Source: Lama glama | Lineage: Eukaryota | NCBI GenBank assembly: GCA_028534125.1 | Contig: CM052828.1 | Coordinates: forward strand, 52,204,001 to 52,268,000 | Direction of reading: 5' to 3' | DNA length: 64,000 nt | Part shown: positions 1 through 64,000 of the stretch, piece by piece | How the letters are laid out: each line of letters starts with the position of its first letter | Numbering within the stretch: the first letter of the stretch is position 1 | Program-made: the position numbers and the translations under genes | Notes under the pieces: generated by a model | Databases searched by the model: none | Told to the model about the DNA's origin: nothing | The model's input: only the letters and a program-made list of their open reading frames with translations

Positions 1-29
1 GAGCAGCATTTTATGTTGCAGAAAAAGCA

Positions 30-205
30 CATATGTGGAGTCAGACGGGCTTGCAGTGGAATCTCAGCTGTTTGACCTTGGGCAACTCAAATAAGCTCTC
101 TGAGTTTGGCTTCCTTCATGTGTGAAGCAACCACATTGTTGTGAATATTAAATGAGAGTGTATAAAGCACCTACTAAATGCCTGGCACACAGTGGGTGCT
201 TAAGA
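30..205 (+). mobile_element. MIR SINE
   Basis: Core ctgtttgaccttgggcaa...ctctctgag...tgcctggcacacagt. Confidence 0.7.
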
Positions 206-584
206 AGTCATCTCTTCCCTGTCCCCCTTGCTGATGTCCTGTAAGTGACTTTTTTAATAAGACCCTTTGTGAAATAGCTCAGATGTTTCAGTTGCCTACA
301 AAATCCGTCTGAGGTGTCACTCACCAAAGTAATAGGGGAAAAGATGTTTAGGGAAATAACAGAATGAGTTTGGGGACAGCAATTCGTCTTGCTTTGCCTT
401 TGATACCAAGGCATTAAAGTATTTCTTCTCACTGACCAGTATTTCAGTGCAGAGAACACATTCCAAAGGGGGAAGGTAACATTCACAGGGGATCAAAGGA
501 AAATAGGGAGGCTGACTGATATGTAGGCAAGCAGGGGAAGACGGGGCTGGCCAGCTGTGTTGAAACTAAATTGTGGAAGATACA

Positions 585-977
585 TGTTACAGGCTGCATT
601 GTTCCCCCCCCTCCCCACACACACACGTGTATGTTAAAGCCGTGACACTCAGGACCTCGGAATATGACTGTCCTTGAAGACGGGGCCTGCAGAGAGGTGA
701 TTAAGTTAAAATGGGGCAGTTGGAGTGGGCCCTAGTCCAGTCTGAACAGTACCATTTTAAGAGGAGGAAACTGGGAGATAACTCAGGAGACACCTGGGCG
801 TGTGTGCCCAGAAGCAAGGCCTTGTGAGGACACAGCCAGGAGGCGGGCATCTGCAAGCCAGTGAGAGCGGCCGCAGGAGAAACCAGACCTGGGATGCCTT
901 CAGCCCCCAAAACTGCTGTTTTGGCCTCTCAGTCCACAGTCCTTTGTTACGGCAGCCCGAGCAAACTCTGACTTACA
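585..977 (+). mobile_element. MLT1-type ERVL-MaLR solo LTR
   Basis: TG...CA ends; gaggtgattaagttaaaatg, atctgcaagcca and ctttgttacggcagccc motifs. Confidence 0.75.
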
Positions 978-1989
978 GGCCCTCGGGCCCCAGCAGGGGA
1001 CGTTCCATGATTCAGTGGGTCCTCCTGAGTAGGAATGGCATTTCTGGAAGCCCATTCATTTTAAGCAAATCCCTCTGCAGTCAGGTATGTGGGTCTGTAG
1101 CTGTGCCCTAAAGGCCAGCAGCATGATTTTAGTGAGAACAGGGATGTATGGCTGGTTGAAGGGGCTGGGGAGGTGAGGTTAGAGATGGATGATTACAAGT
1201 CTGATCCTCTAGAGACCCACTGGCAGGAAAAGAAAGATTATGGGGCGTTTGTTGCCTTTTTAACTCACCTGGAACTTGTTTCTGTTCTGCTTAGGTCGAA
1301 TGAGCAAGTGATTTGTCTAGGATGACCTGGTCCAGTTCAAATGCTCCCCTGTAACCCTCCCTATAAATCAAACTTGAATGCTTTCACTCTAGCCAAGCAG
1401 CAACCCTATTTTCCTTCCCGCTCACTCCAGCTCATCCATTTCTAGTGGTTTAGGTCCTCCCTGTGCAAGGCCTTCCCTCTCAGCTCCACAAATGCCAGTC
1501 TAACCAGTAAACGGAGAGGTGCTTGCAGGCACCGCGTTCTCACCCAAGCCGGATTAGCTGTGACGTGACCCAGGCCTTGGAGCGCTCTGGCTGTAGAACT
1601 CGACCCAACGGGCTAATTCAGGCCAGTCTGATGTTCCCAGGCCTCCATGTTCGAAAGCCATATGCTCATTTGGCTCAAATTGGTGCTTGTATTTGATGCT
1701 TTCCACAGAAATGCCAAAACCAGAAGAGAGATGTTTTAAAACAATGCCTGAAATTGGCAGCTACACTGACAGAGCAGAGCTGTTCTGTCCCGCATGGCCC
1801 GCAGCCGTTTAGGTGGGCTCTGTGGCAGGGCTGGCCATGGCGAAAGATCTCAGAGATGGCTCCCCTGAAGCAGCCCTGGAGGCCAAAAGAGCACAGGGTG
1901 GCAGGCTCGTGAGCGGGCACTGGGCAGCCATTGGGAGCCCTCTAGAATTCTCTGGTTAATTCGCTCTGACATGCAGACACAACTGTGTC

Positions 1990-3062
1990 AGACCTTCTCC
2001 ACCTGCCTCAGTCTTTTTGATGTTCTTCCTTCTGGAAACACGGCCATCCCATGGCTTCCATGACACAACTCTTTCTTCTGTTCCGTCCTCCTGTCCGGTG
2101 GTCGATGTGTCATCAGTGCTGATGCTTCCCCCCCGGGACTCTCCCAGGCTGGCCTGTCCTCCGTGGAGTCGGAGTTTTGGATGAGTGTGTCCCACCATTT
2201 CCAGCCTGTCTCTTCCTCACGAAATCCAAGGGCACCTCATACAATGAAAGCATCTGGAACCCTCCATCCTGGCCCTCTTCCAGTGCTCCCTGTCTCAGTG
2301 GGACCAGCATCCATCCAGATGCCTGCAGCAGAAACCTCAGTGTCATTCTGGTCATTGTCTCCTTTCTCGGCCACCATTTCTAGCCCTTCAGTAAATCCCA
2401 GTGTATTTTACCTCTTAAATTTTTCTTGAGTCCACCTACTTTTTCCCAATTCTGCTTCTGCCCTCCTGGCCCAGAATACCATTCTTTTTTTGCCTGGACG
2501 ATTATAGTCAGTAACCTGCACCTAGTCTGACCTCCTCTAGCTGGTCTCACACTGCCAGACTGATCTTTTAAACGTGCAGATGTGATCATATCAGCCCCAT
2601 ATTTAAAATCCTTCCCAGTGCTCTAGGGAGAATGAGAAAGCATCTTAACATGGCCTTGGTGGGATCTGGCCCCTTCCAGACCCGCCAACCTTGTTATGCG
2701 GTCATGTTGGTCTCCCATCACTTTAAGTCACCTGGACAGGTGTTTTTACTGCTTGTCTTTATATGTTCTCCTCACCTGTCTTCCCCTTCGGATCTCAGCA
2801 CAATGTCACATTCAGGGAAGACTTCCTTCTGCCTTCTCCCCACCCGAAACTAGGTCAAACCTCTCTATCCTGACACTCACAGTCCTCTGGGACTCACCTT
2901 TGTTTCCTTTGTCTCAGGTACCTCTTTTGTTAGGAGAGTTTTGGTTCTTGTCTTTCTCACTAGACCGTAAGCTCCATGAAGCAGGGACTGTGGTTGGTCT
3001 CCCATCATAGTGTCCCAGAGCCCAGCAGGGGGACACAGTGATGTGTTGTTGAATGAGTAAAG
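1990..3062 (+). mobile_element. L2 LINE 3' fragment
   Basis: ggcttccatgacac; ctagaccgtaagctccatgaagcaggga; terminal tgttgaatga. Confidence 0.7.
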
Positions 3063-4179
3063 GGGTTTCAGTTCCAGTGGTCTGCATCTCAGTTTTCTTA
3101 TCTATCAAATGGAGATGTTTTTGCCATCTTTTAAGATTCTTGGGAGGAAAATAATGTGTCTCGCAAATAACGATTGTTGTTTTGGAGGATTACTCTCATT
3201 TTAAGGTCGAGGCTTATGCATAAGACAATGGAGATGGTCCTAAGTCAACTCATGCTTTTTTTTTTTCCATATAAGAATGTGGGAGAGGATGGGAAATACA
3301 AAAATGAGAATTTCATTATAAAATCGTATTTATTTGAGAAAGTAATGGGGAAGATTAACCTGAATAAGATGATACTTAAAATTTTTACTTTTCTCATTAT
3401 GAGAATTCTGAGTGATCGTTTAAGATAATTTGGATAATGTAGAAAGGCTGAAGAAAAGAGATCACCCGTCTGCATGGTAACGTGTCATGTAGATACTACT
3501 ATTTCATTTAATTGTTTATTTTTAATTTAGGCTATGGTAAGTTTTTCACTATTATAAAAAATGCTGCAATTAGAGTTAAGATAATTGTATAAATCTTGAT
3601 TACATAAATGCATAATTTACCAAAGTCAAGTTACCGGATGCAAGATTTGTGTATAAGTATTTTTAGGCTTTAGATAATTATTCACTAATTATTTTTCAGA
3701 AATGTTGTAGCAATTCATACATCCACCAGTAGAGTAAGATGGTGCCCATTTCCTTGCACCCTCACCAAACCTCGGGTTTATAAAATACAAACATGCACTG
3801 CAGGCAGGCATATCTAGATGCGTATTTAATGGGTGGAAATGGCATTTGATTAAACTTGCACTTGTGCAGATTACTCATGAACTTGGGCATTTTCTCGTTA
3901 GCCGTGAACATTTTTTCTTCTATCAGTTACCTGTTATTCTTGGCATAGCTTTCTTCAGGAGCATTTCTCTTTTTCATATTTATTTATGAAACTCTCTTTC
4001 CATTAAGCCCATTAACTGTATTTTTATCATAGATGCAAATATGAGCTTCAGTGGATCCCTTTCACGTGGTCACAAGTTCAAGGGTTAACTTAACACTTTA
4101 TTAATAAGGGTAACTGGCTTCTCTCTCTCCCTCTCTTTTGAAAATTTTGCCACTCAAACTGCATGGTAAGGAGAATATC

Positions 4180-4385
4180 CGTTTAAGCATCTGGACTTTG
4201 AAATTGGACAGACCTGATTTCAGTCCTAGCTCTGCCGCACTCCAGCCGAGGGCCTGGGACGAATTACTGGGCCTTTGTAAGTCTCAGATTTCTCTCCTGG
4301 GTAACAGGAATCCTTCTGGCCTTGTTTTAAGAGACAAATAGCTTATGGATGGTGCCTGATTCAGGGGGGTATTCTATAAATACTC
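4180..4385 (+). mobile_element. MIR SINE
   Basis: ggactttgaaattggacagacctg...ctcagatttctc core. Confidence 0.55.
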
Positions 4386-4808
4386 GCTCTCTTTCTGTGC
4401 CCCTCAAAGATGTGCTGTTCTGTACATACATCTACAGACATGTGTTTTGTTTCATCAAGGAGCATCTATATTTTAGTCCATTGATAGCCAGACATGCAGT
4501 TGCTCATTAGTATTTGCAGAAAGCTGTGATCATCGTATAAATGAAAATAGAAAAATTCTTAATGAGCTCTCTGAACTCTTTAAGTCTAAGAGAGATTTTT
4601 ATTTTCAAGCTCTGGGATAATATTAGCAAATTCAGATCTGTTCTGTAAGCGTGGGAGACAATGTAAGTTACAGCATTCTGGAGAAAGAAAGAAACAACCT
4701 TAAATACTCAAAAATACTTTGATTTTAAACAGCTCCTAGTAAAGTCTCCAAATACCTGCACCCTTTCATTGAGAATTTGTCTCATTCTGTCCTTTTTTCC
4801 CTTTGTAG

Positions 4809-4851
4809 GTGTGGCTGGATCTCTTAAAACCTATTGTCAAGCAGATTAGAA
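4809..4851 (+). CDS. FARP1: FARP1 coding exon (~exon 4), FERM domain: VWLDLLKPIVKQIR+
   Basis: Pyrimidine tract + tttgtag acceptor, gtaagt donor; 43 nt, phase 0->1; peptide matches recalled FARP1. Confidence 0.95.
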
Positions 4852-7098
4852 GTAAGTATACGCCCCATGTGTTTCACTGTGATGTCAAATAAGAAGCCAG
4901 GCATTTTCCTCGTGTAGACATCCTGTGTGGCGTCGAGCCCTGGTGCTGCATGTTCTTTTTTTACCCCATAATTGCTTTTTCATCCTCCACTAATCCATGT
5001 ACTATTAAAATGTGTCTTCTGCAATTTTTCACATATAACAATTTGGCAATCAAAACCTTGCTTGGGAAATCAAATGTCATTTTGATTAACGACCAAAGCA
5101 TGCTGTTAAGCCCTAGTCACTGAGCTTGTCTTGTCAATGCTTGTGTTTCTTCCTGTCGATTTTGAAAGGAGAGGGTGGAGCCGTTTATTCATAAAACTGC
5201 TGTTAGTTTTTTTATCTTGCCTTTTCAAAGCCCGTGAAATCAGAATGCAAGTGGTGTTTGGAAAAATAAGGCGCCCCAAAGTGTGTGTGTCTGTGTGTCT
5301 GTGTCTGTGTATCTGAGTGGCAAGCAGGACTGAAGAGAGTCTGTGCATTTAGACTGTGGTCAAGAAATGATTCAAGAGAGTCTAGGGGAGAAGTAGGGAA
5401 AGAAAATACTCCTTTCTATCTCTTTTTTCTTTGTACATCAGCATTTGGACCATCCTCCCCTCTCTCTGCTTTGAGGTCAAGTTCAGAGACAGGCTCTGTT
5501 CTCCAGTTCATCCCAACAGTCCCTCACTGTGGCCAGAGACCCAGCAAGAGCCTGAGGATGGGAACCAAACGGCATGCCCTTAGTTGAGCATGAAACACAA
5601 TACCTTGTGGGGCCGTTTTTATGTCTGATTAAGAAACCCCATCGGGCCACTTGCAGCAATTTATGTGGGTGTTGAATGGCCTTCATGCGATTGACATTGA
5701 TGTTGATCTTGTATCATTTAAATTAAGCAATTATTAACGCAGAAACCGAAACAGCCACTGTTTACCGTTTATTGGGTGGCTGGCTGCGGGTAGGAGGACA
5801 CATTGAGAGGGCCCCCCCCCCCCCGCTCCTGATGGCTGGAGGCAGCATAGTGTCTAGAATGATGACGCTTGTCCCCATGGGAACTCGCAGGGGGAGGTGC
5901 CGGCGGTGGAAAGGTGTCGCCCCAGGCCGGCGCCTGCGGTTTGGGGTCAGCACTGGAGCGAAAGTTCCCCTCCTCATCTCTGTGCGCTGTGACTCGCCCT
6001 GGGTGACAAAGCTGTCATTTTGCATTTGAGTGCCAGCTTCTTCCTAGCTTTGGGCTTTTGAAAGATCCCAGTGGCCTCATTTCATTCCCCAGCTGTGAAG
6101 ACTGCTGGGAGGAAAGAGCTGGCCTTCCATCTCCCCCATTTTCTGTCACTTTGTGACCCGGAATCGACGTGCGAGGATTTCTGTTCATTTTTCGCGTGGT
6201 TAGCGGAAAGAAGCCCCACTTCTCTTGGCTTCGGTGTTCCCCGGCCTTGTTGTTTTCCTCCCAATTTTATACATATTGTGACATCTTCACCTTATGATAT
6301 CTCGTTTGGGGAGTTTTTTCTAAATTTGATTGTGTCACCATAGACATTATAGTACAGCATCTATTTTCTGTGATAGTAAGAGGTAGAGCAAAAAGACATT
6401 TTCTGCTTTTATGCAACTGCTGTGAAAATTTGGATTTTATTATAATACCTTATATTTCATAGAACATAAATTTACTGCTGTTATTCCAAATGGTAGACCC
6501 TGTAAGGCTGCCCTTGTATAAGTAAGTGGTAGCTTACGCAGCAAAACAAACTCTGACTCCGGTTACAAATTATTATTTTACAATCTATTCGATGTTCTGT
6601 TTTAATTCTGAAAAGTTATCTGTCTCACTCCTGGTCTCACCCTGTCCACCTCTTCCCAGATCTGCTTCCTAATTTCATCAGAACATTTCAGTAAGACCAC
6701 GTGTAAGATACTTAATGAAGGCTTTGGCTGGACTGTGATAAACACATTAGCAGCTGTACCTTGGAGATAATTAAAATAATAAATTACGTAACTGATTTAC
6801 ATTTTCATTATCTCTTCCTAAAGTTATCCAAAGCCTACACTTGGACTAAGGCAGACAATTAGATAAATTTTTGTAAGACAAATGGCTGCTTTTAAAACCT
6901 GGGGTACGAATTAAATCTCCAGAGAAAAAGGTTATTAATGCCTCGATGTAATACCCTTGTCACAGTGTTTTTAAAAACAGGTATCTGTCTCCCCATGATA
7001 TGAAAATGTGAATTAGTAACTGAACACACCCAGCTGTTCAGTGACCTGGCATTGGCACATGTACTCTTTTTGGGGGGAGATGGGGGCGGGGCAACTCA

Positions 7099-7213
7099 AT
7101 ATTTATTTATTTACTTACTTACTTATTTACTTATTTACACAGAGGTGCTGGGGATTGAACCCAGGACCTCGTGCATGCTAAGCACGGGCTCTACCACAGA
7201 GCTACACCCTCCC
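7099..7213 (-). mobile_element. Camelid vic-1-type tRNA-Ala-derived SINE
   Basis: Reverse strand gggagggtgtagctctgtggtagagcccgtgcttagcatgcacgaggtcctgggttcaatccccagcacc (A and B boxes) plus a TAAA-rich tail. Confidence 0.85.
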
Positions 7214-7361
7214 TGCTACTGCCCGCCCAGCAGATGTACTCTTGGCAGTTTGGAATGAGACATTATCTGGTGTATAACATAGCTTCTAAAGTCTTTTTTT
7301 TTTATTTTAATGGTATTTGAAGCCCAAATCGATAAATGCTTTATTTTTCCCCCTTTTTTAG

Positions 7362-7440
7362 GGCCAAAGCATGTTGTTGTTAAGTTCGTGGTGAAATTCT
7401 TTCCACCTGACCACACACAACTCCAAGAAGAACTTACAAG
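7362..7440 (+). CDS. FARP1: FARP1 coding exon (~exon 5): RPKHVVVKFVVKFFPPDHTQLQEELTR
   Basis: ttttag acceptor, gttagt donor; 79 nt, phase 1->2; FERM F1/F2 junction motif. Confidence 0.97.
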
Positions 7441-10400
7441 GTTAGTGGTTTGGAAACTGGATATTGATGGATGTTCTAAGTTGACTGATAAATCATTTTC
7501 ACAGCGTTTCCTTGACCAGCATCTGCTCCGGGCTGAACAGTTTAACCTCCCTCTCTCCCAGTTGTGCTCACAGATGTCGGGAGAAAGAAAGTACCTTGGT
7601 TTCCTTGAAAGCTGGTTTCTTGAAGACTGTGCTATGAAGTGCACTGGCCTTATTACCTGTTACTGTCATATTTTCCCCTTGTATCTCTGTCACATCACAA
7701 GACAGTTAGGGAAAATGAATCTCTTCTGTGAAACCAAGGTGTTAAGTCAGAGTTTCTCTCTGTTGCTGCGACAGATGAATGGATATGAACCGGAGGTCAG
7801 TTTCTTTGAAAGTCTGGCCGAGCCCTGCCCTTGGTAGCTGTGTGACCAGCCAGTTACTTAATCCCTCTGCGCCTCCACTGATTCCCACATCAGTGTGATT
7901 GCAGTGCTTGCTTGGCCAGGGTTGTTTTGAAGATAAGCACTGTTCTACGTCAGGTGACTGGAGCCCAGGAGGGATCTGTGAATGAGAACCGTCATCCTCC
8001 TCCTCGTCACTGCTGCTACCCATTTTATAATTTGCAGCAAGACACAGAGAGTGGAGCCTGGTGGGAACACAGGAAGATAAAATGCTCACCTTTCAAGGGT
8101 GCTTTCCCTCATGAGGACACTAGTCTGACCAGCCAGATCCTTGCCACACATCTTTCAAGCTTTAGCTGTCATATCAAAGTCTGTCACTGCTTTCTCATCC
8201 CTCTTGGTCAGAGCACAGTATCTTGGGTGGTTGACTATCATTTATTAAAGGGATGAAGACATGCAGGCAACAGTATTGATGAAGGGCACTCTGTGGGAAA
8301 GCCTCGTTCTAGGGACGGGGAAGATACCGATGAAGACAGGCCTGACTCTCATGGGAACAGACGGTGATTAAATAAACAAGGAAAATATCAGATAATCGTA
8401 AGAGGTCTGTAGGTAATTGAAGTAGGTGATGTGATGGGTGGTGCCTGGGCAACAACATTACAGTGCTTGGTCTGAGGAAGTGACAGGAACTGTCAGTCAT
8501 TTTTGGAGGAAGAGCCTTCCAGGCAGGTCAGCAGGCAGTGCCCAAGGCAGAAACAAGCTCCAGATATTCAAATTTTTAAGAGAGGGCCTGTGTGCATGGC
8601 AGGGATGTAGAGGGCAGAGTGCAGTGAGGTGAAGCAGAGGCCCGATGGTACATAGTGTTGAGATTAGTTGCCGTGGAGACCAGGCGGCGGAGGACAGTGA
8701 GGAAGAGGCTGCAGTCACCCAGGCCAAGATGATGGCAGCGGCACCAAAGGAGGTGAGAGGAGTAGAAATGGAGAGAGTGGTTGCATCTGGAATGTGTGCT
8801 GGAGGTGAGGTCAGCCTGAATTTGTGGTGGGTTGACGGTGGAGACTGAGGGAAGTAGAAGGGAGGTTTAAATTTTTGACTTAGGCAACTGAGCGGGGGGT
8901 GATGACTTGAAGGGGAAGGGGTGGAGAGTCAAGAGTTTTGTTCTACAGGTCTCGGTGGTGGTCCCTGCTGGGCATCCCATGGCTGTGTCAGAAAGGGCAC
9001 CGGGCACTCAAACAGGCGATTCGAGGAAGTAGGGTTGGCAGAGGCTCTGCCCAGGGCTTCACGTGCTCAGAACGAGTCCTCACTAATGGTTTACCTCCGC
9101 TTATGTCCCTCTAGTTAGTGAAGCAGTTAAGTGGCTAGGACCACTTCTGAGACCTACCTGCTGTCGGCTAGGATGCTTCACGTAAAGGAGAAACGGCTGG
9201 GGCTGCTACCCCGAGCTCCCAGCCGGGGGCGCCAATGCAGTTGCATCTTCATTTGGTGTCATTTTCAGGGCTTCTGTCTCAGTTTCTGGGGCTGGTTTTC
9301 CTGTTATTGGCACATGCATTGCTTGAAGCTCGGAATATCGAGATGAATCCATAGGCGAGTCCAGCTGTCGGTCAGCGGTGTGTCTTTTTCTCCTACGTCT
9401 CACTAAGCCTTCATCCTGCTTAGGAAGTTGGTAGCATAAGTCCTCCCCTCAAACTTTTTCCGTTTTCTATTTTTGCCACGAGTTTTGCCCCTTTTCCAGT
9501 TTTGTGCATCATCATCTCTAGAAGTTTGTGCTTGTCTGCCATCCTGGTCGTTGTTATAAAATTCCATACAACTTGGTACCATGAAGCCGTGTGCCTGGTA
9601 CTTTGCCAGCTGCCCCATCCGGTGCAATAACTTCCTCAAGTGACACAAGCTTGGCTGGACAGAGTAGGTTCCGGGTTTTGTTATCTCTTTGCTGGCTCCC
9701 AGTGTTCACTAGCATTTAATAAGTCTTTTCCGAAGAGAGAATCCTTCTGGCTCAAGGACGATGAAGTCGATAGGAAATTTAGAAGCTCCTTGCCACTTTC
9801 CCCTTTGTCTCAAGGTGGGACAGGAAGGGGACCTCCCAGGTCCAGTGTGTTTGACTCCCACACTTTCAAATTTCTGTTTTTGGCAGAAATTCAATGATGT
9901 GACCATTGAGATTCCAGGCAGTTTTCCTTGGCAGATGGCGAGGGAGGGTTTGGGAGAAGCTCTGTATGGAAAGTACTTTAGGCAGGGGACGTGTGGACAA
10001 GAGTGAGACAGACAGGAACGGGCCTGCGGTTCCGCAGACTTTAAGTGCCTTGAAGCTGTAGTTAATTCTTCAGGCCTCCAGGAATAGCTTTCTGCTTCTC
10101 ATTTATATAGATAGAAGATTGAATTGCACTTTGCTCTTAAACAAGAAGCTGAATTCCTTTCTATTTATTGAGCTGCACTTTCAGTAGAACTCTTGTACTG
10201 CCGACACCAGGGCCCAGGCTTCTAGAAGGAGGCAAGTACTGACTCTTCGGTGGAAGTTTAAAACAGCAGGGGAAGAGTCTCTGGAAGAGAAGTTACCAGG
10301 CTTCCTTTGGGCAGAGCTCTGAGTCACTTTGCTGTGCCAGCGAGGCCGGACGTGCTTCTCTCTGAGCATCCCGTCTTCAGGGCCATCCGGTTTCTACTTG

Positions 10401-12864
10401 ACTGTGTTCTTCTAGGTGGAGGGGGCCTCTCCGAATTTGCCGCTACGCAGGGCCTGCTGCAGCATTGTCCTTTGGCCGGCAGAGAAAGTGTAACCGACGC
10501 TGAATAAGGAAAGCAAGATCAAATGAAATAGATTGCAATGGACATGTTCAAAACGTGGCATCAGATTGCTGTGATGTGCAACCCCTGCGGGCCCCAGAAG
10601 TGGCAGTCCTCTGACGGGCCCCACTACCGTTGTCGCCTCCTCCACACGCCCACCCTTCTGCCAAGGAAAGTTCGTTCCGTTTGGAGCACTTCGGGTGAAT
10701 TTGACTGGAATTTGCTTCAGTCTGTAGTACGAAAGGTGCTACTGAATTTCTGAAGTTAGCTCTGCAGCCAGCGCGCCTGACTTACAGCTGCTGCTAAGAG
10801 AGGACGAGAGTCGACGCCCAGGAAGGTCTTTCTCGTATTACAGGGGCCTTAGAACAGGACGAGTCAGCATAATCAGGGAGAGACAAGCTCTTCCCACAGC
10901 CTTCAGCATTTGCCTTCTAACTAAACACGCAGCCCACATGAGACCCCCACCAGAGGGCCCCAAAGCCTGAGTCTGTCCCTGAACACAGGACCCTGCGTTT
11001 GAACTGGTAGCTGGGAACATACTCGGAATGCCATGCTTTTCAAACATAAATTCTTCTATCTTATTTAAAAATTAACCACACAGATAAAAAATAAAGCCTG
11101 TAGTTCTAAGAAGTGTTGGCTTCAAAAACCAGTAACCACTGCCTAATCCAGAGAGACGGTTTGTGCCGCTTCTTCCCACGTGAATCTATGTGCTGCTGTT
11201 GTGGTGGTTTTATTTTCTCTGCTTTTCTCCGCTTTGACTCTCCAGGGAGAAAGAGACAGACAGACATAGAGACAGAGGCAGAGAATGAATAAACATTAGG
11301 GGGGTTGGATAAAGGTCAGCTGTTGTCAACTGTTGTCAACTGGTGGATCTGTGGGGATTTTTGGGGTTTTTTTATCTTGGTTTTTTTTCTGGTTACAGAA
11401 CGTCTCTGTAGTTTTTTAGTTTTTCATAATAGAGTTTCCTAAATGATGTTTTTTTTATAAAAGAATTCCCAACATGTATTGAATGTTTTTGTTCTAGTCA
11501 CTATGCTTTCTATGTATTATCCCATTTAATTCTTATGGAAACCTCTATGGTTAGTCTTGATAAAAGCCCTTATTTTTTTTTAATTCAAAGGAACTTTTTG
11601 TTACTACAAAAGTAGTCCATGTACAGTGTAGAAAGTTAGAATATACAGATAAACAAGACTGAGAAGCTAAAAATACCGTAATCCTGCTGCCCAGAGATGA
11701 GCACTGCAGACACCACAGCGAGTAGCGTTTCTGATTTTTTTTCTCTGCATACGTATGTACTTTTCATCTCATCTTGCCATACTCAGATTTCCCCTTTTGT
11801 CCCCTAGATGTCCTTTCAATTGTGTTTCAGTTCACTTTAATCCTTCTGTTGCTACTCAGGTTGTCCCGGCTTTGGCCGGTGGAACGCCCCTTCAAGATTT
11901 TTTCCCTTTTTTTATACAAACCATTTATATTTGAAAGCTGCCTTGTTCTCTGGCATAAGTAGATATTCCAGGCTACTTTGTACTTTCTCTACCCCGCATT
12001 TGGAATCCACCGTTTGTTCAAGGACTTACCTCTTTACCCTTCCCGTGGGGAATTGTATGAGAGCCAGAATCGGGTTGCTAAGGGTTGCTGCTGAAGTAAG
12101 GCTGCTTCTAGACAGTGGGCAAAACTAGCAAATTTCTTTCAAAAAAAAAATGTTCATAATGATATTTTCAAATCGATTTTAGCATCACATTGGTTTTATT
12201 TGATTTCTTTGATTTATAAAGTACCTATTTTCTCCTTTACCAAACGTGTTTACTTGCTTTATTCTATTATGTAAAGACAAGAGTTTTTAAATAACTTGAG
12301 TTGATTTATTTAACCTCTGGCAGCTGAAGCTTATGGAAAAAGCTGAGTGAGTATTACACCACAAAAAAAAAAAGATAGTCTTGGGTTTCCAATTCTATTG
12401 GCAAAACTTGTTCTAACCATAATAACCTACTGTTATCATAAAGCCAGTTTTTAGTGTATTCAACTGATCTGTGAAAAAATTTGAAGTGTTTACTATACCT
12501 TGCAAAAATATATAGGGTGGTAAGTTATAGTCTTCGTTGCTTATGGCTGTAGCTCTCTGTATAAAATGAAATGCATTGCTCATCATGTGACAAGATTACA
12601 GCATGTGTCTCCCGATGCTTTTAGGGAGTGTGAATGTTGACATTGCAGGCAGTAGCACCAGGAATTCGTTCCTGCCCGTGCAGACTTTTTTATTCCTTGG
12701 TTTATATACCTTTCTTTAGGTCTTCCATGGGCGGACAGGTTGCCGGAAGTGAGCCAGACCTCCCCGCCCTCTTTGCTTACAGCCTAGTCTATGTATATGA
12801 TGCCATCTCTATGTAAATGACCTCATCTCTGTGTAAATGACTCCCGTCTCCATTGTGTTTGCAG

Positions 12865-12962
12865 GTACCTGTTTGCCCTGCAAGTGAAGCAGGACCTGGC
12901 TCAAGGCAGGCTGACGTGTAACGACACCAGCGCTGCCCTCTTGATCTCACACATTGTGCAAT
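12865..12962 (+). CDS. FARP1: FARP1 coding exon (~exon 6): [32 protein letters not shown]
   Basis: ttgcag / gtgagt; 98 nt, phase 2->1; FERM F2 lobe. Confidence 0.97.
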
Positions 12963-15680
12963 GTGAGTTCTGTTGGCTTCCTTCAGAAAGCATGTGGGAA
13001 ATAACATAGTGATCTGCTTGAAGGGGGAAGAAACGACACCCACCCAGTAACAATGCCTTTGTGTTATGTTGCTGTTAGCATGAATGCTGATGGGTAGGAA
13101 ACAAAACTTGATTTCACATTCTCACCCTGACAAAGGTTGACCCGGGAATCCTTTGTCCTGGTGTTTGTCTGCTCTTTCAAGGACGAGACGCAATTGTTGA
13201 TAAGTCAGTTGACTCAAAGGAGAAGCTTGGCTGGACAGTGGCCAAGGAGACTAAACTTGTTCTGCCCTATTCTTGGATTTAACGTTCGTCATTGAATACA
13301 CATTTGCCTTCACACATAAAACTGTCAAGATTTCGCTACTTGGATTCTGCTCTAGAGTTCAGTAAACCAAGACACATGAAGCTGGACTGAGTCTAAGTGA
13401 AGCTTAAAACTAAATGTTTTAACTTTCTTCATCTAGACAAAGGATAAATTAGATTGTGCTCCTTCGAAGGCTTATGATGATTCACCTGGGCGATCTTTTT
13501 CCTCTTGATCAAGGTGGAACTTACTTGAAATGGAATAAACACAGGTTTCAGGAAGGAAATTATGTATATAGACCAAGGTCGACATATATAAGCACTAGGA
13601 CAAAAAAAATTGTGCTGTTACCTAATTTTAAAGTTTCTGTTGTATACAAAACAGTCCCATATAATCAGCCACATCCTGTTCAGATCATTGCCCAGTTAGC
13701 AAGATTTCCGAAAGTTGGTAGAAAGTGTCACTCCCCGTAATCAACCAGTTACCTTAGTCTCAGACGGCCAGGTGTTTTTAGAGACCATGCTTATCTTGTT
13801 ATTTCTTGTACATGGGCATTGTTCAATATCTACCAGACTTAGCAGATAGATGTTTTCTTATTAATTTGACAAAATGATGTGAGAAAAAGACAAAAAGTAT
13901 GTAACTTTTATTAAACTTGAGCTATGTTCCAGTTCTCTGTATATTATCTCGTCTAATTCTCATAACAACCCCGTGAGATCATTTTACAAATGAGGACGCT
14001 TTGTCACAGAAAGTTCTGTCACTTTTCCCTTTCCCGTGTTTGGCCTTGCCTCTTCATGCCGTGATGGGGGAGAGCGGAGGGCTTTGAATCAGGCCGACCT
14101 GGTCTCTTTTAGCTCACCCTGGCAAATTACTCACCCTTCAACCGCTATTTCTTTTGCAACATGGGATTAATAGACTCTTCCTCATAAGGCTGTGAATATT
14201 AAGTGATAGCATAAACATTCGGTATATATTAAGTGTTCTATAAATATACTCTCCTTTCTTTATCCTCACTTAACCGTGCCCCTCCCTTTCCAAACAATGG
14301 GAAATTTTTAAATAAAGCTTCCTTATTAGAATAGCAACTTCAGAAAATGTCTCTGGCCCTGGGCTTTGGGTGAGCAGAAGAGAAATCTGCTAGACTCAAC
14401 AATTCCTGATGCCATTTGGTCTTATACCTCCTTCCTCCCACGTTCCTTCCTTTTTAAAGTCTGTTAATAGAGTGACTCTTACTCACACATATGGGAAGTG
14501 GAGGTGCACTGGCATCTGGAAAACTGTGTGCTTGGTCTGATAGATCCTTCATCCCCAGATGCCAACAAGGGGCTCAGAATCCCGAGAGTCTTGCATTCTC
14601 CAGCGGAAATCGACGGGCTCGGAAGGTCTGCTTTTTGCATACTATTTGATGCCGTTGTGTGACACAGTATTCCTATAATCTTATCCTTACAAAGCCCCAT
14701 TTCTGTATTTGTAAGCATCCCAGAAATTCTGTCATGGGAGGAGAAATTTCAGAGTCCTCTGTGAATAGCATGTGCATTTAAGTTATTGATAATTATTTAC
14801 AATATCATTGAGGTCTGAGGGGTCAGCTTGTCCACCTTCTGCAGAAGCACTATTAACGCTGATGGAAATTTTTCTCTAATGAGCAGGATTTTCATCTCAC
14901 CTGTTTCTATATATACAATCTGAATTTTCTTTTTAATTTTTCTCCCTTTCATTTGAATTCACAGAGTCATCTTTCAGATAGCCTTTATTTTTTTTCATCT
15001 GCTCCTCTGTGGGTGGGCTTAGATATCCCCTGTATATATTTCAGACTTTTAATTTTCTCTAATTTATTATGAATCGACCAAGTGGGACAAGCTGATGAAG
15101 AGAAGACTCAGACACTAGACAGGGGACCACTCATGTCACAGGGAGGCATGAGGGGGGCCACACACCTGCAGGTCATATGTGTCTCCACCCATTATACCTG
15201 GCAGAACCAGTTTGTCCAAGCTTGTCCTACCAAGATTTCATTTGGTAAAATGACAGGATTGGGGATTGTTGTTTTTCCTGTTTTTTTTTTGCTGAGAGTG
15301 GACTGCTAAGGAATTTATTATGTACAGCAGCTAATATGTAGTATCTAATAAATTAAATAATATATAGTAGGTCATATATTGCACATTGATCAGTTCTTAA
15401 ACTCTCCAGGCACATAAAAGTGCCTGTTTCCCATATTTCTGAGAAGAGAGCACATGGGAGAAAGTGGATTTCATAGTCATGTGTTGCCCTTGCATTTTAG
15501 GAGTGGAAAGCAAGTGTATTGGCCCCGATGCCAAAGGGAAAACTGGAATGCTTGACTCTTTGATGTCGAATTATGGAGAAGACTGTGTTATAAAATTCAT
15601 ATGTGTTAAGAAACCCAAGATTAAAGCTCATTAAGAGTTTTAAGTTGTTAGGTGAATTCCACCTCCCCCCCCCCAATTTG

Positions 15681-16332
15681 CAGTCTGTTTTCATGACTGC
15701 AGATTTCATGTTTGCAATTTCACCAACTCTCTAAAATTTATTTGTAACCCCAGAATCAGCACTTTCAGTGCTTTCATGGTGCCTTGTAAACATGCACAAG
15801 ATGGTGAAAAATTTAAGTTGCCCTGACACACGTCTCCCCAGCTGAGGTCAAACGAGGTGACCCTCTGCGTTCCTGTTTTCAGCTATCAGATTATAAACAA
15901 GTGTCCTTTTTGTGATCTGTTTAGTGCCATGCTTTTTACATCTCTCTGCTTTTTGTTGGTGATTTCCCTGTTTAAAATGGCCCCCAAATGTCATTGCTGG
16001 AGTGCTGTGTAGTGTCCCTAAAAGCAGGGAGGTTTTGATGTGCTTTAGGGAGAAAACAAACAGCAGGGTAGGATAAGCTTCATTCAGGTGTGAGATATAT
16101 AGTGCGGTAGACACACTGGCCGTAGGTTCCATGTTAATGAATCACCGAGGTACAAAGGGTAGGATGTCCTTCTAGAGAAACACACATAAAACAAGGTCAA
16201 TTGATAAAATGTTTCAAGTCTCACAGGAACCTAACCCTGTATTCCCACTGGGAACAGTGGTTTAGTGTGCACGGATTCGCTATTTGCGAGGACTTTATAT
16301 AGCACCATGACCATGAATAAGGAGATGAACTG
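15681..16332. mobile_element. TcMar-Tigger DNA transposon remnant (MER82-like)
   Basis: cagtc...aactg ends; ctaaaatttatttgtaacccc, tttaaaatggccccc and aggaacctaaccctgtatt motifs. Confidence 0.7.
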
Positions 16333-17589
16333 TGCTTTCTTAAGGCCAGATAGAAGGATGTACAGAAAGGACAGTGCCACCATCATCAAGGCGACCACTG
16401 AGGGTGGCAGTGTGGCAAGGAGGTCCTCCCACTTCTGTGCTGTTGTTTGCGATGGAGGGCGCCAGCTTTACTTAGGGCGAAACACTTTCAGGAAGGGCAA
16501 TGAGGAAGTAATGTTACTGACTGGCCATAGCAGCGGGGGGGCTGGTAAGTGAGTGATGCTTCCAGTGGCCCCCTGCAGGTGCCAGGTGAGTTGGCGCTGT
16601 TTGGTGCAAAGTAAATATTCTCATTGGATGTGATTTATAGCCACATAGAGGCCACATCCTGCGTGATGATAGGGGGAGTGCATTGCCCAAAATGTGACAA
16701 GCTGCTTCAGGTGACAAAGCGAACAGTAGGTTTCGTAGCAGTGGTTTACTCGCTTTTACTCTAAACAGCTGGGCTCCGGCCACTTAGGCTACTTTTATTA
16801 AGCTTGTTGCACAGACTACGTGAGAAGGTACACGGTCCCAGCTGTAATAAACTGCTATTGCCTGAGCTTGGAGCTAGTGTCGTTAAGGGACAGTTGTTTT
16901 AAAGCTCTATCCTTTAAATTTCCAGATGGCAGCAATTTGGGGACTATGTTGAGGTTACCCAAGAAAAATACACCTCCTATTTCTTGAAGATGAAAAATGT
17001 ATAAGAATTTTCAATCCGACTGATCATTTCCGACAACAGAATTACATGAAATTTAACAAACTTTCATTTATTTTTGCTGAATTTGATTAGATACCTTTAC
17101 CCTTATTTATAACCATCTTTTCTCTACATGATAAAGCATTTGGGGTTTGCACTCACGATTGTCATATGTGCATTTCCAAAGTTGATTGTGTCAAGTCCTG
17201 AAATTCTGGGGCTTTTTTAGAAGTCAGAAGGCCTTCACATACCAAGAATTTATTGCCTGAAATAGAAGTGACCCCTAGTTGGCTGGGGAGGAAGGAAAGA
17301 AACCAGGAACGTGGATGGCGGAAGATGGATGATTCTGAAGTTTTCTTCCCAACTGGTAGAGATGAGACAAAGTGGAAACTGTCATCTTACATCACAGCAG
17401 CGTTCTTAAATGTGTCCCTGCATCCACATCCTCCATATCCAGCCCTTATGATACCTACCAGCTGGAATTGCCTTACGTTGTCGGCTGGTTTTTCCAGTTT
17501 ACTAGTTGAGCAACGGTCCACTGGGAATAGAACAGATTGTGAGGTATTAATCATATGTGGCTGGTTTTTCTTTTCCTCTTTCTTTGTAG

Positions 17590-17704
17590 CCGAGATTGGG
17601 GATTTTGATGAAGCATCGGACAGAGAGCATTTAGCAAAAAATAAGTACATACCTCAGCAAGATGCCCTAGAGGACAAAATTGTGGAATTTCACCATAACC
17701 ACAT
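17590..17704 (+). CDS. FARP1: FARP1 coding exon (~exon 7): SEIGDFDEASDREHLAKNKYIPQQDALEDKIVEFHHNHI
   Basis: ttgtag / gtaagt; 115 nt, phase 1->2. Confidence 0.97.
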
Positions 17705-18572
17705 GTAAGTCTCCTTCGTTGCTTCCAACTTCCTTTGAGCTGTTTCTCTCTGTCCTTTAATGTATGTGGGTGTGCACACACACACATACACACACACACA
17801 CAGTGACTACTGGGAAGAAATATGCAAAGAGTGAGGGAGTGGAGCACAGAGGCTCCCGTGAGTGTTGTTACTCATCCTGGGCTCTTGGAAATGCAGGTTA
17901 CCCACTCAAGACCAGACTCTCGGCTCCTTGCTTGCTTTCCTGGGAGACCAGAGTAACCTTGGAATTCTAGGACACCCCATGCTTTGGAGTGAAAGGAAGA
18001 GGATAAGACCAAGTCCTGGGAAATCAGAACGGGGACATGGAAGACTAGGGACAATTTAAGACTATTGTGGGGTGGGAGGGCAGAGAAGATTGTGAAATTG
18101 GAGAACCTTTGTACTGTCTCTTTTGTTTTTTTGTTTTGATCGATCAAATATTTTCAAAGCCTTTTGTTTTTGTTGTTGTTTTAAGGAAGGCACTTGAGTC
18201 TTGGTGATAGCATGAAAGTGTTGCCTTGAACTTTGCAAGTTTAGGGCTGTTATAAGTGACTGCAAACTTGTTTTCACACAATGGTGTTTAGCTTTTATAT
18301 GACCTTAAAGGAAATTCTTTGAGATTCTGAAAAGCTGGCCGAGTATGAGATAGACTTGGGGGGGTTTGTGTTACACGAGCAATAGAGCTTTTGTTCTAGC
18401 TGCTCGACTTTGGGTTATAATGAATGGGAGGTTGGGTATCATCTGATCAGGTGGCCCCATTGTTTGTGATGAAATGCCTTTTTATTTCCCAAGAGAAGGT
18501 GCTTAATCTCAAATTATTAGACACAGGGAATTCAAATCTCCTGGCCTTTCTCTTTAATTTTTGTGTTGTCAG

Positions 18573-18720
18573 TGGACAAACACCAGCAGAATCGGATTTC
18601 CAGCTCCTGGAGATTGCCCGTCGGCTGGAGATGTATGGGATCCGATTGTACCCGGCTAAGGACCGGGAAGGTACTAAGATCAACCTGGCTGTGGCGAACA
18701 CAGGAATTCTAGTGTTTCAG
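18573..18720 (+). CDS. FARP1: FARP1 coding exon (~exon 8): [49 protein letters not shown]
   Basis: tgtcag / gtaaga; 148 nt, phase 2->0; FERM signature LEMYG. Confidence 0.97.
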
Positions 18721-19189
18721 GTAAGAGCGTTTAGAGGCCTGCTTGGTTCCCTTGGCAATGGAGAGATAAGAGTTGGTCCCTAGACTCTGATTCCATGCTG
18801 GGTGGTCCCAGCCAAGACCTCTGATTTTAGTTGTTTTTTAGGTGAATAGGGGAAAACTGACCTTGTCTTGGGGTTTCCCGTTTCTTCCCTTGCTCTCAGC
18901 TTCCCGATTTGATTTCCTTTGCCCTGGGTCTGGTTGGGGAATCCACAGTTACAGATTTGTTGGCATTTATTGACTTTGTAGGACCACAGAGATCTGGATC
19001 TCTCTGTGAACCTTTGCTGGGAACATAGTGTAATGGAGTCAAGATTTCAGACCCCCAGATAAACACCGTTTTCACACTTAAATATGGTATTCATCTGGTC
19101 TTTTTTTTTTAAACCTAATTTGTGTTTTACCTAAGTCAGCTTATTTGTGGTTTCACATTTACCTAACTTAAAAGTGTAGCATGTTTGAA

Positions 19190-19620
19190 GCAACATGAAT
19201 GGACCTGGAAATTATCATATTGAGTGAAGTAACTCAGACAGAGAAAGAGGAACATCACATGATATCACTTATATGTGGAATCTTTAAAAAATGATACAAA
19301 TTCTATTTACAAACCAAAAACAGACTTACTAACATAGAAAACAAACTGTAGTTACCAAAGGGGAAAGAGCGTGGGGTCGGGGGTGGTAAATTAGGGGTTG
19401 GGGATTATCGGACACACATTACTATATATAAAATAGATAAACAACAAGGACCTACTGTATAGCACAGGGAATGATATTCAACTTCTTGTAATAACATATA
19501 ATGAAAAAGAATTGAAAAGAAAAATATATATATATGTGTGTGTGTGTATGTATAACTGAATCACCTTGCTGTACACCTGAAACTAACATTGCAAATCAAC
19601 TGCACTTTAATAAAAAAAAT
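19190..19620 (+). mobile_element. L1 LINE 3' end
   Basis: atggacctggaaattatcatattgagtgaagtaa...gacctactgtatagcacaggga...aataaaaaaaa. Confidence 0.85.
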
Positions 19621-19809
19621 TTTTAAAGTATAGTATGCACTTGGAAGATTCATAGAAACTACAGCCACGTCCTGCTGTAATTTTGCAGCAGAACACCTAC
19701 AGCTTATGGATCCTTACCTGTGTTTTGTATAAGGACATGACATTGTACTCGGAAATGCGTGCCCGCTTGGCCACACTGCTGCTGTACTGTTTCATTGATT
19801 AGTGCATCT

Positions 19810-20130
19810 CTTTTTCGTAACAACTCCGTTGAAGAATTGACACACAATAAAATGTACACATTTAAAGTGTAACCATTCTTAAACATAAGTTCTCAAATAT
19901 ATATATCCTGTGAAAACATCAATGAAATCAAGACTGTGAACGTATTCACCACCCCAAAAGTTTCCTCAAGACTTTGGTTTTTTAAATTTTTTTTAATTGA
20001 GATATGGTTGATTTATAATATTATATTAGTTTCAGGTGCACAACATAGTGATTAAAGATTTTACAGATGATACGTCACTTAAAGTCGTAAAATACTAGCT
20101 ATGTTCCCTGTGCTGAACAACATATCCCTC
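19810..20130 (-). mobile_element. Short L1 3' fragments
   Basis: tttttaattgagatatggttgatttataatattatattagtttcaggtg is a reversed L1 3' terminus. Confidence 0.6.
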
Positions 20131-21584
20131 AAGGCTTTTGTTTTAAACAAAAGTGGATAAATCCGTGCTTCGGTTTCAAAGGGGCAGGAAGAAAGCTTCT
20201 GCCTTCTTCATGAAAGACGGTCAGCTTTCACCCAGCTCTAAAGGTGTATGACCTGAAACTTTTTTTTTGAGCTCTGCCGGGTTGGGTTGCATTTCCTGCT
20301 TTGTATTTTACTGAAATAACCCCAGGGATTCTCTGTCCCTGTATCAGTTATTTATGATGGATGTTAATTGCCTCAGATTCATGGCCCAAGAGCAGTTGAG
20401 GCTGAGTTTCCTGTGGGACACTAGGGAGTGACATTTTGAGAGCAGTGTGGTATTTGAAGAGCTGACTGTCCCTAACAGTTAACGACCTACAGAAATAATC
20501 CTGGAGTCCCTGATGAGCAAAAGGACAATAAAACAATGTAGTTTTCAGTCCTGCTGTTCCATTTCAAAATTAAAACCCTTAAAACATTTCTAAAAATCAT
20601 GGAGATAAGAAGTGCCTGACAGCTGAATTAATTTGCTTTGATTGTGTTGGATAGTCTGAATGTTGAGAATTGCTCAGGAGTGCAGTCACGTACAAAGCCT
20701 GTATCTGGGAATTCATCTTCCGGTCGGTGCCTAATTGCTCCATCCTAACCAATTTAAATAAGTGGTCCTGGTGTTCAAGTGGGCTCGAGAGGCATTCTCA
20801 TTTCGGCTGAGATGACAGGGCAGATGGGGGCTGGTGTCTGGCAGCTCTCCGCTGGTATTCCACCACGACCTGGCGAGCAAAGGTGCCAGTGTGTGTCCCT
20901 CCTGGAGACAACTCTGGCCAGGAAGACACCTGGGGGTGGGGCCTCCCCTCCCCAGACCTTTCCGAGCTGGAAGCCCCCTGGGCATGGGAGCCAGACCAGT
21001 GTGGACAAAGCGGGTGGTGGCTCCCTGCTGTGTTGCCGCTGTGGATATTAAGCACGGCTGCTGGTTCCGGCCCACACCCAGGAATCTCGTTCTGCCTCAG
21101 TAACTGTGTGATTTGGGACACATTAAAATCCAGCCACGCTGCAGTTTCCACATCTGTAGAAGGGAGATAATAAATCCAGCTGGCTGGGTTTTGTGTCAGG
21201 CTTGACGAGATAAGGTCTGTAATGGACTCGGGATGGCACCCGGCACCCCGTTGGTGATGGTCGCTAATAATTGTTTGTGGTGGTTGCCATGATTTTTATT
21301 TGTATTTATCTTTCTCTTTAGCAAGCCCCTTGGCCAGCCTCTTCTCTCCCTGGCAGCAGACTCAGTCTGAACGCCGAATCATATAATTAGTGAGAAGTAC
21401 TGATCCAGGCAGGGAACGGGTGTCATCCCAGTGCTGCGGGTCCTGGGATTTCTCCAGCAAGAGGCATCCTTCCGAGCAGTCTCACATCAGTCCTTTCAGC
21501 TCCCTGGGAACAAAGCCAGCCAGTCCCCAGTCATGTTGCTTCTTACGTGTTTCCAGGCTCACTGGCTGATACTTTCCTTCTCAG

Positions 21585-21680
21585 GGCTTCACTAAGATCA
21601 ATGCCTTCAACTGGGCAAAGGTGCGGAAGCTGAGCTTCAAGAGGAAGCGCTTTCTCATCAAGCTCCGCCCGGATGTGAAT
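21585..21680 (+). CDS. FARP1: FARP1 coding exon (~exon 9): [32 protein letters not shown]
   Basis: tctcag / gtgagt; 96 nt, phase 0->0; FERM F3 lobe. Confidence 0.97.
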
Positions 21681-23046
21681 GTGAGTGCCTCAGGGAAGGA
21701 GGGGGAGGCCTCCCACTGGAGCGCGTCCTGGAGCCCGACTTGTGGCCAGCAGCCATGTCTGCGTGTCCCCATGGTGTATCCTGATGCTCGGTCACTCCCG
21801 AGCTGTCACCATCAGTAGGCAGAGGGTGAAGAAGCAGCAGCACAGATGTGTGCCTGGGAGGGGCCCCGCCCTGGGCACCTACAGGCTGTCCCCTCCTCCA
21901 GCCTCGGCCACCTTGAGACCACGAGCAGCATTCTGCCGTGTTCCAGGCCTGTCCCTTCCCGCACAGCAGCAGTCCCTGCTCCTGTCCCCAACCCCTGACA
22001 GGGCATTCTCACAAGCTAACCAGGCCCCGATGTAACACACATGGCACCTGGTCAGAAGGAAGTGAGCCGCATCTTCCTCGGCCATAAATGGCGATGGAGG
22101 AGACAGGTGGCGTATTGCTAGTGTCCCCAACCAGACCTGGAACGCTTTTCCCCAAGGAAAAAAGAATGATGACAAATGGCAGTTCAGGCTTAGAGTAGCT
22201 GGGCCGCATGAAGGGTGAAATAGGCTTCTCTGGCCTGAGGTGGGAAGCAGACCCCCATGGTAAGTGGTTTTCTAAGTGAAAAGTGTTGTGAGTCCCAAAG
22301 GCTGTGTTCAAGTGACGAACTGCACCACAGCGTGTCAGTAAGTGGGGGCGGCCCTGCCCGGACCTGCGAGATTCCCCGCGAGGAGCTGGAGCGGCCGGGA
22401 GTGTTCAGGCCTGTGGTCACTTCTGTTGATGTAATATGACCACTTCAGTTGGGAGCCTGCAGTCTGGGAGTAGAAAATGGCCATATCCCCTTTCCCAAAT
22501 CAAAGGACATGAATTTTTCAGCCTTGAGTGATACTTTTGTGCTCCAGAAGAAGTGCTCATTTCCTGTCTGGGCCCTGGGGCCACCTGGAGGCTGGAGCCG
22601 TATGCTTTTCAATGGAGAAAAGGCTTAAGAGCAATATTCAAAGTTGGCCTGAGCCATGAGGGAGGAAACAGGGAGAACTGGGTTTCAGTTACTTTAAGGA
22701 GGCCAAAAAGGAATTTCAGAACATTTTTTTTAAGAAGGAGATATAAGCCAAGTAAACAGAGTTTGTTTATGAATTCTGTCAAAGGAGATGCTGTGACTTC
22801 TGCTGAGTCCACTTTGTGTTTGTTCCAATAAGGAATTAAGTGGGGAGGAAAATGGTTGAACAATGAGTAGACTTTGTCATTAGGGGCAACCGTGTTTTAC
22901 TAAACAAGTGAATTCATGGTCAGGCAATAATAAAATACACAGTTGCAATTTTACTGGACACATTTATTTTCTGCCCCCTTTTCCGTTTTTCAGCTGCATG
23001 CCTATGGGTAATGGAAAAAAACCAAAGGGCTATTTTCTCTTTCTAG

Positions 23047-23210
23047 AGCTCATACCAGGATACCTTGGAATTCCTAATGGCCAGTCGGGATTTCTGCAAG
23101 TCCTTCTGGAAAATCTGTGTTGAACATCATGCCTTTTTTAGACTTTTTGAAGAGCCCAAACCAAAGCCAAAGCCTGTTCTCTTTAGCCGGGGGTCATCGT
23201 TTCGGTTCAG
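23047..23210 (+). CDS. FARP1: FARP1 coding exon (~exon 10): [55 protein letters not shown]
   Basis: ttctag / gtgagg; 164 nt, phase 0->2; FERM end (WKxCVEHHxFFRL) and start of FA. Confidence 0.97.
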
Positions 23211-23898
23211 GTGAGGCGTCCCCTTCACATCTCCCCGGTTGCCAGGCGATCGTTTTCCCCGCGACTTGCCTCGGGGAAGAGGTGGCTTCCAAGAGGTTTG
23301 GTTGGTGGGGTGCGTGCTCCGTCGTCCCAGCAGGCTCCTGGCAGACCCTCGGTGTGTTCCGTTTGAACGTTGGCTACCCAGCCTCAGTCAACTCCAAAGG
23401 GGCCAATTCAGAAAGGATTTTCTTTCTCTGTAGAAGATAAAGCACCTTGTTAACACTTGGTGTACCTTTCCCGAATGCTGCATAGACTTGCCCTTCATTA
23501 GTTCGATTTCTCACCTGTTCTTTCAGCAGATCTTTGAGTATCTGTTGTCAAATTCTGTCGAGGCTTTGGGGATATGCAGTGAACACAACTGTCCCCACCT
23601 TCAGGAAGTAGACAGACTCTTAGGATGGTTGCCTCACAACCAAACACAGGATTACTAAGTGGTTTAGTTAGAAACTTTTTCTGTTATTGATAAGGGAAAT
23701 ACCAAGGGACAGAATAAACACAAAAGCATGCTTTTCCTTGGCGCTGCTTCTATTCCTGGCTGGCTGAGAAAACCCACTCACCTCCCAGTTCTGGAGGGAG
23801 GGGAGGTGAAGATGGCAGAGTGCTGGGGTGGGGGAAGCGGTGTTAAATGAGAATGCCTTAGTTGTCTCCCCTGCTTCTTCTCGTGCTCTTCCTTTTAG

Positions 23899-23967
23899 TG
23901 GTCGGACTCAGAAGCAGGTTCTCGACTACGTTAAAGAAGGAGGACATAAGAAAGTGCAGTTTGAAAG
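23899..23967 (+). CDS. FARP1: FARP1 coding exon (~exon 11): GRTQKQVLDYVKEGGHKKVQFER
   Basis: ttttag / gtaaga; 69 nt, phase 2->2; FA domain (SGRTQ...FER). Confidence 0.97.
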
Positions 23968-24261
23968 GTAAGAGAAGGTTCGATGCTTCTTCCAATTTGA
24001 GAGGAGTCATCCTCTCAAGGGAGCAGTGCCCTGCTGCTCGGCACCGCTTCCCCCAGGCTCGGGGAGTTAGAGCCTCGGCCAGTTCAGTGTCAGGAACCTC
24101 TGAGGGCCTGGGGACACTCACTGGAGGATCAGATGAGACTCGAAGAATGGACTGAGAGTACCAAGCGAGGGAGAAGAGGAAACCAGCAGAGGGCAGGGCT
24201 AGAAGAGGAACAGGAGGTTACAGAGGGGATAAAGCACTGTCCAAACTTGCTCATCAGTGAG

Positions 24262-24345
24262 TCCTTAAGTATTGGAGGATTTGAATTGGAAGTATTTTCT
24301 ATATCCTTAAGTATTGGAGGATTTGAATTGGAAGTATTTTCTATA
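24262..24345. repeat. Perfect 42-bp tandem duplication
   Basis: tccttaagtattggaggatttgaattggaagtattttctata twice (24262-24303, 24304-24345). Confidence 0.95.
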
Positions 24346-24394
24346 AACTTCTTTTTTTTTTTTTCAATAAAGTTTGAATGAAGAGAAGCAGGAT

Positions 24395-24630
24395 TTATCA
24401 TTGTTAGCAAATGCTTATAGCCCTTACTCTGTGCCAGGCACTGTTCCGAGCTCTTTACACACATTAACTCCTGTGATCTCCACCCCAAGCTCTGGGAGGT
24501 CGGTGCTATTTTATTCTCTTTTTAAAGATGGAGACGCTGCAGTTCAGAGATGCTAAGTAACTAGCCCAGGTCTCAGAGCTGGTAAGCGGCCCCTGGTCTT
24601 CCAACTACAGGGGCCACTACTCTTAAGCAT
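24395..24630 (-). mobile_element. MIR SINE
   Basis: cttactctgtgccaggcactgtt...agttcagagatgctaagtaactagcccaggtc. Confidence 0.7.
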
Positions 24631-25879
24631 TGTAATGCCGCCAGAGAGTCAAAGAGAAAAGAGTAAAGGGGTGAAATGATCCTGTGTCAAGCACTGTTTA
24701 GTTGCAAGTGTGTGTTTATTTGTCATAGCGTTTTTCTTTCTTCACTCTAACACATTTAAAAAAATCACAGCAAGACAGGATGCATGTTCTACCATGTTCC
24801 TACTACTTAGAATCAAGTGTTAACATTTTAGCATTGGCTTTGAGAGTTTTATTTCTTCTTTCCTTATTTGTAGCTATTGTGGTTACAGATGTAGCTAAAC
24901 CCCTCTTTAACCAACTGTCTTCATTATTTCCCTCCTCCCCTCCCCAGAGGTAACAACCACCTAATGCATGTTACGTCTGTTGTAAACATTCATGCATCCA
25001 AAAAGAACAGGCAGCATTGCTTTGGGGGTGTCCTTTTTCATCTGACTCCCAGTTGATAAACATTCAGGTTGTTTGGTGTTCTGTTTTGCGTTTGCTGAAA
25101 CAGACGCACTGCTGTGACCATCCTTGTCTGTTTCTCCTGATGCAGATCTGAGGTTTCTCCCTCCCTATATCCAGAAATGTAATAAGGAAGCTTATTTGCA
25201 CGCGTATCTAAATGGAACAAACACCTCATCATTTTCTTGGACGATCCACAGTTAATCTTTCAAGGATCATATAAGAAGTGGCCCACCTCTCTGTGACTCA
25301 GAATATGGGTGCTTGGTGTGGGGCACACACTAAGGGAAGGAAAAGATTAGAGAAAGAGGGGTTGATGGCGTGAAAAAACACTGTTGAGTCTATAAATTCA
25401 TTCCTGGGGCAGCCTGGTCTCTGATCTGAGTGCTGTGAAGGAGTTCGCTGCTCAGTGGCAATAGCCTCTATTATAGAACTGATCTGGAAAATTAGACCCA
25501 AACCACACACTGATTTCATATTGTTAGACCATTGCTTACAATTCAGAGCGTCCGCAGGCCCAGCCAACTTCTCCCTCCACTGACATTTCCCAGAACTAGA
25601 AAGTTAGTGTTCGGAGGCTGGTGCTCCTGACAGGCTGGCCCACCGCTCCAGCAGGAGCTGGCAATGGCTGAGAGCTTTGTCAAGGCTGAAGCAACCCCTG
25701 AATCCTGCGAGTGCTGTGGGGTGGATGACTGGGTCTATTTCCAGGGCACATTTATCCAAGCTAGCTTGGGTGCCTTCACGGTGGAGGAAGTGCCTTGGAA
25801 CAGTGGTTATTTTTCAATTAAAAAACAAAACGAAAAAACAACTCACCTAACTTTAGCTGTCTTCTGTGATTTCTCCCAG

Positions 25880-25955
25880 GAAACACAGCAAGATTCATTC
25901 CATCAGAAGCCTTGCTACGCAGCCTACAGAGCCGAATTCAGAAGTGCCAAAACAA
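25880..25955 (+). CDS. FARP1: FARP1 coding exon (~exon 12): KHSKIHSIRSLATQPTEPNSEVPKQ
   Basis: tcccag / gtcagt; 76 nt, phase 2->0. Confidence 0.93.
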
Positions 25956-27049
25956 GTCAGTGATGATGGTGTTCAGTATTACAGCTCTGTCTGTCACCAG
26001 ACTTCCTCTGCTGAGCCCTGTGTCGCCTAGCATGCTCTTGGGTTCTCTGTCCTTCCCCTCAGGGGTGTTGTATGGAGGAGAGCCAGACACAGCCTGAGCT
26101 CTGGGTCCTTCCCCAGCTGACTCCCTCTCCCGTGCTCTCGCCCCAGGGAAGTTGGCTCTGTTGGCCTGAACTCAGCTTAGGGCTGGAACCACCCATGGGA
26201 GCCAGAGCTGAGCCCACCCTCCAGCTAAAGGGCTGCGCTTGTGCGAAGAGGTCAGGACCTACTTCGCGAGTGCTGGGTGCAGCTCCCCTTGGGTGCCAGG
26301 GTCAGAACCTTGTGCTGGCACTGGACTGGGCGGTGAGTTCCCAGGGCTCAGATTACAGGGCAGCAGCCACAGTGGCAGCGAGACACATGATCACTCTTGC
26401 CCAGCGGGTGGCCCGAGCTCGTTTTCCCTGGGGTTGGTATCTGGATGAGTTTTCAGGGTTTTCTCTGTGGTAGAATAAGAACTTTGTTGGAGAAGAACAC
26501 GAAGGTGATTTCATTGTGTGAATCTGAAGTAAGTCCTTAACCTGCCCATCGTACCCTTAGGAATCCAGTCAAAGAAATCTTTGTCATTTGTCTGAAGTCC
26601 ATGTCAGCCGGCCTTGGCGGGGGTGGGGAGTGGTCCGTGATATCTTCTTTTCCTCCCCCTGCCGGCGCCTCCTCAGGAAGCCCCCTGTGGGCTGGAAGGG
26701 CTCCCTTGTTGCACAGAAACTTTAGAAACCCAAGGTGAGACTGAGTCCCGGAAATGAGAGGCGCTGCCTCACCTGTGCTGCTGGGGACTCCGCAGTATCG
26801 GCTTCCACACCGTGAAAGAATATTCTGGATCCTGACCAGACACCCCGGGGAGTGCCCTGGGGGTTGCCCACTTACTGCCAGGGTGCCTTGTTCTAAGCCG
26901 GTGGAGGGCGGGCTTTATGCGGCAGTCGTTTGGGCCGCTTGATGCTGAAGGAGGTGCTGTTAAATTAGCCCCTGCGTCTCTCTCTAACCCTCTCCCTTTT
27001 CTCTTCATCTCCCCGCTCCTTTTCTTGCACCACCCCACCCCCGCCCCAG

Positions 27050-27299
27050 TCTCAGCAGAGTGCCAGCCTTACCCTCGGAGAAGGTGCTGAATCCCCAGGC
27101 AGCCAGAGCTGCCAGCCAGGAAAGGAACTGAATGTTTCCGCCCAGGAGAGCGGGCCGCCACGCAGCCCCGCTGCACAGAAGAGCCCGGCAGGGAGCACGC
27201 CGGCCGACGGAGCCGTCAGGGCGACGGTGGAGGAAGAGGAGGAGGTCGTTAAGGACAGGACCCAGCAGAGTAGACCTCAGCCCCCGCAGCCAAGCACAG
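27050..27299 (+). CDS. FARP1: FARP1 coding exon (~exon 13), linker: SQQSASLTLGEGAESPG...EEEEEVVKDRTQQSRPQPPQPST(G)
   Basis: ccccag acceptor; weak donor CAG|gtccag; 250 nt, phase 0->1, matching the phase-1 acceptor at 41020. Confidence 0.92.
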
Positions 27300-28276
27300 G
27301 TCCAGCATCCAGGGCTGCTAGAGGCAGCAGCGCTTCCATTCCTTTCATTGACTGCAGTGACGTAGACAGTGAATCCGACCTTCTCAGGGAACACGCATCC
27401 CAGTCACGGTCCCAAACAAATGACAACTATGAGGGTGATTTGACCAGTGGTGTTTATCTGCTCTCCCGGGAGGAGAGGCGAATAGAAGCTAGGCATTCTA
27501 GGGCTTCCCCGCACTCTGTGAAGTCCTCCCGGCCTCCTTCCAGAGAATTCCTTGACGATGATTCGGCAGACATATCCTTTGATGTGAGCGGGAGCCCCAG
27601 ACTCCCAAGACATAGCTCTCTGATAGATGAGATGTTCGGGGGCTCAGGCAGCCACAGTCCCTTGGCCACCCCCTTATCTCCCAGCAGCAGAAGCTCAAGT
27701 CCAAATATGCCTTGGGGCCGGACCAGGTCTCAAGGCTATGTTTCCGAAAACGGACATGACCCTAGAGAGAGAAGTGTGGGAGAAGGTACTCTCCTAAGCC
27801 CGGGTCCTCATTACGAAAACTGTTCTCCCGTCTCACAAAGGCCATATTTAAAGAGTCTTCCCGGTGGATACAATAAGTCAGAGACAGATCCACTCATTCT
27901 TAGCCGGGGAGCATCAACCCCAGAGGCAGCAGGTAGGCTTGACGGCCCCGGAGAGGGAGGAGTGGTCGGCCCGGCTGGCTTGGAAGGCAGGACGCTGGCT
28001 AATGGGACCCCTCTCGTGGGTCCAGCCTCCAAGACCCCCACTGCGCAGGCAGCCCATACCAGTCGCCTGGGAGACCAGCTGGCCCCCCTGCAGGTGACCG
28101 AGGGCTCCACCAGCAGTGGGACTGAATCCAGCGATTCAGACTCTGAGATGGTGAGCCCTCTGAACCAGCCCCTCGTGTTTGGTAATCCAGCCGTGCTGGG
28201 TTCCCCCTGCGTGGAGAGGAATAAGAAGTCCCTGAGTGGCCTGCGTGTGAAGGAGGAGAGGGAGGAGAATGAGTGA
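27300..28276 (+). CDS. FARP1: Putative in-frame extension of exon 13 (alternative terminal exon), 325-aa Ser/Pro/acidic tail giving a DH-PH-less FARP1 isoform
   Basis: ORF 27227..28276 (349 aa) is the longest in the window, shares the frame of exon 13, is GC-rich and repeat-free, and ends at TGA 28274-28276. Confidence 0.65.
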
Positions 28277-29329
28277 GGAGACTCGAAGGCATGTCTTCAA
28301 GTGTCGGGAGCCTGGGTTCCTGAGTCCCGGCTTTCGGTGGAGATGATCTGTGCTAGCGACTTGTGCATTTTTAATTGACATCTGTTAGAGGAAGTTTGGG
28401 GCAGGCACACGTTGGATAGGGCATGCCTGACTTCTCAGAGAAACCAAACTTCACAAAGCCTGACAAATTACCAAGAGCTTGTTTATCTTTCTGGTGGAAG
28501 GCTAGAAAGAAATACTTTATTACGAATCTGATCAGTGTGTAGCGTGTCGTATTTATGTGGAAATTTTCTTGTATGTTCAGTTCTGTAGGCAGATCACCCT
28601 CCCATTTGGTTGAGTCTGGGGACTGAAATAGCACTGAGACCCCAGGAAAAGTGTTGGTTTTACTTTTAACCCCTTCTTGAAAAGGGGGGCTGCTTTTCTG
28701 TGCCTCGTAAAGTGAGAAACTGACAAAATTCAAGGCCAAATGTAAGTTGATTGCTAGTTGAGGTGAAGTGTTTGTGAAATCTTAGTTAAGACTAGTGAAC
28801 ATTTTAATCAGAAGCACGTGGAATTACTTCTTTGCAGACTTTGTATGAAATGATATAAAAGTCAGAATCTTCAGGAGCTGTAAGTGACATGAGATTGCTG
28901 GTTCGGTTTGGGTTTGGTTTGGGTTTGCTTTGGTGGGTCAAATTTGTTGGTTATGTTTGAAGAAGCTGTAACTGGTGAGCAGAACCTCTTGGTGAAGCAC
29001 AGACATGCTGTCAGGCGATGGTGCAGGAGGAAGTAGGTACTGTTGTCACCGGGAGGTTGGCAGACTGAATGCTGCCTTTGAATAGTGCACAGCACAGAGA
29101 AGGGCCGAGTCCCAGTCTCATTGCCTTGGGTTGAGTTTTACGCACATTCTTAATGTTCACTCTCTTGGGAACAGCAGCTTCTCTCAGAAGCTGACTTACG
29201 GCTGCTTCTCTGTGCAGGAAGAAAGAAAGTGAAAGTAGCAAGAAGTCTGGCTTCTTTTTAAATCTTGACCACCTACACCAGTGCCTTTCACCCAGCACTC
29301 CTGCATTTCAGATGAAGAGCCTGGTTTGG

Positions 29330-29485
29330 ACTTGCTTTGTGTCTCAGCCTTAGCTGCACCTTGGAATCACCTAGGAATTTAAAAATTGGCATTGCCCGAA
29401 CCCAGACCCTAGAAATTTCGTTCTCATTGAGCTGGGGTGCCTCTTGGGCTCCCCAGATGGCTCTGCTAGGCAGCCAGGGTCACTC
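29330..29485. mobile_element. MER5-like hAT-Charlie fragment
   Basis: ctcagccttagctgcaccttggaatcacctagga...cccagaccctaga. Confidence 0.5.
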
Positions 29486-32400
29486 CTCAGCCAAACATGA
29501 TTGCCTTCTAGACTCTGGTGGAGTGTAAGGAAAGCGCTGGCTGAAATTCTGGCTTGCTTGCTGAGTAGGAAGAGGGTCACAAATGAAGTGCTTTTCTTCA
29601 TGCCTGTTATTTGGTACTTTTTAGTCTTCGGTACTTTTTTAAAAAAAATAAATTGTAGAGTAAAAGTTTTAGATCCTAAGTAACCACAAAATCCTCGAGC
29701 AGAGTTGTAACAACGATACATCTGATGTCTGCCATGCCAGTGGCCTTAGTAAAACCTCATCATGTGGCTTTGTCATGCGGAGGGGCTGATCATGGGTAGG
29801 AAACGGAGTAGAATTTGGCAGCAGTATTTCACGAACAGAAATATTGACTGACCTTGTGGTTCACAAGTGATTATCTGTCCACATGAATGTCCAGAGGTTG
29901 GTTTTAAAGATTCTGAAAACTTTAATCCATTTTTATACACACTTCTGCTCTGTCTTCCTAATCATTTGATTCAGTGCATGATTGATGAATCAAATTGATT
30001 ATCGGATAGCTTGAAAGATGTTCATTGAAGTAGTCTATTCATGTCTTGCTTTAGAATTACATATTTAACAGTCACAGAATTTGAAAGCCAGAAGGGACCT
30101 TAGAGATCACCTAGGTTAAACCTCATTTTACAGATGAGAAACTTTCTTCCAGTGAAGAAGTCACAGAAGTCATACAGCTGTTGCATGACAGAGCTAGAGC
30201 CAGAAAGCTGGTCTCCGGACTTCAGCATTTTACTCTATGTGACGTCTGGATGCAATAGGTCCTTTTAGATTTAATACTTTATTTTTTGAGACTCTTGTAT
30301 GCATTAATAATTAAAATCATGTGGCAACTAGGAATCCTGTAGACTTGACTTAGGCAATGACAGTCCTACTAGGCAGGAAGACCGGCTGCTTTTTTATATT
30401 GCGGGGTTTTGCATTATAACACATTTTTGCATATTCTGTTTTGAACTTAGAGAAAGATGTCAATTTGCTGTAGAAAAATTTACTTAAATGGGAGTGTAGC
30501 GCAGTGACACTTGGAATCCTGTGGTTTATTTGTGAAGGTGGTCTGTTGAAATGAGTTTTCTTTTTACTTCTAATCATACAGCAGTCTGATAATGAAATAC
30601 GAATGAGCAAAAGGGTTGAACTTACCCAAAACAAAATGTGAATCATCGCATGTAAACCCCCAAAGCAAAACACGCTCCAGTAATTATTTTGTTTGGCTTT
30701 TTCCCTAAAGAAGTGATTTTTATCTGAAGTGTTTTAAAAGCAGCTGATCAACAGTGGTGTCCCCTGTCCTGCACTGACAAGATTTTCCACTGTCAGGGTC
30801 ACTGGTAGAGTTTTTCTCAGGTTGGTTTCATACCAGCCACGTAACTGAATTTCTGCTTCTCAGCCAGCGTTTATGAAAGTGGCAATCCTGGTGTGGTTAA
30901 TGGTGCTTAAAAGAAAGGAGGGGTGTGGTTTGTTCAAAAGCCACTTACCCTGAAGTGCTGAGAATACTCACTAATTGCTTCAGGGAGCACTTGCCGAGCG
31001 CTGGTGGGACAGTCAGCCTCCCGCCAGCATTCTTTGGTCCTGGCGGTAGAGCCAGTTGACCGAGGTGGAGAGGTCAGGGAAAGCCACGAGTGTCCACCAT
31101 CCCACCTTCTGTGCCCTCTGCTTGTGAGACTCCGGTCCCGAGGTCCTTAACTGGTCGCTGGAATCTCACTGTGTGGCGTAACAAGGGCAGGCAGATCAGA
31201 GAGGGGGTCAAGTATGAGGAATAAGCAGTGGAGATGAGACACCTGTGAATTCTTGCAGATTTCTGAAGGGTTTCCTAAGACCTTCCGCCAGTTTTTCTAA
31301 GACAAGAGCTAGTGTAGGGTCTCCTGCATCAACAGGGAAGCCAAGGCTTCAGATCACGGCTGCTCTCTGAAACAGTGTCTTAGGGGCTTGGATAGAAGAC
31401 CAGCTCTATAGAGAAATAAATCTTCATGCCACTCAGGGCTACTCCAGGGCCTCCTTGCACTAATATCTTTTGTTAGATAGTGTTTCAAAATATGTAAATT
31501 ATAGAACCTTTTGGGTTGATTTTTATTGCTGCTTGTTCAAGGCAATATAAAAATGCAAGAAATTCTCTTAGCGTGAAGAAATGCGTTTAATGAGTTCCAG
31601 AACTTAAAACGGATTGCTCCAGCTCCTTCAGCAGTCATCTGTGTGACCTTGACAACCTTTTATTAGACAGGCATTTAATTAAAGGAAGTCTGTGGGCCAG
31701 ATTCTTCCCCACACATGTGGTTCCTAGTTGGAAATTCCTCACAGATTTATTTTCTATGCTGCTGTGGCCTGCACTTAAAATGTGAATTCTTCCAGTTTTA
31801 TTCTCGAGAATTTCTTTGAAGATTCGAACCAAGCAATGCTGCTTTAAGAAAAAAAAAAAAAAAGCTAGACCCTGCAAAACCAAAATGCAGCGTGAGCCTC
31901 TGGAAATTTCTACCAAGTATATGAAATCGGCCTGTCCTCAGTTGAATAGGAGCTCCATTTGCATCTTAGCTCTGGAATCATTTTGATTGTGCTGTAAAGC
32001 AGTTCCTGAAAAAAAAAAAAAAGGAAACACTGCAAATACTAAGCTGTCGTTTTAAGCTTTGTTAAAACTGTTGTGAATGTGCACAGCTCCCTTTTTTCCT
32101 AACTGTAATCAGTGTTCACATTCAAATGCTTTTAATCAACGTTTTCCACTTAAAATGCTCTTCCATATTTCAACACAGTATGGGTTTGGTGCAATTGGAA
32201 TCATTAGTGAGTAACTGAGTTCCAGGTAGGACCAACCTTCAATTAGGAAATTTGGGGGCCCCTTCATCATTAGATTTATTTTGAGTTTATCTGCTTCTGT
32301 CTCGATCACTCTTCTTTACCAGGCCCTTGTTACTAGCCAGAACGTCAGAGCTTTCCAAGTTGTATCCCCAAGGAAGGCTCTTTTTCCCTGGATTTTCTCC

Positions 32401-32488
32401 TTTGTAGTCTGTGAATTTCCCTCCTCTGATAATCAGGAGCTTAGTTCTCTAAGGTTGGCCTTCCTCTAGTTTCCTGGAGATGCGTCTA

Positions 32489-32790
32489 CAGTTGATTCTT
32501 TTTTTTTTTTTTTTTAATTTTTCTTTAACGGAGGTCCTAGGCCTTGAACCCAGGACCTCATGCATGCTGAGCATGGGCTCTACCACTGAGCTTTATCCTC
32601 CCGCCTTTCAGCTGACTCTTGAACAACACAGGTTTGAACAGTGCAGGTCCACTTACACTCAGATTTTTTTCAGTAGTAAATACTGCGCAGTGCAAGGTTA
32701 GTTGAATCTGCAGATGCGGAAGTGCAGTTACACATGGAGGATGGACTATAAACTTCACGGGGACTTTCCTCTGCTCAGAGGGTCAGCGCT
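32489..32790. mobile_element. Tigger2/MER8-like MITE interrupted by a SINE
   Basis: TA-cagttg start; cttgaacaacacaggtttgaacagtgcaggtccactta terminal motif. Confidence 0.7.
32501..32608 (-). mobile_element. vic-1-type SINE
   Basis: PolyT + gaacccaggacctcatgcatgctgagcatgggctctaccactgagct. Confidence 0.85.
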
Positions 32791-35781
32791 GTATTTTATT
32801 GCTGCCAATTTTACAAATCAAACTGCAGAAGAGTCCTTCCATGCGGTCTCTGCAATAGATTAAGTTTCTCTGAACCTGAAAGAGGTGAACATTTCAAAAC
32901 AGCCCGTCGCTGGTAGCTCTTGGATGAGTTTTACATTCAGCCGTGGTAGCCAAGTTCATAAGAACGTGTGGGAGGATTGGTCCTAGTGAGTGAACGTATA
33001 TAAGAAGGAAGTGATTAAAGAACTTGACTCTGGCGACATTTAAAGAATTTCCTGGCCCTGCTTCTTCCTTGTTAGTTTAATTCCATCTGTTTCTGTTTAG
33101 CTGAACAAAATGTAATACAGGGAAATGGGGTCTCTAGTGCACACCGTGCATACCTCTAACACCAGTTGCTGGTATTTAACTGAAGCCATGACTTTTAGAT
33201 CAAAATAAGGCAACCCCTTAATGTAGCAGCTCCCTTTTTATTAAAAATAACAATAATAATGAAAAGCAAAAAATATACATATCCATGATGACTTGACCTA
33301 GCGTTGTCTGCTCAAAGATCAAAAGTGGCCTGGTTGCCACCTGTTTGGATACATACTTGAAAAGGGTTACATCGTGTTTCCTGGGGGTAACCTAGGGATT
33401 TTGAATATTTCCCCCCATGAACAAAAGTTGCAAATGCTGATTTGTGCGTCATGTATATGTTTGGGAGGAGGTGGATAGAGTCTTGTTTTTGAAAAAGGGT
33501 CTTCCTTCATAAAATTAACAACACATTAGTCCCAAAAAACAGATGAAATCTACTTCCATCCTGGGGAACTTTTTTTTTTTCTTTTCTAGCAAAAGCAGTT
33601 AAACACCCTGGTAGAAGCTAGGGTTGAATTAGAAAATTCTCCTTTTCCTGAAAGCTTTAGAAGTTGAGTAGACTGTTTGTTCAGGACGGTTTCAGTGTGG
33701 ATGGCCTAAGTGATACAGATGTCACAGCTTAGCCTTGGAAACGGCCTCGGGCCGTAGTCCTGGGTTAGCACTTCTGGTAGGAGGCAGCTCATTTGCATCT
33801 TCATGTAGGTTCTAGATCAGGTTGTTCTGATAGGTCTTGGGCTGGTTTTTATATTTGAAAGTAGGGAGAATTCAATTAACTGTTGACATGGGATAGCTGA
33901 TTTTGTATAGTTGAGAGCCCGGGTGAAAAATCAGCTGCCAGGCAAATGCTGTTAATGCATCATGGAAATGGTATGGAAGAGTCCTGAGCTTGCTGCTGGG
34001 GCCAGAGGCAATGATTTTGGAATATTGAAGAGCAGTTAGAAATCACTGCAAAATGCAACACAAACCAAGGGTACTAAGGAGGATAGGAGGGAGTGAGGAC
34101 TGTGTGCACGTGTGTGTGTGTGTGTGTGTAGAAAGCATCGAATAGTGATTAACTCTACTTTTGAGTAAGAGGTAGCGGTGGCAATGGTACTGGGAGTTTG
34201 GAGGCAGTGATTCTGCTTTATTCTAAATTGGGGTTGTTAACTGACTCTCAAATAGGAAACAGTGGAAGGGTCATTTTGGAGCCTGGTGGTGGTGCAGTGA
34301 CGGGCCTGTCATTATTCACAGATGACCTTTCTGGCTCATGAAACTGGGCTGACGATTGCTTTTTCCTGGGCCTCAAAGTTCCTTTGTGAGAAATGAAGCA
34401 TTTGTCACTCTGCCTGCGGTGATTTATGGAAAGACCAAAGACAGGTTTTCCTTAGTCGAGAACACACACCCGCTGCTCTCTGCACACGCGCCTGAGTGGC
34501 CGGTGGATTCAATCCCTCACCTTCTTTCTGCCTGGAAAGTTGCCCTGAAAACCTGACTAACCCACTCGCACAAGCTTGGCCTGTATTATTAATCCAGTTC
34601 CTTTCTGTTCTCTCTGTGTGTATATTTAATATGTTATTAAAAATTTTCTAATATGTGGAATTAATTTTAAAATAGAAAAGGCTGGGGACTTCATTCTCAT
34701 TTTTGTCATTTGTTGGATAAATTCAAAAGGACATTTTTCTGTTGTGCCATGGTATGCCCTGTTGTGTCAGCATGTACCTATCCAAGAGAAAAAGCTTTTT
34801 TTCAACATTCTGTCTTTATCCTCAAAGCATGGTGTACCTTCTGTTCCCTGCATTGTTGGAGCACTGTCTGATGTCTTTTTTTTTTTTTTAACACAACTGA
34901 ATACCAGTTTGTACTTTGGAATACCTGTTTCCTCTAGAATACAGTGATCCTGGTCTGTAAACAGCAGGTTTTAACAGGCGGGCATCCTGGGCGGTCACAC
35001 TTGGTGACACCATATTTCTCTAAAGGTGGGGAAACAGAAGGTGAACAGAAGACTTCACTTTTCTGATCTCATCTTCTACAAGCCTGCTCTTTGCACTGTG
35101 TGCCTGGAGTGGGTGGTGTTTGGACGCGAGCAGGATCACTGTAGTCTGGGAGAGGGCTCATGGAAACAGAGAGTATCTGTGGTCAGGCTTACATAGGGGG
35201 AGCCCGGACGGCCAAGCAGAGGATTGGCTTCTTGTTTGGAATGGGAACATCTATTCAAATGGGACTAGAAAACTGGACGTCGTTTGTAAAAGGATTTAGC
35301 TGTGTCTTCACTTTGTTGGGGAGTGCGGGTAGGTGGAAATAGAAGACCTCATCTAGCATAGCCCCAGCTGGCTTCCTCACCGCCGATAAGCTGTTTTTCA
35401 GTTTGCAGTCTTCCCACGATGTAGGCTGTCACAGATACTGTCTGGTTTCATCTTCTCTCCACGGCCTAAGAGTGCAGTATCACAATAAAGCATGGATCTC
35501 TACCACCAGGAAGGTGGCCGGCTTCTCCGATAACAATGAGCTTGGTGATTCTTTTAAGCATGGAAGGCCAAACTCATGTAACAAGTGTATGCACGGTGTT
35601 AATATCTCTTGTTAATCTCAACTGAAGAGGCTTTTACTTGTCCTAACAGGTATCTTGCTGTAAAAACTGTCAATTGTAACTGTGCTTTCCCTCTGATGGC
35701 TGAAGCTTTATCCTGAGTACAAGATGGTATTTTTCATTGGTACGAAGCACCATGTTCCCCAATCCAAACAATGCCACTGCT

Positions 35782-35832
35782 GCCGCCGCCGCCGCCGCCA
35801 CCGCCACCGCCACCACCACCACCACCACCACC
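35782..35832. repeat. Compound (GCC)n/(ACC)n trinucleotide repeat
   Basis: gccgccgccgccgccgccaccgccaccgccaccaccacc... Confidence 0.95.
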
Positions 35833-36134
35833 TTCAAACAGAGAAGAATCCTTTATCTTTTCCCCATAAGCAAGAACAAGCTAGTGCATTCCCTGTCATT
35901 TTTCCATTAGCATTTCTCTTTATATTTTTCGGCAAGTCGCCTTGCTGTTGCTTTTCTGAATTGCTTGATGATGAGTGGTGACACTGATGTTTAGCAGCTT
36001 GTAAAACTCTTCCTAAAGGAACTTGGTCTAAGAAGTACATACCTTACCTGCAACAACCCAAGTTACCAAGAAGACCCCACTGCTATGATGGGTAATCGTA
36101 TAATCTGGTTTTTCTTGTGGAAACTTGTCATTTC

Positions 36135-36140
36135 AATAAA
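36135..36140 (+). terminator. Candidate polyadenylation signal AATAAA
   Basis: Context ttgtcatttcAATAAAacagtgacag; upstream TGTA elements (e.g. ~36000), U-rich and GU-rich sequence downstream. Confidence 0.4.
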
Positions 36141-37529
36141 ACAGTGACAGCTCTTTTCCCATATTCCACTGTGGTGGGACCCAGCTTAGTCATCAGACTA
36201 GAGTGAATCCTGCCTTTTCTGGAGATGACCCGTAGTTAATCTATACAACACTGACCTTTTTTTTTTTTTTCCATCCGATAACTGGCTTTCAAATGCAGAT
36301 GGTCTCCAGGGAGAGTTCACGGTTTTCTCTTTCAGAGGGGTATCGTGAACTTTAAAAAGAGCCTTTTAAAAATAAATGAGAACCCCCCTCTGTAATGTAT
36401 TTCCTCCGCGTGCCTTTGCAGCACCTTCTGGGTCCACAGAGATGCGATCTCCAATATTTTAGAACCAAGTAACAGGAGACAGGTCATCACAGATGAGTGG
36501 CATGTAGAAGTTTGCCACATATATAACTTCAGGGGGATACTGAGGAATCCACACAGATACTTTTTTAGTAACTGTACTTTCTAAAATTTTGAAAAGAGGA
36601 CTTGAGAAAGCAGTCAGCATCCTCATTTTCATCAGTATTCTTATTCTCAGATATTTTAATATTTAGCAGATCTCTGGGTTACTATTTTTTAAATTGCCCA
36701 ATTTTATAGTTCCCTCCTTAACAGGAAAAATAAAACTTATGGAATTAAAAATAGGACGTGCCAAAGAATGCAAAAAAAAAGCGGGGGGAGGCCCAGGTAA
36801 AAACATAGGGCAGGTGCAACGAAGTATTCAAAATGCCATTTTTATTACTTGAAAAATAGATAAAAATTCTCATCTCCCAGACTTGCGTGCGTCTGTTCTG
36901 CCTTTAATATTGTCAGAGGAGGTGGGTGGTTACTAGGCGCCCTGTGCCCAGTCCTAAAAGGGGAAGACATGCATGAGTTTGGCTGGTTGACTCTGTTCCT
37001 GCTGTGGATGTAGCTCTGGTGAAAAGCTGGTTAAGAGATGCTGACGTCTAGGTGAGGCTGCAAATCCAGCTTCCCCTGTGCAGCTGGGAGAGAAGAATTA
37101 TGAAGTTCTCTTACATTCTAAAGATAAAGCAGCTAAGCTAGTTTCTGGGCTGGGTGATAAATGGAAATCCATAAATATGGCAGTGCTAATTTCAAGTTAC
37201 ATAGTTGTTTGTGCCATGAGACTGTGTACACTTAAAGGGGTTTTTAAAAGCAATTACCATAAATGCCTCCCTCGAGAGTAGTATGTTTAGTCCGTGGGAG
37301 CGACATAAACTCAGGCCTCTTGATACAGATTGAGGGTGGGGAGGGGGACATGGAGGTTGGCTGGCGGAGGGGGGGGGGGAACTGTCATGACGTTATTTGG
37401 AAGAGGTGAGGAATTTGAGAGTTATTAATCAGAAATACAGCTGAATGCCTAAAAAATGCAGAGCATTTTCTGAAAAGGGGGAAAAAGTTTTTTAAGCCAG
37501 CATTTTGTTTTATTTAGGTTTTGTTTGTT

Positions 37530-37657
37530 GGTTGGTTTTCTTGGGGGGAGGTGGAAGTAATTAGGTTTATTTATTTATAGAGGAGGTACTGGGGATTGAA
37601 CCCAGGACCTCATGCATGCTAAGCATGCACTCTGCCACTTGAGCTATACCCTCCCCC
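37530..37657 (-). mobile_element. vic-1-type SINE
   Basis: ggtactggggattgaacccaggacctcatgcatgctaagcatgcactctgccacttgagctataccctcccc. Confidence 0.85.
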
Positions 37658-40600
37658 ACAGGGAAAAAATTTTAAGAATCAAAAGCTTCCAGACTTTTAG
37701 GCTATAACTGATCTTTTTCTAATTCTCTTGAAACTTCTTTCCACCTCTTGCCTTGATATCCTGGTGCTTTCTCAGGAGGTTCCTCCAAATTACTCACCTA
37801 GAGCTCTTCACTGAAATTCCTTTGTGCCCATTTTGACCCCAAGGAGCAAAATGATCAAATTCTGAGGCGTTAGTAAGTTCATTGAGCAGCAGTGAACACC
37901 AGTCACCATTTCTCCTCCTCCAGGGCTGTGCCTTCCAGGCAGGTGACGGACTATGCGGGGTGAACAGGCTTCATAGGGCTGCACAAGTCGAGTGTGGACT
38001 CATTTCATCCAATGATACACCCGCGTGTGTTTGCTATTTTGCAAAATAGACTACTTCAGTGAAAATTGGTTACAAGTAGTTCTAATAACTGTAACCTTAG
38101 CTACTGACCATCTTTAAGACATAGCTCTTAACATGTGCCCGAGGGTGAGCCCTGCGTGGACACCAGTTTGTACAGACCTTTGGCATCCACTGGCTCAAAG
38201 TCAAAAGAGAATTGTAATTACTCATCCAGCTGCCAAATTCTACCGATGACCCTTGTCAGCAATATCCCATTGATGGCTGAGTGGTCAGTGAGCTACCTAT
38301 TTTTGTCAGGAACCATGTCAGCTGTAAATTTTCAAAGCCTTGGGTAGTTTGTCTTGCAAGGGAGAAAGGGGGCTGTTCTCTGTGGATGCAGCTCTAATTA
38401 GTAAAATCAAACCTGAGTTTTGGACCTTTCCCTTTGTTAGCACTGCTGATAGATTTCTAGAACAAGCTGCTTGGTATTTATTGACTTATTGGTCTTACTG
38501 TTTAAATACACTCATCACCTTGGGTTTCTTAGGCCCCATAAGTAGACGCTAAGCCTGCTCTGGAAACAGGAATAGGCTACCCTGATATGGTCATTTTCCG
38601 AGGTTGTGTGGTTCACGTGTAACGTCAGTGTCACCCATCTTTAGGCTATATGAGTGAGTACGTAGCTGATTCTTACCCAGCAACCCAGAACTGTCCCTGA
38701 CTCTACCCAGGAGCATGGTTGTCATTGAGTTCACTTTCAGTGTCCCACTTTCTGAGTCGTCTCTCCATTGTGGTCCAGTGGGGATTCTTCTAGATTGCTA
38801 TCTTCTTGGCAATGGGTCCTGCCTTCTTGGCAGGTTGGCACCTCTTCTGGATCTGTTAGCGAGTCTTCCCAGCCCATCAAGTCTACAGAACAGAAGTGGC
38901 CCCTGGGAATTCACAAGGGCAACAGCTTTCGACCTTTGGAGGGTAGACATGGTGGTACTTGAACTGGTTCACCCTTACTTCCTCCCTTGCCCTGTGGCAG
39001 CTGGTTTTTTATCTGCTGCTGGATGCTGACCAGGGCCTGACTGGTACGGCTGCCCCACCCCTTTACTCTTCCTTCAAGCTAGCCTTTTTTGTTCTTGGCT
39101 CCAACTCTTTCAGTGATGAGGCCCACGCTTTCTCTGTTCCACATCGCTGAAAATTCAAGGCCCAGCATGTTCTCCCTTACACCTGCCTCACCTGGTCTCA
39201 CACACAGTGTGTGAGCTGAAGGTAAGCCCCCAGATTCTGCCAGATGATGGCGGACAAATACAAAGTGACTCTTGAACAGTGACTCACAAATGCATGAAAT
39301 GTTTTGATCTCCAGACTGCCAGAATTTCTCTTTTCTAATTCCTATTTGTAGTGATAACATTTTTTTCTTTTTGTGATTCTTAAAAAAAAAAATAGTGTAG
39401 TACCTGAATCAATTGCAGTTATAATTGTTGTCACTATTTCTATCTGACAAATTCCAGTTCTCTCAAAATTATTGTATCCAGTTGTGCACTAGTGTCAATA
39501 AAATTGACATTTGTGAAGCAATTTCTGGCCTTTTTCTCCGGGTTTCACTGGGTCTGATGGTGTGTGGGGTGACTGGGTCTTGTCTAACATCAGGACTTTG
39601 TTTTAATGATGTGTCTGAAAATGCAAGGAATTTAAATGGAGGGTTTTTGTTTCTTTTTTTAACGCGCACTTCTTCAACCTGACTTTTCCTGACATTTCCT
39701 AATCTTGTTCTTCAGTGGGCAGGATGTCTGCTTTTCGTCGTTTTTGTGGGTGTGGTGGCTTTTCCCCCATGTGTTGGTGACACAGCTAGTGGATCAACCT
39801 GGGACCCGATGGGAGCTGGTGGTGGTCTCTGCGTGGTTCATTCATGCGGGGATGAAGTTCACTATCCAGCATCATCAGCTCCATTCTAGGCTGACCTATC
39901 TTGTAATTTCTGTGGACATGAATGAATCCAGAGAGAGAGGGTAGAGGTCAAGAAAATGAAGGGTATGCCCAGAAAACAGAACTTTTCCTTTCTCAATGAG
40001 ATCCTTGATTGTGTGCGGAGTAGCAACGAGCATGAATCTGTATATAGGAAAACGGAGAAAGCACGCGTGTAGTCTTTCCCGATGACAGTAACTCACCCAA
40101 CTGCGGGCTACGTGAACTTTGACCCTAATCCTAGTTTTTGCGAATCTGCATATAAATCCGTTAGGCAGAAACATTTGGTTTAGAAGTAGATTTTGAAACA
40201 TCCCATTTAGTTTCAATAAGTTGAGATATCTGTATTTGCAAAAGGCTGTTGGCAAAGAGTTTCAGGTGCACGTCGTCTCGTTTGGCTGACTCATCATGGG
40301 TAATTATGCATTTTCATATTATTTATTATAGTATCCTTTGCAGAGGAATAATTAATTGCCTTTCATTTTTTGACTCATCAAGGGGAATTGTGATCATGTA
40401 ATGACCTCCAGCTTTGTGTTTTTAAATGATCACCTTTGCCTGTAAATGTGATGCTAGTGTTTCTGTCCCAAACAGTGAGAGAGACATGGAGTGACATCAC
40501 CAGGTATAACGAGCTTGCTTCTGTTCTTCGTAGAAGGGGAGGTAGCTGCTTTCCCTTTAGCTGAGCCCCACTGCTCTGAGCCGTAGTCTGTCCTGGGTGT

Positions 40601-41019
40601 CCCAGTCCTTTAGTCTTCTATTAGAATAGCTCTGTTTTCTAGTCCTTTCCCACGTCTCCTTGTGATATAGACACTGTGTCTTTCTCGAGTAATTCTTAGA
40701 AGCTAAGGCAGTAGTTAGGAGGTGATGACTCTATTGGGGGATACACGATGCTTTTAAACTATAGTAATTATTCTCAAAGCAGAGTTCTCCAACTTATCAT
40801 TAATGATGTAACTGTGGCTCCACTGAATGGTATTTTTAATATGAAGGCAGCTGCAACTTAGGACGGAAAAAAAACTAGAAAATCATGAAGTGCATTAAGT
40901 ATGTCATAAGGTGGTCAGGGTTCTTAAAGATTTGAAAAGGTAAAAGTTGTAAGTAGAAACCAGGTCCCAGAAGGAATTACTTTTTTTTTTCTTCTTTAAT
41001 ACTTCTCATCCCCAAACAG

Positions 41020-41207
41020 GCTCCCTGACTGGTAGCCCTCACCTTTCAGAGCTGTCCATCAACTCGCAGGGAGGAGCCGCCCCTGCCAACGCCATCCTGT
41101 CCCCCAACCTGAGCCCCGACACCAAGCAGGCATCTCCCTTGGTCAGCCCACTGCTCAACGACCAGGCGGGCCCTCGGACGGACGACGAGGAGGACAGCCG
41201 GAGAAAG
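41020..41207 (+). CDS. FARP1: FARP1 coding exon (~exon 14): GSLTGSPHLSELSINSQGG...SPLLNDQAGPRTDDEEDSRRK
   Basis: aaacag / gtgtga; 188 nt, phase 1->0. Confidence 0.95.
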
Positions 41208-41239
41208 GTGTGAGGATGGGTGTGGGCTTATCTGCTCAT

Positions 41240-41705
41240 CTTTTTTTTTTTTAATTTCAGTAATATGCATAACATAAAATTTGCCATTGTAACCATTCCT
41301 AAGCATCCCATTCAGTGGCATTAAGTGCATTCACAGTGTTGTATAACCCTCATCACGATTCATTTCTAGAACTTTGTCAGCCTTCCAAGCTGCAGCTCCA
41401 TGCACATTGAACACTAGCTCGCCACACCGCCCCCAGCCCCCGCCAGCCACCATTCTGCTTTCTGTCTCTGTGAATTGATGACGCTAGGAATGAACCTCCT
41501 GTGAGTAGAATCAGACAGTACCTGTCCCTTTGTGATGGGCTTATGTCCTTGAGCATAATGTCCTCAAGCTTGATCCATGCTGTAGCCTGGGTTGAAATTT
41601 CCTTTAAAGGTTGAACGGTATTCCATTGTATGGAGATACCACGTTTGGTTGATCCACCCATCCATGGATGGACAGCTGGGCCGTCTCCTCCTATTGGCTA
41701 TTTTG
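41240..41705 (-). mobile_element. Old L1 (L1MB-like) 3' fragment
   Basis: ataacataaaatttgccatt...tcagtggcattaagtgcattcacagtgttgt...tattccattgtatggagataccac. Confidence 0.8.
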
Positions 41706-42406
41706 TATCAGGTGCTGGAAGTGTGTTCACAAGCACCTGCTCTCATCTCTACTTCGTGTGTATCCCCAGGGGTGGAATCTCATGGACTCTTGTGGGAAGA
41801 GAGCAAAATGGTTAACAATGAGGGATTTCCTCTTACTCTTTGGTCAAAAAGAAAGCGAAACTGATGGCTGGCCGGCTCTAGAGCGGAGCTGCCTGCCCAC
41901 CTAACCCATGGACTCCTGCTTCCACCACCCTGGTCCCTTGGGATGCACCACCCTCCATGCTCCCACGAAGAACGTAGCTTCCATTTCCTGAACACCAGCG
42001 TCATCCACGGCACCCAGGCCAAAGGCTGCTGTGGTTTCTGCTTCATTCCTTTCCTTGAAGGCTGCATCACTTTGATATTTTACTAAGTAGATTTTCAGAC
42101 GCCCATTTCTGAATGACTTAGTCCTGAGTGGTGGCTCGTACGCCCAGCCGGGACCTTTCACTGCGGGTGGTATTCACATGGAAGGAAACATTCCTAGACT
42201 ATTTTCTCATCTTGGAAATCCATTCTTGTACCCTCATTCCTCTCACACAAAAAGGAGAATAAATAGGAGTTTATTTAGCCTTGATAGTGGTCAACGAAAG
42301 ATCAGAAGTTAGCAATGTAGCACTTTAATGAGGACTTTCTTATAATCAGGACATCCTTAGAGACTGAGACTCAAAAATATCTTTTTTCTTTTTATGGATT
42401 TCGCAG

Positions 42407-42496
42407 AGATTCCCAACGGACAAAGCATACTTCATCGCCAAGGAAGTCTCCACCACCGAGAGAACGTATCTGAAGGACCTTGAAGTCATCACTTCG
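42407..42496 (+). CDS. FARP1: FARP1 coding exon (~exon 15), start of DH domain: RFPTDKAYFIAKEVSTTERTYLKDLEVITS
   Basis: tcgcag / gtatgt; 90 nt, phase 0->0; DH CR1 motif ExxxTExxYLKDL. Confidence 0.97.
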
Positions 42497-43516
42497 GTAT
42501 GTGTGTTCCCCTCAAGCATTAAATTACATAATTTATCTCGACTAATACTCAGCTTGAGGAGAAAAGCTGGATCTAATGAAGTGTTGGGTTCTCTGACTCC
42601 AATTAAAAGGATTTGGCTCCTGGGTTGGAGAAATGAGGCAGTGACAGTGTGTTTAATTTGGAATACGCTCTATAAAAGTTGTATCATTGTGATTTTTTAA
42701 GTGCAAAAGGAAAGAAGTTTCTCAAGTGGAGAAATTTAAAAGTAAGCATTTTACCATCAGCCTGCACCGATGCAGAACAGCAGAACATCTCATGTTTTGC
42801 TCATAATTTTTGCCAGAGGGAGACCTCAGAGGTAAATTAGAAGCCTCATTTTATCTTTGATAACGAATCGAGCCATGTCGGCAAAAGCTGCCAAAAAGAC
42901 TGCCTTTTATTATTTTAATCAGTCCTGTTCAGTCTTGGAAAGGAATTCAAAGCCTTGTGGATATCCTTATAACCCTGGATTCTGAGAGGGCTCTAGCCCA
43001 CCAGAATCGCTGGGTTTCTGTGCCCCTGGGGCGGGCACTCACGTGGGGCCTGGCCTCCGCTCAGCGAGGTGAGTGATGTGTGCGAAGGCAGAGGCTTCAC
43101 CTCTCCGGTTCAGCCACCTCCCTGCTTAGCCTTTCAACAAAGAGGCAGAGATGGAAGTTTCTCAAGGGCTGAACCAGGTCATGTTCAGTGGTTTGAGTCC
43201 GTGATGACCAAGTGAGTTGGCCACGATGGAGGCTTTGATTTGAGCAGCTACCCACTTGAGAGATTTATCCTGACTCCAACAGTCAATTGACAACAAATTC
43301 CAGGGAACAGTCGTAAAGTGCTGGGTGCTTCTCACCCAACTGGATGAAAGCAGGGAAAGCAGTGAGGCCCAGAGGCCTGAAGCCCTCGAAACGCCACAGG
43401 TGCAGCGGGAAAGGCCACTAGCCTCCCTGCGTGGCCTCCTGCCGCGGCACCTCGGAAGAATTGCAAACCTTCACCCTCCACCTTTACCTCTGAGTGTGTC
43501 CTCTTTTTATCCCCAG

Positions 43517-43650
43517 TGGTTTCAGAGCACAGTGAGCAAAGAGGACTCCATGCCCGAAACCTTGAAAAGTCTCATATTCCCGAATTTTGAACCTTTGCAC
43601 AAATTCCATACGAATTTTCTCAAGGAAATTGAGCAGCGACTCGCTCTGTG
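43517..43650 (+). CDS. FARP1: FARP1 coding exon (~exon 16), DH: WFQSTVSKEDSMPETLKSLIFPNFEPLHKFHTNFLKEIEQRLALW
   Basis: ccccag / gtgagt; 134 nt, phase 0->2. Confidence 0.97.
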
Positions 43651-44056
43651 GTGAGTACAGCGGCTGGGCGTGACCATCCTGTCTCGCCCCCACGGCCCTC
43701 CTCTGTCTTCCTCTCTCTCTCTTTCCGATATTACTTATGTGTGGTTCCTTATCAGCAGCAGCCGTGAGCAAAGACAAAGCGAGAAGCTGGCTGAGAATAA
43801 GCCAAGCTTACAGTGATTTCCGGTTAAATCTACCTGGACTGGAGCTCATCTTGAATTTCTTTTTTTTTCCCTTTGGCTTACAATTCTTCAGAATGCATGT
43901 CTTCTGCCAGGGGTGGAGGGAGGGAATGAATTGCAGAGGTGGCCCCGGGCAGTTCTGGGGATGATGGAGTTGTTCTGTATATTTATATATAATCTATATT
44001 ATATATATAAAATCTGTATCATGATATGAAAGTGGTGACATGCTATATACCATACG

Positions 44057-44271
44057 CAGTTGACTGGGGGCGGTTAGAGGCACCGACCCTCCATGCAGTC
44101 AAAAATCTGAGTGTAACTTTACAGTTGGCCCTCCTTATTAGCCTCAGAATCAACCAACCGCCAATCGTGTACAAGTGTACAAATTTAGTGAAAAAAACCT
44201 GCAGTGGGTGGTCCCACACCGGTCAAACCCGTGATGTTCGAGGTCAGCTGTACACTTATTCACTGTTACTA
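44057..44271. mobile_element. Tigger2/MER8-like MITE
   Basis: cagttg...cagctg ends; same family as the 32609-32790 copy, in opposite orientation. Confidence 0.65.
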
Positions 44272-46934
44272 TATGTAAATTCTGTTTCAATAAAGCGGAT
44301 TTTTAAGATGCTATAAGCATATTTAGTACAAGTTTTGAAAAAGTCTAGAAGAATATACATTAAATTGTTAACAATGGAGATGAGATTACCAAAAAAAAAA
44401 AAAAAACAAACATGTTCTCTGATGATAATTAAAGGAACGCCACAAAATAGAGATAGTAATTACTTCTGGAAGGACAATGAGGGTTTTATGGAGTAGAGGC
44501 ATATATGACAGACCTTTAGGGGTGTTGGTGATATTTTACTGGGTTTTGCTTTATTGTCATTGAAGTAGTATGTGTCTGAGTACTAAATATTTCAGTATTA
44601 TATTTCACAGTGTTTAAAGAGTGCTTTGAAAAATAGAGCCCTGTGCACCACACACACGCACACACATACTTTTACCTTGAATCCCACTGCCAGGAATTTA
44701 TTTTAAGGATATATTCTAATGTGAAATGACAAATGGCAAAGATACCCATGGCAGACTTAAAAGATGGGAAATAACCTAAATATCCATGAATAGCAGGCAG
44801 ATTAAAACTCGTATTAAGTCTGTGTATTGAACATCATATAATATATTAATCTGTGGGTGCAAAAACTCAGGAAACATTTTGTATACTGTAGAATGCAAAG
44901 TCTAATATTCTCTTGCCTAAAATGGAATCTTTAACAGAAAATTCTCATGGGGTTTTTTTTAAAGATAGTTTTATACGTAGACATAGGAGGTGATGGTCTC
45001 CTAAACATGCATTTGAAAAATGCCAGGAGATAATAGCGAAAATTTGCTACTGTGTTTTGGGCAGAAATGAAACCCGCCATGGAGTGTGTCATCATCACTA
45101 GAGGTGGGAGTTTGGTTCCCAGTGGTGTCAGGGGCACTGAGTGACTGCGGGAGCCCTGGATCAGGCGGTGTTACCCCAGGCGATCCCAACCATGGGACTC
45201 AAGCATCAGGTCACAGATTCACAGAGCTGCTCCCTGGGTCCTGAAGCAAATATGCTTGGACGTTCGTCCTTGTTTTTTAACCTGGAGATAATTCGTGTGA
45301 AGTTCTCTCTCCTGTGATAGAAGGAGGTGGGAGGTTTCACTAAGATGCCCCAGGGAGGAGGGCACAGCCAGGATGGAGAAATAACAGGTACCGAGTCAGC
45401 CCCACTGAAGTGGGAAGAGACTGAAGATGCCAGTTTAAAGTCTTACTCTAGCTTCACGCTGTGAAGGCAAGAGAAGGACCACTTCTCAAAATTTTAACAA
45501 ACAAAAAAAATCTGCAGAATCTAACTTTATTTTACCCTCCCCAAATTTACCTGAAAACTTCCAGGTGTGGCCCGCCATACGGCCTCCTCATTCACACAAA
45601 GCTGAATGATGCTTTCGTAATGGAGTCAAAAACCTCACAGTTCTGAAGAAATCAATTAACTGTTGGTTTTCTGGCCAACGAGATGTGTGTTCATGGCGTC
45701 TTCCCGTCGGCTCAGAGCATCTCAAGCTGGTGTCGCTAGAGCAGTGTCAGTCCCCCTGGCAGTTGATTTAAATAACGTTGGGGAGGTCACGCACAGGGAG
45801 TGTCCTCAGTTGGCAGTCCCCTGGCAGCCCCGCGTGGTGGCCTCAGCTCCTGCCGCCAGGGAACTTGGGAGAACTGTAGGAAACCCTCGGGGTTTCTTGA
45901 GCTGAGGTTCTCCATTTCCAGAAGGTACTTACCTGTTGGGTGAAACCCCACTCCTGGCTCCGCATCAGGGTCACCTGGGGTTGGTGGGTCAGGGGAGTTT
46001 TGAAAAAAATGCAGATTGCCAGGCCCCACCTGGCCCTCCTCAATCAGAACATTGGAATGAAACCCAGAAATGTGTATTTTTAAAGTGTTTCTTGGGATGA
46101 TGGTAATGAATAACTTTTCCGGAACAGATGTTGTGGAGTGCCTGTGACAAACTGAAGACCCTGTGATTCTTTCGCTTGCATTTTGTTTATAATTCTTGTT
46201 TCTTCTATAAGCAGTGAGTGAATGAATGCATGTGTGGGTGAGTGAGCGAGTGGGCACCAGGCTCTGCCCGCTGGGGACCTGCTGTCTCTGGGAGGAGGCA
46301 GGCTCGTGGTGCGAGGAAGGCCAGGCCCTCTGGTGGACTCACAGCGACGAGTGGGCCACATCCAGTGTGGGCGGAGGGCATCCCTGGCCAGTTCTGTCTT
46401 GGAGGACACGTGCGCCATTAATGCCCGCAGACAAGAGGCAACTCGGAAGTGACTGTGTTCAGTGCAAAGAATGGATCACAGGGAAGTTTATTAAGAAACG
46501 GCTTTGCTCAGGGTTACTGATGGACCGTGCCTGTGTGTGTGTGTTTGTATGTGACTTCACACCTTGAGATGGAAGACACGGACAGTCTCATGTCCAGGGG
46601 GATGGCTGCGTCTGCCTCCACCGTCACCCGTCAGGACCAGGACCTGAGGTCCACGTCCAGCTGTCCGTGGCCTTGGACGGTCTCGTCTCCTCACCTGTAA
46701 GACGTGGGTACCTCGTAGGCTGTCACATGACCTGAATGAGTCAGTGTTTGTAAGGGGCTTCCTGTTCGCCCCACACATAGAAAGAGAGGAAGGCTGACCA
46801 TGTGTTTATATCAACTTTATTTTGAAGTTTTAGAGAGAAGCTGCTGTGACAGAGGAGTTTCTGCACACACACACCCCCTCCCATCCCCTGAGGCCAACTT
46901 CTGTCACTGTGCACTAAGAACCCAGTGTTGGTTC

Positions 46935-47350
46935 TGTTAGAAACCAAAATTCAATTGTGCAAGTGCTAAAGACCTAACTGGTTTTATTGAATGATTCGTG
47001 AGTGGGTGGCACCCCATCTAGCAAGTAGAGGGGGGCTCCAGGAAGCTCCAGAAAAGGAAAAAAAAGGTTTTTACAGGCAAAACAAGGAATAAACAAAAAA
47101 CATGATTTCAGGCTTAGGTAACCTACCCGGAGGATGAAGGGGTCTGTGTGGCCGATGGCTTCATCTTCCTCTGGGGATTAGAGGGGCCCGTGTGACAGAT
47201 GACCTCATTGGTGCTGACCAGAAAATTCCGGACTAACTGGTTAGGAGAACATTCCTGGGGGAGGTTGTAACTGCAGTGAGGTTAGGTATTAAGTCTTGAT
47301 TTTAGCCCAGGTGACTCCATATTGGGCCTGTCCTTTTTCTTTTAATAGCA
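46935..47350 (-). mobile_element. Probable ERV solo LTR
   Basis: TG...CA ends (tgttagaa...taatagca); AATAAA on the minus strand near the left end; ~415 bp. Confidence 0.5.
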
Positions 47351-47601
47351 TATTATTATCGACTTTATTCAGTGATAATATTTTAAATTATTTTTGTGAA
47401 TAGAAAGAAAGCTGAAGTTCACAATGCTTGGGGTCCACCAGATTTGGTGCTTAAGTGACACAGCCGCCGCGCTCTGCCTTTGCAGTCCTGCGTTAGGCTG
47501 TCACGTACTTCCATCAGCAGTGGGAAATTACAGGGCAGAAAAAGTCCCGGGAAAAGACTTCCTAAGCGGTTAAGCTGAGCCCCAGCTTAGCACACACACC
47601 C

Positions 47602-47637
47602 GGCCCTGGCCCTGGCCCTGGCCCTGGCCCTGGCCCC
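47602..47637. repeat. (GGCCCT)n hexamer repeat, ~6 units
   Basis: ggccctggccctggccctggccctggccctggcccc. Confidence 0.9.
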
Positions 47638-49044
47638 AGCCCCACAGCTCGTGCTCCTAAGTCAACACACCTGAGAAGGGGATGGAGCATTTCGTTCTGG
47701 CGCAAACCCATGTTACCCTGTTCCTTCAAAAACAAGGAGACAGGTTTGGTGACTTGTGAAAACGTGAAGCATGCTTCTCCTTTTGAGAGCAAAGATGTTT
47801 TTACTGAGCTGTTCAAATGCATGCAGAGACAGGCACTAACAACCTTTGGCCTTCAGTCAGAAGCCCTGAGTTCCAGCCCTGAAATGGCCTGCAGGTGCAG
47901 AGTCCAGGCTGGTCAGGTCCGTCCCCAGGGATGGATGCAGACCTGGCCCGGTACAGGGCGCCTTGGCTCTGCTGGGTACAGAACTCGGCTGGCTGCCAGG
48001 GAGCTGGAATCCGAGGGGAGCGGGGGCAGACAAGGAGGCACTCAGGGTCGGCTTCCAAGAGGGATCAGCTGAGTTTTTGTTGGATTTTTTTTTAAGATCC
48101 TTGAGGTCGAGCCCCTTGGAAGGGGTAGAGAAGTGCAGCTGGAAGGGCTGGAAAGACGGGATGCCGAGATTCACCAAGTCGGCTCGTGGGACAAAGGAGA
48201 AGCGAAGGGGAAGCCCTGGAGCTTTGAGCCTGGTTAACTGGGAAGGTGGTCGTGAAATTTAAGACAGGCATTAAGAAAGAAAGGGGAAAAGCAAGTAAAA
48301 TGGAGGGAAGATGAGCTTGCTTTGGGGCACATCAATTTTGAGGGGTCAGTGATGAAATCGTACAGGCAGGTGGAAACCCCAGTCTCAGACATGGGGAGAC
48401 TGACTGACTAGGCGCAGTGGTGTAGGCGTGGAAATTATCCACGAGAATCAGGTCTTTAAGGAAGGGAATAATTGAGACAAAAGAGAGCCGGGGGCAGAAT
48501 CTTCCTGAATACACTTTGGGGGCAACTTTCCATAATCATAGCTTAGGGCAGAGCACGAGCCAGCAAAGGAAGCTTGAAGAAGCCACCAGATATGGGAAGA
48601 GAGAACAAGAGAGCAGGGGTGGAGGGTCCCAGAGGAGAGCGTGACTTGGGGACTGATGCCCAGGAGGGCAGAGATGGTTCAAGGTGGTGCAGGGATGCAG
48701 GAGTAGGCTTAGGGTGCCGGGAGCTCTGCAGGGAGCAGACAGATGGTCGGTGTCTGTGGGGGATCACGTGCCCATCCAGAGCGGGAAGGAGGCTCCTCTC
48801 TCAGAGCAGTGACGTTCTTGCAACCTGTGATTAGGAATTTCGTAGGTGGAGTGGCTTTGTCTCACCATTAGGCTCCAGGGGCTGAGCTTGAAGTGGAGCA
48901 GAAATGACTGAGTGGGTGAGAAAACTGTTGGTATTACCCCCGGAAAGTGGGGCATCTTAACAGTGGCGCCCGTGAACCATCATAGAACAAAATGAATAAA
49001 ATCTTTTTCTTAACCTACCAGCTCTGGGTGTCATTGAAAGGTCA

Positions 49045-49785
49045 CAGGGATTCCTCAAGAGTCACTATAGAATTACTATACAATCCAGCAGTTCCACTGT
49101 TAGGGATATACCCAAAAGAAGCGAAAGAAAGGACTGGAACAGGTAACTTGTAGTCAGTGTTCATAGCAGCGTTATTCACAGGAGCCGAATGGTTGAAACA
49201 AGCTCCTATCCATTGACATGTGAATGGATAAACCGAGTGTGGTCTATCCATGCAATGGAACGTGATTCAGCCTTTAAAAGGAAGGGCAGGGAGGTGGGTA
49301 GAGCTCAGTGGTAGGGTGCATCCTTGACATGTGCTAGATCCTGGGTTCAATCCCCAGTACCTCCATTTTAAAAATGAATTAAAGTTTTTTTTTAAAACTA
49401 ATAATAAAAAACAAAAGGAAGTTCAGCCTGACACCTGCTACAACGTGGGTGAAACTTAAAGGCATGATACTAAGTGAAGGAGAAGTCAAGACCAATACGA
49501 TTCCACTTATATGAGGTACCGAGAATACTCGGGTTCAGAGAGACAGAAGAGGGGATGATGGCTGCCAGGGGCTGGGAAGAGGGAACTGGGGGGTTAGTGT
49601 TCAGGGGATATGAAATTTCGGTTTGGGAAGACGAAAAGGTTCTAGAGGAGGATGGTGCTGGGGGCTGCACAACAAAATGAATGTATTTAATGCCACTGAA
49701 CCGAATAGTTTAAAAAAAATGGTTAAGAAGGTAAAATTTAGGTTCTATATATTTTGCCACAATTTTTTAAGAAAAGAAAAAAAAA
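49045..49785 (+). mobile_element. Old L1 3' fragment interrupted by a SINE
   Basis: ORF2-end/3'UTR motifs (tgttcatagcagcgttattcaca; ttccacttatatgaggtac; aatgccactgaac). Confidence 0.85.
49285..49412 (+). mobile_element. vic-1-type SINE with 9-bp TSD
   Basis: gagctcagtggtagggtgc...tcctgggttcaatccccagtacc; flanked by AAAAGGAAG at 49276-49284 and 49413-49421. Confidence 0.85.
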
Positions 49786-50394
49786 GTCATAGGGAATCCA
49801 GTGCAGGAAAAGACAAGAGGCTTCAAACCAGTGCCTTGTGTGTGAGGGCCACCATGCCTGTGGGGTTCTCTGAGGGGCTCTGCCCAAGTGCTCTCCGAGA
49901 TTAACTCATTGGAACCTCACGGAGGGGGCAGGTGAGCCTCAGGTGGCAGGTGTGTTTGCGGATCGAATTGCCTCCATTCAGACCCAGTCAGCATTCACAG
50001 CCAGGCCTTGATGGGTTAAGGTGAACGTAGGACCCCAGCTGAAAGCTAAAATGATAGCTAAGCTGAGAGCGAGCTCAGCTCTTATCATCCTACTGACTGA
50101 GGACACTGTTGCTGGTGGGCGGGGCTCACCTTTCCAGGTGCTTTTCTGTCTGAATGCAGAACTCCAATGCATCTCCCTTCTCCTCACCTTCCTCGTTCTT
50201 GGAGGCTCTTTTCATCCCCCACTGCTGTTTCACTGTATTGCGCTACAGCTCTGAGATCCAGGGGCTTGCTTTTAAACAGATGGGGAAGTGAAAACAGGCT
50301 TTTTACCCTCTTATGTGACCCGGTGAGGGGTATGGCGAACAATCATCCCAGGTGGTCAGATGCCGCACTTTTCTATCAAGGTGGAGATTTTTTT

Positions 50395-51090
50395 CTTCTT
50401 CTTTTCTTTTTTTTGTGGAGATTTTTTTTTATTGAAGTATAGTCGGTTTACAATGTTGTGTTAACTTCTGGTGTATAGCACAGTGATTCAGTTACACATA
50501 TATATGTTATTTTCATATTCTTTTTCATTATAGGCTATTACAAGATACTGACTACAATTCCCTGTGCTACACAGGAGGACCTTGTTGTTTTTCTATTTTA
50601 TGTATAGTAGTTAGTATCTGCAAATCCTAAACTCCCAGTTTATCCCTCCACTTGCCCGCTTTTCCCCCTGGTAACCATAAGTTTTTTTTCTATGTGTTTG
50701 TTTCTGTTTTGTAAAGAAGTTCATTTGTCTCTTTTTTTTTTTTTTGATTCCAGATATAAGTGATATCATGTGGTGTTTTTCTTTCTCTTTCTGGCTTACT
50801 TCATTAAGTATGATAAAATCTCCAGGTCCATTCATATTACTGCAAATGGCATTATTTTGTTCTCTTTAAGGCTGAGTAGTGTTTCATTGTGTATATATAC
50901 CCCAACTTCTTTATCCAGCCATCTGTTGATGAACATTTAGGTGGCTTCCATGTCTTGGCTATTGTATATAGTGCTGCTATGAACACTGGGGTGCATGTAT
51001 CTTTTTGACTTAGAGTTCTCTCCAGATATATACCCAGGAGTGGGATTGCTAGACCATATGGTAACTCTGTTTTTAGTTTTTCAAGGAATT
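50395..51090 (-). mobile_element. Younger L1, 5'-truncated (ORF2 C-terminus + 3'UTR)
   Basis: Minus-strand peptide KLKTELPY..AIPLLGIY..CTPVFIAALYTIAKTWKPPKC..WIKK is the L1 ORF2p C-terminus; polyT at the left end. Confidence 0.92.
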
Positions 51091-52449
51091 CCGAGGTGGA
51101 AAATTTTGATGTTAATAAACTCATCTTCTCTGGCCTGAGCTTGAACTTGGGATCATTCCAGGAAACGTAGAAAGGAGCCATGTGGCTGGACAGCCTGTGA
51201 GCTTGCCGCACCCCTGAGGGTCCTGTAAGCAGGGTGGGCAGGGACACTATTCTTTTTTCTGGCCCCTGAGGTGGCCACCATTCCCAAAGGCAGCCACCTC
51301 GACCTTCCATCAGAAGCAGTTTCTCGTAACATCCTCTCTCAGTCGGGACAGCATCCCTTGTGGTGGAGGCAGGAGCACACACCATGTACTGCCCACGCGT
51401 GCCCACCCCTCCCCTCCTCTCAGCTCTGAGAGTCAGCACCACCACACTTCATCTCTGAATCACCGAGAGTGGATCGAATCCCTGGTACTGTACTTCTGAG
51501 AGGTCACCGGTGGCTGACGGCTGCTGCCCTACAGTGAAGCAGCAGCTGTCTCTGCCCCTGCGGATAGTTTATACGGTCCCCCACAAAGGGGATGTCTGTG
51601 GACTGTTTCCCACATCCACCTAAGCATAGGATCTGATTATTATTTTGTTGTTGCCCACGATGAAAACATTCATAGAGGCTGACTGTGGGAAATCCCTGTA
51701 AGTTATTCCACGGAGTAATCATTTGTGCCCCACACCCTTTGCTCCTGGCCGGCTGATTCTCACAGTGCAGCGGTCTCCTGTCTGACCGTACTTTCACTAC
51801 TGGCAATGCAAACTTGACTCAGAGTAAAATCAGCTGCAGGGCTGATTTTTCTTGTGGAACTTCCTCCCGCTGCCTCACCAGCTTGAAGCGCTCCCAGCAC
51901 GCCAGCAGTCATGAATTTTGTCGTGAGTAGGAGGTTGGGGTTATGACCCCCGCATGTCAGAAATCCTGAGTCACTCTGTAATCCGGCAAAGTCAGTTAAC
52001 CGCATTGATTTTTTCACCTGTAAAACTGAGTTAGCCCGGTTCAGAAGCCATGAGTCCTCCCTCCCTCCCCAGCCAACCTCCGTCCCTCCTCCTCTGAACT
52101 CCCAGGGTAGTTACTAGCCTTCCTGGGTTGACCCCACCAGTCAGGGCTCACCTGGAATCTCGGTTCCTGGTATGCGTGTCTTAGCATCTGCCAAGACTGT
52201 AGTCTTCTTGGGGGTGGGGGTGGGCTCCCCCGTGCCTCTTACTGTAGGGTGGCACTCCTGATAAGGGCTGCTTGTTGGAACAGATGGAAACTGTACCTCG
52301 TCTCTTGTTCAGGCCCATTTTTATTACGGTTCTAAATCCTATGCCTCATCTTCCACAAAGATTCTGAGACAGTTAACAAATGAAAAACAGTGTAAGAAAA
52401 AGAGAAACGAAGACATCTAAAGCTGCCCTGTCCCAGATGGTAGCCGCTA

Positions 52450-52578
52450 NNNNNNNNNNNNNNNNNNNNNNNNNNNNNNNNNNNNNNNNNNNNNNNNNNN
52501 NNNNNNNNNNNNNNNNNNNNNNNNNNNNNNNNNNNNNNNNNNNNNNNNNNNNNNNNNNNNNNNNNNNNNNNNNNNNNN
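52450..52578. other. Assembly gap (129 N)
   Basis: Run of n. Confidence 1.
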
Positions 52579-52993
52579 AAAAAATATTTCCATCATCATA
52601 GAAAGTTCTCTTTCACAGCATTGGGAGTAAGTAATTTCACAAACTGTAGATTGGGTGTAAGATAGACTGCAGAACTATATGTACAACATGGGGCACAGTG
52701 CTAATATTTTGTAATAACTATAAATGGAGTGTAACCTTTACAGATTGTATTAAAAAATGAATAGTATGCATTACAACAAACACAGGGCCCACCACACAGT
52801 AGTTGCTCAAAATACTCAACAAATTCATGAAAATGTCTTGGCTCCCTCCAAGGTTAAATCGTGAAGCATATTAAGTCTGCCTGTTGTGTTTCAAAGGCTC
52901 AAAGCAAAAGGGGCCCGGGCAAATGAGGATGGACAGTGCTTTTATACTTACAAAACTAATATTCACATGCATTTTCCACGTGATCTTAAAAAC

Positions 52994-53200
52994 CAGGGGT
53001 TGGCCCACAGCAAGATCTGCCACCTGTGTGTGTTAATAAAGTTTTATTGGAGCACAGCCATGTCCATCCTTTTCCCCGTCGTCCCTGGTTGCTTTGGTGC
53101 TGAATCCGCCGAGTTGAATAGTTGTGGCAGAGCTTGGATGGCCTGCAAAGCCCGAAATACTGACCCTCTGGCTCTTTACCGAGAAGCCTGCTGACCCCTG
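52994..53200. mobile_element. MER58A-like hAT-Charlie element
   Basis: TIRs CAGGGGT / ACCCCTG; aataaagttttattggagcacagcca. Confidence 0.8.
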
Positions 53201-54739
53201 GTGAAGAACTTCTCCAGGAGGAGGTGTCATTGTTCCCATTTTGTGATTGAGAAAATGAGACTCACAGAGGTCAAACCCCCTGCCCAGGGCCATGCAGCTC
53301 TTAAGTGACAGAGGTTTGACTTGGACTTAAGTCTGAGCTGATCTGTAGCTTGTGTCTTTGAAGCTGTGCCGTTGAAGTAGCGGGTTTTACACCTGCAAGG
53401 GGGCTGGGGCAGCGTCTGCCATGACTGCTTACTCTTCAGAGGAGAAAATGAGAGAGCAGCCGGCCCTGGGCCACACAGCAGACGCCCGCAGAGCCCCATC
53501 CAGCACCCGGGTCTCTAGACTTGCGTCGTTTGTCCCCACTCCCGGCTCCAGGAGGTCAGCGCTGCTGGTGGACAGGCCCTTCTGCTGCGAACACCCTCTA
53601 GTGGTGTCTGTCCTCTCGGAAGTGGCAGGAAGCGCATGGCATCTGGTCAACACTCGCCTGTGGTGACTTTGTGGAAGTATCACCTTTAGGCCTGGAGTCT
53701 GAGGAAATGAATTTGAATTTTTTTCTAATCTACTAAGAGTTTCTGTGGCGAGGTGGCCACCGCCGGGATAGTAACCCGAGTGACTCCTGTAGAATTTGAC
53801 CTTCCACTTGCCCTGGGAGCCTGTCTGTCCGCTCCCAACCGATTGTGATAAAAACAGCAGTAATAACAGTGCCCGCCAGGCACTGCTCCAAGCACGTACA
53901 CACCGTGTCTAGCTTAATCCTCACCACGCTAAGATGTGGGTCCCGTTAAGGAAACTGAGGCTCAGTGAGACGAAATGCCTGCCAAAGGTTGCAGAGTTAA
54001 CCCTGGACTTGAACCAGGCGGGGTGGCTTCCCCGTCCTTGCTGTTCACATGGCTCTGTGCCGCCTCTTAACCCTCCCGTTTGATTTCCTGACACAGCCTC
54101 TTCTCTCCCTGTGGCATTTCTTCCAGGGCCTTAGCTGTAAAACCATACGTACAGACTTTTTGCTAAAAGAACAAAAGGAAGAAGAAAAGTTAGCTCCCTC
54201 CACTCACTAAGTTTCTCCAAACCACGTTAGCTGTTGGACGTTTTTCTGGTTAGCAGGCGTAAACTACAGGCTGTGTCCCCTCCCCTGTGAGTCTTTGGGA
54301 AGCTCTTGTGCTAGTTTGTTTTCTAGCACGTCTATGACGTCTTAAGAACTTTTGAAAACCCATATTTTGTGTCTGTTTTTTTTACTTCCCGTAGTGTCTG
54401 GGGAATCCTGGAGCAGTGATATCTTTTGCTCTGGCTGAATCAGGCAGGAGGTGAGGCGTGGACGACAGAGGGATGTCTCCTGGGCTCTCATTGGCTCTTG
54501 TTGAGGTCAAGAGAGGTGCTAAGACCTTACATCTCCTTATGGGGTGTTACTGCTGGAGGAGGACTTCAATCTGCTCAATTTTGGAAGAAGAGTTGCTTTA
54601 GGATCTTGGTGGTGGTAGCCTTTGCTCACTTGAGTTGAATGTTTCTGATACTCCAGATGCTGTTAAACCCTGTTCATGTATCTTGTCATTTAATCTTTAC
54701 AAGAACATCGTTAGGTAGATGTTGGGGTTTTGTTTGGAT

Positions 54740-54836
54740 TTTTTGTTTGCTTTTTTTAAATGGAGATACTGGGGATTGAACCCAGGACCTCGTGTGTGTA
54801 AGCATGTGCTCTACCACTGAGCTGTGTTCCTCCTCC
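54740..54836 (-). mobile_element. vic-1-type SINE
   Basis: tactggggattgaacccaggacctcgtgtgtgtaagcatgtgctctaccactgagct. Confidence 0.85.
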
Positions 54837-56337
54837 TAGATGTTACTTTTGTTGTTGTTCTCCCAGAGGAGGAAAGGAGGCACAGAGAGGGTGAGTATCT
54901 TGGCAAATGTCACACAGCTAGTTCGGACCACAACTGGTTTTTGAAACTGGGTGGTCTGGCTGTCGTGATGCCTTTAGTTCTAGAAAGTTTAGGCGTAACT
55001 AACATTTGGACGGAAAGAACTCCCAGCAGCAGCTCCATGGCTGTTCACTTATAACATGAGAGCAACCTCCTGGCTCCCAGGAAACTGCAGCCCGATGCGG
55101 GATCTAAAATAGTCACTTCCCCTCCTGCTCACCTGCGCTGCACACACAGCCCACGCCGCGCCCACGAGAGTACACCCAGGCACACAGCCTGCCAGCACGG
55201 GGACATGGATGGGACACTTTTCCTTCCTGGTTACACACTCGGGATTTTGTTGGCAGGAGCCATGTCTGCCCTGCAAGGCCTTGAGCTGTGGCCTGTGTGT
55301 TTATACTGTTGGTTTTAGGCCTTGTCGAGAGTTAAGAGAAAACAGGCCTTGGAGTCCCACAGACCTGAATTCTAATCCCAGTCCCGCCCCCACTGACAAC
55401 TGTGTGCCCTTGGGCAGATTCCTGAACCTTTCTAACATCCATGTCTTGAACTGTAAAGTGGAAATAACCTCTTGTCTGTGAGGGATGAAGGAGTTGGTAA
55501 AGCATTTGGCATAGCTTCTAGAATGTTCAACACATAGTGGCTGTAACCCTCCCCAACAAAAAATCTGCAGCTTTTCCTCTCCGCCACCCCCCCAACTCTG
55601 GCGCTGTCCCGAGAGCTCCGCCTTCCTTTGATAATAATGCCATCAACCAATGAAACAGCCCGGGTCCTTTGGCTTTTTCTTTTGTTCATGGCAGTGGGGT
55701 CCGTGCAAATCCTCAGATGAGCAAGCTTGACCGGTGTAAACTTCTTTTGTTTGTTTAGCAAATACTGGCTGCGCCTGTACTGTACGTTAGTCACTTGTCT
55801 CAGTGTTCAGGGAACAAAACAGGCCATGGTTGCGTTCTGCTGGAGCTTGCGTTCCGGTGTCGTCTCTCGCTCTGCTGTGCATGGAGGAGGCAGCCGGACC
55901 CAGCCTGGCGAGAGCGGAGTGGAGCCTGGGGAGGGCGCAAGAGCTCCCGTTCTGTTTTCTATTCATGCCAAGCCGGGAGGCCAGTGGGTGTCTGACCCCT
56001 TTCTCAGAACAGAAATCCTCGTCTGTATTCTCGATGTGTTAAAAGAAAATCATAGCTTCAGGGCCAGAAGTATGTAGACAGTAAAGCACTTTGCATCTCT
56101 GCGGTATCTTTTCGTTTTCCTTAAACTATCTCCTTTGACAATCAAAACAATCTTGGGGATGTATCGCCATCTGTCCCCCTGTGGCAAGTGAGGCTCTGAG
56201 AGGGAGAGTGCCTTGCGAGATCGTTGTTCAGTACAAAGCTAGGAAGGACCACACCCCATTTCTTACTTTCCCTGGAGCCCGTGAGCCTGGGGCAGGAGAG
56301 GTAGCTGTCAACGTGACTGGTTCTCCGGTTCTATCTA

Positions 56338-56532
56338 GAGCAATGCTTTCCTACAGACCTGCAGTGGTGGGAATATTCTGTGGCCACATTGTTCAGTATA
56401 ATAGCCACTAGCCACAGGTGGCCATTGAGCCTTTGAAATATGGCTGAGGAATTGACATTTTCAGTGTCATTTCATTTGATGTAAAATTAAAATTTGAATA
56501 ATTGTACATGGATACTGTATTGGATGGCACAG
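56338..56532. mobile_element. MER3-like hAT-Charlie element
   Basis: tagccactagccacaggtggccattgagc...tgaaatatggct...tactgtattggatggcacag. Confidence 0.65.
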
Positions 56533-59500
56533 TTTTGGAAACTTAAAGAGAAGGACTTCTGAGTGGAAAAAAGACAGTGGACACAGTCTGCCTTTCCTAC
56601 CGTGACCCAGTGCCCCACCATCCACTTGCTTAGAATCCGCAGTCATTGAGGTCGTATTCAAACATGCAACTCAAGGGCGGTTCTCCAAGCCCTCCGTTCC
56701 CTGCTTCAGTCAGAGAGATCAGGGCTGCTTCTCTTGTGCAAAAGCTTTTGTTTGAAGATTGTCATTGGTTTTTAAAACAAGACTGCAAAAAGGATTTAAA
56801 ATCATTACTCTCAAACAACAATGAACTGAATTGCTTTGCTGTACCCCTGAAACTAACATTGTCAAATGACTACATTTCAATGAAAAATAAGAATTAAAAT
56901 AACAGTGCAACTCCTTGGAGACAAGGCAGTGCAAAACCAGCTTGGAAAAGTACACAGCGGAGGCAGGATGGCGGGAAGCCACGGCAAGATACAGATCACA
57001 GGTAAACCCTGAGGGGGAACTGTTTGTACATGTACTTTTTTTTAATATAAACTTATTTAAAATTTCATCTTTGTTTCAAAGGCAAGAGAGACATGTCAAG
57101 GACACTGTGGTCTCCTGACTGTATTCTGCCGCTGCTCGGCTGTGCACTGTCCACCTAGGGTTCCAGGGGCAGTGGCTGTTGGTGACTGCTTCATTTTAAC
57201 ATGAGTAACAGCGCGTGTTCTCACGCGTATTCGGGAGCTGTTTTTCTCACGTTATCTGCCTTATTCCTGACTGTATAACCCCCTGTGCTTTAAGAGCAAG
57301 TTACTTTTATTTTAGCAAAATGAAAATGACTTTTCCAGTGGCCTGAGTTGCAGGTGGGTTTCTGCTGGAAAGCACTTGAGAGAGCACACTCTCCAGGCCA
57401 CGGATGAATTGGAAATGGCCCTTCTGTTCTGCTGCTTTTTAATACATGGCCCATTAACAGCACTGAACCCGCCTCTCATCTGGATGCTACCAAGGCTGAC
57501 CGGGAGCGGGCTGTCACTTCTGCACCTCTTGTTAGACTAGACCTGGTGTTAAACCTCAGAAGAACAAAAGTCGTAGCTGTAAGCAGCCCAGTAGTGTAAT
57601 TGATAGAGGTGAGACGCTGAGATCAGAGGCTGTCCTGTCCCTGGCGCTGAGGGGCAGGATGGATCCCTTCCCCACCCCTGCAGGAGAGAAACCCGTGCAT
57701 CCCGGCCCAGGGAGGACGCCTCAGGCACAAACGCCTTCCTCACAAGTGAGGAGGTGAATTAATGTTCAAATGAATGCGATTTTCCTCTCCAGGGATTTCA
57801 GAGGATGTTGAAATTCATCAAAGAATATTGAGATCCACATATATTACATGCAGCTAATATATATATTAATCTAATCTATTACTGTGGCTAATTTGTTTGC
57901 TTTTTGAACCCAGCCACCCTTCCCACCCTACATGTTAATGGAAAATTTGTCTTGATTCATTTGCTCATTTATGTGCTATTCTTTTATTTACATAGCTACC
58001 CAAACACACATTTAGAGTCACAGGATCCACAAGGAATAGTAAGAATTAGGGTATGATGTTTGTTTTGCAAATGAGGCCTAAAAATGAGACTTCACAGTTT
58101 AATCTATTTTCCCAGGGTCAGAGAGTGCCCCAACACAAAGCCAGGTTAAAAAAGTCAGCCCTCTAGCTCTGAGCTGCTCGGCTCACCTCTGGGTTTTAAT
58201 CTGAGGAGATGAGTCTTCACTTCATTGTGAGAAGGGGAAGCCTGAACCTCGGTCTTTCTGCTGCTGAGTTGCTGACCAGCTCACGGAGTGGTGAATGAAG
58301 TGTTTGCAGAGGGTCTGGAAGACTCAGATTGTGTGTGTGTGTTTAAACCTGTGCTGAGATAACATGTAGCTGCTCCTGGAAGCACATTAATCATGGTGCA
58401 AGGGTCAGAATTTAGCATCTGGGAGGCTGCTTTGGTACATGGGTCCAAAGTAAAACTGTCAAGAGAATTTTCAGCTGTGTGGCCTTGCGGTAATTACACA
58501 GACAACAAGTATGTGGCCCTATCTTCCAAACAAGGACCCTTTTCTTGTGAGGTTAACGTCCGGAGGCTGTTCCGGAAGAGTTATAATTACTTTTTCATGT
58601 TCCCCACAATAAAGTGACCTTTTAGCTCTTTACAATAAAGCAAATGCTTTAGACTCGTGGGTTTGCTGGCATTAACGTCTAGGAAGTATAAACACGACAG
58701 TAAGTCTATACAGGGCAGTGAGAGCACTGGGTCTTGTCCCCTTTCTCATGCGCTGAGTCCATATTCTGGAACCAAGCAGGGCGGCACGTGCCCTGTCTCG
58801 GTGGGGAGGGGACAGACCTGCCAGTACTGGCTGCACGAACTCCCAGGGCCCCAGCCTGGTTTCACTGCATCACCTAGAGCTGCTCCCTTGAATGGATTGA
58901 CATCAGTGTCTTCCCTGCACACAGGGGACTGGCAGTACTGCCCCAGAGCAGTTTTCTAAAATGAAAGTGAAGATGCTAAAGACTCCGAGAAACAATAAGG
59001 TTCTGCTAGCGAGCCAGTGCAGGAGAGAAGGGCCCCTCGCGTCTGGGGTTTTAACATCAGTACATTTTCTTCTAGTAAATAGTTGGCGAAAGAAGAAAGG
59101 AAGTGAAGTCAATGAAGTTTGGTCCCCTCTGCCGCTCCCCACCCCTCCTCCCAGTCTGCGTTCCTGCTTTTCATTTCCCTTGGGTGGGGGCGCGCTCCGT
59201 GAGAGGGGAAAGGCTGCTCGTTATTAATGGAAGCGGAGACTCCTGTTTCTCCCCTTGCCCACTCAGTCCAGAAGATTCTCGCTAAAATGTCTAAATTACA
59301 TCCTTTAGATTAACTAGACCTTTCTCAAGTGGCATGCCCATTTGAAGGTTTGGAGGTCACTGATTTAAGTTCCAGATAATAGCTGCCTTCCCAGAAATCA
59401 ACTGTAAATTGTGTCTTGCCTCTGTTTATTGATGTGTGGCATGTAGTCAACCTCAGGCCCTTCTGCCTCAGCAGTTGGGTCCTCCTTTGTTGTTCAGACG

Positions 59501-61019
59501 TGGGGAAAAGGGAAGGAGAGCTTCCCAACCCCTAAGAGCTTCCTGTGATGCTGAAGGTGAGGTGGGGTGGAGGGTGGTTCTGAATAGCAGAAAACCTCTG
59601 TTTCGGGCTGAAGCTCCTTTTTGTCCCAAGTGTAAGGTGAAGAACAACCAGTAAGTTTAGGTCTACACCCAGACGCACACAGGAGCAACAGAATGGCCAA
59701 ATGATAAACGTCTCCATTGTGACTTCATTAATAATCATTTGCCAAAAATCCAGAGATGCCACAACCCTGTAGCTGACAGGCTGGAATAACACCTGATTGT
59801 TAGCAGAGGGCTGAGGACTGTCTCAGAGGAGAGCCTGGTCCAAGGCAGATGCCTGAGCATTCTCCGGTGACCTCATTTGGGGGGAGAACGGGATCTGATG
59901 GATAAGAGAGACAGACAAGTGAGGGTAACAGACGCTTCTAGCCTGAGACTGAGGCCGAACGGTGAAGGAAATGGAGGAAGAAGACTGGGTTTTGGCAGCA
60001 AGATAACTAATTCTGCGCGGAACATCTTGAGTTTGACATACCTGTGGGGTCACTTGAGCAGTTCCTTCAGGAAGGTATGAACTGCGGTGCCTGAGTCGGT
60101 AGCTACACAGAACACTGGGGTACAGATTTGGCATCGTGAATCAAAACCACGAAGAGTAGAAGGGGTTGCTTAGGAAGAAGTGAAAACTTAGGAGAGAAGC
60201 AAGTAGTAATTATTACCATCATCCAACACGTCTATTTTGGCCGCTAAGAGGAAGCAGAGGAGTTGAGGGACTGTGTCGGTGGGAGAGAACAGAATAGGTA
60301 AAGAAAGACAGCCCCAGGGGAGCTGCTGAAGACCCGGCAGGGCTGGGAGCGTAATGGGTACCCCGGCTCCTTTTATTTTCGAGAAGCTTGAATTACCTAA
60401 TGGGTCTGGGTGCTCATCTCCCCTGTGATGTAATTCACAATGTATGCCCAGTTAGAACTGAGCTAGTGGAATATGCGGTGTTCGTGCTGCCTGGTGGGGG
60501 CGGCCAGGGGCTAGGTGAGGAGCCGGCCTCCTCCCGCTCCCCCACCCCATTTCTGTCTGTCCCACCCTTGACTTTTCTACCCCCTGATGTGTTTCATCAA
60601 GTTCGTACATGTCTCTCTGCCCTCTTCTCCCCATTCTGGGATCCCTGATGAATCAGAGATGGAGCCAGGAGTTGTGGAAGGCTCCGAATGCCGAGAGGGG
60701 AGTCACTTCTCCCGGTGCTGGAGGTGTTGGAGTGGGGCATCTGTGGAGTGTCTGTCACTGCCCCATCCCCCTGGGGCCTCGGGTTTTATTCCACTCTGAG
60801 CGCCCCTCACCTCTGACGGGGAGCCTTGTGCCCAGATTTTTACCTTTTTTTTCCCCCCAATTCATTCCTTTCCCTTTAAGTTGGCAGAATTCTAACTATC
60901 CTGAATGGTTGGTTTGAAGACAGTAGCCAGGTTCATTGTTGCAAATCGTGTTATAATCGTCACTGGGAAATTCTTTTCTTATCAGCAGGTAGATTTGCAG
61001 ATATGCACAGGTATCCAAG

Positions 61020-61215
61020 TGAGAGGAGTGTAGACCTGGCTCCTGGGCTCACTGCCTCATGATCACTGACATGAGACAAGTTGCTTAGTTTCTTGGTGCC
61101 TCAGTCGTGAGCATGGGAGTGATGGTGGTACCTGCTCGTAAGGCTGCCATGAGGATCGAGTGAGGTGATGCCTGCCATGCGCTCAGCACTGTGGTCAGTA
61201 CTCAGCCACTGCTGG
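61020..61215 (+). mobile_element. MIR SINE
   Basis: gacaagttgcttagtttcttggtgcctcag...tgaggatcgagtgaggtgatgc. Confidence 0.55.
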
Positions 61216-61927
61216 CTACCAGTATCCTATTATTTTTCTCACTGCTGTCTAAGTCCCAGATTATCAACATCTGATATAACCAGGAGCCAGAAGAAATAGG
61301 AATATATACCCAAGTACTCGGCTGAAAGTGCCCACATCTTGGTCACCTACCCCCACCTTGTCTAGGGGACCCCGACCCATCTCCATACCTGGGACACCCA
61401 TCCTGCTTTCTTCCGGGTCATTCTCCCCACACCCCTCTCTGTGCCTGAGTTTCTTGTACTTTCTCAGTTAGATTTTTCTCTTCCCAGGGGCTCTTCACAC
61501 AGCCCTTTGTCCACTTCAGACTAAGGGCTCTTGGGAGCAGACACCTTGATTTTGAGGCTCAGTCTTGCTTCTTAAAATGTCTGTTAGTTCCGATCTGTAA
61601 GATGGAATCAGTTTCAGGAGCTTGTTCCTGCAAGTCATCTCCACGCTGTTCTAACACTGAGAAAATCACCCAAATGTGGATGGAAAGGAAAAATAAAAAG
61701 TAAAACGAGACCAATTTAAAATGTCTTTCAAAGCCGAATTCTTTGCAGAAGGAGTGGGGTCACTTCAGAGTCTCCTTCTGGTGCTGACATTCTGTGACAC
61801 GCAGAGGGGTGTCTAAATGTGGTTGGAAAGGCAGGCATCAACGTTGATACCTTGTCATCGGGGGCGGGAACGCCATCCGGTGGTGTGTTCACTGCTAAGG
61901 CTCTGCTCTCCAACCCTCTGCTCTCAG

Positions 61928-62009
61928 GGAAGGCCGCTCGAATGCCCACCTCAGAGGGGATTACCAAAGAATCGGGGACGTCATGCTGAAGAACATTCAG
62001 GACATGAAG
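61928..62009 (+). CDS. FARP1: FARP1 coding exon (~exon 17), DH: EGRSNAHLRGDYQRIGDVMLKNIQDMK
   Basis: tctcag / gtgggc; 82 nt, phase 2->0. Confidence 0.95.
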
Positions 62010-63299
62010 GTGGGCTGCTCGGGGGCTTGGGGAGTGGGGGTCCCCCGGGGGACATGCCGCTGGGGCTGCCCGAGGCCGTGGCCGCGGTCTCCCTCCCACG
62101 AACACCTGATTTGGCAGTCTGCATGCAGCACGCCCCTGGGGATGCTCTCTGCCCCGTCCAGATAACTTTATTTGGCAGCATCAAGGAAAATCCAGTCACC
62201 CCACGTAAGCACCGTCAGTATTTTCCTCTTCGCAAGCTCCCTGTTGTAACCAAAACAACAGGTACTTTCTGTGTCTGAGTTGTTCAACACTCTTGAAAAA
62301 TTACGTAGGCAAAACATGGGTTGCCTGAACATTTCACTTTCAGTCCGTTCTTTTGGCTTCTTGTGAGTGTGAAAAAATGTTGGATTCAGGGCTATGTAGG
62401 AATTCCAGTCAGTTCTGTGACTTGAAGCCAGCTTATCAGGTAAGTGTATTTTTAACCATCCAGCAGTATTGACAACGGTACAGGAGAGTGAAAGTCCGCG
62501 CAGAGAGCTCAGGATTCCACCTCATGTTTGAAATCTGCCCCAGCTCTTCCATCTGAAATGTTCATTTCTGCATTTTCATTTTAATCCATAAATAATTCCT
62601 TTAATATGTACTATCTTGATTCACACAATCTGTCTTTTGAATATGAAGACAGCCTGTATTTGCATTTTAAAGCAATCTTCCTGCCCAGAGCCTGCCTAAT
62701 AACCTTAAGTAATAACTAAGAACAACCTTGTAACCCCCTAAAGAAGGCAGGTCACTTGCATGCCACCATTTCAGTCCACCCACCATCAGTCCATCCACCC
62801 AGCACTGGCTGAGCACCTAGAACGTCTAAAGTACCCGTAGAGTAAAAGTTATTGTTGAGGTTTGAATTAATTCCCAAGAGTCTAACTGGTGTTGAATTTG
62901 TTCCCCTTAGAATGATGTATCTCATGAGAGAGGACAGTCGGGGCAGAGCAGGGGGCAGGGGACACAGAAGACATAGGATCTGAAGCTAGTCAAGGGATTT
63001 CCTGTTTCTCTCAATGAAGTTCAAGGTTATTATTTAACAGACCCTGAGCCTACTGCTCACTTTTTCACGGTGTTCAGAAAGCAACAGCCCCCTCTTCGGG
63101 GGATATCAGAGAGAGTCCCCAAAAGCCATCAGGATGGCAGAATCCTATGCAAAAAAAAAAAAAAAAAAGCAGCAGCAAAGAGTTATCTCCAGTGTTCCGC
63201 AACTGCAGTATTTTTAATGCCATAAGTAAGGTGGATTACAAAACTCACACGTAACGGTAACCGACATCTTTTCACTTTCCTTAGTGTTTCCTATTAATG

Positions 63300-63745
63300 T
63301 ATCTTATTTTTAGAGCCATTTTAGGTTTCCAGAAAAATTGGGCAGAAAGCTCACACTGAGTTCCCGTATTCTTGGCACCCCGCCACTTGTCCGTCTCCTG
63401 TTAGTGACATCCTGCATTGCTGTGGTTGGTTGGTTACAACTGATGAACCAGTATCGCTACGTTATTGTTATTAGCTAAAGCCACAGGGTGCAGTAGGGCT
63501 CACCCCTGATGTCCTGCGTTCTGTGGGCTTTGCCAAGGGCATGATGTCCTGGACCCACCGTGACGGCAGTCACACAGGGTGATGTCACTGCCCTAAAACA
63601 TCCTGCTCTCCACGCATTCATCCCTCCCCTCCCCCAGCCCCTGGTAACCACTCATCTTTCACTGTCTCCGCCATTTTTTACAGAACGTCATACAGTTGAA
63701 ATCACACCGTGTAGCCCCTTCAGACTGGCTTCTGTCACTTGCTAA
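63300..63745 (-). mobile_element. Old L1 (L1MC-like) 3' fragment
   Basis: ttttagagccattttaggtttccagaaaaattg...gttacaactgatgaacca...tcactgccctaaaa. Confidence 0.7.
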
Positions 63746-64000
63746 AAGCGTCTTCTCTCTCTTCTCTAACATGTGTCTGTGACTGGTGTTCTTCCCGGTT
63801 ACTTTCCTCGTAGGAAGCCTCTTTTCCCACGTGGTGCCCCTTTTCTTGACCCAGTTTTGTTTTTACCTTTTTTGATGGTGCTCCCTGCACCTGAGATTAC
63901 CAGGGCGGGCGCCATCACAGGCCTCGGGGGACAGTGGCGGAGACCTGCCAGCTTGCTCCCTATCTCCTCAGGGACAGCCTGAGATTGTCCTGTCTCCCAG

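What the first reader, a model, noticed from the sequence alone, without database searches (positions are those of the whole stretch)
27050..28276. Hidden 325-aa in-frame extension of FARP1 exon 13: a GEF-less FERM-FA isoform
Seen in the sequence: the canonical donor at 27299/27300 is weak (CAG|GTCCAG). Reading through it, the frame stays open for 325 codons (GPASRAARGSSASIPFIDCSDVDSE...KEEREENE*) to TGA at 28274-28276. This is by far the longest ORF in 64 kb, repeat-free and GC-rich, and GC drops soon after the stop. A rough estimate of chance openness at this GC content is ~1e-5. Inference: a composite internal/terminal exon switches FARP1 between the canonical FERM-FA-DH-PH-PH protein and a ~796-aa FERM-FA protein with a disordered tail (length assumes a human-like N-terminus). 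That product could act as a scaffold or a competitor for FERM partners. I do not recall it being characterised, though it may exist as a predicted or retained-intron model.
Basis: partly seen in the sequence, partly recalled or inferred. Interest (0 to 1): 0.9.

Follow-up and report, generated by a model that had tools for sequence, protein, structure and literature searches.

The report
Known GEF-less FARP1 tail isoform
The long open frame that runs past the FARP1 exon-13 splice donor is real, conserved coding sequence for a FERM-FA protein with a disordered tail and no GEF domains, but this isoform is already in public gene models and was reported with peptide evidence in mouse brain in 2021.

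Summary
The frame is open for 435 codons (26969-28276), and the next longest in the window is 198. The 325-codon extension past the weak donor at 27300 ends at TGA 28274-28276. No dinucleotide shuffle stays open.

The window carries FARP1 FERM/FA exons upstream and DH exons downstream, and exon 14 starts at 41020. The extension is homologous over its full length to tails of FERM+FA+tail proteins of about 750-820 aa, named FARP1, from elephant shark to mammals. The stop position is conserved among eutherians. The extension is at least as conserved as the constitutive part of exon 13. Short assembled contigs in other species carry upstream exons spliced to exon 13 plus the tail, so they derive from mRNA.

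It is not hidden or new. Ensembl/UniProt and NCBI hold such models. Li et al. 2021 (PMC8248162) reported the 800-aa mouse isoform with nine intron-specific peptides.

Three things are added here:
- In-phase distal donors give long FARP1 forms with the tail inserted.
- FARP2 has a homologous tail isoform.
- The tail is predicted to be disordered.

The scan also lists this same stretch under note s1-861978.

The parts
25878..25955 (+). FARP1 exon 12 (end of the FA region), spliced to exon 13 in mRNA-derived ORFs of other mammals
   Evidence: tblastn of the lemur and marsupial models. P0160 and P0178 begin with this exon's peptide joined directly to the exon-13 peptide.
27019..27049 (+). Polypyrimidine tract and acceptor AG (27048-49) of exon 13
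   Evidence: Sequence. The orthologous protein junction ...EVPKQ|SQQ... is seen.
27050..27299 (+). Canonical exon 13 (83 codons plus 1 base; linker between FA and DH)
27300..27301 (+). Canonical 5' splice site GT, weak, phase 1. It joins to exon 14 at 41020.
   Evidence: Approximate PWM score 0.45 bits. Junction STG|SLTG in full-length models.
27299..28273 (+). 325-codon in-frame extension: Ser/Gly/Pro-rich tail, predicted disordered
   Evidence: open frame, shuffles. (full-length homologues). (pLDDT 47.5). (conservation at or above that of constitutive exon 13).
27323..27373 (+). Conserved motif GSSxSIP[FY]IDCSDxDSE at the start of the tail
   Evidence: Nearly invariant columns in alignment A1. 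Coordinates.
27554..27637 (+). Conserved blocks DDDxAxISF and PRHSSLIDEMF. The first block also aligns to the FARP2 tail.
   Evidence: A1. hhalign of A1 against A2: probability 94.7%, E 6e-8.
27584..28033 (+). 450-nt in-frame internal intron ('exitron') with GT...AG ends, missing from a 97%-identical ORF of a close relative
   Evidence: P0003 skips exactly this stretch. Boundaries GAT|GTGAGC and ...CCAAG|.
27872..27904 (+). Conserved motif N[KR]S[ED]TDP[LF][IV]LS (invariant N, S, T, D, P, L, S)
   Evidence: A1. Coordinates.
28020..28021 (+). Candidate distal donor, phase 1, at the position where the mouse 'isoform 2' and Rhynchocyon models leave the tail
   Evidence: Inferred by position only; its PWM score is poor (-3.5).
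28076..28147 (+). Conserved acidic Ser cluster ...EGSTSSGTESSDSDSE
   Evidence: A1. Coordinates.
28182..28183 (+). Distal donor TTG|GTAATC, phase 1, inside the conserved PLVFGNP motif. It is used in models that join ...PLVFG to SLTGSPHLSEL.
   Evidence: Glossophaga 1338-aa and Dasypus X1 models. PWM score 4.0 bits.
28274..28276 (+). TGA stop of the tail isoform, at the same position in other eutherian tails
   Evidence: Alignments run to the last residue on both sides for 10 or more eutherian proteins.
29647..29652 (+). First AATAAA after the stop (1.37 kb downstream). Further hexamers follow at 30310, 31415 and beyond. Usage is unknown.
   Evidence: Hexamer scan only.
41020..41207 (+). Exon 14 (acceptor AG 41018-19), the start of the segment that leads into the DH domain

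Best explanation
Window 27050-28276 is FARP1 exon 13 in its long, composite form.

The proximal donor at 27300 is weak. When it is used, the exon joins exon 14 at 41020 and the canonical FERM-FA-DH-PH-PH exchange factor is made. When it is skipped, translation continues for 325 codons to a conserved TGA. The transcript presumably ends at a poly(A) site in the former intron. The product is a protein of about 790-800 aa with FERM and FA domains, a disordered Ser/acidic tail carrying short conserved motifs, and no GEF or PH domains.

Distal donors in the same phase, inside the extension, can instead splice the tail into full-length FARP1.

Shown here:
- the open frame and its improbability by chance;
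- the gene identity and the exon junctions;
- full-length homology of the tail from cartilaginous fish to mammals, with a conserved stop among eutherians;
- constraint at least equal to that on the constitutive linker;
- mRNA-derived contigs of the form in other species;
- a homologous tail isoform in FARP2.

Taken from the literature: translation in mouse brain.

Inferred:
- use of the form in this genome;
- intronic polyadenylation as the way the transcript ends;
- a GEF-independent scaffold role, by analogy with the C. elegans FRM-3 FERM-FA tandem that recruits LIN-2/CASK.
For: Open frame: 435 codons, and 0 of 2000 shuffles stay open.

Gene identity: FARP1 exons flank the ORF and the junctions are mapped.

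Homologues:
- phmmer against 1.84 billion proteins gave 26 hits, 9 below 1e-30. They span query residues 1-324 in fish FERM+FA+tail proteins.
- Named FARP1 FERM+FA+tail models come from Callorhinchus, Xenopus, birds, a gecko, Sarcophilus, Prolemur, bats, pig, hamster and Pongo.
- The window's tail is 66-80% identical to other eutherian tails, and the alignments end at the same stop.
- The tail is as conserved as, or more conserved than, constitutive exon 13 in 13 of 15 comparisons. Examples: Pavo 55.9% against 43.4%, shark 40.3% against 31.6%.

Transcript evidence in other species:
- Complete FERM+FA+tail ORFs sit on contigs of 2.7-4.5 kb: P0169, P0184, P0077, P0089, P0099, P0124.
- P0160 and P0178 begin with the exon-12 peptide fused to exon 13 and the tail.
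- P0003 shows a GT-AG internal splice.

Literature:
- Nine intron-specific peptides support an 800-aa mouse isoform (PMC8248162).
- In C. elegans, FRM-3A and FRM-3B arise by alternative splicing, and the FERM-FA tandem is sufficient for function (PMC7260190).

Other:
- The tail is predicted to be disordered.
- The FARP2 tail is homologous.
Against: There is no direct RNA evidence for this genome.
- The 0.41 word share in RNA-seq runs is ambiguous. It fits 1.2 kb held exactly, or the whole 3 kb held at about 97% identity by a relative.

The poly(A) site is not mapped; only hexamers were scanned.

The eutherian tail has lost the C-terminal ...SFGSLQLDEE...FSDEDGxxVFSC ending that is conserved in other vertebrates. 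This could mean relaxed constraint on the terminal form in this lineage.

The mouse peptides were not checked here for whether they lie downstream of the distal donors, so they may not separate the terminal form from the long-insert form.

The tail matches no Pfam family and no solved structure, so its function is unsupported by any domain.
Confidence: 0.8

Rival explanations
1. The extension matters mainly as an alternative internal coding segment. Distal in-phase donors (for example GT at 28182, or near 28020) splice the tail into full-length FARP1, inserting about 240-295 residues between FA and DH. On this reading the stop-terminated form is a minor by-product.
For: Models with the tail inside FERM...RhoGEF-PH proteins:
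- the 1278-aa record named mouse 'isoform 2', Glossophaga (1338 aa), Rhynchocyon (1283 aa), elephant and aardvark X1, armadillo X1;
- fish and frog models of 1290-1420 aa.

The window keeps a phase-1 donor at 28182 inside the conserved PLVFGNP motif.
Against: - Sequence downstream of the last shared donor is strongly conserved in non-eutherian vertebrates, down to a common ...VFSC end. Only the terminal form explains this.
- The stop position is conserved among eutherians.
- Complete FERM+FA+tail ORFs sit on short mRNA-like contigs.
- The two readings do not exclude each other.
Confidence: 0.3
2. Unproductive intron retention. The read-through RNA is a nuclear-detained or degraded by-product of a weak donor, and the open frame has no protein function.
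For: - The donor is weak.
- Li et al. classed the event as intron retention.
- The tail has no recognisable domain.
Against: - The frame has been kept open with conserved motifs from shark to mammals, and also in the paralogue FARP2.
- Conservation is at or above that of the constitutive linker.
- Nine peptides were reported in mouse brain.
Confidence: 0.04
3. A chance open frame in GC-rich intronic DNA.
For: GC is 0.58 locally, which lowers stop frequency.
Against: - 0 of 2000 shuffles stay open, and the composition-based probability is about 1e-5.
- Homologues cover the full length at E down to 1e-109.
Confidence: 0.01

Closest known systems
Mouse Farp1 'intron-retained' 800-aa isoform (Li et al. 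2021, Alzheimers Dement 17:984, PMC8248162) and the FERM+FA+tail FARP1 models in Ensembl/UniProt and NCBI (e.g. Prolemur simus 783 aa, Molossus 795 aa, Sarcophilus 785 aa, Xenopus tropicalis 811 aa, Callorhinchus 751 aa)
   Same: - Same gene and same exon-13 read-through.
- Same tail, aligned end to end: 66-80% identity to eutherian tails and 40-56% to shark, frog and bird tails.
- Same predicted length class.
   Different: Nothing essential differs; this is the orthologue in another eutherian. The window's tail, like other eutherian tails, lacks the C-terminal ...FSDEDGxxVFSC ending of non-eutherian tails.
Long FARP1 isoforms with the tail inserted (record named Mus musculus 'isoform 2', 1278 aa; Glossophaga 1338 aa; fish 'isoform X2' models of about 1360-1420 aa)
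   Same: They use the same extension as coding sequence, in the same frame.
   Different: They leave the extension at distal phase-1 donors and keep DH-PH-PH, so they are exchange factors with a long insert, not GEF-less proteins.
FARP2 FERM+FA+tail isoform (e.g. mouse D3Z4C0, 795 aa; Strix, Podarcis, Callorhinchus models)
   Same: - Paralogue with the same architecture.
- Its tail is detectably homologous to the FARP1 tail: phmmer E 6e-4 against the whole library, and hhalign probability 94.7%, E 6e-8 over 63 columns.
- Many models and mRNA-sized contigs exist.
   Different: A different gene. The tails share only short blocks, at about 30% identity.
C. elegans FRM-3A / FRM-3B (FARP orthologue)
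   Same: - Alternative splicing gives FERM-FA plus a domain-less C-terminus (FRM-3A), or FERM-FA-GEF-PH-PH (FRM-3B).
- The FERM-FA tandem alone rescues receptor clustering and recruits LIN-2/CASK (PMC7260190).
   Different: Homology of the worm tail to the vertebrate tail was not tested. This is a functional analogy only.
FRMD7 (third vertebrate paralogue; FERM-FA plus a long C-terminal region; binds CASK)
   Same: Same domain order. FRMD7 has no GEF at all, and FARP1 and FARP2 are its closest homologues (PMC3633374).
   Different: [quoted passage not shown]
- The phmmer search with this window's tail returned no protein of FRMD7's length, 714 aa from my own memory.
- No FRMD7 sequence could be obtained through a tool, so tail homology is untested. 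My recollection of shared acidic-Ser and ...GSLQLDEE motifs is only a lead.

Membership tests
FARP1 locus (FERM-FA-DH-PH-PH Rho GEF gene) | FERM and FA exons upstream and DH exons downstream, on the same strand and in order | tested here: met
   tblastn of four FARP1 models gave eight FERM/FA exon matches from 12857 to 25955 at 92-100% identity in the well-aligned exons, and DH exons at 41020-41207, 42404-42496, 43517-43651 and 61911-62030.
FARP1 locus (FERM-FA-DH-PH-PH Rho GEF gene) | Canonical exon 13/14 junction (...STG | SLTGSPHLSEL), with the frame preserved | tested here: met
   The donor at 27300 is phase 1. The acceptor AG lies at 41018-19, followed by GC+TCC CTG ACT GGT....
GEF-less FARP1 FERM-FA-tail isoform (database models; Li et al. 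2021) | In-frame read-through of the exon-13 donor to a stop, with no DH/PH coding | tested here: met
   325 codons to TGA 28274-76. No Pfam domain in the tail.
GEF-less FARP1 FERM-FA-tail isoform (database models; Li et al. 2021) | Tail homologous over its full length to the tails of annotated FERM+FA+tail proteins, with the same end | tested here: met
   Alignments cover residues 1-318 of the tail and end at the last residue of Molossus, Pipistrellus, Sus, Cricetulus and several unnamed ORFs. Pfam FERM_N/M/C plus FA is present on those proteins.
GEF-less FARP1 FERM-FA-tail isoform (database models; Li et al. 2021) | A mature mRNA that joins upstream exons to the extended exon 13 | tested here: inconclusive
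   Met in other species: P0160 and P0178 carry exon 12 fused to exon 13 plus the tail, and full ORFs sit on 2.7-4.5 kb contigs.
GEF-less FARP1 FERM-FA-tail isoform (database models; Li et al. 2021) | Translation (tail-specific peptides) | not testable with these tools
   Literature only: nine non-nested peptides and 244 spectrum matches in mouse brain (PMC8248162).
GEF-less FARP1 FERM-FA-tail isoform (database models; Li et al. 2021) | Poly(A) site downstream of the stop, inside canonical intron 13 | tested here: inconclusive
   AATAAA/ATTAAA hexamers lie at 29647, 30310, 31415 and beyond. There are no 3'-end data.
FRMD7-like proteins | C-terminal region homologous to the FRMD7 C-terminal domain | tested here: inconclusive
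   phmmer with the window's tail found no hit of FRMD7's length (714 aa from memory) among its 26 hits. No FRMD7 sequence was available by reference for a direct or profile comparison.
FARP-family composite exon (shared with FARP2) | The paralogue has a FERM+FA+tail form whose tail is homologous | tested here: met
   P0026 is the bird FARP2 tail. FARP2-named FERM+FA+tail models of 760-803 aa exist in many vertebrates. hhalign of A1 against A2 gives 94.7% probability.

The most novel reading that the evidence does not exclude
The FERM-FA-tail product may be the ancestral, family-wide output of FARP genes rather than a FARP1 oddity.
- FARP1 and FARP2 both keep a homologous composite exon with a conserved stop.
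- C. elegans frm-3 makes the same pair of forms.
- FRMD7 would then be the paralogue that kept only the short form. If so, its 'orphan' C-terminal domain is homologous to the FARP tails.
- The conserved short motifs of the tail would carry a shared GEF-independent scaffold function, for example at CASK-containing synaptic complexes.
Probability: 0.4. Interest if true: 0.5.

Novelty: already known. Interest (0 to 1): 0.22.

Why it matters
FARP1 is studied almost only as a Rac/Rho exchange factor in dendrite growth and synapse formation. A conserved, translated form that keeps the membrane and partner-binding FERM-FA module but lacks the catalytic half could act as a scaffold or as a competitor. 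It would confound knock-down, antibody and variant-interpretation work that assumes a single product.

That point is already in the literature in outline (Li et al. 2021) and in public gene models, so this window adds an orthologue and not a discovery.

- the depth of conservation, from cartilaginous fish to mammals;
- the set of in-phase alternative donors;
- the loss of the C-terminal motif in eutherians;
- the homologous arrangement in FARP2, which points to an ancestral dual-output gene.

Tried and rejected
Tools that gave no data:
Protein-level comparisons were used instead.
Its single call was counted, so there is no read-level evidence.

- No letters of 27228-27318 were sent to any search tool. 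Queries started at 27320 or used other species' proteins from beyond the homologous part.
- Local scripts used 27050-27226 and 27320 onward.
- The one exception is the local donor scan, which read 27290-28276 inside the sandbox only.

Searches with no useful result:
- Pfam and PDB sequence searches of the ORF gave no hit.
- The ESM Atlas gave no usable hit in two searches.

Tests that could not be made or were inconclusive:
- FRMD7 tail homology could not be tested, because no FRMD7 sequence was obtainable by reference and I did not type one from memory.
- The RNA-run word shares were considered as evidence of expression and set aside as ambiguous.

- A record named Homo sapiens (P0164, 797 aa) appeared in the table. 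I did not fetch it or search with it, and I left it out of the local BLAST database and the pairwise comparisons.
- I did not build or search a joined (spliced) protein model of this window's gene. Exons were examined one by one by reference.
Full report
**1. The observation**

- An acceptor AG lies at 27048-49 behind a pyrimidine-rich tract, and exon 13 starts at 27050.
- A GT lies at 27300-01, and the frame continues to TGA at 28274-76.
- The frame is open for 435 codons (26969-28276). The next longest open run on either strand of the 64-kb window is 198 codons.
- The other five frames of the extension hold 6-26 stops.
- 2000 dinucleotide-preserving shuffles gave a mean of 11.9 in-frame stops and never zero.
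- The composition-based chance of 325 open codons is about 1e-5.
- No tandem repeat lies in the ORF.
- GC falls from 0.58 to 0.48 and then 0.45 after the stop.
- On an approximate donor matrix the 27300 site scores 0.45 bits, which is weak. Several other GT sites in the extension score 4-9 bits. The matrix is from memory, so the scores are rough.

**2. The gene**

tblastn of four FARP1 models places FERM and FA exons at 12857-12967, 17565-17732, 18574-18720, 21582-21686, 23047-23208, 23894-23968 and 25878-25955. The well-aligned exons are 92-100% identical to the lemur model. DH-domain exons follow at about 41020-41207, 42404-42496, 43517-43651 and 61911-62030.

Full-length models join ...STG to SLTGSPHLSEL. 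That peptide is encoded from 41020, directly behind an acceptor AG at 41018-19. The split codon is G+GC.

So 27300 is the canonical phase-1 donor of exon 13, and canonical intron 13 is 27300-41019, about 13.7 kb.

**3. The extension is conserved coding sequence**

A phmmer search of the 325 residues against 1.84 billion representative proteins gave 26 hits, nine below 1e-30. Many span residues 1 to about 324.

The named hits include fish proteins with Pfam FERM_N, FERM_M, FERM_C and FA followed by this tail and nothing else: Dallia (817 aa) and Hippocampus 'FARP1-like' (769 aa).

Two word-indexed searches, one with a fish tail and one with a lemur tail, listed FERM+FA+tail proteins named FARP1 from the following:
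- Callorhinchus (751 aa);
- Xenopus tropicalis (811 aa);
- birds and a gecko;
- Sarcophilus (785 aa);
- Prolemur (783 aa);
- two bats (795 and 799 aa);
- Saimiri, pig and hamster;
- a Pongo record called 'FARP1 isoform 12'.

A record named Homo sapiens (797 aa) was also listed.

The window's tail, taken from 27320, is 66-80% identical to other eutherian tails. The alignments end at the last residue on both sides, so the stop position is conserved.

As an internal control I compared the tail with the constitutive part of exon 13 (27050-27226) against the same 15 proteins. In 13 of the 15 the tail is as conserved or more conserved. Examples are bird 55.9% against 43.4%, frog 44.5% against 34.1% and shark 40.3% against 31.6%. 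A FERM/FA exon is 81-100% identical in the 14 proteins that contain it.

Alignment A1 shows short conserved blocks separated by variable, low-complexity sequence:
- GSSxSIP[FY]IDCSDxDSE (27323-27373);
- PRHSSLIDEMF (27605-27637);
- N[KR]S[ED]TDP..LS (27872-27904);
- an acidic serine cluster (28076-28147);
- PLVFGNP (28169-28198).

AlphaFold2 with this alignment gives mean pLDDT 47.5, pTM 0.13 and no secondary structure. The composition is 17% Ser and 71% polar, Gly or Pro. The 'disordered tail' description therefore holds. No Pfam family and no PDB sequence matches.

**4. Transcript evidence**

Direct evidence for this genome could not be obtained.
- The look-up of sequencing runs showed RNA-seq runs holding 0.41 of the sampled words of 26900-29900. 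The canonical exon alone would give 0.08. The figure equally fits the whole stretch held at about 97% identity by a relative, so I do not count it.

Indirect evidence from other species is good.
- Complete FERM+FA+tail ORFs of 762-890 aa lie on assembled contigs of only 2.7-4.5 kb (P0169, P0184, P0077, P0089, P0099, P0124). In this window the FERM and FA exons up to exon 13 alone span more than 14 kb, so such contigs must be spliced mRNA.
- P0160 is the closest tail to the window among full-length alignments, at 79% identity. It and the rodent-like P0178 begin with the exon-12 peptide fused directly to exon 13 and the tail.
- P0003 is 97% identical to the window and lacks exactly 27584-28033. 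That stretch is 450 nt, in frame, and bounded by GAT|GTGAGC and ...CCAAG|. It is therefore a spliced internal intron of the extension in a close relative.

**5. Prior knowledge**

Li et al. 2021 (PMC8248162) reported that a 'lengthy intron' of mouse Farp1 is retained and translated into a novel 800-aa isoform.
- The paper notes that the corresponding human sequence is annotated as an exon of an Ensembl transcript.
- A 2025 review repeats this (PMC12294458).

Together with the database models in section 3, this makes the finding already known. I found no paper that tests the function of the short form.

**6. What the simple switch leaves out**

Several models carry the tail inside full-length FARP1:
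- the 1278-aa record named Mus musculus 'isoform 2';
- Glossophaga (1338 aa);
- Rhynchocyon (1283 aa);
- elephant and aardvark X1 (about 1180 aa);
- armadillo X1;
- many fish and frog models of 1290-1420 aa.

Their junctions show distal donors in the same phase as the canonical one.
- Glossophaga and armadillo join ...PLVFG to SLTGSPHLSEL. This corresponds to TTG|GTAATC with GT at 28182-83 in the window.
- The mouse and Rhynchocyon models leave the tail near the window's 28020 site.
- Afrotherian models leave it earlier.

The window also has in-phase GT sites at 27435 and 27933 with good scores. Whether any of these sites is used in this species is unknown.

The terminal form is not a mere by-product. 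The residues downstream of the last shared donor are strongly conserved in non-eutherian vertebrates, down to a common ...VFSC end. Eutherians have a shorter, degenerate ending but share the stop.

**7. The paralogue**

The weakest hit, P0026 (E 6e-4), proved to be the bird FARP2 counterpart.
- A search with P0026 returned FERM+FA+tail proteins of about 760-803 aa named FARP2. They come from birds, lizards, tuatara, Prolemur, rodents (mouse D3Z4C0, 795 aa), dog, opossum, coelacanth, shark, ray and teleosts, and many lie on mRNA-sized contigs.
- A profile-profile comparison of FARP1 tails (A1) with FARP2 tails (A2) gives probability 94.7% and E 6e-8 over 63 columns, around the ...EEF[LI]DDDxAxISF block.

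The composite exon therefore predates the FARP1/FARP2 duplication.

C. elegans frm-3 likewise makes FERM-FA plus a domain-less tail (FRM-3A) and FERM-FA-GEF-PH-PH (FRM-3B). There the FERM-FA tandem alone localises to synapses, recruits LIN-2/CASK and rescues receptor clustering (PMC7260190).

FRMD7 is the third vertebrate paralogue. It has only FERM-FA plus a C-terminal domain and binds CASK (PMC3633374). Homology of its tail to these tails could not be tested here.

**8. Mechanism and verdict**

Most likely (confidence 0.8), exon 13 is a composite exon with three kinds of output.
- A weak proximal donor gives the canonical exchange factor.
- Skipping that donor gives a stop-terminated, presumably intronically polyadenylated mRNA. 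It encodes a FERM-FA protein of about 790-800 aa with a disordered, motif-bearing tail.
- Distal donors give long-insert forms.

A GEF-independent scaffold or competitor role is inferred from the domain content and from the worm and FRMD7 analogies; it is not shown.

The finding is real and correctly read in outline, but it is ordinary in the sense of being already annotated and published. I score interest at 0.22.

Noticed in passing
window 27584-28033: A 450-nt in-frame internal intron ('exitron') of the extension, with GT...AG ends. It is absent from P0003, a 97%-identical ORF of a close relative. Removing it would take out 150 residues, including the PRHSSLIDEMF and NKSETDPLILS motifs.
   Followed up: partly
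window 28199-28273 (last about 25 codons), compared in alignment A1: Eutherian tails, this one included, end in a short acidic stretch. They have lost the ...PRNKYSFGSLQLDEE...FSDEDGxxVFSC ending that is conserved from shark to birds. The opossum-like and Tasmanian devil sequences keep part of it.
   Followed up: partly
P0026 and (not in the window): FARP2 has the same GEF-less FERM+FA+tail form (about 760-803 aa) across vertebrates, including mouse D3Z4C0. Its tail is distantly homologous to the FARP1 tail.
   Followed up: yes
window 27323-27373: The most conserved tail motif (...SIP[FY]IDCSDxDSE) looks like an FFAT-like (VAP-binding) or acidic phospho-motif. This is an impression from memory only and was not tested.
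   Followed up: no
window 28277-36800: Poly(A) hexamers lie at 29647, 30310, 31415, 31678, 33014, 33240, 34636, 35484, 36135, 36371 and 36729/36744. Which of them, if any, ends the short-form mRNA is unknown.
   Followed up: partly
window 52450-52578: A run of 129 N (assembly gap or masked).
   Followed up: no
window 27005-27394, minus strand: A 129-aa antisense ORF overlaps exon 13. It is the kind expected opposite GC-rich coding sequence, and there is no evidence that it is a gene.
   Followed up: no

Follow-up and report, generated by a model that had tools for sequence, protein, structure and literature searches.

FARP1 probably encodes, beside its long GEF isoform, a short form that arises by reading through the exon-13 donor into intron 13 and carries a tail homologous to that of FRMD7, with both isoforms already present in a common ancestor and with the tail eroded in eutherians. 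This account was developed from a window, by which the whole analysed stretch of 64,000 nucleotides from Lama glama (contig CM052828.1, positions 52,204,001 to 52,268,000) is meant, and all features given below lie on its + strand. A sequence-only reading of the same DNA had proposed an FRMD7-like short product inside FARP1, and the proposal is supported by a coding extension conserved in jawed vertebrates, by tail homology established through orthologues, and by an intron of the same position and phase in both genes.

The window represents a eutherian FARP1 locus, which is a paralogue of FRMD7 and not FRMD7 itself. Named FARP1 proteins, aligned by tblastn, place the FERM, FERM_C and FA exons at 12857-23968. 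A small exon 12 follows the FA domain (25880-25955) and ends in phase 0 after Lys-Gln, with its donor at 25955/25956, and exon 13, in the form that the long GEF isoform employs, occupies 27050-27299, with a phase-0 acceptor at 27049/27050 and a phase-1 end, again located by tblastn with FARP1 proteins. The same type of search places exon 14, the continuation of the long isoform, at 41020-41210 and further DH exons at 42404-42493, 43520-43651 and 61920-62009. The DH exons at 41020-62009 identify the window as FARP1 rather than FRMD7; together with the FERM-FA exons, in which 11 of the 20 FRMD7 marker residues are found by hand count, they set it apart from the FRMD7 orthologues. A run of N at 52450-52578 lies inside a FARP1 intron and is either an assembly gap or a masked stretch.

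Exon 13 is part of a single open frame of 408 codons (27050-28276, translated on the + strand), which crosses the donor at 27299/27300 and reaches its stop in intron 13. This donor (27297-27305), read from the sequence as CAG/GTCCAG, is a weak 5′ splice site whose fit to the consensus is limited to the GT and the exonic CAG, and its weakness is compatible with a regulated choice between splicing and a read-through that ends in intronic polyadenylation. The in-frame extension (27299-28273) comprises 325 codons and would form the C-terminal half of a FERM-FA-only FARP1 isoform without DH-PH-PH, and its TGA stop (28274-28276) has a position common to most of the eutherian ORFs seen. A 3′ UTR of the short isoform is presumed at 28277-31700 from poly(A) hexamers only, the first of which lie at 29647, 30310, 31415 and 31678; in the stretch 3′ of the stop up to 36800 (28277-36800), AATAAA or ATTAAA hexamers continue at 33014, 33240, 34636, 35484, 36135 and 36371. 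Five transcriptomic runs from two studies contain 46% of the sampled words of 27300-28700, which may derive from pre-mRNA.

Protein searches show that the extension is widespread. With the window ORF as query, 62 proteins were matched, among which mammalian ORFs are 63-83% identical and birds 54-55% identical over the full length, and which include named FARP1 proteins of 550-695 aa consisting of FERM parts plus the extension. The extension, for which conservation in mammals is also put at 70-80%, is present likewise in amphibians, teleosts, sturgeon, and elephant shark, and forms composed of FERM-FA plus the extension are annotated in Callorhinchus (751 aa), Xenopus (811 aa), Sarcophilus (785 aa), Saimiri (787 aa), Pavo (695 aa), and many fish. 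Between the window and a bird FARP1 extension (L001, described below), the differences at the first, second, and third codon positions are 0.28, 0.27, and 0.51, compared with 0.24, 0.30, and 0.47 in the constitutive exon 13, and in the first half of the extension they are 0.20 and 0.19 at positions one and two and 0.50 at position three. On this pattern, and on a frame that has stayed open, with conserved sequence, in species from elephant shark to mammals, the extension is judged to be real and old coding sequence. No Pfam family was matched by the 408-aa frame, the bird extension, or the FRMD7 terminal exon, and a FARP2 counterpart of the extension was absent from the matches of the HMMER search (1.84 billion representatives) and of the word-index searches. 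The Logan proteins P0057, P0058, and P0068, which are possibly of human origin, and primate-like fragments such as P0076 were excluded from all alignments, profiles, and comparisons.

Several gene models among the matches deserve separate mention. In the teleost FARP1 models P0168 and P0169 (1021-1028 aa, with DH-PH), about 30 residues of the extension, with the Ser/Thr run and the acidic cluster, are found as a cassette within the protein, linked to the following exon. The cluster may also be spliced into the GEF isoform in some fish. In the models P0065, P0078, P0175, P0183, P0193, and P0200, the end of the extension runs directly into exon-14 sequence and DH-PH with the stop skipped, and these models are probably prediction artefacts that inflate 'FARP1' to 1169-1329 aa. 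The teleost 'FARP1-like' proteins of the P0069 group were considered as fish FRMD7 and rejected, being FARP1 paralogues for which some models carry DH-PH.

A comparison with FRMD7 required a terminal exon of that gene, and the protein collections did not supply one. The HMMER search of the window ORF against 1.84 billion representatives gave 27 matches (10 looked up by name, the others identified by sequence), all of FARP1 type and every named one checked being FARP1 or FARP1-like, with FRMD7 absent at E≤0.001. Word-index searches likewise gave FARP1-type proteins only among the matches listed, and with the bird tail as query no FRMD7 appeared at E≤10, probably because about 26 bits do not suffice for E=10 against a database of 5.8 billion. 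The ESM Atlas gave nothing usable for the bird tail and only sub-threshold, unrelated matches for the bird FRMD7 exon described next. Metagenome contigs, 241 million records in all, were scanned with a degenerate DNA pattern that encodes the conserved core of the FARP1 tail (S-x-G-S-L-Q-L and then acidic positions); the pattern has an information content of about 39 bits, and a few chance matches were estimated for a collection of that size. Three loci only were returned. The first, L001, carries the FARP1 extension of a bird and shares 92% identity with a song-sparrow protein, while L002 and L003 are near-identical contigs with the same 357-codon ORF of another gene, L003 coming from the same metagenome as L001.

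The identity of this other gene can be read from its surroundings. The L003 ORF is preceded on its own strand by exons that all have AG/GT borders, namely FERM_C exons (E 8e-10 and 9e-10), an FA exon (2.5e-5), and one of 25 codons. Their identity to FARP1 proteins is 64-76%, compared with 93% for bird FARP1, and they are distinct from the FARP1 and FARP2 chains of the PDB; within 11 kb downstream of the ORF, no DH/PH match was found. L003 residues were numbered exon by exon from Cys271, with no joined model, and the residue-position pairs printed in papers served as the human reference; on this basis, L003 is in register with human FRMD7 at 19 of the 20 residues of a published variant table (PMC12811896), with only His333 replaced. 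The leucines of the nuclear export signal (NES), Leu354 and Leu356 (PMC3633374), are matched as well, and in the tail a uniform shift of two residues brings Tyr645, Tyr666, Arg678, and Thr697 into agreement, Lys668 being Arg. The C-terminal end of human FRMD7 that the sequence-only reading had given agrees both with the published Asp638, Gln639, Tyr645, Glu654, Tyr666, Lys668, Arg678, and Thr697 (PMC12811896) and with the bird exon. The FERM_C and FA exons upstream and the 19 of 20 residues in register identify L003, by sequence comparison, as the terminal exon of bird FRMD7, with a length of 346 codons. FARP1 and FARP2 are stated in the literature to be the closest homologues of FRMD7.

The exon that precedes the terminal exon is shared by the two genes. 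It has equal length in FARP1 (25880-25955) and in bird FRMD7 (L003 12517-12591), and in both genes a phase-0 boundary follows Lys-Gln, at residue 350 in FRMD7 numbering, the boundary sites being the donor at 25955/25956 and the acceptor at 27049/27050 in the window, and a donor after 12517 and an acceptor before 12327 in L003. The comparison of intron positions and phases that had been recommended as a check on the FRMD7 resemblance therefore came out as an identical boundary. Equal length, phase, and Lys-Gln end of the preceding exon indicate that the FRMD7 terminal exon sits where 'FARP1 exon 13 plus read-through' sits, and the former would be the paralogous counterpart of the latter. The CRM1-type export signal of FRMD7 (residues 344-356, with Leu354 and Leu356) extends across the boundary with the terminal exon, and the bird has retained it (L003 12298-12327); FARP1 (window 27050-27076) has Ser at both NES leucine positions and leucines three residues further on.

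The homology of the tails is most evident outside placentals. Non-placental FARP1 tails are highly constant and consist of a Ser/Thr run, an acidic serine cluster, PL-x-[FY]-GNP, SP-x-PRNK, a GSLQLDEE core with acidic residues, and a VFSC end. L003 terminates in blocks that are collinear with those of non-eutherian FARP1, namely the acidic serine cluster, the aromatic-Gly element, SP-x-x-R, and the GSLQLDEE core. An HMM built from 43 FARP1 tails scores the L003 ORF at 26.3 bits, with model positions 276-328 matched to residues 290-338 as a single collinear segment, although this match is partly built in, since FRMD7 is represented by one species only (two near-identical contigs) that was found through the scanned motif itself. 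The score was reached by none of 2000 shuffles, whether global or in 15-residue windows that preserve local composition. When the scanned motif was held fixed and the rest was shuffled, the flanks added about 18 bits (0/2000); when the motif was masked by X, the remaining similarity was weak (37/2000 shuffles). HMMs built without sauropsids and without any amniote still gave 23.8 and 24.8 bits against L003 (0/1000 each), and the tails of bird FARP1 and bird FRMD7 reach a Smith-Waterman score of 94, against 25±4.6 for shuffled sequences (0/5000), with a BLASTP E of 1e-4. Over the initial 285 residues of the FRMD7 exon, no similarity to the FARP1 extension was detectable in the HMM test, and by these comparisons homology is limited to about 50 residues and the exon position.

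The window tail itself is less telling. Its reading at 28121-28273, followed by the stop at 28274-28276, is exactly the one claimed earlier, and the last 60 aa aligned with the last 80 aa of bird FRMD7 give a Smith-Waterman score of 59, against 24.9±4.4 shuffled (1/5000). Without the ESSDSDS run, the score is 29 against 18.9±3.8 (117/5000, p≈0.02), and composition-adjusted BLASTP of the window extension against the FRMD7 exon returns no tail alignment. What survives in the window tail in the alignment, A1, is the serine cluster, Gly, SP, Arg, Ser, Leu, and Glu pairs. The shared pattern described in the sequence-only reading was thus correctly aligned, but in the window it is not significant by itself once ESSDSDS is removed. 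The same reading had named similarity confined to the SDSE run, and non-significant after composition correction or shuffling, as the outcome that would speak against it; on that measure the window tail is borderline and the orthologous tails are clear. Taken alone, the window tail is weak, borderline evidence, since the core motif is eroded in eutherians and about 17 residues at the end have disappeared, and the likeness to FRMD7 becomes unambiguous only through the non-eutherian FARP1 orthologues.

It may be asked whether this likeness is a product of chance, or of convergence between acidic, serine-rich, CK2-like low-complexity disordered tails without common descent. The dependence of the window match on the ESSDSDS run, the modest remainder, the blank composition-adjusted BLASTP, and a library-wide HMMER search free of any FRMD7 all point in that direction. 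They are outweighed by the four blocks of non-eutherian orthologues, which agree with FRMD7 in their order and in their distance from the C-terminus, by a scan of 241 million metagenome records that matched only FARP1 and a FERM-FA paralogue, and by the preceding exon, which does not differ between the two genes in length, phase, or Lys-Gln end, so that chance is extremely improbable. We regard the window tail as homologous by descent to the FRMD7 tail, a relationship traced through the orthologous tails.

How this homology arose is a separate matter. According to the favoured account, the common ancestor of FARP1 and FRMD7 would have possessed DH-PH exons and an alternative terminal exon, FRMD7 having retained the short form only and FARP1 both. 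An ancestor with a long GEF isoform and a short one had been postulated in the sequence-only reading; the ancestor itself is inferred, and the idea has a precedent in C. elegans frm-3 (PMC7260190). Alternatively, no such ancestor existed, and FRMD7 would be a later partial duplication of FARP1 that included the read-through exon, or the tail would have been moved by gene conversion or exon capture. With a single FRMD7 species the age of the tail is not fixed, and the protein searches found no FARP2 counterpart, both of which leave some room for a later origin. Recent gene conversion between the bird FARP1 and FRMD7 tails was rejected, however, as the third codon positions of identical residues agree in 13 of 26 cases; an old split is indicated by the remainder of the exon, which is too diverged to be recognised; and a partial duplication of FARP1 would itself need an alternative terminal exon already present in the donor gene. 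A later origin is accordingly rated very unlikely, little more credible than chance resemblance, and the two-isoform ancestor is preferred.

The eutherian copy of the tail in the window has been deprived of the best-conserved part of the motif, a loss which the sequence-only reading overlooked. The core is intact in the FARP1 extensions of marsupial, bird, reptile, amphibian, fish, and shark, and in bird FRMD7. In the window, the last 51 residues (28121-28273; from translation and alignment A1) represent the eutherian version of the tail common to the FARP1 extension and FRMD7. The acidic serine cluster, ESSDSDSE, is found at 28124-28147, in the form ESSDS-x-S-[DE] and about 45-50 residues from the end, and is invariant among the window, bird FARP1, and bird FRMD7 in A1 and in the HMM alignment. 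Collinear and 3′ of it follow the aromatic-Gly and SP-x-x-R elements, in which A1 has no variation at Gly, Ser, and Arg and almost none at Pro; the aromatic position is Phe in the window and Tyr in FRMD7, and this part alone is weak (p≈0.02 without the serine run). The intact core motif is absent from the window tail at 28229-28273, where an eroded counterpart is found with Ser, Leu, and Glu pairs as the only survivors and the stop directly after. In placentals, the stop lies about 17 codons earlier than in birds and fish, and the core is eroded in all eutherian ORFs seen. In the eutherian ORFs P0003, P0013, and P0030, the usual stop is read past or the tail end is frameshifted, which hints at relaxed constraint on the last approximately 20 residues in placentals. 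Just past the stop of the window, in the +1 frame (28275-28304), a short stretch ends in His-Val-Phe-Lys-Cys and resembles the ancestral Gly-x-His/Gln-Val-Phe-Ser-Cys end of reptile and bird FARP1 extensions, with only 4-5 residues matching; this could be a remnant of the terminus that placentals have lost, or a chance similarity.

These losses invite the view that the homology is real while the extension in this eutherian genome is a decaying relic, that is, part of a retained-intron or nonsense RNA rather than of a working protein. The eroded core, the missing last 17 or so residues in all eutherian ORFs seen, and the frameshifted or read-through ends in some species would fit a relic. A relic would hardly be expected, on the other hand, to preserve the open frame of 325 codons, as seen at 63-83% identity in over 30 separate eutherian clusters, or to show, in the first half of the extension, differences from the bird of 0.20 and 0.19 at codon positions one and two against 0.50 at position three; most eutherian ORFs, moreover, share the stop position and a eutherian-type end with paired Glu, and Ensembl/UniProt-style short FARP1 forms exist in the eutherians Saimiri, Galemys, and Rousettus. 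A relic is consequently unlikely, though it deserves more weight than the two alternatives above, and a working short isoform with an eroded tail end is the preferred interpretation for the window.

The mechanism proposed for its production is as follows. When the weak exon-13 donor is left unused, translation would continue in frame for 325 codons to the TGA at 28274-28276, with the short transcript presumably ending at an intron-13 poly(A) site. The ratio of the GEF isoform to the GEF-less FERM-FA protein would be set by how the weak donor competes with intronic polyadenylation. The short product would keep FERM, FA, and the linker, lack DH-PH-PH, and hence be without GEF activity, and by analogy with FRMD7 and C. 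elegans FRM-3 it may serve as a GEF-independent FERM-FA membrane scaffold.

A more far-reaching proposal, which goes beyond the account favoured here and is put forward as speculation that we think will probably not hold in full, is that the tail of about 50 residues constitutes an ancient functional module of a GEF-independent FARP/FRMD7 scaffold, predating the FARP1/FRMD7 split and perhaps as old as the FRM-3A-type isoform of invertebrates. Since the short form of FARP1 in eutherians lacks the core motif and the VFSC end, FRMD7 would then be the only intact carrier in placentals. If this were true, the position of FRMD7 as sole intact placental carrier would help to explain why the loss of FRMD7 is uncompensated, and the exact residues to be tested for functions in CASK binding, RhoGDI binding, or localisation would be at hand.

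The findings bear on FRMD7 and FARP1 in several respects. The C-terminal half of FRMD7, required for localisation and RhoGDI binding (PMC3163398, PMC3742540) and said in papers of 2011 and 2013 to resemble no other protein, would have a paralogous counterpart inside FARP1. The common part is narrowed to about 50 residues that appear to have been conserved since the common ancestor of shark and mammals, providing a defined motif for mutagenesis. An origin is offered for FRMD7 as the paralogue that retained the short form alone, and the short form of FARP1 becomes a testable candidate for partial compensation of FRMD7, its placental copy being eroded; the tissue-specific redundancy suggested in the sequence-only reading would be hypothetical. 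Many gene models in which the extension is fused to DH-PH are flagged as doubtful.

Among known systems, the canonical long isoform of FARP1 (a FERM-FA-DH-PH-PH Rho GEF) shares gene, promoter, and exons 1-13 with the short form, the protein being identical up to 27299; from there, the long isoform is spliced to exon 14 at 41020 and carries DH-PH-PH, whereas the short form would read on to 28276 and has no GEF module. FRMD7, the gene of X-linked infantile nystagmus, resembles the short form of FARP1 in its FERM-FA part, a small exon up to Lys-Gln 350, a long disordered terminal exon without a Pfam domain, and the lack of DH-PH, but it is a separate gene, its end is not VFSC, and its NES leucines 354 and 356 stand at positions where FARP1 has none. 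FRMD7 binds CASK (PMC3633374). In C. elegans, the FARP orthologue frm-3 gives rise from one gene to FRM-3A, with FERM-FA and a C-terminal part without recognisable domain, and FRM-3B, with DH-PH, and the FERM-FA part of FRM-3 suffices for a synaptic scaffold function with LIN-2/CASK (PMC7260190); as in FARP1, FERM-FA and DH-PH isoforms derive from one gene, a likeness of isoform architecture. The human FARP1 'short isoform' of PMC7507005 is different, being based on an alternative exon 3, and within the literature collection searched no paper was found that describes the FARP1 read-through isoform or links it, or the C-terminal domain of FRMD7, with FARP1. The annotated short FARP1 proteins of Callorhinchus, Xenopus, Sarcophilus, Saimiri, and Pavo represent the same read-through product in the form of automatic predictions.
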